Part shown: one piece after another, positions 1-64,000 of the stretch
Layout: every line of letters starts with the position of its first letter
How positions within the stretch are numbered: the first letter of the stretch is position 1
From: Trichoplax adhaerens
Lineage: Eukaryota > Animalia > Placozoa
Direction: 5' to 3'
DNA: 64,000 nt
Assembly: GCF_000150275.1 (NCBI RefSeq)
Contig: NW_002060951.1
Span: forward strand, 1,250,297 to 1,314,296
Notes under the pieces: generated by a model
Databases searched by the model: none
Seen by the model: the letters and a program-made list of their open reading frames with translations, nothing else
What the model was told of the DNA's origin: nothing
Program-made: the position numbers and the translations under genes

Positions 1-620
1 CTGTACAGTACATTTTGAGTGGTACAGTACAAATGTACAGTACACTGAGTACAGTACAGTACTGTAAGCTAGCCCGAATTTTTGACACCCGATCTGGTAC
101 TGTACCAGTACCAGATCGGGTTTCGAAATGAGATTTACAGTACTGGACTGAACTGTACACTGTAGAACCATCACAACTTCAATACTGTACAGTGTACAGT
201 ACTTGACAGTACAGTATGCAGTGGTTGTGGTGATTGATGTACTGTACAGTACAGTACATTGTACAGTACTGTACTGTACTGTACGCTAGCCCGAATTTTG
301 GACACCCGACCTGGTAACTGTACCAGTTACCAGATCGGGTTTAGAAATGAGATTTACAGTACTGGACTGTACTGTACACTGTAGAACCTTCAGGACCTCA
401 ATACTGGACAGTGTACAGTACAGTACACTGTGGTTCTGGTGATGGATGGATGTACGGTACAGTATTGTACTGTAGACCGGACCGGCGTTCATTACAGTCA
501 TGCCATGGAAATTCCAGTACAATGTACTGTACAGGACTACCATTGTACTGTACTGTACAGTACTGTACTGTACTGTCAAAAGGCCGTCCACAGTACAATA
601 CACTGTAGCTCACGGAACAG
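1..620. repeat. ACAGT/TACTG pentamer low-complexity array containing a duplicated ~217-bp unit
   Basis: Dense tacag/ctgta repeats. The unit starting gctagcccgaatttt occurs at 68 and 285; each copy has a long hairpin (87-121 and 304-340). Confidence 0.9.
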
Positions 621-1179
621 CGTGTACGGATTTGTATCCCTTCAACACTGACTTTGCAAAGTCAAAATCCTCTCGGCTCCATGCACATCTTGGTGTATGT
701 GTATTGTACAACTGCAAAATTGCATTTTGGATTCTTCAACTGTATGAATTCTTGCCTGTGTTGCTTGTAATTGGTATCGCCATTGCGTATTTACCTTTGA
801 CGTAATACAAATTGGGAAATTTCATCCATCTATCCAGGTTTGAAATGGTTGTCAAATAGCAAATCATAGTCGACTTGCTTTGCAAACTTGTTGTTCTTCT
901 TGCTGTTATACTCTAGTCGGTTGCTTTTACAATTGCAACTGCATGCGACAGTACAGTACAGTAGTGTGTATCGGCATAACTCTTTGTCGTACTGTACTGA
1001 CGAGGACACCGCGACTAGTTTCATTTTCTACCCTTGCAAATAAGTCTCCATTCAATTCGATCATTTCATATTGGTTATTTCCTTCTTTCTTTTCATACTT
1101 GAAAGGATATTCAATTGACTCAAGGATTCCTCTATCCAATCATACAAAGAAGTAAAGGAAAAAAAAAAAAGCGACAAAA

Positions 1180-4100
1180 ATGGCGGAAGGTCCGCGCCAA
1201 TTTCACATTGGGCCTGATGGTTTACCTTCCATTCAAAGGGTACAAACAACGTTCTCCAATTTTTATTCATCATCATCAGATACTCAACTAACTTAATATA
1301 CAGATTGAAATCAATTTACAAATCAAGGTCTACTGGCTTTTTACCATCAATCGATCCTAATAGTACAGTACAGTCATTTTATCATCAAGCACCACTAGAC
1401 TACCGTACTCTACTAGAAGTGCAGTAGTAATAATAAGAAGAACGATCGCCTTGACAGTTTTGGTCAAAAACATCATTGCAATCAAACGCTTTTACATTAC
1501 TTCAATATTATCTTTAGGCCATACTCGCTGACTAACTATACTATCAATCAAAAAGCAAGTCCATTCCCTTTCAGTTATTTTACTTACAATCAACCATGCT
1601 ATCATATCCTAAAGTTTACCTGTATAGAGATACACTAACAAGGAACAAGGTTGAAACTTTGCTTTTGTTCTTACCCTTGGTCATAGCTTAATAACAAATT
1701 CAACATGGTAAAACTCTATGTTAAAATATCTTTCAGTAATATTGAAGCCATAATGTCTCTCTCTATACCATATTTTACAGTCTTTCTCACTACAAAGACG
1801 TAGTAAACACGTTTTAGTAAAGCCATCGTCTTTTACTGCCCCACTTGATACCAGAGATCATGGATGCAATTTTCTTCTAAAAACTGTAGTTGATAAGTTA
1901 ATCAATCCTTTTTTCCTATCGACGTACTAAACTTGATTGTTGACCGACAGTAATACGTATATTACGGAATAAGTTTCTTACTAGGATGACAACTTACAGT
2001 AGATTCTCTACCTGGGTAATCTATTTTACCGTTGATATTGTAGGCAATTACTTCAATGCAAGAGAAAGGAATGGAAAATGATCCCAGATATTCACAACTA
2101 GTTGCTCTATCTCGTTCAATACAAAATAATGGACCCCGATCCTTTCCTGTTCCTAACGATGCCTGTATTTATCAAAGTGGTCAAGAACCCAACCGCTTAG
2201 GTCAAATAAAGAAGACTACAGTGGACAACAATAACAATAAAGGTATCCCAATATTAATAAAAAAATTCCGTGTCATTGCTTACTATGCAAGAATGAAAGA
2301 ATCATGTTATGCATTATTTCATAATTTAAATTTGCAATTCGATATTTAGTAATCATATGACGGTGGCAATTTTGATTTTAATTTATTACAAACGATAGAA
2401 AGGTAACGTAAAATAACTGCAGATTGTCTTTGTTGTAAACTACAGGTAGTAACTTTAGCGCAACGCAGTTACAACAATTACGAGCTCAAATCTTGGCTTA
2501 TAAGACGCTAGCGCGCAACCAGTCATTGAATGATAACGTCTTAGACCTAGCAAAAGGTGAAATGTCCAGTCACCATTTACAGCAAGTAAGCTTATTTTAT
2601 ATTACTATTTAGATTACTATTACAAAAGGCTGTTCAGCCATGACAACTACCACTATTTTATCAATTTCTACCTCCATTTAATCTCACGCAGAGGTGTTTT
2701 CATAATATCAACAGTACTGTACATTTCATACATTAAAAAAAAATGGATAACTGTGATAATCATAATTGGAATAGTAATATCTTTTCATAATATCCAATAA
2801 CATGCAAATTGAACAGTAATAAACTGTTATCAATAATACATATACTACATATTTTTCCATCGGGTGCAATAAATCATCAGCAACAAAATGGAAATTCATC
2901 ATCGATTAAAGCAATGCCGTTGACAACACTACAAGACATGCAAAACAATGTTCCAACTACGTCAGTGAATTCACCTGCACAAACAGTTTCTAATCCTTCA
3001 CTCAAGAAATCACAAATAAATGCTTCCGCTACGTACTTAGCATTGACAGCCAATCAAGATAAGGGCAATAAACTAGCTCCACTTTCGAAACCATCGGGAA
3101 TCGATCCAAAAGTTATTTATGAAGAAAGGAATCATAGGTATAACGGTAGTTATAGGTTACTTGATTACATATTGAAATAAACTACTATGTAATGCATTCT
3201 AACTTGTAAAATCTCTACAAGTTCTTTTTATATATATATCTTGATATTTTTTAATTTACTATCCTATGCTTTTAGATGTAATGCTCGAATAATGCAACGA
3301 ATTGTCGAATTACAAAATTTACCTGATGGACTTAGTAAAGAAATGACAATGCGCGCCAAAATTGAATCATTAGCTCTAAAGCTATTAAATTTTCAGCGCA
3401 AGGTATTAATAATAGTAATTATTGTGATCGCTTTACAACATGTAGAGATCAGTTGTATCAGTATAACGGCTAATTATATTATTGATAGCAATCTTTTCTG
3501 TTTTACTTTTGTTGTATATATATATATAATAAGCCACGTTTTCAAATCTTATATTTTGACAATAGCTACGAACGGAAGTTGTAGCTTGCACTAGAAAAGA
3601 TGCAACCTTAGAGACAACTATAAATCCGCGACTTTATAAACGTACTAAGAGACATTCTTTAAGAGAAGCTAGGTAAAATGGATTACACTATTAATATTGT
3701 TGATAACAAACGTTTCAATAAAATAATTTTTATCTCCTCTTATTATGATATTAAAGAACTACGGAAGAGTTAGAGAAACGACAACTCATGGAACAGGAAC
3801 GAAAGAAACGACAGAAGCATCAAGTAAAAAACCACTTATTGAATAATTATTGTCAATTAACTATGAATGCGGATATAGAGTGGCATTTTAGATTTGTAAC
3901 TGTAATATGTTATTTTTATAACAAAGGAATTCTTAAACAAAGTCCTTCAGCATGGTAGAGATTTCAAAGAATACCATCGAGCAACTGCTATTAAAGTGAG
4001 CAAATTAAGTAAAGCTGTAGCTTTGCACTATGCTAACAGCGAACGAGAACAAAAGAAAGAAAGTGAGCGCTTAGAAAAGGAGCGAATGAGAAGACTAATG

Positions 4101-7100
4101 GTAATTTAATTGATTATAACTTTTATACGGTAACATTTACTAATTCAACTTGAATTATGTTGGCAATATCTTAAGTTTATAATATTTGGCATTTAAATTA
4201 TTTACCAGGACGAAGATGAAGAGGGATATCGGAAACTAATCGATCAAAAGAAAGATTCGCGTCTGGCTTATTTATTATCTCAAACTGATGAATATATCGC
4301 GAAAATGACTAAACTTGTGGTACAGCATCAAAAGCAACAAAATCAAATAATAAGACCCGAAAAACCGAGACGCAAAGTTGAAGTAAGATTGTACTATACC
4401 TTGACTGTTGCATTATTGATTAAAATATGCGGCGTTATAGCACTAATATAAATATTAATATGTTTTTTGTAATCATACTTGCTGGTGGATGAGAAGGAAG
4501 TAGATAAAGGTAATCAATCATTAAGTATGCTTTACAGAGTATAAGTGTACCTAAAATTATATGCTTAATTAAATCGTTTACTGGTTTTTAAATTTCTACA
4601 AATCGTATCAGATGGAGAATCTGCATTATCGAATGAGGTTAGAAAAAGTAGCGCTAACGTACTCTTGTAATATGCTGAAAGTATACATTATATATAGATA
4701 CCTGTTTTACTGATGTGTTCATTTTTAGAATGAAGAAGCTGACCGTATTAAAGGTAATGGTACGAAAACTTCGGAAATAAGCACATCGGGAGTAAATTCT
4801 CCATCAGAAAACTACTCTGAGTATGTCTATTTTTGTTGACGGTACTTTTTTTGTCTTGAATGCTAAAATATATTTTTTTATGGGCAAATGCTTAACGTGT
4901 ATGTAATCCTGGTCATCGGCTGATAGAAATCTTGCGGATAAGGTTTGTTAGACGTCAATATCTACTATAGTTACTGTTTATTGTTATTATTAATTAATTA
5001 ATTAGGTTTAAACAGGTCTTTTTTAGTTATGCCTATAAGTCAGTGAGTTGATAAAGAATAATATATTATTATATCAAATTAGGATGGCGAAAATAATACT
5101 CCTAAGAAAGATAAAGGAAGCAATGCGGGTGCCAAAAGGTACGTTTACGGACGGATACTATGTAAGTTTATTACGGTTGATACTAAATAAGCAACTTTGA
5201 TCATCTAGTATCTTGAAAGAAGATGATGAATACAATGTGTCAGGCAATGCAAAGAACTACTATAGTATAGCTCATATGCATCAAGAAGAAGTACGTGAGC
5301 AACCCAAAATGTTAATCAATGGAACTTTAAAATATTATCAGGTAACTCGGCTTAAGAGTTGTATCGGTTAAAAAATGATATTATGATGGTATTGACTGCG
5401 TCATTGCAACAATTCTTTATTTTTAGCTCCAAGGTTTAGAGTGGCTCGTTTCCCTTCTTAATAATAGTTTAAACGGTATTTTAGCGGATGAAATGGGTCT
5501 TGGTAAAACGATACAAACGATTGCCTTGTTAGCTTATCTTATAGAGAAAAAGAATATGACTGGCCCATTCTTGATTATTGTTCCTTTATCGTGAGTTATT
5601 ATGACCTTAAGTGTTACTATTTCTGATGTATATCTGATCACTTCGTACACGAAAGTAAGGGTCCTGTTTTAACTGTAAGGTCATGTTATTATTGCAGCAC
5701 TTTATCTAATTGGGTATTTGAATTTAACAAATGGGCGCCAGCCATCGTTAAAATAGCATATAAGGTAATACTAGCCATACAGTCTTCAATGTCTTAATCA
5801 AACATGTTGCTAACTGAATACGTACAGAATAAGCATACCTATACAATTTTCATATATTGTAGGGTTCACCTTTGATACGTAAAGCTATGCATCCTAAAAT
5901 AAGATCTGGAAGGTTTAATGTTTGCTTGACAACGTACGAATATGTGATTAAGGACAGAAGTGTGCTATCGAAAGTAAGATATAATTATATATTATCATAT
6001 TAATCTAACTACTAAATATACAGTCTGTATTTTTAACCCTGTAGTTAACTAGATTCCAATATTTACTTCGAATACTTGGCTTGTTAACGATGATATGATT
6101 TTTAGGTAAAATGGAAATATTTGGTAGTGGATGAAGGCCATCGCATGAAGAACCATAATTGCAAGTTAACTCAAGTTCTAAACAGTGCCTACTTAGCGCC
6201 TCATCGTCTTCTATTGACCGGCACGCCTCTGCAGGTATTCTATTATTTTCAGCTGCTCAGTTATTTGCTACGCCTTTTTAAAACTGCTGTTAATGATCCG
6301 TTTTATTACTACGTTAGTTGATTGTACAAAACGTTTAATAACATATATCGTATTATATATCTCATAACTGATAGAACCATTTACCGGAATTATGGTCATT
6401 GATGAATTTCGTTTTACCAAGCATATTTAAATCATGTAACAGTTTTGAACAATGGTTTAACGCTCCTTTTGCGACTACTGGAGAAAAGGTATTACATGAA
6501 GTAGTTTCATAATCTCAATATTGTATTATACATTAGTTACCGATATTTTACTACTTCTTATATAATTTCCTAGGTGGAGCTTAACGAAGAAGAGACTATC
6601 TTAATTATACAACGTCTACACAAAGTGAGTTTGCTTATATACGAACTTTAAGTTTAATTGCAATTGTAACGCTATTACGATTTCTGTCATACAATTTAAG
6701 AAATTTGAATCTGTTTACAGTATTGATAAAATTGCATGTATCTGTTCTTCTAGGTTTTACGCCCGTTTTTACTGCGTCGATTGAAGAGGGAAGTCGAGTC
6801 TCAGCTGCCGGAAAAGGTTTTAATAAATAGTTAGCTTCACTTGTATATCTTAAAAAGACTTGACTGTTCTTAAAATCCATCTGCTTTCGTAGACTGAGTA
6901 TGTTGCCAAGTGCGAAATGTCAGCCCTTCAACGATTACTTTACGATCATATGCAAAAACAAGGAGTTCTTCTGACGGACGGATCTGAGAAAGATAGAAAG
7001 GTATAAATCCTAATTGGTCTTTAAAGATAGCGATTATTTTAAGATTGTAATGGCACTATCTAATGATATGTAGGGTCATGGTGGTACGAAGGCCTTAATG

Positions 7101-10100
7101 AATACGATTATGCAACTTAGAAAAATATGCAATCATCCGTTTCTTTTCCAACATATCGAGGTTTGCCATTTTCATATGTTTTTGGTAGTACCACACCGTA
7201 GCATCGATATGATTTAAATGAAATTTTTTGTTATAATTTTATTATATGATCGTTTCTCACCCCAAGTCTTACAGTCACTATGTTTATATCGTATTAGGAA
7301 GCACTAAGTGAGCATTTTGGAATGAAAGGAGGACTAGTTACAGGGTAAGTTTTTTGTACCATTTGACTTCGTATGATATCTAGCTGTGTGGTATTGGCAA
7401 TGTCTATACTTTTAATTCTTCTAGTTATTATTTGCTATGGTAAAACTAATTAGTTTGAAATACACATCTGTAAACCTGCATTTGCATGAACGTTACAAAT
7501 TACAACGTATACTCATTTTATTTAGGTGTAACATTTATCGTGCTTCTGGTAAGTTTGAACTCCTCGACAGAATGTTGCCAAAGCTACAAAGAACAAATCA
7601 TCGGTATTAATAATAATTATTACTATATGAATTGTAAGTGAAAATCTGAAATTGAGGAGTATTGCATCCTTGATTAAATTATGCATTATTAAAAAATTTT
7701 TATAGTGTCTTAATATTTTGTCAAATGACGAATTTAATGACTATTATGGAGGACTATTTGGTTTGGAGAGGTATATGATGAATATATACTGTATCTTCGG
7801 TATTCTAAATGCTTATTTATATATATCGGCTTGAAAATACGTGTTTTATCTAGGCTTTCGTTATTTGCGTTTGGATGGTACAACCAAAGCAGAAGACCGT
7901 GGTCAATTGCTAGCACTTTTCAACGCAGAAAATTCTCCATACTTTATCTTTCTCTTGAGTACTAGGGCTGGAGGATTAGGACTAAATTTACAAAGTGCTG
8001 ATACTGTCGTCATATTTGATAGTGATTGGAATCCTCATCAAGTATTGTATATGAATTAATCTGATTATTTTAACTGATATGGGATAAGAATAATGGAAAA
8101 TTTTCAAATGTGCTATAGGATCTTCAAGCGCAAGATCGTGCTCATCGAATTGGTCAGCAAAACGAAGTTCGTGTTTTACGATTAATGACTGTACAAAGCG
8201 TCGAGGAAAAAATACTTGCTGCTGCTAGATATAAGTTGAACGTTGACGAAAAGGTACTCATAATGGTGATATATAGTGTAAGGTAGTGATACGAGTAGAG
8301 TTGTGTATGTCGCGATAAGCTGTATGGATTATCTTTAGGTAATTCAAGCTGGAATGTTCGATCAAAAATCAACTGGTAGAGAGCGTCGCGCATTCTTACA
8401 AGCTATTCTAGTTCATGAAACGTCGGAAGAAGAGGTTAAAATTATTACTTTGTCATGTAATTTACAAAAATAGCAACCATATTATTGATGCTTATAAAAG
8501 AGTAATCTTGATTGAAGAAAGATTATCAACTTCTATGATAGGAAGGGACGGAAGTTCCCGATGACGATATGATAAATCAAATTATCTCACGCTCAGAAGA
8601 GGAATTCGACTTATTTCAGGTAAGATTAGTTTGGTTTTTGGCATTGCGTGGATATTTAGTGACGCCTTGAATTTCTATCGTCATTCCAATATAGCGCATG
8701 GATGTGGAAAGGAGAGAATTTGAAGATAAGGTTTGTCCTTTAACAGTTATGGTTGTATTATGAATGCATCAATTTCGATCTAAGAATTTTACTACTAGTT
8801 ATCAATAAGCTAACTGCAAACGTATATTAGGACCCTTTTCTGAAGAATCTTGGACGTTTAATGATCCAGAGTGAACTCCCTGCTTGGCTGGTAAAAAATG
8901 AACAGGATGTCCAGAAACTAACTATTGAAGAAGAGGAAGAAAAACTTCTAGGACGAGGGTCACGTCAAAGGCGAGAAGTCGATTATACTGATGGATTGAC
9001 GGAAAAGCAATGGCTCAAGGTAAATTACGGTTTTTTTATGTGTAATTTCGATTTATGTAATGTACCATACAATATAATAATGAGCAATATTCATACAATT
9101 AAGGCGATTGAAGATGGTAACTTAGAGGAGCTTGAGCTGAAGAAGAAAAAAAGAAAATCGGAAATAAAAGAAACGGAGTGTAGTGAATCACCTCCACCAC
9201 CACCACCGCCACCACCACCAGCAGTTGTTGTATGTAATTTTTGATGGACTAATGATCCGTAATGCTTCTCTTGATTAATTTATGTCTATGTTCTACTACA
9301 GAATAAGAAGAAGAGGGGTAGATCATTAAGAGGTGAGCTTAGGTCCAGATTGAGGATGATACTGTCGATTAACATTTATTTTCCGCACTCAAATCTCAAC
9401 TTACATATACGATTTATTAATCCAAATATAATAGAAGATTATGATCCGAACCCTAAGGAATTAGTCGAAGATATGAAAAAATTAATTCGAACCGTTGTAA
9501 ATTATACCGATAGGTAACTGTGCTGAAATGATAAAACTGTTTCTAAAATTTTAATTTTTACCAAAAAAAACATTTTTAACTTTATTCTAAATAGCACTGG
9601 TCGTCGCTTGAGCGAGATATTTATGGTTTTACCGTCTAAACGAGATCTCCCTGATTATTATCAAATCATCAAGAATCCAATCGATATCAAAAAGATTAAG
9701 GTTTGTTGACGACAGTTGTAAATGGTGCCTTCTCTTGATAAAATAATAACGGATTTGTTAACGCCAAATTTTATTTATCTTAATTAACTGTACGTATTGT
9801 CTCCCAATTTCTGCTAAATTATTCAGGAGAGAATAAACATGCATCGTTACAGACATATTGATAACCTGGAGGAAGATGTTTTACTATTATTTCAGAATTC
9901 TAGAATTTATAACATGGAAGGTTCTCAGGTGATTTTTTATTGCCATTATTAACATTTCGAGTGAATAATTCAGTGGTGATGTCCGTTTTCATAACGATAT
10001 CATTGCGCAAAGTAAAACGATGCTACATAATTGAATTTCATTCTCTTACTTTGCAGATATATGAAGATTCTTTGGTGCTTGAAGTAGGTTTTACTCGAAA

Positions 10101-10569
10101 GCTTATTTATTGCATTAACACAAGATTTAAAAATATTTAAAGCATGACTTAAAAATGATCTTGTTTAAAAATATAGAATGTCTTCTTAGAAGCTCGTGAA
10201 GCTCTAACTGGAAGTGCTAGTGCTAGTGAAGATAGCTTTGAAAGTCAAGTAAGTAAAATAATTAATTTCTTATACAAAAGACTTCAGAACCACAAGATAG
10301 GATTTATAAGACATTTTATGCCCATGCAACTTAGAATTACAAGCAGAATGATACGGAAGAAAATAATAAAGAAGGTAAAAGCGATATTACAGCCTTGATT
10401 AAATTACCAGCAATTTTGACTAATACGTATATGACTTCTATTGTAAGGTCATATTCGGCTGAAACTCAAGATTAAAGATATTCCTGACGTTAAAGTATCG
10501 TCATCTTCCGCCAGAAAAAGACGCAATCGAGGACGCCCACGTCTGTATGATGAAGAGGATAATGACTAG
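1180..10569 (+). CDS. SMARCA2/4: SWI/SNF (BAF) chromatin-remodelling ATPase, Brahma/BRG1 family; multi-exon (>30 exons)
   Basis: Exon 1 (1180-1239, [20 protein letters not shown]) splices in phase 0 to 2044 ([19 protein letters not shown]). QLQ domain ([18 protein letters not shown], ~2460-2520); HSA (EKERMRRLM|[30 protein letters not shown]); SNF2 ATPase motifs [34 protein letters not shown]; helicase-C ([39 protein letters not shown]); SnAC region ([12 protein letters not shown]); bromodomain ([32 protein letters not shown]). Stop TAG at 10567-10569. GT-AG introns throughout. Confidence 0.96.
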
Positions 10570-12106
10570 ATTGCGTAGACCGAGATATTCGATTTTTAGA
10601 GAGACTAAATTATTTATAACTTGTAGTACCTGATTATTACTTAAGTAGATATATTTTCTTTACCCCATTCAGCCGTTCTTTCGTCATCTCACAAAATTTC
10701 TTGTGCTAGCTTCTGTACAACAAAAGTAACACATCTAAAGCAGACCCTGATTCATTTAGCTGATGGTTGCTTTTATCGTACGAGTGCTATGTACTATATT
10801 AGTGCTGTATGTATCACTGTACATCTCGCTGTTATTTCTGTAGTGGTTCGTATAATGTTATAAAATGTAATGAAGAACATACCAATACTGTAGTACTTAT
10901 GAACTGTATTTTACAGTGTTTGACGGTGATTTTCACCGTGATAAATGTCAAAGTGTATCTGTCATATCTGCCGATATAGTATTGTGTTAATGTTCTGGTT
11001 TAACGTAAAGAAATCAGTAATTTAATTCGTAGTTATGATAGGTGTATAACTACTATATATATACTGTATTTATATTATACAAACATTTCATAATAAACTT
11101 TAACAATTTTGATGTTATGTTTGCTAAACGTAAAACTTTTTCTATCAAAATAAAAAAAGTTCAAGTTTACATTATTCCGTAGCTGCTATGATACATCTAC
11201 GTAATAACTTTGGTGCAATTCTTTACATTGACGTGAGTAGACTTGACTACTCACAGTATACAATACAGTATTAGTATTTAGTACAAATGAAGCTTCGTTA
11301 CTTTAAGTATAGCGCGTATCTCACTCCGTTTGCTGCACAGTACTGTATTTTAGGCTACACTTGAGAGTTACTGCGAGTAGTGGCTATGGATAAATGCCAC
11401 ACATACGTATAACATTAAAGTTATAGTTAGATGATTCAATTGGGAATGTTTGAATAGTTCAAGAGTATTTATGGAATAATAATAATATAATGCAAAGTAT
11501 ACAACTTCGTACTAAAAGTGAGTTTAAAGGGATCGAGTTATGTGCTAGCCTGATGAAGAAATTCTGAATTGTTTTATATCGTAAACTTATTTTTGTTAAC
11601 TATTTTACATTCACTTTATCAGTTAATTGTCTGTTGATGCTCATTTACTGTGCTTTTGGGTTGTATTCACTGAAGTAATCTAGTATAATAGCACCACTTG
11701 GATTCTCTGATATCCCAACATACTACACCCTCTAATCGGATAATCCTTTAATGCAGCAAAGAGCGCCGTATCAAGTGCTGTACCTTTGATTTAGAGTATT
11801 CATAAATCTCTTCAAGTTTTTGTTATCTGCAGTACTATCAGAGTAGGATTTTGGAAACATTTTGACGCGGCTAATACAGTGCGCATACTGTATAAATAAT
11901 TTTATGGGAAGGCAAGGTGATTTAGTTTGAGTGAGACCAGTCTGTATCATTCAAAGCACAGTAAGTCAATGTGCAATTTACAGTTAGGCCCAATCACTTC
12001 TACATAGGTTTACTGTGTTGTGCATTTGGTTGAAAGAGCGGTTTTCAGTGAAGCCTAGGAAAAATTTGTTGAAAGTACCATATGACTTCCAGAACATAGT
12101 ATAGTA

Positions 12107-12405
12107 CAGGAATTTACCGAATAGTCAAGCAGATCAATTCGTATATTCCCTTTGTATTTTTCAATTAATTAGAAGAAGACGTTGAAGACAAGGCTTTCTG
12201 CCTTGCAGGAATTTACAGAATATTCAAGCAGATCAATTTGTATATTCCCTTTGTATTTTTCAATTAATTAGAAGAAGACGTTGAAGACAAGGCTTTCTGC
12301 CTTGCAGAAATTTACAGAATATTCAAGCAGATCAATTTGTATATTCCCTTTGTATTTTTCAATTAATTAGAAGAAGACGCTGAAGACAAGGCTTTCTGCC
12401 TTGCA
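12107..12405. repeat. Tandem repeat, 3 x 99 bp, near-identical
   Basis: Copies start at 12107, 12206 and 12305 (cagga/aatttac..tcaagcagatcaatt..gaagacaaggctttctgccttg). Confidence 0.95.
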
Positions 12406-13213
12406 TGTATTCGTATTAACTGTACACATCTACAGTACTTGTATTACAGTGTACAGTACAGTATGTACAGTACTGTACTGTGCATAGTGTTGAATAGTAC
12501 CGTAGGGAATACTGTAAGTCCAAGTTCAGCAACGAAGGCGAATTCAAGCACAGTACAGTATAAGGATGCTGTTGGCAACAGGAGTAACTGTACTGTAGTA
12601 CAGCGTGTCTTGCAAACTTTTGAATGGTTTCATTTAAAGCACACTTGACTCAATATTATTTAATGAATTCATTGATCAAGATAAAAATAAAAGTTGGTAT
12701 AGTATAGTGCAGGTAGTAGCAGACTAACAGTTGCATACGAGTTATCATCCACGAGTATCGCTCGTCACTTGCAGGCTAGTCTATAGACTCTATACTACTG
12801 TATATAAAGAGGAGTCACGAGTCACGACTAGTCACCCACTCACGATCATAGCATGAAGTACCGCACTGCGCATTTAGCTAGCATCCAGCTTATTTGTACA
12901 GTACATTATAGTAGTGTTTGTATGCGTGCGTGATTCGATAAAGTGCTTTATTTACGAACAAGTGCCGCGTATGTGTTACGGCATAGCTCGGTTTCCTTTT
13001 TAAGATTTCAAGTACGTACAGTGTACGACGTACATATCAAATTTGGTTTACTGTGGTGATGAACTGTTTCCAGCAGATCTCCCAAGATTTTTCTTTCTTT
13101 CTTGACTGCTTTGCCTGATCTGATTTACTGCATATCGATACTGCCATACTGTACTGTATGATGACAACATCACAGTGGAACAAAAGCCACCTACTGTACA
13201 ATGTACTGTACTC

Positions 13214-13690
13214 TACTGTCTCCATCACAGTAGTCTTGTCTAGAGTCGTAAAAACTGTATCAGTCTCTGACTGTACAGTACGGTAGAGTGTACTGTACAT
13301 TATTATGGAGTCACCTTAGTACAGTATGTACTGTCTCCATCACAGTCGTCTTTTCGTCGTAAAAATTGTACCAGTCTCTGATTATACGGTACAGTTCAAC
13401 CTGACGTACAGTGTACATTATTATGGAGTCAGCTTAGTAATGTACTGTCTCCATCACAGGAGTCTTTTCGTCGTGAAAACTGTACCAGTCTCTGATTATA
13501 CGGTAGAGTGTACACATTATGATGAAGTCACCTTTTTAGGAATACAGTATACTCTCTCCATCACAGTAGTCTTTTCGTCGTAAAAACTCTACCAATCTCT
13601 GATTATACGTCAGGTTTGCAGTACGTACAGTATACTGTACTGTACTGTACTGTACATTATTATACTGTACTGTAGAGTCACCTTACAGTA
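13214..13690. repeat. Diverged minisatellite, about 4 x 107-115 bp, embedded in ACAGT repeats
   Basis: tactgtctccatcacag..gtcgtaaaaactgtaccagtctctgattatacgg..gagtcacctt recurs at 13214, 13329, 13443 and 13550. Confidence 0.85.
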
Positions 13691-14195
13691 CATTGTACAG
13701 TATCGTTGTACTGTACTGTCTAACCCTGAGTGGAGGCTTTTCGCTGTCAGGGGCAAAAAAAATTTTTTTACCCTTGTAATCCTCAAGTTTGACCAACGTG
13801 TTGTGCACTTCCAGTATGCCGCTGTACTGTACAGTGTACAGTACAATACCACGCTACTTTACAGTACTACATTGTACTGTAGACGGTCAAATACTGGACT
13901 GTGGTGTTGTGGATGAGTCTTGAAACGCATACAAGAATGAGACTTGAAAGCCGTTTGATTCTCTTTTATTAACGAAGATCCAACTTCTACAAAGTACAAA
14001 CGTACAAACTGCCGCACTGCGTTGACTAGTACCGTTGTACCGCTGGTGAGCCATTGGTGGAGCGATAGAGCAGCGCCAAAAGCAGGCGTACGAGTACTAG
14101 CTTAGCACGATTTGGCACCGATTTGCCATATCTTAAAATCCTCATCGATTGATGATAGAGGCTTATAGGTGTATTGCGAATTGAATGCATTGACA

Positions 14196-17100
14196 ATGTA
14201 TGCTAAAGGCAAAGGCAATAATTCTACTACTACGCCTCCGGATAGTCAAGCACGTGAAAAGTAAGTGGAAATCAATGATACCAACTTGAGCATTAGTGTT
14301 CACTTCAACATGGAAATTTGTAAAATGATGAATACTTTTGCAGTAGCAGATTACCGGATTTATTATTGATGACATGTTATGCAATGTCGAATATTCCTGC
14401 ATAGTGTTGTATCAGTCAATAGCTGTTGTCGACTATGACACCGTACAAAACTTCAACCTTCTCCTGCTCCTACTTGAACCGTCTACATTGAGATCTGCAT
14501 GTTTTGCTCATAGGCTGATCGTTGACGATGCTTTTTCTTTCTCTTCCCTTTTTTCGGCCACAATAATATCATCATCATGTTATGGCATACTTGTGTGCAT
14601 AGTAGAAAAAGAATGCCATACCGCACCACTAATCGTTCATTACTGACCGATAATACCATTCAACGATATGGCATATCGACTGGTAGTTGAACAATTATAC
14701 ACTAGTGTCATAACAGATATTGCAAACCGCGAGACAATGTTCTTTTCTTATCTTTACGGTATATTACCGTGTTTTTGATTAGCTATAGTATTGCTCAGTA
14801 TGCTGTAATGAACGGAAGTACTAGGATAATTCGTTACCTACTCAAACTTTGCTATCCTTTCCATGGCTACTTCATTCGATGTCTCCACTAAAACTCGTCT
14901 ACGTACAGTAACTTTATTTTCGTTATGATGCTTGTGAAAAAAAAGACATTGAAATCGTCATAGACCAATGTAGTCTACTCTACCGTATACAGTAGTAGTA
15001 CCTACAGGAAGAGAATACGCGTAGATTAGGAATTATAATTATCCATGCGTATCTTTGCGTTACCCTTAATAGATAGATATTTGTTCAATTTTACATGATT
15101 AGTAATAGTATTCAAGTTTGGGCCGTAGTGTTTGTGTTGTTTGCTTCCGTAGATAGTTGAATGACGCAACTGATACTTTTTATCGCACAAGTAATGACAA
15201 CAGTGTAGAACTTGGAAATGCAGTCCACTCTGATCTGTTTATACTTCAGAGCCAAGCGATAGCAAAAGATGAGAAATATTGTACAGGATATTGTATTATG
15301 CTTCTGCAGATGTGGTTGAAATGAACTAGCGTCATTTTTCTTCAAGAGTCATTGTTGGCTATTGTAATTCAGTTGAAAACATGTACAATATAGCAAGTAT
15401 GTTTTAGTTTCTAATGAATTGTGATCTTTTCAGATTGGCCGGCTATGTATACGAGTATCTATTCCACACAGGAGCTAAGAAGGCTGCTCAATCCTTTCTC
15501 TCTGAGGTTAGTTATCAAAGAGGTGTACACTATTTGGATGTATTCATTTTGCATGATAACATCGGTGCAACACAATATGATAACGTTTTAAGTCGATGTA
15601 GTTAATTTGCTTTAATTAAACGTTGGGCACATGCGATTCAATTATTTTTATTATCGATTGAGACCTTTTGATACGATCAGTATCTGCCAGTGTAAGATCC
15701 ACTATCGTAAAGCGTAAAGTATTTATTAGTCGTGGACTGTGTGTATTCCTATTTTTTGCAACCAGCACTCATTTATTATTCTACAGTATTGATGATATTT
15801 GATAGACTTGTTTTTGCAATGCTAAACTATTCTTGCTTTTCTGTTGCGATAGATATCATAGAATGTTATCGCATTTTTCCCTGTTTCGCTTTGTGTTATT
15901 AAATTCATAGTACGATCAACAGTGGTACTGTACGTATCGGCCATACTAAGTACTGTACTGTACAGTAAAAAGTAACATTTTGCCCTTGGGTACTCATCTC
16001 TGCAGTACAATGGCAACAGTATCGGTAATCGCGTCAGCTCGAGTGTTGTTGTGGGTCCAGTAGTGGACAGCTCGTACAGTACGTCAATATTGTAGTACTA
16101 AACTGTAGAACTGTACTCCCGACGCCAGTCCGAAAATTGGACCTCAAACGATGGTACCGTACCGGACTCTATCCCATCATGCTGTACTGTCACTGCACTG
16201 GGAATCAGTGATGGAGGCATTTTTGGGGAAAAAGCAAGCTATTGGAGTAAATTCCCTTTTTTGGGGGGGGGATTGAACCCTTGAATTGGCCGAGAGATGG
16301 AGTAAGTGAGTCCATCTCCATGCGGATGTTAGTAACCGATTCGTCTCAATTGTACGCTCTAGTACCAGATCGACATCGGTAGCTTTGTGAAATGGATTAT
16401 CCACAGCCATCAACAAACGACGTGATGGTGTAATCATACTATCATTAGCGTTTGGCAATCAGTGATGGAGGCATTTTTGGGGGAAAAAGCGAGCTATTGG
16501 AGTAAATTCCCCTTTTTTTGGGGGGGGGGGGATTGAACCCTTGAATTGGCCGAGAGATGGAGTAAGCGAGTCCATCTCCATGCGGATGTTAGTAACCGAT
16601 TCGTCTCAATTGTACGCTCTAGTACCAGATCGACATCGGTAGCTTTGTGAAATGGATTATCCACAGCCATCAACAAACGACGTGATGGTGTAATCATACT
16701 ATCATTAGCGTTTCATGATTATAATAATAGTTATTGAATACAAGTTACAGTTGTAGACTAGCAAGGAGTGTTTACAATACAATACAGTACAGCACGGATG
16801 GGACATTTTCAACGTGCTACTACGGCGCACATTGCCCCTTTTACAAGCCTTTGGACTTTTTTCTTGTCTTGATTTAATCGATATTGCATATTGATAGAAC
16901 GCCAGTTCCTAAAAAATGACCGATTTAAAATGATAGTAGAGTTGTTATCCATTCAACCAGTATTCACTTCATAACAGCAATGATGATATAACATTAATCA
17001 ATTACTATTGATAGTACACACTCAATGGATGCATTAAATGTGACGTTTTGATTCAATTGGCAAAGAACTACAGTACTCAATACTGTCATTGCTTGCATTA

Positions 17101-20100
17101 ATTATTATATTATTACTGTATGATTACCGGAATGAATCCGTAAAGGAATATTTTATATGATACGATTGTATAGTAATCTACTGTAGATATAGAATCCTAT
17201 ATTGATATCCAATATACTGTAAATAGCCATAACTAACTGCGGTTAATAATTATAACCTAATAGCTGTCTACGTATTGAAAGTGTCGATCGACACCATCAA
17301 TAACTATCTCGGTGTTGCATTGAAACCAACACCTGACCTTTGCTCGTAATCCCTTTGGGTTACTTTGTCTATTAATTGAAAAGATCAAAAGTATCAAATA
17401 ACCAGGTACTCACAAGTAAATGATCTTCTTTGTATGCATACGATTGAGTGAGTTGATTATACAGTATTATGATGCAAGGCCTGCTAGATGACTATAGCAG
17501 AACTATGGAGTGTAATTGGGTGGCAAGTAGTAGTTTCATACAAAGGATGAATGTCGACCGTTATGTCTAGACGCAAAATGACGACCATCAAAACTAAACT
17601 AAAAATGATATTGATGCCTGGCGTCATGAATGATATTTGAATACTGTTTGTATTGCTATACTACTTGATATCACACCAGATAGTTAGTACAAATGTTAAA
17701 GAATACCATTAAAAAACATACAATTTAATTTTAATCATTCAAAATAAATAATTCAATCACTTAGAATACTCATCACCATAGGTCCACTTTACAAACTCTA
17801 TAAAATGTTGTTGCAACTGAAGGAATCTCTACTAAAAATAGTCTTATTCAGTTGTTTGGCCCTTCTATTTTATTGGACAGTCGATTATGTACACTACAGG
17901 ATGTATATTCTTTGCTAATTTATGTTTCGAAGAATATACTACATAGATGTTCTACGTAGTGCAATATTTGAAAATTTGAAAATTCTGATTACTTTGAAAT
18001 TGGTTCAGTATACTACGGTGCATTATTCGATGTTAGCAATTAATTATTTCACTATGATATATAGATGAGATGGGAAAAAGCTCTACCTACCGTTGATCAT
18101 CCTGGATTCTTGGAATCATGGTGGTGGTAAGTAAAGTGTCCTTTCTGTTCATGCGTATCTAAGCATTTAAAATATTGTCGAAAGTTGACCTAAATATATG
18201 CACGTGATTAGATTATGTTCTATAATCTTAATTCTCGTGCGTACTACAATTTCAAGAGCGTTTTATTTCATTAAGAACAATATTATCTCTTATGGATTGA
18301 TTGCATATTCATTACATCGAGCCCTATTTCACGGTTTATCATTAAAATTGAAAATTTAGACTGATATAATTCAATTACATTGAATCTTTTCTGAGCTTGT
18401 ACTTACCATATTTAGATTGTATTATAGTATGAAAAAAATGCTTATGTTAAAGCCTATCCATTACAAATGTACGATGACATAAAATGACTCTGTCGCGTTC
18501 CCTTGGATGCGACTACATGTTGTTCATACTGGCAGTCTACAATACTGGACATTACTTTAGGATTAAAAATGTAAAACGAGGAAAACGGTATTATCTTTAG
18601 TATAACTAGTACCTGAAATCTTCGCCATTTAAAAGAAATCTCTTCACTTATTGTACTCATTTTTTTTGTTTATGATCATATGTCCTGTACCATACGTCAT
18701 TGATATTAAAAAAAAATTTTATAAAATTCGTACACTATGTAGTAAAGCATTCCCATTCCTATTCTGTACAGTATTGTAATTCTACCATATCGGTATAGAG
18801 TGACAATTTAGGCGAATATAGCTCATTGCTATACTATAAGCTTATTTTATTATTTGCCCAAATGCAAATGTTGATTGGAAACTAGTGTAAGTAATGGTAA
18901 GATAGGCGTACCTTCAATTTCAAGGGATAATGTATATACTAGACTATGTGCAAGCTTTCCTATATTGTGCTCATATAATGTATAATACATGTAAATTTTT
19001 AGTGTCAAGGGTTTAGTTCAAATTATTACCCTAGGATACGGTGATAGTTCAATTACTAATGATGTATTACATTAAAACTTACTAGATGACAATATGGACA
19101 CTCAGTTTCATAACAAATGATTAGTTCTTGGTACATCCTCACTTCTGAAATCAGAGCTATTAATCATTCCAATATAGGGGTCTTGGCGTGAGTTCTATTC
19201 CGTTTTTTCTGCTCCGCATACCTTAATTAATATAGATAAATCACAACTGCAAAACTATAATACTGCGATAATAGGATCAGAATATACTTTAAGTGTTCGA
19301 TTCTTACTTTTCATAAGCTAGAGTATTTATCTACTGAAAGTAAAACGTTAATATGCTTCATCTTGAAGTATTGTAAGGTGGTTATGCTTTCTGATAAATT
19401 AATTAGTATCCGAATAAGTAATAGACAATTTTAAAATTTATAGTACTTTCTAAATAGAAGATAGATTGAGATTACTTTTCAATCTGATGTATAAACCCGG
19501 AAATGTGGATGTATTTACTTTCAGATGTTGAAAAAACTTCGCTCTTACAAAATGACATTTACGTAATTTACGATATACGCTTGTTGACATTTTAGTCTTG
19601 TTATGCAGAAAGCAGACGTTGCTAATGTGAAACTGATCATTTACGAGTTCGAGCCAATTTACGCCTTTATAGTGTATCTTGGTACAAATTGGACGACAGT
19701 ATCAGTGCTTCATACAATGCGCTTCTTTATATTTTATATTAAATATATCGATTTATGTAGACGAGACTATTGACGTCAAAAAGAATTATCATTTTAACTC
19801 CCACGTATAAACGTATGGAATTTGTCCTGTCTAATAGACATTACTCTAAAATTATTGAAAAGAAATGCGCTTTTAAAATATTTGCTTATATCTAATGCAA
19901 ATTTATACAGCGTAGTCTTTACTCGTGTCAAAATTACCTACTTCATGTGCGAATACATTGCACAGAATAATTTGTGTAATTAATTTGGTGCTATAATCTA
20001 CCAACATTTCATATATAGTATGATATATTAATTTGCTTGTCATACTCTAATGACCATATCTGGAAATCGATGGTTATACAGAAAGTATTATGCTATCATG

Positions 20101-23100
20101 GAAATGACTCATTTGATCATAATCCACGTGATTTGGCTGTTACATCCTAGAGACAATACACTGTTTATATAATCTTTGCACGATAACTTCTTAACAAGCT
20201 GAGTAAAGTAGTAGTTGAGTACTTTTGTCTCAGTAGTTTGTAATATTTTTGCACATTTACTTTTCTAATAGTGTCTTTTGGGATTTATATTGTGCTGCCC
20301 CGGACTTGCGAGAAAACTACGAACATTCGAACGAAGCAAGGTTTATGCAAGATTATTATGTGAGTTTGGAATGATTGCACTGTATCTAGTGGTATATAAG
20401 TTTTATATTTAGCATCTATTCGCTCGAAATTTGATGAGGACGAGCAAAATCCTATTTTAATAGACCGTAAAAATATATAATATAATTTGACATATAACTG
20501 CAATATCTATTAACATTTAGAGTTATTACAATTCCTGTTAGATATCTAAAGATAAATAAAGAATGAATCAAGGTTTCATATCGCTAGACTATTTTTCTTA
20601 TTGAAACAGTATTAACGATATGTTTTACCGTTAGTTACGCATGAAGTGATATAGCTAGCTATTACTGTACTTTAGAAAGTACCTTGTACAATAAAGTGTA
20701 TCGTATGGTACTTTTATTACATTTTAACATGAATAATAACTTAATAACATGTGTTTACTAGATTGCAAAGGATGTCTTTTATTTTACTATGAATGTTAGT
20801 TAGCTACTCTCACTAATTTTACAACTGTCATATTTTCTTTGATGATTCTCAGCATTCTAATAACGCTCCTGCCGCTTCTCCGTCTATAAATAATCAATTT
20901 TCTGGAAACGATATTCAAGCTGGTATGCCTTCGACAGCGGGCGTGCACGGTTATTACCCGGTATGTTCGCTTGTAAATTTAAACTAATTTAAAAATTCTA
21001 CCTTCATAATTGAATTATGACGTTACTGCATTGTTTACGTTGTTAACCTTTTAATTATCTAGCAAATGGGTCCGCACGCGGTAAGGCCACAGCAACAGGT
21101 ACATCCGCCACACTCGCAACCCTCGCCTCACCCTACATCACAAACACAGCAACAAACTCCCATGCAAGTACAGTATCCTCCAGGTGGAATAATGGGACCA
21201 AATGGAGTAAGCAGTTAACTGGATAAAACAATACAGCTTATTTATAGCTTTAAAATTCGATACAATAATGTACTGTAACTACAATAATCCTACATGTGAT
21301 GTATTGTATTTCATTATATCTTGATATACTTGTTTTAACGTAGCCTTTCCAAAATCATCGAGTGGCGCCACGGCCGGCTATGCCTTCGGTAATTTGCTAA
21401 CTACTATCATATTTAAGACTAGTTACTGTTCGTGCACATTTGTATAAGTACTTGTTATTTTTAATAAATTTGTGTCAATCTTACCGAAATATTTAGAATT
21501 CAATATAATTACTACTATTATGCACTAGTATTCGTAGTCCATTAATCTTATTGTGTCTCTGTTTGATGACTACCTTCCAGTAACTGCTATGCTTACTTAT
21601 ATGCTGTCTAAAGAATGATTGGTTATGTTATCAAATCAATGCAATTGTTTTCAAGTTTATTTACGTTAATCTTGATACTATAATGAATTGACGTAATAAT
21701 ACACTATCAATATAACTTAATCCAATGTACGTATGCGTATCACAAATTTATAGAGAGGAGTATCAGCAACACAACACCTTATGCCAAATACTATTAATCC
21801 AACTAGACAACCTCAAGGTAGCATCAAATTGCACAGAATATTGTTTTAGCTAACACAATTATAACGTAACATTCGAATATGAAGGTAATAACAATACCAT
21901 TAGCTATAAGTAACATACTTTTCTTATAATCTTAAATTTTAAGGAAACCGAGTAATGGTTGCTGGCCCTAGTGGCCCACCAAATATTACCACAACTGTTC
22001 AGCAAAGAATGCCACCCCAGCAAATACAAATGCAACAGGTCTGAACTCAAAATCTTACAATAACTGTGACGATTGTACTAATGCAATTTATTACTTTGTC
22101 ATTGTCATATAGAATTATCACAATACTTCTCAAATTAGATCACATGGCCCTAGTAATCAAATGGTGCCAACAACAATGCATCTATCTGCGTAAGATTTTC
22201 CTATATAAACGATCAATTTTATTAATAAAACGATTACAATGTGCTGCCTAAATAGCACTATTTGCGGTAATAATAACGTTATCAATTTTTATTTCTTAAT
22301 AATGCTAGCGGTGGACGCCCTTGGCCACCAACTTCGGTTAGTGCCTATTGATTTTACTATAGTAAATTGTTCTTAGGGTTTCAGTACGATATTCGTGTTA
22401 TTTTACTGTTACATAATACAGTAAAAGTATCAAATAAGTTGTTGAGCTTTCTTATTACTTAACAATACAGACTGCCGGGATGCATCAAAATCCTGGAAAC
22501 ATGTTGCAAGTTCATGGTTCGTCTATACGTAGATATGTCAATTTATCAATGTTGATAATACACTAATAATTTGCTCAACGTTCTTATTATAAGTCTGGCG
22601 ATCAAAAACAATATCAATGTTGAAATTTTAAGTCAATTTTCTAATTATTTATGTAGGACATCCATCTACTCCTGTACGCCCACCACCTCATGGAATGCCA
22701 CAAGGTCTTTTTCAAATTACCGATATTTATCATTGACGTTTCGTTTAAAACTTCTAAATTTAGAGATTGACTGCTGACATTGTTACTTACAAAGTTACAA
22801 TCCTGATTTATTTGAATACATAGACCCTGCCAATACCAGTAACGACTCTATGTATACAATGATAAAGCCTGCTTCTGGAGTTCGTATTTTAAAACTTCTT
22901 TATCGCGTTTCTTAGATTTTATTTATTATTTTTAACTAAATAATCTAATTTATCGTATCCACTATAATTTAGTATACTATGAGTAGTGGCGGCCCTGATG
23001 GTATGTCCTTACCTTCACGGAACGATTTAATGCCAGGTATTTGTAACCTTGATATTCATCACATGAAAAAGTGAATTTTTCAGGGATGTTAGTATTGCAA

Positions 23101-23547
23101 TTAGGCTAATAAACACTGTAAACCTTTTCGCTATGTTTCTTTAGATCATCCTGATGGTCTATCTATGCCAAAGGTAGATACGTTAGATTGCTTATATATT
23201 TTGGTATCATAACACAGATTGCAATGACTAACCTCAACGGAAACGATAAACTATGTAATTCTATCTAGGATGCAACAAATGATCCGACAGTCAGCCCTGC
23301 ACACGAGCTCGACAATTATTTACCGTCTCCTTTTCAAACAGATCATGTTAGTAAATCTGTATATGCAAATTCTTAACGCAATATATATATATGGAAATTT
23401 AGAATAAAAATTAATCTATTTTACCAATTCATCAATGCATAGGATGAAAATGCTTCTGCTGAAATCCTAAAGGTTAAAGAAAGTCTGGAAGAAGATGCTA
23501 AACGATTTACGAAAGAGCCAGCTGATTCAGACTACTACATCCAGTAG
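14196..23547 (+). CDS. SSBP2/3/4: Single-stranded DNA-binding protein SSDP (LisH/LUFS domain, LDB1/Chip cofactor); about 17 exons
   Basis: Exons 14196-14260 ([22 protein letters not shown]), 15434-15506 ([24 protein letters not shown]), 18065-18126 ([20 protein letters not shown]) and 20272-20359 ([30 protein letters not shown]) reproduce the LUFS domain. Pro/Gly/Met/Gln-rich small exons follow from 20853 (e.g. [17 protein letters not shown]). Last exon ends [29 protein letters not shown], stop at 23545-23547. Confidence 0.93.
16203..16713. repeat. Tandem duplication, 2 x ~254 bp, in SSBP intron 2
   Basis: Copies 16203-16453 and 16457-16713 differ mainly in G/C/T homopolymer lengths plus about two substitutions. 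Confidence 0.95.
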
Positions 23548-25459
23548 CAAACGCCAAAATTTTACTAAATTGTTTTAGTTATTAAACAATACAGTAGTGA
23601 GAATTTTGAAATTGTTTGCTACAACTATTATGTATTAATATTAGCAAATGCTTATATGGGCTAGTGAGCAGCCGCAGTACATTATGTAATGTACTGAATC
23701 TGATCATGCTGATTATAACCTATTTGTACAAAGAGATTATATTATAGTTGTAATTGAAGGATTAATTTCACATTCTTTTAATTTTAGTATGTGGTAAGCA
23801 ATACTTCTGTATAGTAAGAAAGGATTAACTGTAAAGTGTACAAGTTATTATTTGTAAGTTGACAAGATACTGCTAAAAATTCTTCTCCTGACTTTAAAAT
23901 AATGGAATTTGTCATAGACATGGTCATAAGCATGGATCGAAAGGGTGACATAATAGAACATATGATACACCATTTCACTATACCTTAATACAATATTCGA
24001 AAAGTGGCGATGTAGAGAGCTATGTATTCTACGAAACAGTCTATGATTTGAATTTGAAGATTAATAATTGTGCCATTAACTTTAATTTCACAAAAGCAGC
24101 ACTTTAAGGTATTTATACACAGCAGTTACACGCCATCGTAATAAACTACAAGCCTAATAGGCAAGATTTGTCATTATAATCTATCTGTACTTACTGATAG
24201 CAATGTTTATCAATTTATCAGTATAACTGTACTACATGTGCTGAGTTTCACAAATGCGCTACATATATTTCTATATAATGTATTCTTTTGATGATCTTTT
24301 CTTAAATGCTTTATAGAGTAACAAGAACAAATTTTGCTTTCAGTGTACTATCCCCAGTAGGAACAGAATATTAGATTATTATTATTATTATTGTTATTAT
24401 TATAAGACTATTGATGTGGAGTCGTCTAATTTAATTTTAATATAATCCAATCATGGTATTACTTTGGGTTTGCGTAGCCCTCAATGTACACGGTATATAA
24501 TTTTGCTACTCCGATGAGAATAAGAATAATGATAGTTAGTTCAACTGTATTGTGTTTTGCTTTTACGATTGCTATTAAAAAAGGTAATAAAATGATAACA
24601 CAAAATCATGAATTGCCTTGCAGGTGCAGTAGCGTATGCTTATTCTATAGTACTGCATTGTCACCCTTGATGATTTCGGTTGAACAGCCGTTTTTATCCA
24701 TTTGAACAAAGTAATGAAGGACTATTACTGTCCATTGTACAGTACAATCATTTCAAAGGAGGCTTGTAATTTATTCACAAAGGTAGTTTAGAAATGGTAT
24801 TTGCTAGATACTCTTTCTACGTGCTATACGTAACATGGAGTAATTGATGCAAATATTACAGGAAAATTTCAAGCACTGTACAGTACGTGGATTGATCAAA
24901 ACATTGATGGCATTACAGTGACGTGACGAATGGGATTTCTTTTCTCAGAAAACCCGTCAGTCCTTTACGTAACTTGTAAAATTGAATGTTTTTAGTGACC
25001 GGATCGTTAATACGATCGATCAGCCATAGAATTATAGCGAAAAAGAATGAAGATCTTCTCTGTACTGGATAGTATAAAGATCATGGTGCATAATAATTCT
25101 ACCCACTCAAAAAGACGGGTTAAAGACCTGCAGTCGTCGTCCATACTGTACTGTACTCGCTACTGTATAACCATGGATTAGTTGAAGAAGATTTAGACTG
25201 ATCACCCTTGGACGGACAGACACTTCCGCCTCATATGGTCAAAATATTATTTTCAAATGCAGTGCCCAAGCACTTGGTTATGACAGTACTTTAGTATGGA
25301 GACGATCGGTTTTAAATTGACTAATTTTTTCTGAATTAAGTAATATTACGTTAAATCTTATTATCGGTTAGTAAATTCCACTTGGAAACGGTTATATAAG
25401 ATTGTAGATGTTATTTCAATTAGTACCGGTGATTTAGAAAACAAACACGGAAGAACCAT

Positions 25460-25885
25460 ACTAAGTAGCTATTTTGGATATTTACGGGCCCTCATTTGGT
25501 AAGAAAAGTCCGTCCGAAGTTGACCAATCGTGGTGCATAATAGACGAACCTCTCAATACTGGTCCAGACTAGACTTTCTTCTGGTAGTCCATGATACTGT
25601 GTAACTCATGCAATCCCTGCTGTGTCTACGGCATGGACCACGTTCTAATACTAGATGCATAATAGCACATCCATGTTGTACGTCGTACAACACTAAGTAG
25701 CTATTTTGGATATTTACGGATCCTCATTTGGTAAGAAAAGTCCGTCTGAAGTTGACCAATCGTGGTGCAGAATATACGAACCTCTCAACACTGGTCCAGA
25801 CTAGACTTTCTTCTCGTAGTCTATGATACTGTGGAACTCATGCAATCCCTGCTTATGAATAGCACATCAATGTTGTACGTCGTAC
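25460..25885. repeat. Tandem duplication of ~230 bp; second copy has an internal deletion
   Basis: actaagtagctattttggatatttacgg..gttgtacgtcgtac at 25460-25688 and 25692-25885. Confidence 0.9.
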
Positions 25886-25934
25886 CGATCCGTGCCTGCA
25901 CCGATTGTTCAACGCCCGAGAACCTGTAATTAAT

Positions 25935-26830
25935 TTACTGTACTGTACACTGTACAGTACAGTACTGTACAGTACTGTACAGTACAGTCGTTAGGCTCAG
26001 TGTTTATGTACTGTACACTGTACAGTACAGTACCATTTAGCTAAAGACGAGGACCGAACGAGGACTGGACCACGAATGTCAGTTATACAGTATTGTATAG
26101 TACTGTGTGTAAAAATCTTTGACTATGTCAACTATAAATTACAGGCTCTCTACAGTATGTACACTAGCCCTAACCATTTTGCATCAATTACTTTGTACAT
26201 TTCGTTTAACCTGTCCTGCTGATACATTAGACATGTATTGACATATGTAACAAAAAATCCAAGAAATCGTCCATCTCACGCGTATATCAACAGGACAGCT
26301 TAAACGAAGTGTAGAGTACAGTACAAAGTAATTCATGCAAAATGGTTAGGACTAATGTACTGTACTGTACACTGTACAGTATGGAAACATTGACGCAATG
26401 CCTGGCGGGACATTTTAACATTTTCACCTAGAGTACGGCACAGAATCTGGAATCTGGTACTACAGTACTGTACTGTACTGTACTGTACAGTATATCACTG
26501 GCTTCTTAGATTAAATTGCATACTAACTGTACTCTGCACCTACCGTACTGTACTGTATGTGCACTGTGCAGTACTGTACTGCGCAAGTGCAGCATTAGCT
26601 CAGGATTCCGCCTAATGCACATTGCACAGCTGTAATTATGCCTGCAACACAGTACTGTACAGTACGTGTTCTAAGATCAACACGAAATGAAGTGTACTTC
26701 AGTCGCATGTCAACAACTGCCAGAAAGGCCTTTCTTCTGCTAGTGACGTAATTTACTGTACTGTACGTACTGAGTCTGAGATAAACACGTTTGTCTGCAA
26801 AGTCTGCTACATGTAGCAGTGCGGTACAGT
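25935..26830. repeat. ACAGT/TACTG pentamer arrays upstream of ABCA
   Basis: Runs such as tactgtacactgtacagtacagtactgtacagtactgtacagtacag (25936-25987) and tacagtactgtactgtactgtactgtacag (26461-26490). Confidence 0.85.
26162..26357. mobile_element. MITE-like non-autonomous DNA transposon (196 bp, ~63-bp TIRs, TA on both flanks)
   Basis: Left end cactagccctaaccattttgcatcaattactttgtac matches the reverse complement of the right end at 34/37. A further 26 bp match at 23/26 after a 10-nt insertion in the right arm. TA at 26160-61 and 26358-59. Confidence 0.8.
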
Positions 26831-27654
26831 ATAGAGTATTTAAAGGGAGATCAAGCTATTCACTGACAAAGATAAAAGAAAAGGAAGTAGCCAAGTAGGT
26901 CCAGTAGAATTCTAAAACGCCAAGTAAACTTGCTGCTATAAGGAAGCCATTTAATTCTTGATTGTGCTCATTTCTGATCGATTACTCTACTGTAGGTATA
27001 CAGTACTTTCATTTTTAGATCTTAACTCGTAGTATGCACTTGGCATACCCTGAAATAGAACGTACTCCAACTTGTCAGCTACTGAAGAATATGACCCGGC
27101 GCGCCGAATAAACAGTCAGTACTTACTGAACATTTGGATTGATTCAATCGTTTCTCAAGAATATACGCATTCATCTTATAGCCAAAGCAACTGACAAAGT
27201 AGATCATCCATCCTTTACAAAATAAGGTATCCATCAACTTTTAGACTTATTAATGATAAAAATGATCAAATTTTAGTGACTCGTTGTTGTATTGATATAC
27301 TGTACAGTATAATGTATTATTATTGATGCGATAAATGACTGTAGTTTGTAGAAATTGTTTTTCCTCATATCTATTCTTATTGGAATACGTAAATCGCTTT
27401 CCTATTTATTTTCGATATTCATACTCTATCTCATAAATCTTACATTGTACTTAACCAAAGAGCTGTTTATAAAAGGCCTGTGCATTGTAGTCAGTATACC
27501 ATTAGTGGAGTTCAATTAATGAATATCGGTTATCAATAGACAGTTGCTGCTGCGATTGAAGACATCTACTGTATTTGTACGCGCTTCTCAACTGCCTACA
27601 CCAACTACCTACCTTTCATTGAACCCAAATTAGACGTTTAATTAAGGAACCGAA

Positions 27655-30600
27655 ATGGGACGCTTCTTTCAAAAACTGAAGTTACTAGTATGGAAGAATT
27701 TTGCCTTGAGAAAGAGACAAATCGTAAGTCGTTCTATTTCAGTTTTAATGATAATCAATACTGCACGCTATACTTGTTGTCAAGTAAAAACTTCAAATCT
27801 CCAATCCGCGTATCATTTACAACGCAGTATTATCTATATTGTACATTGTGCTTCTGTTGATATCCTTATACTGTACTGTAGACCCATACTGTAATTTTAT
27901 CCGATTTAAAACTGCAAGTTACCCTTAAATGCTATCAAGGTTACTGTAGTGTTGTTTCCGATCGATGTAACCCACAATCCTTGATATATTTGAAGCTATA
28001 GCCAATGTTGAGTACTGTATATTTGTATCGCTGTCTCCAATGTTGTAATCACATATTGTACTGTACAAGTTCTGTCTGCTGAATATTCGTGCTGTTGATT
28101 GAGAAGAGAAATCGAAAGGCTATTGACCGTAATCTACATGTAACTTAATATAGTGCTGTCTATACACTTGATATAGACATTTTTCTTTTTCTGTTTGTTT
28201 TATTTCAGTGTGAAGGTAGAGAAACGAGTTACATCATATTTTGGGGACTTATTTTCCAGTTTTTCTTACTAAAGTCATACAATTGCTTTTTCACTACCGT
28301 GCTATCTTTGCGCCAATACACAATTTAGTGGTATTTTTTAGTGAAAAAAGCAACATAACGTTCGTTTACAATCATTTTTAACGTCGGTCTTATCTAGTTG
28401 TGCTAAAGAGTTTTGTTTTGCAGTCTGCGCCCAGTCATAATATTGATCACCCTAATTTTCGTAGCTAACTAGTAGAGACTTTATTTAGAGTAAGACTACA
28501 GAATTGGGCTATTAATCCTATAATTAATGACGTAGGTTAATACAATTTAGTGTGCACGAATACAGTCAAAATAAATCGTCATTGTCTCAGCATGATACAG
28601 TTCGATAGCCGCGTCGATAGGGAATGTAAAGTATAGCCAACATTGTAGAATGTAGTACACAAATAACCTGAGACAAGCCTCCTTCAGTGCTCTTTCAAGT
28701 TTTATTAACATACAGATCCTATACGAATGCACAGTAAAATATACTTCCAAAATCATCACGCTTTTAATAACTTGATAGAGCTATTTTCTCTGCTAGCAAT
28801 TTATACTCAATCTACAGTATATAAAAGATTACGTTATAATACGCTCGTAGAACGAGTAGGTCATCCCTGTTTTCCCCTTATACAATACAGTCATAAAAAT
28901 AGTACGGTATCATACATGTAAGCTATTTTGGGAGAGTGAGAGGGGGGGGGGGAAGTAATTAATCAATGACCTTTTCTACTAATTATTTTTTATTATATCA
29001 AGTAAAGTAATACAGTGATGTGAAAAATAAATCGCGTGGAATTTATCATTACGCTGCTCTTGCAATGGGTTTCCAAACTTTAAAACAATCTCTAAACGTA
29101 AAGTGACTCACTGTCAATTTAATGAAGATCGAACTATTGGTTTCAAATCAGAAGAATAATGTTCAAAAATAAAATTAATGTTCATAAACTGTAGTCAAAG
29201 ACCCTCAAATCGATAGGCTACATGAGCAGGCGAAAAGTCAGTGAAAAAAATGCCAATTTCTTTCCTACTGTAAGTCTGTAACTACATATACAGAATGTGT
29301 ATGGGATTCGATCGACCCCGGAAAAGCAGGTACAGTACGCAGCAGTCGCATGGTGCGGCATACAGTACTGTTCAGCTATGGGCGGAGTCTGCAATCCGCT
29401 AAGGCAATAATAGAAAAGAACCAGGAATGCCTTCTGTCAATACTGTACAGTGTACAGTACTAAAGAAGCTGGATACTGTACGTATAGTACTGTACAGTAC
29501 AGTACTGTATAATGCAATAAAAGATCCTACAGTACGCAATGTACACACTGACCAGCCCATGCACCCTTAAAATGTGCGGTGTCATTGTCATCGTTATGAC
29601 CCCACTGCCACACATAGGCACACACAATGATGATATACAGTACAGTAATGGATGCGCATCTATAATAGACAGTACCTATAAATGAAGCAATCGCATGCTA
29701 CAACTCAATAGAATCACCAATGACAAGCTAAAACTTTCAACGATCAGGCTGTTACTTTAAATATTGAAAAATCAACATTCCCAAAAAAATAATAATGAGA
29801 ATAATCATCAATCAGTTGATTTCAATCGATTGTCATCGAACAATAATAGGTATCTCTATTCTAGAATATAGGTTGCGACCAATATCCGAATACGTGTATA
29901 TCTTCCATCCTTGATTGCAATAGTCAGGGAGGGTATCAAGATTTAAATTGGTCATGATTAAACAACCAGATGAAGAATCTTTCAATAAACGAGTACAAGG
30001 GATAAAAATGATCAAGCGTAGATTAACCGATTGATAGTTCATTAATCAATGCGTACAGTATACAGTAAGCGACAGAAATGAAAGGCTGAAAATAATTTTC
30101 AATTGTACTAACGAATGATGATTGCTACTACTGTACTATTATATTAATTGTAATTGCAAAGCGTGTGTGGATCATAGCGTTTTTCCCATCTCTATGGTGT
30201 GGACAGCAATGATTTCCTGACATCATCGGGCCAATGAGAGAAGTACTCAGTATTTGACAGGGCGTAGTCACCGAGAAATAAAACTAAACTTCATATCATG
30301 CACAACACATTACTGTACTGTACTGTACAACCTTCAGTACTGCATGTATTGGATTTAATCAGCGTATCCAATATGATTCCATAATACTGTTCGAGCGTGA
30401 ATGGAAGCGCTCTCATAATGAAATAGCTAAAATGATAAATGCATTTGTAAATCACGCCTTGCAAGTGCATAATACAGTACACGTACTACGTACGCATTAG
30501 TCAGTTCACCCATTATCAAGCTGTAGGTTGTGTACAGCGATCATACAGTACTATTTCAATACTTCACTTTGAGCTTCAAGCATTGGTACAAAGCTACTCA

Positions 30601-33600
30601 TTTTTAAATAGTAGCAAAAATCCTCATGGATGCTCAAGTTTGCTTATATTAATCAATTCATCATTAATCGATCATCAGTTTATGGACTTAACCTTTCGCT
30701 TAATCGTGAAAATGAGATGAGTGTAACAAAATACTTTACTAATTTTAATCTGACCTCTAATTTCTTGTGTTTTCCTCTTCTTTACAATGTAGTTTCGTAA
30801 TGTCGTCGAAGTCATCTGTCCTTTGGTTCTTTTCATGATATTGGTTGCAGTCCGACAGCGAAGACCACCGGAGTATCGAAAAGCCTGTAAGAACTGACTC
30901 TATAACACTTGTAAAAGTTTCTTTCTTGATTAATTAATTATGTATTGGATTACATGAAAGAATGTTCTTGAAGTATAATGATGTTTACCACAAACAAAAA
31001 TTATACTGTAAATGGGATAAAGAATACGTAGTATTTATCCTAGTGCGTTCAAATTTTATTCCATAGACCTAGCATTAATGCATTAAAGCTATCCAATATG
31101 CAGTACAATGCACAGTATTGTCTATGGAGATTACACTCTCTTTACATCATAAATTTACACCTAGTTAATACACGGTCAATTACAACAAGAGTACGTCATC
31201 AAGTCAGATCAACCATACGAAAAAATTATAAATAACGTAGTTCTACTTATGGAGATTATTGTAACTACTCATTCATTTAAAATTATGTTAATATCCAAAT
31301 TACTTTTCAGCTTACTATAAACCACAAGCGTTACCTTCTGCTGGATTGCTGCCTTTCCTTCAAACTTTTGCCTGTGATTTTGGACAGGCAAAGTCTCACT
31401 ACCCTATTAATGGCATTCCGTTACGAAATGCTGCGTAAGTGCCATACTTTATTCAATAGAATAATAACTTTTTAGTATTCGCCGATGCTAGTAGATCAAT
31501 ACTCGTAATATTCATACAAAGTAAAGTTACCTTCAGTACACTACGATGCTTTATAGTGTTACCCATTCTTACCAATGGATAATTAAATATTCCTCGATAC
31601 TGCATGCAGGTACAGCATGTATATTTTTACATTTGTATGTATTCTATCATTTAATTCGTATCCAAAATCATACTTTATAGGGCTGACCGATTGTTCGCCG
31701 ACGTTGCGAAAACCTTTCAAAATTCGTCACTAAGCGACACTCTCACCCAACTACCTCAGGATTTAAACAACGCCCAATTGCTACAAAATCTACTGTTGAA
31801 TCCTCAAAATAGCCCAAGTCTACCCAATGTCGGTAAGCTGAAAGACTATACAGCACTACATATTTACCATAATTTAGTACTTTAAATACTTCACAAAGAC
31901 ATTGAGTAATATTATGCCGACTAGTAAGTTATCATACGGGTACATTTTCACCTTCGTTATGACGACCAAAACATAAGATTTTAAGCTAATACGCCTATTT
32001 TAGCAATATGTATCACTTGTTAAGCAACACACAGCATTCAAACTCAATTTTGCGTTTATTTATTTAGTATCCCCTGTATCAACAATTGTAAACAATGTCA
32101 CCGCAGTAAAAGATTTCTTGCAAACCAACCTCTCTTTAACTGAATCGCAAACCAACACTCTGCTATCTGCGCAAATTAATGTTACAAAGGTAATAAAATA
32201 TTGAAATCGAATGTAAGGGATAGATTATATCAAATTGATGTAATTACCAAACACATAAGGCGCTGTACCAAAGTACGTATTACTTATATTAGAATCAATA
32301 AAGTGATGATAAATATACGTCTTTAGATTTCTAGTCTTCTACTCATTAATGGAACTAATACCAATCCAAGTGCCTTGCAAGTACTTCTTGGATCCCTTCG
32401 ACCTAGCATCAACAATCTTGGCCAATTATTAGGACTTCTGCAAGGATTAAACAACGGCAATAATAACAATCCTCTTGGTGGTCTTGTGAACAATCCTACT
32501 ATTAATAGCGCCCTATTGGTATAATATACTTTTATTACGTAAAATTTGTTAAATTAACTGTAAACTATTCATCCGTAAAATTGTCCGCTACATTATTTAT
32601 CAATTGCTGACCCTGACATTTCATGCTGATTTAGAATCAAGTCTTTTCTTCGGCGCAAATTAGAAATTTTTCATGCAATCCTACGTTATTTTTTGACGTA
32701 TTAATCTTTACAAATAGACCGGAAGGAGTAAGTCTTTGGTCCTCAACAATGAATTAAGCCAGTTCTAGCATGAGGAAATCTTACTGTACTGCTTTATTTT
32801 ATCTTGAAGGAAAATGTTAGAAAAGCTCTATGCAATCTGGATAATGCTCAAATGGGATATTTCGTTAATGAATTGAGACATCAAGTCAATTTCACAGCAT
32901 TAATAACTGTAGGTGCCCTTACCATCTTTTATTATCCACGTCTTACCTAGGATATAATTCTTTTAATACTTTAATTAATTGACCAGATTGCCAGTCCCAT
33001 CTCGGCTGTTCTCAGTGATCGTTTTCTTAAAATTCAAGCTGAACTAACAAGATTATTATCAGCGGTAAGCTGTTATTAATACCATTATGAATGGTAGTTA
33101 AGCGAAAGTCGCAATCTTTGTCATGTACATGTATAAATTGCCCAAACTAATTTTTTCATATTCTATTCGTTAGATGGGACAACTGGAAAGCCTGCAAAAC
33201 CTATTGCGAAGCTCTGGCCTATCTGTTAGTGGTAGAAATAATAGCCAAACTGCTGCCTCAATTGCAACCTTCTTATGTGGCGCGGGGAGTTCGAAGTTAT
33301 TTGGCAATTCCGTTATTAATACTTTTAATGGGGGTCGATCTAGCACCACGAGGATTGACGAAGGCAGCAGTACAACTGATAAGCCTAGCAACGAAACTAT
33401 AAATTACAACCAAAGTAAGGTTTACCTACATCTTTCTTTATGCAAAATAATCTTATTTACATAACGACTGATTGTATATCATAAGTATTTAGAAAGATCC
33501 TCACATGCTATAAACGTATTTAATTTTAAATTTTAGAGTGTTATAATGGAACTGGAATAAATTATCGTGGTACCGTAAATATTACGCGATCAGGGCTCCA

Positions 33601-36600
33601 ATGCCAATCGTGGACAGCTCAATTTCCTCATCAACACCGAAATACACCTGCAATTAGGCCAGGCAGAGGCCTAGGCGATCATAATTATTGTCGAAATCCT
33701 GATAACGAGCCTGATGGCCCATGGTGCTATACAACGAAGAATAAAACTCGATGGGAATACTGCACTGTTCCTCACTGTGGTAAGTTAGTTATTCTGAATG
33801 GAAAGTAACTTAGAGGATACTATTTTTTATCCTCATTCTATAACATTTAATTACAACGGTTGAAAAGATTTGTTCGCACTAGATTGTATTAGGAACATAC
33901 TGTGCTTTCCTAAAATTTCAATTAATCTTTCTTTCTCTGCGAAATATTTTTATTAAAATGCGTTCTAGATAAATGCGTAAATAACCTCAGAGTGTTAACT
34001 AGCAGACTGCCAGCATATTTTACAAATCTGCTTCTAAAAGGAAAGATCTTATTTTCACCTAATAACACAGCGGCTAGAAAAATTATTAAAAAGGTAATAA
34101 CAATCCCTGATTAAGTACAAACGATGACTTCTTCGATACTTCATGCAACATTTACCGTAACTTGTTTCATTTACATGTGTACAGGCTAACGAAACGTTCG
34201 TAGAAATTCAGAATTTGATGGTAAATGTTCGTCGTTTGCTTAATGCAACTTCACGATTAGAAAAATTTTTACAGCAAAACCCGCAGCAATTGCAAAATCT
34301 AATGGTATGTAAGAGATTCTAACGAATTTGTACGTGTAAACTCGTCTTCCAAAAAAACAGATTACTCATAGTGAAGTTATTGTCTTATAAAACGTAATTT
34401 TTCTTTCAAAACTTTTAGAATACTGTGCAAAATCCGGCCGTGCGACCGTTCTTAAACGCTTTTGGTGTAAATGTCAGCTTTTTCGATCCGAAAAACAATA
34501 ACAGCATTATGTCATTGCTGCATAACATCAATTATTATGGCTACACTGTTTTAGATGTGGCAGAATGTGTAGATTTAAATTTCTTTGAAGGATACGACAC
34601 CGAATATGATCTAGAAGTACGAGCCATGAATACTACCGCAAATAAAGAAAGTCCTATTCTCGGAAGTAAGTAATCTAATGATGGCTAATCCTTCTTTTAC
34701 TTGTTAGTATCATATGATTAATGACGAGTTTTATATCTACTATTAGGCATTGTATTTATGAACCTGAACAACGGCTATATACCACGGCATGTCAAGTATA
34801 AACTTCGGCAAGATGTTGACTTCACACCGGACACGTACAATGTGCGACGAGGGTAAGCTTACTCTATCATCCTTATTTTACTATTCAGTAATTGTATCCC
34901 TAAAAATATAATTACGATAGATCGTAGAATAATAATCATAAATCTACTTATAGATTCTGGTTACCGGGTCCAACGGGAAATCAACAATACTATCAAGGTC
35001 TATTTGTTGTCTTACAAGACGCAATTGAAAGGGCTATTATGGAAAATATCATTAATGTATCTGCTGATGCACCTGGTGTTTATCTACAACAGTTTCCTTA
35101 CCCATGCTATATTCGGGACTTGTAAGTTAAACCTTTCATCACTAGAATTTTTGAACTCTTATAGTTAATATTTGATAATATGTATGCGTATTTATTGACA
35201 GATTTGCAAGTGCAATCGGAGGTATTCTTCCACTTTTTATGACTTTATCTTGGATATACACAGCAGCGATGATTGTGAAAGCTGTAGTTCATGAAAAGGA
35301 ACTCCGCCTTAAAGAAGTAACCTATTCTATGGCTTTAATTGCAATTTTTTAGTCTACAAATGCTTATTGCGGGACTTTTTATTATTTCAATTGTATAGGT
35401 GATGAAAATGATGGGTCTTGATAATGGTGTCCATTGGGCAGCTTGGTTTATTCAATGTTTCATTATCATGCTTCTTACAGTGTTTTTCTTAACTCTAATC
35501 CTTCGTGTAAGTCTATATTCGGTTGAAAAATAGATATATAACCTACAGATGATGATACGAAGGGAATATGCTCTTTAATTCCGGTTTTAAACATTTTCTT
35601 ACAGTTTGGAAGAATATTTATGCACAGCAACCCAGTAATAATCTTTCTATTCTTCATGGTTTTTTCGTTGTCGACAATAATGCTATGGTAATTAGTTGAT
35701 GTGCATTTCAGTTATTAATGCTTCAAATTTTTTTTAAGTCATGAAATATCTGATTGATTTGTTTTTCGTTTAGTTTCCTTATGAGTGTCTTTTTTACACG
35801 AGCGAATGTCGCTGCTGCTTGTGGTGGGATTATCTTTTTCCTATCCTACTTTCCTTCCATTCTCGTTATTTTGTATGAATCAGTTATGACCTCTGGACAA
35901 AAAGGGATCGCATGTTTGTCGTCAACGACTGCTTTTGCATTAGGTTGTAATTATATTGCACAATATGAGCAGCAAGGTGTCGGTATCCAGTGGTCTAACG
36001 TTCGATCAAGTCCTGTAAGTAAAGACAATTTTAACTGACCCGATTAATGATCTGTTCAATACATTAATACGAAATGTAATTCAACTTTCATAGGTTACCG
36101 AAGATACATTTAGTTTCTCTGCTACCTGTGGAATGATGATAATTGACACTATCATATATGCAATTTTGACGTGGTATTTAGAAAACGTTTTTCCAGGTAA
36201 CGGTCGCATTGATGGTCATAAAATTTTAGCAGTATAAGTATTTTTCTCAACGCCTTGCTTCAATTATTAAAAGGTCAATATGGTGTTCCAAGAAGGTGGT
36301 ACTTTCCTTTTCAATCTTCATATTGGTTTTCTAAGCCTAAAACTGACGGTCATATCGTTACAACACGCAACCGTACGAATAGCCCATCTGCGGACGCTGG
36401 TGCCACTGAAAATTCGTCTTCATCTGACTCTAATGCTTTTAGTAAGCTTCTATCGTAATTTAAGGTATTACTTTCAAAGACTAAGCTTACTGTACTTAAT
36501 TATTAGACCCCCCACCTCTCGTTGAAGAAGAACCAACGCATTTAAAATTGGGTGTTTCAATCCAGAATTTAGTGAAGGTAAATGATACCATGATAGTTAT

Positions 36601-39600
36601 AATAATTTAGGAGCGTTAATTTTATATGAAATAAATATGGTTTAGATTTACAAGACCGGTAATAAACTTGCTGTGGACGAGTTAAATTTAAACTTATACG
36701 AAGATCAAATAACCAGTTTCCTTGGTCATAATGGTGCAGGAAAGACGACAACAATGTAAGTTTTATAATAACTATGCACCAAATTTCTCTACAAATAATG
36801 TAGTAAAATCTTGACAATACTCCTTATATGTTAAAGGTCGATACTCACTGGTCTCTTTCCTCCAACATCTGGAACGGCGCATATATACGGAAAGAACATC
36901 ACTGAAGATATGGATTCTATTCGTGAAAGCCTTGGATTATGCCCTCAACATAACGTATTATTTGAGAAGTAATTATACGATAATGAATCAGTAGTGTTAT
37001 GTAACAAAGCATAGCATAGAGTATAAATGTCAATCAGTTTCCATTAAAATTTTGCACTTGTTGATTTATTTATCAGCTTGACTGTTGAAGAACATTTATG
37101 GTTTTACGCACGCCTTAAAGGCCTATCTAGCGCAGAGGTTAACGATGAAGTTAATCGGTAATTGAAATGGAGCTATCGTGTTGTAATATACTTAATTTTG
37201 CAAAGATAGTATTGACTTTTAAATTCGTTTATCAGGATGATCGACGATATTGGCTTAAGGAATAAACGGCATGATCTGTCGTCTAGCCTATCTGGTGGCA
37301 TGAAGAGGAAACTATCGGTCGGTATTGCATTTATCGGTGGCTCGAAGACTGTAATTCTTGATGAACCTACTGCTGGAGTCGATCCTTATGCTCGCCGTGG
37401 AATTTGGGATCTTGTGCTAAAATATCGTAAAGGTAGAGAATATTGCTATTATTACCTTAGCTTATTCCAGATGTGTTACCTATCGACTTATATATTTAAT
37501 AGGAAAGACCATTCTTTTATCGACGCATTTTATGGACGAAGCTGATCTTTTAGGAGATCGGATTGCGATCATTTCTCGTGGGAAATTGCGTTGTTGTGGT
37601 TCATCTTTATTTTTGAAAACTAAGCTTGGAAGTGGTTATTACTTAACACTGGTGAAAGATACCGGTAGGTTTAATCATGTAAATAATTGAAAGATTTTCA
37701 TCTATTAGTACCCGCACTAATAATATAATTATATGATTACTATTATTAAAAATTTTTATAAGATTCGCAACGATCCGCTAAAGAAACTTGCCTCGGTGTG
37801 GATAACGTTGATGCTGCTACCGTTGATACTCCCGCCGTTGATGTCAACCAAGTGTCAAGATTTATTAGTGGATACATCCCGGAAGCTAAACTCGCAGAAA
37901 GTTATGGAAGTGAAATTACATATATTCTACCGCAGGAAAGCGCTAGAAGTGGCGTTTTTCACAACTTTTTTAGTAGCTTAGACCGGCATTTAAAAACTCT
38001 AAGGATTAATAGTTATGGCCTGTCTGATACCACTTTAGAAGAGGTAATATTATCAAAAATTGAAGTTTAAAAAATCGTAGCAAAATGACTTTAACATATC
38101 TATTATTTTATATATACGTATATCTCTTAGATTTTTCTTAAAGTTGCCGATGAAACTGGTGTTGATCAAGCTGGTAAGTTAATCGACACTGCTGAATTAT
38201 AGGAGGTAGATTAAATTTTACTTATATGATCTTTCTTTGCTGTCTAACTCTTTAATTGAATAAAAGATGGAAGAATTCCTCGTAGAAGATCGTCAAGGAA
38301 AATGCTATTCTGGAAGCGAAAAAGGCCGGCAAATTCTGCCCAAAACTCTGCTACGAATTCCCAGGATACCAGTCAAGGTTCGCATCTATGAAGAAATATA
38401 TGCAATTACATGTAACAAAATAAAATTACAATTTATTTTTATAAATTTCAGAATCTGGAAAAGATGTCACAGATTCAGTTGATGCTGGTGTTGATCCAGC
38501 CTCCAAAATTACCAAATTAACTGGATGGCGTCTAAAATTACATCACTTTCAAGCATTATTTAGAAAACGTTATCAGTATGCAAGGCGAAACAAGAAGGGC
38601 TTTGTATCTGCAGTTATTGTTCCTGTAATATTTATTTGTATTGCAATGCTCTTCGCCATGGCTAGCATAGATGAAAGCAGTAAGATTTATAGGATAAGCA
38701 TTACGCATTCGATGCATTCATATAGCTAATTGTGTTATCTTACAATTTCATTTATTGTATTATTGCAGTTACGTACAGCCGAAAATTAACCCCAGAAATG
38801 TTCACGCAGCCTTTGTATACGTTTTCTTCTCTGATGAAAAATCCTATTGCTGATTCTAGAAAAGCCTTAAATTCATTGTTCTCTAGCGGAATTGGGGATA
38901 CATGCATGGGATCAAACCATAACTGCACTAAGCCATATAAAGGTTGGAAACAGCTTGAGTTAAAAATTTTACTATTTATTATTTTAGAGATGCTAATCTG
39001 AGATACAAATAAAAATTCCAGAAGTAACCTCCACTCGAATTTATTATTTAGACACTTCAATATCCCTGTATTTTCCACAATCCAAAAATTCCTCCGTACG
39101 TCCATGCAGCTGCAGAACTGGCAGCATAGTCTGCCCTACTAATGCTGAAGGAAAATCGCCTCCTCGTTACGTGTTATACCAGCAAAACTATATGATAAAT
39201 CTAACGGACAAAAATGTATCTGATTATTTGATGAAAGTTAGGAATCGTTTTGTGCTGAAAATTTACGGTGGCTTTAGTTTTGGTGAAATCGATCCGAATT
39301 CTCCAAATATCGCAACCCCTTCTAGTGGTAGTATTCTTTTAAGAAGATTATCAGTGAGAAATGTTGTACGGGCGTGGTATAATAACAAAGGATATCATGC
39401 AATGCCTACATATTTAAACGCGATGAATAATGCAATTTTAAGGTCTAAATTAAGGCCTCAAGATGGAGACTCACGTAAATATGGTATTACTGCATATAAT
39501 CATCCCATGAATTTAACGCGTGCTCAATTAGTTAAGGAAGCGATAAGACGAAGCTACCGTGACTTACTTATTGCAGTATCAGTGATATTTGCATTGTCGT

Positions 39601-42460
39601 TCATTCCAGCTAGTTTTGTACTCTTCCTGATTAATGAGAGATCGTCTAAAGCCAAGCATTTGCAATTCGTTAGCGGCGTCCATCCCGTTATGTACTGGTT
39701 ATCAAACTACGCTTGGGATATGGTTAACTACTTATTTTCGATGGTCTGCATTCTAATTATATTTTTGGCTTTCAATGATAAGGCATTTACTAGTAGCGAG
39801 AATTTCCCGGCCTTGTTAATGCTATTGTTTCTCTATGGCTGGTCAATTATACCAATGATGTATCCGTCATCCTACGTCTTTAGTGTTCCGAGTACAGCTT
39901 ACGTGGCATTAGTCTGTATTAATATCTTTATTGGCATAAATGGTACCATTGCAACATTCATTTTAGAACTATTTGAGAATGACGCAGACTTAAAAACAAT
40001 AAATAATATTATAAAGCAAGTCTTTCTTATTTTCCCGAATTATTGCATGGGACGTGGAATTATGGATCTGGCGAAAAACCAATTAATGGCTGATGTCTTT
40101 AGTCGCTTTGGAGAAAATAATTTCAAAAATCCGTTCGGATGGGAATTAGTTGGACGTAACTTGTTCGCCATGGCAATCGAAGGAGTTGCATTCTTTATCC
40201 TCGTTTTATTGATGGAATATCGTTTCTTTATCAAGCAAAGGTACAAGAGCTTTTATCAATTTAGAACCTTTAAATGACTTTGATGCTGAGTTAAATTTGA
40301 GTACACTCGTATATTATGCCTGTTAGGGTATTAATGTATTGATTTACCGTTAAGAAATTCATTAAATGGAATTTAAAAATTTAACTGCTCACTCTATGAT
40401 AGGAAATTAACGCCGCCAAATCGTTTTGATGAAGTTGAAGATGAAGATGTTGCTGAGGAAAGAAGAAGGGTTCTCTCCGCTGAAGCAAACGATGGAATTT
40501 TGAGATTAGAAAATTTGACAAAGGTATAGTAAAGAAGTTGTACCGATAATAACTTGTACGGTATTTGTAAACACCGGTTGGTAACTTTCAAAATTGTATT
40601 CGTATTGGCTATAGGTCTATCGAACTCGTAGGAAGAAGCTTATAGCAGTGGATCGTCTATGTGTGTCAATTCCACAAGGCCAAGTAAGGGAACGTAACTG
40701 GTTTACGTTGCATTAACACAATATTTCAAGTAAATTAAGAGTCGTTATCATATGCTACAAATAATTGTATTTGTTGTAGTGCTTCGGCTTATTGGGTATT
40801 AATGGAGCTGGAAAGACCACCACTTTTAAAATGTTAACAGGCGATATTGATGTAACGAAAGGTGATGCATTCGTTGATGGTCACAGGTAAGCTTTACTGA
40901 TGGTATATATACAACTTATTTAGTACCTGATTAGCTAGTGAGCGATGCCCTATTCACAATAGATTGTACCTAAGTTCTCTTGTAGATCGTATCATCGTAT
41001 CAATGTAGCACGTTACTTGAATCTACGAGTATTCACGTTACTATATTAAAATTTGATTAATTCTGAACTATTCTGATGCTTCAAATTACAGTATATTAAG
41101 CGAAACTGACAGTGTGCGACAGCGAATTGGATACTGTCCTCAGTTTGATGCAATTTTAGATTTATTAACTGGCAGGGAACATTTAATGTTCTTTGCTCGA
41201 TTACGTGGTATTCCCGAATCGGAAGTCGCAAAGGTAGCGTAAGCTATATGCTGCATCCATATATGCACTCTGTATGTACAGCAATCATTATTAAAACTAA
41301 TGTAATCGTATCAAATCAACTTTATAGATTGCAGATTGGGGTATAAAGAAGCTTGGATTAATACAGTACGGGGATCGATTAGCCGGCACCTATAGTGGTG
41401 GCAACAAACGTAAACTGTCTACAGCAATCTCTTTAGTAGGAAATCCACCCATCATCTTTTTGGTATGTACATTATACGTACAGTATTATACTTAATATGT
41501 AGCAATCTATGATAACTTTGTAGGCAATGATAATGTATTTCTCTACAAACTAAGGATGAGCCCACAACTGGTATGGATCCTAAAGCTCGTCGCTTTTTGT
41601 GGGATATGATAAATAATATTGTACGGGATGGTCGATCGGTAGTTCTTACATCACACAGTATGGAAGAGTGTGAAGCTCTTTGTACAAGAATTGCAATTAT
41701 GGTCAACGGAAAGTTTAAATGTATTGGAAGCATCCAACATCTGAAAAACAAGTAATAGCAAAAATGATCTTGCAAATGTTGTACCAAGTTTTATTAAAAA
41801 CTTTTGTTTATTTTACAGATTTGGTAGTGGTTACACCGTTCAAATTCGAGTTAAGGGTTCGCAAGCTAATCTCGAACCATTAGCATCCTATGTTTCGAAA
41901 ACGTTCTCTAATGTAGTTCTTGTGGTAAGCTATGGATGTGTAGAGCGCGCACAGTCAGTATAATAAGCGATTATTATTTCGTAACTTGTCGTATTTTCTA
42001 CAGGAACGGCACCACAACCAACTTCAGTATCACTTCCCGGAAAATATAGAATTAGCGAAGCTGTTTGATAAGTTGGATAATGTTAGAGAAAAACTGGAAA
42101 TAGATGACTACTCAGTTTCTCAGACCACTCTTGATGAGGTTAGGGTGTTTTAATAATAATATTATTTCTGTAACTCCATTCCGTTGAACTGTTCTGTTTT
42201 AATTCATCATTCAGATCTTTATCGGCTTCGCGAAGCAACAGCGCGACGACTCTGATGACATTATTACTCCAGATTCAATTGCACAAGATCGAGAATTGAC
42301 GCAAGCTAACAACAATAGACATAGTCTGATTGATGTAAGAGAGCCAATTCCGACATTAAGACCTAAAGAAAATGGCCACCAACTTGGGGAAACAAAGGTT
42401 ACAACATACCATCGTCATTCAGATGGTATCCAACTTCTACCAACTGAAACGCCTGTATAG
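27655..42460 (+). CDS. ABCA: Full-length ABC transporter subfamily A (ABCA1/2/4/7-like lipid exporter) with a kringle insertion in ECD1
   Basis: N-terminus [22 protein letters not shown]; [12 protein letters not shown]; [10 protein letters not shown]; [17 protein letters not shown]; [17 protein letters not shown]1: [33 protein letters not shown]2/TMD2: [29 protein letters not shown]2: [55 protein letters not shown]-terminus ..PTETPV, stop at 42458-42460. Exact vertebrate orthologue cannot be assigned. Confidence 0.96.
33537..33779 (+). CDS. Kringle-domain exon within the ABCA gene (243 nt, phase 1-1)
   Basis: Bounded by ttttag| and |gtaagt. Translates (K)[80 protein letters not shown]: six Cys plus the YRG, CQxW, NYCRNPD, PWCYT and WEYC kringle signatures. 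In frame with the upstream exon (ends 33414) and the downstream exon (starts 33969). Confidence 0.93.
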
Positions 42461-45400
42461 TTGAGTTAATTACTTAGATATGATTTCACATATGACAGTT
42501 TACTGTCATAGCTGGAAGCTTCAGCTACTGTCTGTAATCATATGGGTATTTACCTAATATGTACATAATATTTCAAGTTACATTACATGTATTTTTTATA
42601 ACAATTTAATTGCTATTAGTTTTACCATGCTGGCTTGATAGCATAATGCCTCGATTTCTGGCAATAAAACAGCACTCAAGATCGTAAGCTTGATTCCATT
42701 TCTGCTTACGTTCAATAATATCTGGCTAACAGTGTAAAAGATGAAAAGGTTAATATTCCTGGAAACAAAAGTGGAACTTTACTCATGAGATATTCGATTC
42801 TGCTAATATCATGTATCATCATGTATTGCCACTATCTATTTGGTGGTTTTGTTTATTTCTCTGTGTTGTGTTACCGTACTTGAATTCTTTAAACATAGCA
42901 ATCTGGTATCAGCATTTCTTGTATAGTTATATATATTAGTTAATATTTTACATATCGTAGCATAACGGTATAACCGTTGAGTAATGGTATTTTAATGCCA
43001 TTTCCGTACAGCAAAGCATACTCTTACATGTCTTCTAAATAGCTTTTATCATAACGAAGCAGACATAGCATTATCTGTTAGGTATAACTTTAATCCGATG
43101 TATCGCTATACTAGAAACATTTGAAAAATATTGGACCGTGTCACGATATTACTACCATGTCACGTTCAATGCAGTGGTATAGATGTAGAAGTAAATGATT
43201 ATATTCGTACTAGAAATGCATTTTATCAATTTTAGTCTTTAAGATATACCTTATCACTATGCGATTTTTAACGAAAATTGAATTATGATATACGTCTAGT
43301 TCAAGCCTATGAAGTATAGAATTGCAATTTATTGCAACCGACTGTCCATTTACTGTATTCAGTCAGACTTCGAATGTAAAGCTAGACTAAGTAGTTTCAA
43401 TACTTCATATATAAAGGTGGTAGTGCCTTGCTGACTGTATGTTGTACAACGTATTACACATTCTGCCGAGCATGGTAAATGTCGAAAATAAAGAGGAACT
43501 GTATCTTGATATTAATCCGCGCGAGATTGATTTTTTATGACGTATAATATTACATGAATCTACCCAGGTAACTGAAATTATCTAGTTACCATTTTTATTA
43601 AATTACTGAATTTGTTCTTAATAACCTGAAGAATATGTGCCTATCTCTTTCATATGCTAGATTGTAGTTACTAAGTATACCCCACTAGTTAAAGTATTCC
43701 ATAATTTCGAGTCGTGAGATAGTCCTTTCTCTGCTCGTGACCTTAATATATGTAAAGGTAGGTATAACCTTCTAATTCATATTTCTTTGACCACATATAT
43801 AATTTTAAATCAAGTATGAATGAGAGATAACTTCTTTCATATATCACAATTGATTGCACGGCAGCAAATCCAGTTACTGTACTAACGCTACGGCGTTATG
43901 AAATATGATTAATGATGTTAATGGCAACAAAGCACTATAGCTCTTTGACAGAGCATGTATGTACCGGTGTAGCTAAATAAGGTATAAAAATCTATAGACT
44001 ATAGATATCAACTGCACTATATTGTTAGAATGTGAGTAAATCATATACTACCGTATCGTTGCACACGTACCTTAATTTTAAAATCTTTAGAAGAAACCAT
44101 ATCAACTCAACTAGTAGTTTATAATCATGCAAATTACACATGTGCATGGTACGTACAGTACACTGAAGATCCTTAATATCTTATTCGTGCAGAAAGTCTC
44201 TCTATATAATGCTACAACTATGAACAGTAATACATTGTTCCATACATGAATGTTACGCTTACAATTATTTAAACCAATAAACTAACAATATACTAGAATA
44301 GCTGATCACAGACATGTTACATTTCCTAGATTACTCTGTGTAAATATAAATGAATTTCATGTATTACTTCGTAGATTGAAAAGATCTCTACCGCTCGGAT
44401 AGTTCTCCCTGACACTTGTTATTCCCTCATATTAACTAGTTATCTAGCTATGCCCGCAATAATTTCTCTTGACAATTGACTAACAGAAATTTAACGTGAA
44501 TATATAAAATATTAATCCATTCAATTACAGCTATATAAGGCACTGCTGCACTCATCAAGACTATATTTAAAACCACTTTTAAGCTCGTTAGCTATAATTA
44601 TAGAATGAAATGATCACAGAACTTTGTAAGTTTTGGATTAAACTACTGATCTATTGAGCAAAATCGTCAATTTAGCGTTGTAAAGTTGTTCATAGACTCT
44701 GCTAATTTATAAACTGTATACTTAGTTACATATCAATAGGCCTATATTCCAATTTTAATGTATAACATGATTTCGTACTATTAAGTTAGCATATATTGAT
44801 TTATTGCACTTCTTCCATAATTATATGAAGTTTATGATGATATTCTATTGTAATGGTTATTGAATACAACGTGAATTAAAATTAGTTGTTTATGCATTCA
44901 TACTATTATCGATAATAATATGTAACGGACGTAACAGATTACAATACTTTGTATGTTATTATGGTCGACTTCAAAACGAATTATTCATAATAGTAATCTA
45001 TAACAATTAGTTACAATTTAGTACATGGTTCTCATGAATATTTCATGAAGTTGACGAACGTAATCGTATTTCTTTTATCATTAATCATTTATTATTTAAA
45101 ACTCCTTGTAGTCATGTCGATTAGAAATATTTATTGAGCTTTTTACTGCAGTTACGCCACTGATTCAGTATATAAATGTATGAAAGTATTATTGTATACC
45201 ACGCGCACACAGAATAATCTTGCAATCCGTTAAATGTATATAGTGATACATATACATCTATATTTTTATATGTGCGAAGAGGTATAGTCTATTTTAAGGC
45301 TTAAAATAGTTACATTACCGTCACCAGGAAACACTATAGATATACAGTATAACGTAATCGATGTCCTTTATTAACCTTTTACCCTACCGCGGATCCTCTA

Positions 45401-45692
45401 CTAATCAATCCCAACTGCTGTGAAAGACACTGTATTACAAAATCATAAAAATCAGTGTTTATTGCCATCAATTTAATTAATTAAACTGATTATCAATATT
45501 TTTAACGGTTCTATATAGAACAATTCTAGTTTATTTCAAGTTAAGCGGTTGTCGTTTATTATATTATTATTGTCTTTCCGCTTCTGAGCGCACAGTATTT
45601 TAATCGTATCGTATATCCCAGCATTGTATAAGCTTTGGAAGCTTTCATAGTGAGAAGAGCATTCTTGTAGTCATTCTAATTCACAAATAGCA

Positions 45693-48600
45693 ATGTCTGA
45701 GGAAGAATCAATTTTGAACATTGTGGGATTTGAATTGATAGTCGAAGGCCTAGCCGGTGTTGGATGTGGCGTTGCCAGCATTCTTGTACCCATTTTCTCC
45801 AGCGCTTTTCGATTTCAATATTATCAAGGAATTTGGGCAGGAGGCCTGGTAAGTTTCGTCACTATATTAGCGATTAGTTAAATTCTTACTGTCCTTTCAC
45901 CGATTAATTTGGCTTGCCAAGGCAATACTGATCTATCTTATCACGATATCAGTGATACCGTGATTTATTAAGGAAATTTTTATCAGATTTTAAAATAAGA
46001 TAAATCTTTAATTAAATTGAGTAAGATAATCTCAAAGCTCTAATAATCGCTCTAATTTATAAAACATCTTTTTCCTTTATCCTATTATGAAAATGATAGA
46101 TTTATGCATACATAAAAAACAATTTTCATAGGACTTCAGAAATGATCCATATCAGCTTTCTTAACGAATGAATAGTATCGTGCTATATTTCAACTAGGGC
46201 TATAGCTTTTAATCGTAGACTGCATCGTCTCATTTATTCTATAACCGTAAGACACATATATTGAAGTTGCTGTCCGCTACTTTAAAGTTTTTCAACAAAA
46301 TAAATGGCTAAATTGAAATCTATCCCTTAATAAATGATATATTAACAAGCTTCTTTACTATACTCAATAAAATAAGAAGTAATCATGCTGCATCACTATT
46401 GCTTTTATCTAATACAGTGTTATTCTTTTTTACTCAGTTTATTAACATGATTTATATTTTATGATCGCCAATTAAAAACTTGTTATCTATCCTTTTGCTT
46501 TTGTCCTTTCTTAACTTTATCGTATAAATATTGCCCCTCGTAACTATGATTTTCGTACTCTATCGCCCAGAATATGATTCATTTTATCCATGGCTATAAG
46601 TGGTATAATATGATTCCTTATTTAGTAAATCTACACCACTTTGATCCGAATATCTCAAATTACCGACTATAGGCAAAGCTAAAGTAAATTTTAATCCTTA
46701 AAGTCATACTCTGAGAGTATTAGTCATATTCTACCATTATAGTAAAAATGTTGATTAAAAAAGTAAGTAAAAATGGCGAAAAAAAACCAACAAAGGATCA
46801 ACCTGTTGCAACAAATTCTATCAATCAGCTGCCCAGCAATGGCCGTATCCATAAGCAACGACTAGCATTATTTAGAATCGCATAACCTAGTAGCTACATC
46901 ATCTTAATTCTATCGACCTTTTAATGCAGTTTATCTGATCTAAAATTGAATATTAAGGTACTTTTGTACTCTTCAAGTAATTTAATTCTAATAAGGAATC
47001 CGTAATGCTGCCCCCTTCCGATCTTTATTTTCTTCTGTATGACACAATCTCTATGCTAGAATTTCTAATAATATTCTTTTCGTTTAATCAAGTTATTTTT
47101 TCAATTAGCTTTCGCATTCCTTTTAAGTTTACTACATATTCATGTTGACAAATTATTGAATTTATCGTTATAGAATTCATTTTTAGTCTCTCGTTTTAAT
47201 CTTGAATAACATCTGATATTACATCTGGCAACACTTCTATAGTCAATTTTTTCTTCCGTTATAGCAATCTTTCATTTTTATTTTGATGTGTAATAGGATT
47301 GATTAACTCATTTAATCTTAATAATTCCTTTTCTATAGATTATTCTCGTTGGTATTTATGCTCTAATACTCTACTATAAAGATGAATTTGAAAAGTTATG
47401 GCTGGTAAGTCAATACCACTTCAAAATAACTGATTATAGAATATATTTACATTCATCTTTGACGAGTAATAAAATATAGTAATACCGTACGACAGATACT
47501 GATTTAATCTGACTTGAGTTTTTTCCTATCTAAATACAAAAGTACCAGTTTGCATCTATACTTTTTAATATTTTTGTGTAAATGTGTCCATTTCATGCAG
47601 AATACAGGGTATAAGATACAAAATCAGTAAAAATCATTAAACACATAGTGACTATCGCTTAACACTTGTTAGAATATGCTGTTATGATTGATTAATTAAA
47701 GTATAATGGCGTTAAGTGTTCATACTGTTACAATTACTGCGGTAATCCCTAGTATATAGTTGAAGCTAAAAGTCTGACAATTCCCAGGCTCCTATACACA
47801 ACAATTAAAATATTCCTGAATTATTAAACATAATTTTAAAGAGTTTTGAAATCCAAGATTTGTACGATAAGTTTAAACTCGTAGACTCGTGCGTCATATG
47901 CACCTTACTTATTTTGAAATTTAAAGCCCAAATAAAAATTGGAGAGCGAATTCATGTAACAGGGCGAGAATCTTCTGATATTTTATAGTTCCATATTGGT
48001 TAAAATCTCTAATTGATCATTTAGCCAATTCTAGTATAGATCTTAAACCTTTTCCGATAGTAAACATATTTTTGCTGATTTAGATCGACTTATCATTCGA
48101 TTAGCTGACCTCATATCTGACAACTGCAACTTACTTCATAGAAATGTAACACAACAATATCGTAGGCAATTTTAGTACCGCAGTACACATATCGCTATTC
48201 TTGAGAAAAAAAAGTGTAACTATATAAAGTGCATTGTATTGTTCAAAATACACAAATATATACGCGTATATAGCTAAGCTTGAGATTGACTAATATTGTA
48301 TATTAATTTCATCACTGGCTCAGTTTTGATAATGGTATAGTAAAATTTAAGGCTAACCCTAGGCAGCTGAATGGTAATTCTTCTAAGCGGTAGTTTATAG
48401 CCCTAATTACCAAATTATAGTATTAATAGAGTGGATAGGTTTAACTATTTTTGTGTTAAGCTTATATCATGTTATAACGGCATTCAGTAACTATACGATT
48501 TGGATGCATAGAAGTAGGCGTAACCATAGCAACCATTCATCAAAATGTTAATGGTACCTATGACTGTATTCTATCTGGTCCAGTAGAATATTGCAGTTTA

Positions 48601-50516
48601 TATGGATTATACTAAAATTGCTGGCAGCATTTTATTTAATAACTGCGATATTGCTGCTGCACAAATTATACCCTACTAAACCTACTGTATAAGAATCTTA
48701 TATAGTACACTTTGATAATATTTACGCTTATAGTAATCTAAGATATTACATTGGTGTAAGGTATTTGCAATTTAGCTAAGTACTTAGCTAAGAGTAGTAA
48801 CTATAGTTTTGATAAGTGCTCGTTTATTCGAAATTGTTATATGAAACAAATGAATTCTACACTTTTAAATAAAATCTTAGAGCTATAATACAGTAAATGA
48901 TGATAAATGATGCATAAATAATGTCTCTATTGTANNNNNNNNNNNNNNNNNNNNNNNNNNNNNNNNNNNNNNNNNNNNNNNNNNATATTATGATATTAAA
49001 ATAATACTTGGCGCTAAGAATGATTTAATCTTTAGGATTTATAAATAATTATATAATTATTAATCCTAATAATCTAATAAGATGTCAGTACAGTATACAC
49101 TTTCATAAATATACTAAAGCTTAGTAATAGTCTTGCTAAAATCGCTTTATATTGCTGTCAAATATGAATATTATAACATTAATGCATATGCTTGACTAAA
49201 GACTATATACTGACTTTACTTCAATTTACTTTTGTAGTTTATAATCTTTATCGTCCTTGCCAGCATTTCTGCTTTTGCTGTTGCTGGCGCATGTGGTCTA
49301 AGTGCATACACTGCTTATCTATTTTGGCCCCAAGTGTTGCTTAGTAGGCCAGCACCATTCGCTATCAATACTGGAATAGCCCTAGTCTTCTTAATCAGTT
49401 GTATCGCTTGCATAAGAGCTGCTATTGCTGCAAGTCAGTTAAGAAAAGCTTATGTAAGTATTCACATAGACTAAGATATTGTCATTATTATTTCTAATAC
49501 TACTTAAGTAAGGCATCATAAGCAGTTAGCGGTGATAATCGAAGTACTATAGGAATGTAGTAGTGTTGGAAGCTATAAAAAGCCGCCAATCTTTTCTAGT
49601 AATTTTATATTATATGTGATTACTATGACGTAGAAATAAATACATATTTAGCTATGAAGTAAATTAGCTTGTATGCTACTTATTTTATTGTAATTAAAAT
49701 AATACCGGCGTAAATTGTTTCAATCACGGTAATAAACTTTTAAGTTATTATTCCGATACTGTAATCTATTAGAAATTTTAATTTTACTCTAAATTTATTT
49801 CATATACCTCACATTACAGCTAACAGTCAGACTTCAGATTGTAAAACATAACTCACGATTGTCATCACACACGATTATATGTCTAATTATCTTCATTGCA
49901 TATATATATATATAGGTTATACAAATCGCTCAGAGTGACAAGCAGCACAAAATTAATGAAAAAAATGACTTAATCTTCTTAGCCCAATGGGAAAAAGAAA
50001 AGAAACAAGGTATCAATAATAATCCCCAAGATCAACCAGCAGAGATCATTCGAGGTAAGATTGAATATATACGCGTATGCTTAAAAAAACGAAGTACTTA
50101 AATCTTCCATGGTAATAATTTAACTAACGGAATGGTATAATATACGGATATATAGTCCATCCGGCCAAAAAAGGAACAAAACCGACTCAAGTAGCGCCAG
50201 CTGAACCTCGACAAGAAAGAATTAAATTGCAAGTGGATATTGGAAACGTAGAAAAAGACCTAGAGGTTAGTAATATTATCATTCGTTAATATCTCAGTTT
50301 TGCAATTATGATGTGAATTACCACACGTAGATATTATTTATAATGTAGTATGGCATCAATTTATAGCATATAGTCTGTAGCAGCAAATCTTTGTTCGTTA
50401 GAGCGAATAAAATATGTAGTATTATAATGATAAGAACTTTGCTAATAAAATCCATCTGAATATTTTGAAAATAGGGCGAAATCGAAGTTACTCCAGAGGT
50501 GGTGAAAGCTGATTAA
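45693..50516 (+). CDS. Small four-transmembrane protein (~240 aa), MS4A/CD20-like, with a charged C-terminal tail
   Basis: Six exons with compatible phases: 45693-45848, 47339-47404, 49238-49453, 49916-50054, 50156-50265, 50475-50516. Four hydrophobic segments; TM2 begins GIWAGGL|IILVG, like the W-x-G motif of CD20-like proteins. Ends GEIEVTPEVVKAD, TAA. Family assignment is tentative. Confidence 0.7.
48935..48984. other. Assembly gap (50 N) in intron 2 of the 4-TM gene
   Basis: Run of n characters. Confidence 1.
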
Positions 50517-51617
50517 ATTTTCAAATATACACTAATGTCATTATATGATATATTTCACAGAATAAAGGTGCAAATAGTCATGCCGAAGGCACCGCACCGT
50601 ACGTAAATAATTAAGCTAATAGATCTTTTATACCGTACCAGATTTGCTGAAACATACAAATCCACTGACAAGATGTATTAAACTTTTTTGGTAGTATAAG
50701 GACAAACTTTTTCACACTCCTGATAGGGGAGTTTCTGAAGGGCTTTTAGTGAACTCTTAATAGCCACTTTTTTATGTATATTTTTTACTTCATTATTAAC
50801 GTTGACCTTTAATTTTTAGATATTATTTGCCATTTTTTTTATACCATAAAAGTTAGAATCTGGTAACGAATTCTAGCCATAGATTAGCAAATTCTTAATT
50901 TTGCTTAAATATTGATTTTATTTTATTTGTAATTTGTAATATAAAAATTAAAAACCGAAGAGATGCTATTACTATTTAAATTACAGTATGAGGCATTGCT
51001 TGCCTGACTCATGGCATTTGAAACGTAACACGATCCTGTTACGGTAAACGATGTTATAATCACGAGTTTCTTAACGATATAAAACATTATATCAATATGA
51101 TATCTGTAGTGCAAAACGCACATACACTAATTGTTACACAGGGATAAAAACTATAAAAAATCCAGCATAAAACAGTTGTCGTTAGCGCTAAAACAAATAC
51201 ATTTATCCTAATCTATGCCTATATTTAGTCATGTAATTATTCATAACGGTACAAAAACTTAAATTTTCAATCGATAACCATGTCTGACAATCCGATATCG
51301 CTATCTGCCTCTCAATCGAAAACAGATTTATTAAAACAATATCATAAATCTTTAGCCAATCGATATTCTAAATCAAGGATTTGACAAAATACCATCCACG
51401 ACCAAAAACATTACAATACAATTAAATGATTCAATCATTACAATTTCATTACGCCGAATTATCATTCTTTCGTTACTGGAGTGCCATACAAGAAATTTCG
51501 TGCTGTTCAATTCCACAAATATATTTTTAAGATAATCCTTCAATAAATTGACTAAGCGCTCAAAGCGCTCAATGTACTGTACATGATTGTGTATAAATGA
51601 AACAATTGACTGGAAAT

Positions 51618-54600
51618 TTAGGACAATAATCCAGTAGATTCATTTGGTTCTCCTGGTCGTGATTTTGGCGCGTTACGTAAATAGTTCATCACAGCTATGT
51701 CGGCCTCTGACATCACCCTTGCAGGACCTACAATTGTTAAAAAAGTCAGTCAGAATGTGCTTATTATGTATTGTCGATGATTCTTGAAATTATAGAGACA
51801 ATCGCGGCTGTAATACCGAAAAAGCTAAGGAATGCCGGCAAAAATATCAGACCATGGCTGGCGCCAAAAATAACGATACCAAGATACATGCGGAAGTAGA
51901 AAATCTTTAATAGAAAGAGTATAAGGTTACAATAATTCGCATTAAAATAATCTATAGAAGTAGAAATGAAAATAAAAATACCTCAAATATCTGTGATTTG
52001 GCAAACGCTAGAACTATGATACCACCAAATTTAGTTAAAGTTATGCCACTGAAGACCTATAATATCAAATTTATACGTCAAATCGTGTTATTAACTATTT
52101 ATTCTAAATACTACAGTATATTACAATATTGCGTTATCGCTATAGATCGTACGAGTCAGTATTATCAGAAAGGTATAATAGAGCACTTTAGCATTTACTA
52201 TTACTTAATAGCATATAATGAATATAGAGTGCAACTTTGGGTCATGAAAAACTTTTCTATAGTCTCAATTAAGTTTCTAATAATGAATAGATACATATTT
52301 TGTAATTTTTATCAGATAACCCATACCGAGCTTCCCATTCGTGACAGGGCTTCTTGTGCTCGTGCTTCTCTTGTTTCTTGTTTGCTGACGACAAAAGCTC
52401 GTACGATATGAGAACAAAACTCGACTGAAATTCCGATCGCCTAACACAGTATATGATTACACAAATTTATATAAAGCAAATACTGTACTTAGAAATAAGC
52501 TCAGGGAAATTATCATACGGCGCATTGTTCCTACCATAACAAGATTAACAAGTGAGACCGCATTCAGACTTATTCTCCAGAAAAACATCATGGCCATAAG
52601 GTCTATTACAATCATTGCCACTGTCATCGTAACTATAATAGCTGCTCCAATATTTAGACCCAATAATAAGAAAGTGACCAACAAAATCGAACCTGCATTT
52701 AAAAGTTTAAAAAAAAAGGTTATAACGATGTTTACAACAAATGTTATCGACTACATACATACATCAGTCTGATTATCGAATTTGACTTACCTAAGGAAAC
52801 GCCTAAGCTGAGGAATGTATCTCTAATCATCGTCAAGTATTGCTCATAAAATACGTAAAAAATACTAGAAAAGAGTAAAAGGGGTTAAAATTTTCTATAG
52901 TATCTCGACCTTATCGATGAATTTCTAAGGCAACGAAAATTATTTTCATTAAATTATCTTTCCACTACAATACCTGTAGGGAAACACTCTAGCATTAATC
53001 ACGGAAGAGATATTCTTGGCGATAGTACGGGCCATCTTAAGTGCGTAAATGTAGTCTTTAGATGTTCTCAGGATGTTATGATAAGTCATAAAATAGGTAG
53101 CTAAATTCAAGTAAATCGGTATTTTAGTAAATACTTAATAAAACGCGTTATGATTTAATTTTACGTTAGAGACTATTTAATTAATTACCACTTATATTTT
53201 TCTTGTCACGCGTAAACTTAATTGCACTTCCATAAGCTGCATGGCCGCTATAGATAATATAATGTACATAATAAACATGTTCAGTAAAAGTATAACTATC
53301 ACCGAAAATATAACCGATTTCATTGGCTTTCTAGTAGTACCCTTTAGCACAAATTTTTCCTGGTACATCTTCTAAAAACCATGGTAGGTACTTTATAAAT
53401 TCTTTCCCAGTTGGGCGACGACCAATATCCGTAGAAGGCAAGCACGGCACACAACTCTGGTTGACTTCTACGAATGAAAACGAAATAAATTCTTTAAAAA
53501 TCTTTGATTAATATGGGTTTTCACAACGATTGTCTCACACATAACGTACCTGTAGACGGACAGAATTTATAGTGACCTTTACCGACTGGACGCTTTCTAC
53601 AGCATGGTATTTTACCGACTGGCTGAATCCAGGCAAAGTAATCATCAATCCAAGATGACGTAGTTTCGGCAATATATGTGCTAGTAAGTACGATTGTAAA
53701 TTATACTGTAAGTTCCTATTTTAGGAACAACGGCTTAGAACATTCACTTTAATTTTATGGTCTGCAAATGCAGTTAAATACGTAGCTATTTCAAAATATA
53801 TAATAGTAACAAGTGAATAAAATGTTCATTATATAAACTTATGTTATCTCCTTTCGATCATTAAGTAAAGCTTACTAATTCGCTTGTTCCGAAGCAACAT
53901 AAATTTGCTGTACTAGCGAATCCGCACTGCATCCGGATGATCCACAAATCTACAAAAATGTTTCGAGTAGAAATAATATAGCTTATAGACAACAAAGTAC
54001 TGATTACTATTATCAAGATTTATATTTCAGTTTAGTTAAACTAATGAATGCTGCCTACATACATCGTTTTGACCATTAGTTGAGGTGTAATCGTACGGAC
54101 CTTCTACCACAAAATAAACGGGCGGACCAATGTGTAAGTATTCATTTAAACCATCAAAATACTTGATAACGTATGAGTCCTGTTTATGAACAAGAAGGAA
54201 GAAGCTACATAAGAATTTATCAGTGGTTAAAATTTACTGGTCTCGAAAGCATGATGGAACATGTTATATGCAAGTTATACTGTCGTAAACTTGTCAGGTG
54301 TAGATAAGTTTGTATTGATAGCTCAAGATATGAGGTAGTTACTTTTGGAAGTGATAACGACTGATTAAGGCCAATTTCAACTTTTGTTGCCTGCGGAACA
54401 GCAAATGCTGCCATACCAAAAAATATTAACACCTAATAATTGAAACGTATTATATTAATAAAACCTAACCCATATAGAAGAATAAATACTATACAAGCCG
54501 TATTCAACAAGGTCACAATAGTAAAGAAATCGATTTATTACTGTTAGCAGTGCTTACCACTAATGTTTTTACAAACTTGTTTAACAAAAAAGGAGCAAAA

Positions 54601-57600
54601 TAATTAGAAAAAAACTTGTAAAGGACGCCTCCTTGGTTTAGATTATTTTCACGTCGAGATTTAACGCAACAGAGGACATCATAACGATTGTTCTAGTCAA
54701 AACGAGTTTTAGTTAAAAATTTTAATTTATGCAAAAAACAAAAGCAGACAGAAAAATTATTTAATAACGAAATAATAGCTCTAAAAGACATTTACATTTT
54801 CCCTTTTCGTATCCAGACAGAGAAGTGCCACGAAACAGGTTACCTAATATGGTATACATTTATTATCATTATTAGCGCGTCTAAGAAGCGATTGTTAAAA
54901 ACTGTATAACTTTGCAACAGCTACATAAAATTAAAATCTTATTCTGGATGTAGTGATACCTGCAACAAAAAGTCAATGAAAACAGCTAAAGCTGCATATA
55001 TGGAAAAAGTTCTAACAGCTGGCATAGTACTAATCGCACCCAACGAAAAAGCGATAGTTTCCGATAATGATGTTAATAGCATACTAGGCGCGACAGTTCC
55101 AAGCACACGTCCAATTTGTTGTTCAATTTCTTCTTGAGGCTGTCGAGTATCCCTCTATGAAAGTAGAACAATAAGCGTAAGTAGAAGACGACAACCAAAA
55201 ACAGGAGAAAAATTATACTAATTACGTTACTCAATAAATACAACGAACGTACCTGTACGGCTTGTACAAGTATAAACATGTTGTCAACTCCAACAGCCAA
55301 AACTAAGAAAGGAACAACCTCAATAATAATCAATGTAATTGGAATTTTCGCATAGCTGAAAATTCCAATTGAGCAGACAACTGAGCATAAAACCATTATA
55401 ACGCCAGAAAGGCCAAGAGTAATCTTTGTGTCAACCTAACATGAAAGACAATGTATTCCACGATTGATTTAATAGCTCAGTTTCGGTGGAAAATAATAAG
55501 AATTTCCTATCGAAATATTATAATATTTAACTCACAAAGAAATATCGGATGTTGGTAGAGTATCTTCCTAAAGCCAATGCTACGTACCCAAACATAATTA
55601 AATAGCTAATTAAAATCGTTATTACATCAGCCGCGCTCTCTCGGTTCAGTTCGTCTTGTATAGAACGTTGAGCAGAATAAACTAGACTTAGGTTTGGATT
55701 ATTATAATTCTTGAGGAATTTAAGAAATCTGCCCAAAAAAATTCAATGTAAGTGATGCTATACAAGCCGAAGACAGATATTATATAAGCTTACTGTTTTT
55801 CCCAAGCCCTAGCTTTAGCATTATCCGCATCATTAACATGGTTTTGAACAATAAAAGTTAATACGAGAGCGGAAGCGTTGACATAATGCTTACCTATAAA
55901 ATCATATGGGTATTTTATTAATTCAAATAGGCGCATCAAATTTGATAATATTAATATATAGTAGCATATTTCATACCCTTGAATCCCCCTAAAGCTGTAT
56001 CCGGATTAATAGGAGCTCCATTAGTACCAATGCATGGAGTAGCAAATTTACCAATATCTTTGACCGAAGTAGGATTGCTGAAAGAAACAATATTTTCAGT
56101 AAGTTCAATACATCTAGAGCCATAATATCGTTCAATATGGCGAATCCGACTGTCGAATACTTTCAAATATTGATACTAACTTTGTACAGTATAGTAGGTG
56201 ATCGTGGTAATCTGCAATAATGAACAAATGGTCCTCTCCATAGACAGCTTTATCTAATAGGGTCTTGTTATTCTGGAAGTACTGTAACACACTTTCTATT
56301 TGACATTCACTAAATGTCGGATACGTCGGTTTAAAGCAAATATCTTCTAAGGTAACGTCATGTTTGGTTCCATTGCTATCCTTATAAGATCCTATCAAAC
56401 CTTGAATATTTAATTGTAGCTCAAGAACCTAAAAAATTACACAAGATGGACATATGTTAATTTTATATTAATGATAAAAAAAAGCAATATATATATATGT
56501 ATACAAAATCCGATAACCTGCTCCAATATGTCACGTTGGAGAACAGGGCCAAATGAAATCTCTTGCGTTGTTCCTTCTCGTGTTGTGTAGGTAGTGTATT
56601 TACTATGGGGTGCAGTTATTATAACTTGCTCGGTACGATAAAACGGTGAAAACGTTTTATCATAGTAATTCTTTTCTTTTCTTGAACGACTCGTTGGGGA
56701 AGACCATAAGTCAACTGGATCCGTAGTAATTTTTGTAAACGCTAAACCTCCGCTACATATTCCTATAAAGATGATCCATAACGCTATAACCATAAAAGGA
56801 TGACGAGCGCAAAGAACACCAAGGCGAGTGAAAAATGAGCTGATTCCTTTTTCCATAACTGAGCCAGCTTCAATTAAAACACTTGAAGAGTCACACCTTT
56901 CTTCTGAGTCGTTGATTGATTTAAGATCATTGCGTAGGGTTTGGTAGGATTTAGAATCATTACCTACAGATACTATGAAAATTAAAATTTTTAAATTTAT
57001 TAAGATATTTTACTCTCCAGCATAAACCCGATTTATGTTCCTTACCATAAATTTGACTATTATCTTCACCATGCAAGTCTAAATTAGTGTTAGAACCAGA
57101 TGTGTTTTTACTGCGCCAATAGCGAATTACCAATATCAATATAAATAGAGCAACGAATGCACAATAAGCCATAATTGCAATGAATAAGACGGAGGGAATG
57201 TTGGCGATGGTGGAAGGTTTTGGGGGGGTCGGTATTGGCGGCAATGGCTTACATACAGCAGGACAATCTTGACAACTACAAGTAGCTTTAACTCCCATTC
57301 CAGTAGCAACATCACATGGGAAAGCAGTTTTATTCATAGGTGCAATACCTGTTTTTGGATAAATGAAATCGGTAAAAATAGGTTTAATTTTAAACGGAGC
57401 TTCGCCATTGTTAGGATTGCCCAAATACGTTAACCACAAGCATGGGGTACAATGGCCAGTGGGTGCAGCACATAGAACATTTAATACTTTCTCATTATTT
57501 CCGGGAAATTTCACTTCTGAACAAGAGCTAAAAAGTCCATCAGCAAATTCTGGGGTCATGTGATAATTAATACTTGTTATACTTTCATTTCTTGGTGGAG

Positions 57601-60022
57601 TTGCTGCAGTAAGATCCGTACTACTAGGACTTATTTCATCAATGTCCTTTTCAGGGGATATATTTTCCTGAATATCAATATCATTGTCAGGAGGTGCACC
57701 ATCACAATTTGGACCAGCAACTTCTGAATTTACTTGGGTCAATTGTTGAATTGATGCAGTTTCCTTGGCATTATGGTTTTCGCTATCTATTATACTGCTA
57801 TTGGAAGGTACTTTGGGATGATAGGGCATCTTATTAGTTACTTCTAAAAACAATGATTGATCAGGGCTACAAGTTGATTGACAGTAAAGTTGGACAAAAT
57901 TATGCCAACACGATGGGCATCGAGACAAAAACTGTCTTGGAAGTTGCATACTGCGTTGAAAGTAATCAATTTGAACAGTATCACAGCACAAAGCTGGCTC
58001 AGAAGACTTTTCAAAAAACCATGGACATAAACCTTTTAAAATAGCAGCGGCCTTTTTATCCTTGAGAGGAATAGCTGGGCCATTATAATAACAGTTGTAA
58101 GAGCCTGTTGGAGATTTTCCACATTCTCCATACCAAGTACAGTAGCCTTTCTTTCGAATGGTTTGACTAGCATCAACCTACAATTTTACATTTTAAGTAA
58201 GTGTAAATTTCTCTTTATGGCCATTTTTATCAACATAACTGAAATTATATAAATGCTATACAGAAAGATTAACGGACAGTTTTATAACTAAAATATCGTT
58301 CATTCATTCTTTGACAAGGTAACTTTGGAAGAAAATATGACATCATTACAGTATTATTGCATAAGCATACTCTAGTAAATTAAATTATTGTAGATGAATA
58401 CTGGCTATCTTACATTATAATGTAGTAGTATCTGTATACTGTACACCGTACTTGAGTTGAATGTGCTGTACAAAGATATCTACTGTTGCTCTATAGGTTT
58501 CACTAAGATATACTGTAGAAAATATAGCGATTTTTATAATTCAAGACGTACGCGTATTGTTCATTGATTGCACGATTCAGTGACACAATATTTATTGCAA
58601 TTTATTGTATTAGGATATTCCATTATTTTCATTATATATATATATCAATAATGCATTATTGATTGAATGCTGCATATCACGTTATGCTAGGGTGGATAAA
58701 GATATCTATTGAAGTTTTTTTTATACTTTCCTGGCGTTGAAAACTAAACTTTGACGAATATGGTAATCAATTTTAGCACTATATTGTACATAGTTCAGGT
58801 AACGAATTATGATCGACTTGTGTTGAAGCAAAGATCATGATATTGGCTCACTATAATAATGATAATAATATTCGTTGAGAACGTAGAGCGTTTGTTTATC
58901 TCGCATACGAACTGTATTTCAAGTTATTGCTCTAACGATATTTCATATAAATGGATGTCTCTATCAGCAATGACCATGTTGTTTTAACCATCATTTACAA
59001 TACATCAAGGGATATTGTATTAAGATTTTGAATAACTCTACTCCAGATCCGTTGTAATACTGAACGAGTACATTTATAAGATAGGCAGGCAAATCTACTT
59101 CTACTTAATATAGTGGCGAAAAATTGTCACGGGTGCTATGCCGTGATTGACTTTGGACATACTGTAGTAGGCGTATGTGTACTGTCCATTTTGACTCATA
59201 CACTCATACAGTACCGTACTATAGTGCAATCCTACGTCGTGTTTTGGTCAGTCATTGTTCAATACCGTACAGTACCATATCTTGCAATACAGTACACAAA
59301 GTAGAGTTAACTATCGTACTGTATGTACTATAGGCACTGCAAAAACCTGCCTACTGGATACAGCCAGCAGTACTGAATTAACTATGCAAATTCCCTCGAA
59401 ATTATGATTTGGAATAGAAAACTTTTCAATCCAAAATTGAATAAATCTACTTGATCTAAAATAAAACTATCACTACAATCGTCGTAATACGATACAAAGA
59501 TTGCAAAATCTATTTCTGCTATCCTAAGAAAGCTTTTCAATCCAAGATTGAATATATCTACTTGATCTAAAATAAAACGATTATCATAATCGTTGTAACA
59601 CGATACAAAGATTCCAAAATCTATTTCTGCTATCCTATTTCGAAATGCTAATGGAAAGCTAGTTTCATAGCTATGTTACTTTACGTCGTATGTACGCGTA
59701 AAATACAGTGTATGCCCCAGCAAAATGATATCGCAAACATCCATAACCAATAACCAGTTATATAGATATTGTCATAGGTGAGCAACTAACTATTGAATCT
59801 GTAATTAACGCATTAAATGCAAGTGCTACATTTCACTTCACGTTCTCCATATGTATAATAATAACTGAGAGTGCTTCATTTTTTAAATTCAAGACTATAA
59901 TGGGAAATTATACACTTTAGTAGATGCTTATTCGTTTATCATTTATCACTTACCGCTAGATATAAGACGGCAACGATCAATAGAGTTAGAACGGACTTTC
60001 TTCCCATCCTATGAATAGCCAT
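51618..60022 (-). CDS. NPC1: Niemann-Pick type C1 lysosomal sterol transporter
   Basis: Signal-peptide exon 60022-59954 ([23 protein letters not shown]), phase 0 to exon 58177-57046 ([38 protein letters not shown]). Middle domain [17 protein letters not shown]. Sterol-sensing domain [22 protein letters not shown]-terminal half [45 protein letters not shown]. Ends ESTGLLS*, an [DE]xxxLL lysosomal sorting signal. Confidence 0.96.
59416..59637. repeat. Tandem duplication, 2 x 111 bp, in NPC1 intron 1
   Basis: agaaa(a/g)cttttcaatcca..aaaatctatttctgctatccta at 59416 and 59527, with scattered substitutions. Confidence 0.9.
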
Positions 60023-61739
60023 AACAATAAAATAAGCATTAATCAAATTGATATGCAGATAATTTTATATTCTTATTTCGGAGCAATATATTTTATATTT
60101 TATCTCAATTTTTCGGATTACAATTTCATGTATAATAAATGTTTATGTCCACCATTTGAGTCTTGAAGCGAGCAGTATAATTTGTACCTCATTTGTGATT
60201 ACATTACTACAGCATTTCACATAGCAATTATGTAAGATAGTAAATATACTATATCGATTAAATAATCAATTAGTATAATACTATAATTATATTTACGACT
60301 AAAAGTAGAGTAACTTAGGATGATAAATTAGCTAGCAATACGTATAAGATATCTTTACTCATCACAAACACTGCCTACATGGACATATCATGTAATAATC
60401 AATTGATCAAAGCAAATTGAACTTGGTAGTATTATCAATTTTTATCGATGCTTACAACAGTGATCCAAATTATGCATGCAACTATTGTATTAATTCGATC
60501 GATTGATAAGAATTTAGCAATTCAGTAGTTTGAAAATAAAAATATTAACGCCTGCCCGGGCGCTAAATCTCCTACCAGTTTAATAAGTTTATATTCAACT
60601 CTTACAGAAGATAAAATATTGCTTTCCACTTTTCGGCACCGTGTTACCGTATATATAAGATCAATTTTACAATTTCTACTTAGTTTAATACTATGACTTA
60701 TTCGTCAATATAATGAGATAAGTATACTTCATTTAGAATTCATTTTTTTACGCAGCCATTCGATCTGCAATTGAGTATCATACTTGTCGTTGACATCAAA
60801 TCTTATACTGTTAGTATTAATCCATCAATCCTTTGAAGTGGATTATAATTCAGGATAAACAGCAAGAACTTACTAGCAGGCTTAAAAATATGAATCTATT
60901 GAGAGTTGAAAGGCAGTCTATTTCAAGACTACAGTAAAAAACTAGCTACAAGTAACGCTCGATTGAATGACCAAGCAAAGCATGAAAATTTGATGGTATA
61001 TCGTAATAGTCTTTTGAACTCATGTGAACAAATGAAATACCGTAGACGATCGTTTGTTGTTGCTTTGGAATGTTCATGATCAGAGATAGAAATACAAAAA
61101 TGTAACATACTGTAATAGAGTTTATAGAGCTGCTGTTGTATTTTTCAATGATACTTACTGGATTGTGATTTTCAAGAAGAAGAAGGTCGAAGGAAGAGAA
61201 TTTAGTAGATTTCCTAGTACCAACTAGATGCTGATCCGCAAAGGTAAAAATTGGTGGCAAAAACGCTAGTGTAATGTAGTGAATTTGGAAAGTGTGTCAC
61301 TCACGGTCAACGTACCACTATTGTGTGACTGACGCCGAAGAGTGTTGACTCGATCGGGAACTGGGCATACTATGGGCGCAGCTAGGTGGGAGCAACTTGA
61401 TTAGCGGACGCGTTTTTCTATGACATAACGTTGAAGTTACGGTATCATACCGATGTTAACCTTTCAGTCTCTCGGCCGACTGTAGGTGTTCAACTACATC
61501 ATCAAGGTCGGTGTTAGCGTGTTGTATGGCAGAAGTGGATAATCAACCCGTTGTTGTAAAACTGCTGGATACTATTTCTCATTGCTCGAGTGTAAACAAC
61601 GGCATGATAGTCATAATGCAAAAAAGCCCAAAAATGCAAAATCAACAAACAGTGGTAACGTGACTGGGGTAGTACGCAGACTAGCCATTCAATCTTCTTT
61701 TTACTATGAGTAGAAAAGCAGTCCTGATGGCTAACAGTA

Positions 61740-62105
61740 AGTACTAGTAGTACAGTGTACAGTACAGTCTTCACACGAGACGGTCACGGGTCACCTGTTT
61801 TACTTTTTTTTACAGTACTGTACAGTACTGTAGACTGTACGGTACAGTGTACTGTACAGTACAAGAGTGTACAGTACTGTACTGTACGACACAGTATCGC
61901 AGCTGCGCTCGTCATCTAGCATACAGTACTGTACTGTACTGTACAGTAGAGTAGTCAATATTGCGTACAGTACAGTATAGTACCGTATGCCAAACCTAGA
62001 CGTAAAACAGATGTCGTAAGCTTAGGTGTAGTTTATAATAGAGCATCAAGAAATGATACGACATCTATTTTACACATTTTTGTGCAGTACAGTACTGTAC
62101 TGTAG
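61740..62105. repeat. ACAGT/TACTG pentamer array upstream of NPC1
   Basis: Repeated tacagtactgtacagtactgt and tactgtactgtactgtacagta. Confidence 0.85.
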
Positions 62106-64000
62106 AGCGTTAAGTTGACGTTACGTTGTTAGTGACTATAAATATCCAGTGATGTCATCATTCACAGCTCCACGCTTACGTACATCAACACTTTAGAATG
62201 AATAGATTATCATCACCTGAGATTGTTATTCAAAGGCCTAGCTGATTGATACCTTTTTAATTTAAACTTGTCACGATCATTTAGTCTTTATCATTTTAAC
62301 AAGGATACTTGCGTACAGTAGAGAAATTTTTTTTTTTTGGGGGGGGGGGGGTAGAATTAATTGTCGGCCAAATCTGATCAAATGGATCATATTTGATAAC
62401 ATAAGAATAGAAATATATTTGCGTCAAGCGGTTCTGGATAATTTTATTATACGTAATAATTGAAGGACGTCCTTGTTTTCTTCACTGCATATTGACGTCT
62501 ATGCACATTTATATCATTACTAAGCTTTGAGCTTGCAGTCAAGGTCACTATCATCAATCATGCAAGATTCATCTCTAGGCAAGCAATGGCAACAGGCTGC
62601 TTTACCTTACTACTAGTCCCTCACTTTCGGCCTTTTTAATTAAATAAACAGTATTACGTTGTAAAGTGTATAATATAGCTCAAGTTCAACTTTTATAATG
62701 CCATGTATACTAGCTACGATTGGAATGAACAATATCATTGTTTGGAGCCCTGATGGGCAGGGCCTCTCCATCTGCCCAGCTCTATGTACCTTGTGTTCTC
62801 TTCATGATACTGTAGTTATGTATGACAGTATGACATGACAATATCCATCATGATTCTGAACGCTAGATAGAATATAACATAAATTCTACAGCATAATTTA
62901 CTTGATCTTCTATAAAACCAAACACTTTTGAGTGCATATTTCTGAATCTTCGCTACAATAAATAAGCCCAAAATTAAAGTAATAAGTAATTATTAGCTGG
63001 CCTGTAAGATTCCCCTCTACTGTATTTGTAGAACACTTCACAGTCACTTTAATGCTAATCACTACATTGTACTCTGTGGCACTACTCTGAGATGTTAGCT
63101 AGAGACAACATTTTCTACATTGTTCTGCCTTATCCAGTTATCCTAGTAAGCCTCGACATTATAAAGTATAAAGTACTATATGCTGTATGTAATTGATATG
63201 CAATAAGAATGTCTGAGATTGTACTGAGCAATTAGAATGTGCGCGTAGTCAGTAAAGCGATATAGCGCACTACAATTTTGATAATATAAATTACTGTACG
63301 TTCATTTAAACTGAAAGTTTACGAATGCAGAGTATGAATTTATTTACTGTCAAAACTAGCTGACAAAACTAGGAACGCTATTCACCTTCAATAAAGCTGT
63401 AAAATCCATGGTGAATTGAAGCTGTAAAGTACAGTATACTGTATTTATTTATTTCCTGTTGTAATTAAAAATAATAAAAATAAATACAGTCTATATAACA
63501 ACTTGCATTGCTAATCTGTCCCTGGACTACCTACAGTACCATCAACAGTACAACGCGTAGTACAGGATTAAACAATAATTATTATTATTAGGGTTATATT
63601 ATATATTTTCCCTATATAATAGTAATAATATAGAATCTGTTTGTCCGTATGTCTGTAATCTGTGCGAAGCAGTGTTGCATGGGATTGCGAATTAAAACGA
63701 GGTCTATTTCGACCGATAGCCCATAGGAACGATCGTGGAATACTGCGTAAACCCATGTTGACCATGTGTATTCAAAATGTTTAAACTTATGCAACACTGG
63801 AGTGAACCATAGAGGTAAAAAAAACCTTTTTCTTTAACTCTATAGTACGCTTCGAATTAAACCTAGGATTGACCATTTCAAGGTTGGCACTGTACTGCAC
63901 TCGACAACAGTTGTATACTGTACTGTATAGCCCCATACACTAAATAAGTGTCCGCGTGTAGTAGAGTATAATACCACAGCACTCGACAACAGTTGTATAC

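What the first reader, a model, noticed from the sequence alone, without database searches (positions are those of the whole stretch)
33537..33779. Kringle domain exon-shuffled into the extracellular domain of an ABCA lipid exporter
Seen: a 243-nt exon with canonical splice sites encodes a complete kringle (6 Cys, NYCRNPD, PWCYT, RWEYC) and joins in frame ..NETINYNQ-K-[kringle]-[16 protein letters not shown]. Known: the flanks correspond to ABCA ECD1; FLCG upstream and KC..GKILF downstream match the ABCA1 IVCG..TPYC..GKILYTP segment, so the insert sits in the variable loop between them. Kringles are typical phase 1-1 shuffled modules of plasminogen, apo(a), HGF, ROR and Kremen. I know of no characterised ABCA carrying one. 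Inference: the transporter has its own ligand-docking module, which might capture a lipid-acceptor protein in an animal that may lack apoA-I, or tether the exporter to matrix or secreted proteins. Three N-glycosylation sequons (NGT, NIT, NKT) fit an exoplasmic location.
Basis: partly seen in the sequence, partly recalled or inferred. Interest (0 to 1): 0.92.

Follow-up and report, generated by a model that had tools for sequence, protein, structure and literature searches.

The report
Kringle exon inside placozoan ABCA1-like gene
A Trichoplax gene for an ABCA1-type lipid exporter carries, in the middle of its first extracellular domain, one extra in-frame exon encoding a complete, conserved, lysine-binding-type kringle, an architecture we found described nowhere, though no RNA evidence could be obtained here.

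Summary
Window 33537-33779 (+) is a 243-nt phase 1-1 exon with strong splice sites that encodes a full kringle (Pfam E=3.5e-28; AF2 pLDDT 94.6; 0.6-0.8 A from apo(a) KIV and plasminogen kringles).

It lies in a 40-exon, about 2255-aa ABCA1/4/7-type gene (27655-42460), between the first membrane helix and the block where TMD1 resumes, so it is in ECD1. A splice-aware model trained without these junctions picks the exon unprompted, and dropping it costs 10.6-18.4 bits.

A Logan contig from another organism, probably another placozoan, has the orthologous exon. It is 80% identical, and similarity stops at the exon borders. All 6 Cys, all 3 N-glycosylation sequons and the lysine-binding residues are kept. 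Of 28 kringles compared, only these two keep that full site.

Not shown:
- Transcript inclusion.
- ABCA context in the second organism.
- The ligand.

No kringle+ABC protein or paper was found, but those searches have limited reach.

Verdict: a real exon and a new variant of a known kind. The docking function is inferred. The scan noted this same stretch once before (s1-801427), not on other DNA.

The parts
27655..27723 (+). Exon 1 of the ABCA1-like gene: the start codon and a cytosolic N-terminus beginning MGRFF, ending in phase 0.
   Evidence: The donor is ATC|GTAAGT.
30793..30886 (+). Exon 2, encoding the first membrane helix (model residues 23-41).
   Evidence: Hydropathy peak of 2.25; exon model.
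31311..33064 (+). Seven exons of the N-terminal half of ECD1: 31311-31434, 31681-31832, 32068-32189, 32327-32518, 32635-32727, 32810-32908 and 32987-33064.
   Evidence: Splice-aware model. No hydrophobic segment in this stretch.
33174..33414 (+). ECD1 exon immediately upstream of the kringle. It ends with a Ser/Thr/Gly/Asn-rich linker (...NETINYNQ) and its donor is in phase 1.
   Evidence: Donor score at the 95.7th percentile of GT sites in the region.
33415..33536 (+). 122-nt phase-1 intron, 25% GC.
33537..33779 (+). Kringle exon: 243 nt, phase 1-1. The kringle itself is 33539-33778, model residues 423-502.
   Evidence: Pfam E=3.5e-28. AF2 pLDDT 94.6. Fold matches at 0.6-0.8 A. Acceptor at the 98.8th and donor at the 99.6th percentile. 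Orthologue P0151 is 80% identical.
33780..33968 (+). 189-nt phase-1 intron, or 261 nt if the acceptor at 34041 is used. 28% GC.
33969..34093 (+). ECD1 exon immediately downstream (D-KCVNNL...GKILFSPNN). An alternative acceptor at 34041 keeps the same frame.
34185..35121 (+). Four exons of the C-terminal part of ECD1: 34185-34304, 34419-34665, 34747-34852 and 34954-35121. The last ends in ...PYPCYIRD.
   Evidence: Window 34955-35119 aligns with human ABCA1 residues 573-630 at E=2.6e-7, and with ABCA7 and ABCA4.
35202..36214 (+). Exons of the first membrane domain: 35202-35316, 35399-35506, 35605-35687, 35774-36014 and 36094-36214.
   Evidence: Read by eye from open frames and ag/gt borders. Hydrophobic segments at model residues 758-893.
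36274..38942 (+). Exons of the first ATPase domain and the regulatory/linker region. Walker A GHNGAGKT, signature LSGG and Walker B VILDE are present.
   Evidence: ABC_tran E=2.3e-6. Motifs. Weak R1_ABCA1 match, E=3.7e-4.
39052..40240 (+). Large exon covering ECD2 and the second membrane domain.
   Evidence: Human ABCA1 E=3e-121. ABC2_membrane_3 E=9.5e-44.
40403..42460 (+). Exons of the second ATPase domain and the C-terminus, ending at the stop codon. Walker A GINGAGKT and Walker B IIFLDE are present.

Best explanation
The stretch is a genuine coding exon of a Trichoplax ABCA1-type lipid exporter. A phase 1-1 kringle module was inserted by exon shuffling into a phase-1 intron in the middle of the first extracellular domain. 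This happened before the split between two placozoan lineages.

In the protein, a flexible Ser/Thr/Gly-rich linker of about 45 residues precedes the kringle, so the kringle should project from ECD1 on the exoplasmic face. There it is glycosylated and disulfide-bonded.

It keeps a plasminogen/apo(a)-type lysine-binding pocket. It therefore most likely acts as a built-in docking site that holds a lysine-presenting extracellular protein next to the exporter's lipid exit.

Shown here: the domain, its fold, the reading frame, the splice signals, the topological position, the conservation and the retained pocket residues.

Inferred: inclusion in the mRNA, lysine binding, and the identity of the ligand.
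For: - Domain: Pfam kringle E=3.5e-28, full length. AF2 pLDDT 94.6. The best structural matches are the lysine-binding kringles apo(a) KIV-10 and KIV-8 and plasminogen K4, at 0.6-0.8 A and TM 0.95.
- Host gene: ABCA1 E=3e-121, then ABCA4 and ABCA7. ABC2_membrane_3 and ABC_tran matches. Walker motifs in both ATPase domains. A single 40-exon, 2255-aa open frame.
- Position: first helix at model residues 23-41, next hydrophobic block from about 758, kringle at 423-502. The last ECD1 exon aligns with ABCA1 residues 573-630.
- Exon status: a splice-aware model trained without these junctions selects 33537-33779 at all three penalties tried, and dropping it costs 10.6-18.4 bits. The acceptor is at the 98.8th and the donor at the 99.6th percentile. 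The coding score is typical at 0.15 per codon, against a gene mean of 0.166. GC is 44% against 25-28% in the flanking introns. The flanking introns are 122 and 189 nt against a gene median of 98. Without the exon the intron would be 554-626 nt, longer than 38 of the 39 introns.
- Conservation: P0151 is 80% identical and pairs with this kringle at 98/97 support. The branches are short, 0.11 and 0.23 against a median of 0.74. The nearest paralogue is only 57.5% identical. Similarity stops at the exon borders. The read-through residues fit a kept ag acceptor and a GTAAG donor.
- Kept features: all three sequons are kept although their middle residue changed.
- Binding pocket: D55, E57, W62, Y64, R71 and W72 are kept only in these two of the 28 kringles compared.
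- Assembly: there is no gap within 15 kb.
Against: - No RNA evidence.
- The exon is symmetric, so skipping it also keeps the frame.
- Three word-indexed searches found no annotated or assembled protein that joins this kringle to ABCA sequence, in the length bands 51-161, 323-1029 and 1148-3652 aa. Public gene models may therefore omit the exon. These searches return few candidates, so this is weak evidence.
- One cationic pocket residue, R34, is Gly in P0151.
- No binding data exist.
Confidence: 0.68

Rival explanations
1. The kringle is an alternatively spliced cassette exon. The gene then makes both a plain ABCA1-like exporter and a kringle-bearing isoform, perhaps in different cell types.
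For: The exon is symmetric (phase 1-1), so skipping keeps the frame. No long annotated protein with this kringle was retrieved. That would fit gene models built from the skipped form or from homology to kringle-less ABCA1.
Against: Both splice sites are among the strongest in the region, at the 98.8th and 99.6th percentiles. Cassette exons more often have weak sites (general knowledge). The strong conservation applies equally to a constitutive exon. No RNA data were available either way.
Confidence: 0.2
2. The kringle open frame is not part of any ABCA product. It is either a relic of a shuffled module decaying in an intron, or an exon of a separate nested transcript.
For: There is no transcript evidence, and no annotated fusion protein was found.
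Against: A relic would not keep 6 Cys, 3 sequons, both splice sites and the binding pocket at 80% identity while the adjacent intron sequence shows no similarity. A nested gene lacks room: the flanking introns are 122 and 189 nt, and the exon has no Met and no signal peptide. The phase also matches the host intron.
Confidence: 0.08
3. The exon is an assembly artefact: a kringle exon from elsewhere wrongly placed inside the ABCA gene.
For: The genome holds at least 35 kringle exons.
Against: This kringle occurs once in the genome, and its nearest copy is 57.5% identical. The only run of N in the window is at 48935-48984. The exon fits the host intron in phase with normal intron sizes. No repeats flank it.
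Confidence: 0.03

Closest known systems
Human ABCA1 (also ABCA4 and ABCA7): full ABC lipid exporters with two large extracellular domains (PDB 5xjy, 7tbw)
   Same: Same overall build: first helix, ECD1, membrane domain, ATPase domain, then a second helix, ECD2, membrane domain and ATPase domain. The length is about 2250 aa. The best sequence match is E=3e-121. The end of ECD1 is conserved (...PYPCY).
   Different: The matches to solved ABCA1, ABCA4 and ABCA7 chains cover only transporter regions. To my knowledge (from memory, not tested here) none of the characterised ABCA proteins has a kringle or any other shuffled module in ECD1. ABCA1 hands lipid to free apoA-I, and no apoA-I family match exists in this genome.
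Lysine-binding kringles of plasminogen (K1, K4) and apolipoprotein(a) (KIV-7, KIV-8, KIV-10)
   Same: 46-55% identity, 0.6-0.8 A rmsd. The same three-disulfide pattern. The same pocket residues D55, D/E57, W62, Y/F64, R71 and W72. Apo(a) KIV-7 and KIV-8 dock on lysines of apoB-100 (PMC11111404, abstract seen).
   Different: Those kringles sit in soluble multi-kringle proteins with a protease or pseudo-protease domain. Here a single kringle is embedded in a loop of a polytopic transporter. Position 57 is Glu rather than Asp. Binding has not been tested.
Membrane proteins with a single extracellular kringle: ROR1/ROR2 and Kremen
   Same: One kringle on the exoplasmic side of a membrane protein, serving protein-protein contact. 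The ROR kringles match at E about 1e-25.
   Different: Those are single-pass receptors with the kringle in a linear ectodomain, not an insert in a transporter loop.
The other kringle genes of Trichoplax, including the MAM-kringle-SRCR surface receptors (earlier notes s1-785609, s1-759544, s1-766215)
   Same: Same genome and same kind of single-exon kringle module, with at least 35 copies.
   Different: They are at most 57.5% identical. None keeps the full lysine-binding set. Most have a different exon-border layout. None is linked to an ABC transporter.

Membership tests
Kringle domain (Pfam PF00051) | Profile match above the curated cut-off over the whole domain | tested here: met
   98.2 bits against a cut-off of 34.3, E=3.5e-28, profile positions 1-79 of 79.
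Kringle domain (Pfam PF00051) | Six cysteines at positions 1, 22, 51, 63, 75 and 80, which form the three disulfides 1-80, 22-63 and 51-75 | tested here: met
   All six are present at those positions. They are invariant across the 28 aligned kringles. Disulfide formation itself was not tested.
Kringle domain (Pfam PF00051) | Kringle fold | tested here: met
   AF2 pLDDT 94.6. TM 0.95 and rmsd 0.6-0.8 A to 4bv5, 3kiv, 8v8z and 1pk4.
Lysine-binding kringles (plasminogen K1/K4, apo(a) KIV-10 type) | Anionic pair at 55/57, cationic residue at 71 (with or without 34/35), and the aromatic trough W62, Y/F64, W/Y72 | tested here: met
   D55, E57, R71, R34, W62, Y64 and W72 are present. P0151 keeps all but R34. 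None of the other 26 kringles aligned from this genome qualifies.
Lysine-binding kringles (plasminogen K1/K4, apo(a) KIV-10 type) | Measured binding of lysine or epsilon-aminocaproate | not testable with these tools
   Needs recombinant protein.
ABCA subfamily full transporter, ABCA1/4/7 group | Two ABC-2-type membrane domains and two ATPase domains with Walker A, Walker B and signature motifs | tested here: met
   ABC2_membrane_3 E=9.5e-44 and ABC_tran E=2.3e-6. Walker A at model residues 1087 and 1972, Walker B at 1207 and 2070, LSGG at 1186. The first membrane domain is seen by hydropathy. The signature motif of the second ATPase domain was not found with my pattern, which may reflect an error in the model there.
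ABCA subfamily full transporter, ABCA1/4/7 group | A large extracellular domain between the first and second membrane helices | tested here: met
   A loop of about 714 aa with 19 sequons and no hydrophobic segment. Its end aligns with ABCA1 residues 573-630.
ABCA subfamily full transporter, ABCA1/4/7 group | Closest solved relatives are ABCA1, ABCA4 and ABCA7 rather than ABCA3 | tested here: met
   E values of 3e-121, 3e-108 and 1e-107, against 6e-43 for ABCA3.
ABCA subfamily full transporter, ABCA1/4/7 group | ABCA1-type R1 regulatory domain after the first ATPase domain | tested here: inconclusive
   PF23321 E=3.7e-4, 20.9 bits, below the cut-off of 27. This was a single-exon query.
ABCA subfamily full transporter, ABCA1/4/7 group | Lipid export activity | not testable with these tools
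   Needs an assay.
Exon-shuffled class 1-1 module | The module is bounded by introns of the same phase (1-1) and sits in a phase-1 intron of the host gene | tested here: met
   Phase 1 going in and phase 1 coming out. The exon is 243 nt, which is 81 codons.
Exon-shuffled class 1-1 module | An identifiable donor gene | tested here: inconclusive
   The tree does not resolve a sister among this genome's kringles. The nearest by identity is C1410:1400403-1400642, at 57.5%.
Expressed exon of the ABCA mRNA | Reads or cDNA spanning junctions 33414/33537 and 33779/33969 (or 34041) | not testable with these tools

The most novel reading that the evidence does not exclude
Placozoans solved acceptor capture for ABCA1-type lipid export differently from vertebrates. 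The exporter itself carries a lysine-binding kringle that docks a large lipid transfer protein (an apoB/vitellogenin-type particle) at its lipid exit, in the way apo(a) kringles dock on apoB lysines. The genome has three such LLTP loci and no apoA-I family match.
Probability: 0.15. Interest if true: 0.8.

Novelty: new variant of a known kind. Interest (0 to 1): 0.55.

Why it matters
How ABCA1-type exporters meet their extracellular lipid acceptor is still debated (my own knowledge, not tested here). A natural ABCA1-like protein with a dedicated, conserved protein-docking module in ECD1 would help in two ways. It would mark where on the extracellular domain an acceptor can be held. It would also give a handle for finding the acceptor in an early-branching animal that appears to lack apoA-I, by pull-down with the kringle and elution with epsilon-aminocaproate.

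It is also a clean example of class 1-1 exon shuffling into a polytopic transporter. Such modules are mostly found in secreted and extracellular proteins (PMC8001218). Homology-guided gene prediction can skip a symmetric exon like this one without any frame penalty.

Tried and rejected

The genomic context of the orthologous exon therefore stays unknown.

3. The search of protein representatives with the kringle ranks by whole-protein score, so multi-kringle proteins filled all 150 places. None has ABCA parts. The search was uninformative for the fusion question.

4. To get round the length filter I queried with long kringle-bearing proteins restricted to their kringle: P0136 residues 914-993 and P0138 residues 259-338. 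These gave 133 and 53 candidates. No kringle+ABC protein and no placozoan protein appeared. This is weak negative evidence. The length bands 162-322 aa, 1030-1147 aa and above 3652 aa were not searched.

5. Single ECD1 exons against the PDB gave nothing. It agrees with my memory of the human sequence only.

6. The joined (spliced) protein model was built and analysed only inside scripts.

7. A first retraining of the splice model diverged into 115 tiny exons and was discarded.

8. The protein atlas returned only generic kringle clusters.

9. The supplements of the placozoan cell atlas (PMC10580291) are truncated as stored. They contain no 'kringle' and list only an ABCA5-like gene.

10. Papers: none holds Trichoplax, ABCA and kringle together. 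Papers with kringle and ABCA concern Lp(a) and ABCA1. The Patthy-group papers do not mention ABC transporters.

11. No repeat or target-site signature flanks the exon.

12. Complex prediction was not used, because no specific partner is claimed.


Full report
**Observation**

Window 33537-33779 on the + strand reads, in one frame only, an uninterrupted 80-residue kringle running from Cys1 to Cys80. The other two frames contain stops. Pfam's kringle model matches it end to end: E=3.5e-28, 98.2 bits against a cut-off of 34.3, profile positions 1-79 of 79.

The borders are ttttag|AG...TG|gtaagt. The upstream exon ends one base into a codon, and the downstream exon supplies the last two bases of a codon. 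The three sequons NGT, NIT and NKT are present.

**Host gene**

The largest exon of the surrounding + strand gene (39.0-40.3 kb) matches human ABCA1 at E=3e-121, then ABCA4 and ABCA7, with ABCA3 far behind. Pfam finds ABC2_membrane_3 and ABC_tran in its exons and a weak ABCA1-type R1 domain.

I wrote a small splice-aware dynamic programme and trained it on unambiguous coding stretches of the window, none of them near the kringle.

I then derived splice-site weights from the gene's other introns, leaving the two kringle junctions out. With these weights the exon was chosen at all three intron penalties tried. The best model forbidden to use it scored 10.6-18.4 bits lower. Its acceptor and donor rank at the 98.8th and 99.6th percentiles of all AG and GT sites in the 16-kb region. 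An intermediate retraining run diverged and was discarded.

I added three membrane exons by eye and restored three exons dropped at the stricter penalty. The result is one open frame of 40 exons and 2255 aa, with Walker A and B motifs in both ATPase domains. The downstream acceptor is ambiguous between 33969 and 34041. The two sites score alike and share a frame, and the 72 nt between them have a slightly negative coding score. My memory of human ABCA1 favours 33969, but that is not a tool result.

**Position in the protein**

The first membrane helix is at model residues 23-41. The next hydrophobic block starts near residue 758. Between them lies a loop of about 714 aa with 19 N-glycosylation sequons, and the kringle occupies residues 423-502. 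The last exon of this loop aligns with ABCA1 residues 573-630, ending in the PYPCY motif that closes ECD1. The kringle is therefore inside ECD1, on the exoplasmic side.

A Ser/Thr/Gly/Asn-rich stretch of about 45 residues precedes the kringle, and the conserved part of ECD1 resumes directly after it. This suggests a tethered, projecting module.

Single ECD1 exons are too short and too divergent to hit the PDB on their own.

**Is it a real exon?**

No RNA evidence could be obtained. The case rests on four lines of indirect evidence.

- *Gene structure.* The splice sites are strong, the phase matches, and the coding score is typical at 0.15 per codon against a gene mean of 0.166 +/- 0.087. GC is 44% against 25-28% in the flanking introns. 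The flanking introns are 122 and 189 nt against a gene median of 98. If the exon were intronic, the intron would be 554-626 nt, longer than 38 of the gene's 39 introns.
- *No room for a nested gene.* The exon has no Met and no signal peptide, and the adjacent introns are tiny.
- *Assembly.* The only run of N is 15 kb away. This kringle is unique in the genome. No repeats flank it.
- *Conservation.* The word-indexed protein collection holds one relative, P0151, a 137-aa open frame called on Logan contigs. It is 80% identical across the kringle, against 57.5% for the closest of the at least 35 kringle exons in this genome. In a tree it pairs with the window's kringle at 98/97 support, on branches of 0.11 and 0.23 against a median of 0.74.

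Similarity between P0151 and the window starts three residues before Cys1 and ends two residues after Cys80. In both sequences these residues read ..VE/..LE|C and C|GK. That is what an ag|AG acceptor and a G|GTAAG donor give when translated straight through. Beyond those points there is no similarity.

All six Cys are kept. All three sequons are kept even though their middle residue changed (NIT to NRT, NKT to NLT). This is the signature of a translated, glycosylated exon under purifying selection in two lineages. The organism behind P0151 is not named. Given the level of divergence, another placozoan lineage is the simplest reading, but that is an inference. Its ABCA context could not be checked.

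**Function**

The domain's numbering coincides one-to-one with the classical kringle numbering. The alignment to plasminogen K1-K5 shows D55, E57 (Asp in plasminogen), W62, Y64, R71, W72 and a cationic R34.

I aligned 28 kringles: this one, 26 others from this genome, and P0151. Only the ABCA kringle and P0151 keep the full anionic, cationic and aromatic set. Most of the others have Gly, Ser or Asn at position 55.

An AF2 model (pLDDT 94.6) superposes best on the lysine-binding kringles: the apo(a) KIV-10/KIV-7 set, apo(a) KIV-8 and plasminogen K4, at 0.6-0.8 A.

The most likely mechanism is therefore docking of a lysine-presenting extracellular protein at the exporter. What that protein is remains open. 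The genome has no apoA-I-family match (a six-frame, exon-by-exon search, so a weak negative). It has three loci of large lipid transfer proteins. Apo(a) kringles KIV-7 and KIV-8 dock on lysines of apoB-100, itself an LLTP (PMC11111404, abstract). An LLTP acceptor is therefore an attractive candidate, but it is purely inferred.

**Novelty**

No paper in the library holds Trichoplax, ABCA and kringle together. Papers with kringle and ABCA concern Lp(a) and ABCA1. The Patthy-group papers on kringle shuffling do not mention ABC transporters.

Among the 131 matching long kringle proteins (1148-3652 aa, 133 candidates) and the 46 matching mid-sized ones (323-1029 aa, 53 candidates) that were retrieved, none has an ABC domain and none matches the window outside the kringle. 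The all-protein search was swamped by multi-kringle proteins, and the atlas gave only generic kringle clusters. These searches have limited reach, so the fusion may exist unnoticed in databases. An InterPro architecture query is needed.

If public placozoan gene models really lack the exon, there are two possible causes. One is that homology-guided prediction skips a symmetric exon without any frame penalty. The other is that the exon is not always included. I cannot tell which.

**Verdict**

This is a real, conserved kringle exon in ECD1 of an ABCA1-type exporter, and a new variant of a known kind. Confidence that it is a coding exon of this gene, whether constitutive or alternative, is high. 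Confidence in the docking mechanism is moderate, and the ligand is unknown. Interest is moderate (0.55), not 0.92.

Noticed in passing
window 51700-58200, - strand: An NPC1-type sterol transporter gene (NPC1_N E=4e-60, plus a sterol-sensing domain) lies tail-to-tail about 9 kb from the ABCA1-like gene. Two sterol/lipid traffickers are therefore neighbours.
   Followed up: partly
window 2800-10400, + strand: A SNF2/Brahma-type chromatin remodeller gene (Helicase_C E=2.5e-14, SnAC E=6e-20) lies upstream of the ABCA gene.
   Followed up: partly
G000:C1404:661358-664597 (L008): A kringle 54% identical to this one sits inside an uninterrupted open frame of 3548 aa. That is unusually long for this intron-rich genome.
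   Followed up: no
G000:C1410:1398983-1400642 (L005/L007): Three kringle exons lie in a row. The third is the closest paralogue of the ABCA kringle (57.5%). The first is the only other kringle exon with the same tight border layout, ag|NN TGY...TGY N|gt.
   Followed up: partly
G000:C1408:252438-254472, C1408:1049787-1053364 and C1411:5295193-5303406: Three loci with Vitellogenin_N (large lipid transfer protein) exons. No apoA-I family match was found anywhere in the genome.
   Followed up: no
G000:C1413:9712437-9713333, - strand: This is the only other ABCA-like locus found with the membrane-domain exon as query. It is much more divergent (32-53% identity), and no kringle hit lies on that contig.
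   Followed up: no
window 12107-12405, 13294-13609, 16199-16713 and 59416-59637: Tandem repeats of 99-260 nt units. In addition, many intergenic stretches (1-800, 12.4-14 kb, 26-27 kb, 59-62 kb) translate as runs of CTVQYSTV-like text, which points to a dispersed TACAGTAC-rich repeat.
   Followed up: no
window 45654-45878 and 49238-49471, + strand: Two hydrophobic open frames between the ABCA and NPC1 genes have no Pfam match. They may be exons of a small multi-pass membrane protein. The window's only assembly gap (48935-48984) lies between them.
   Followed up: no
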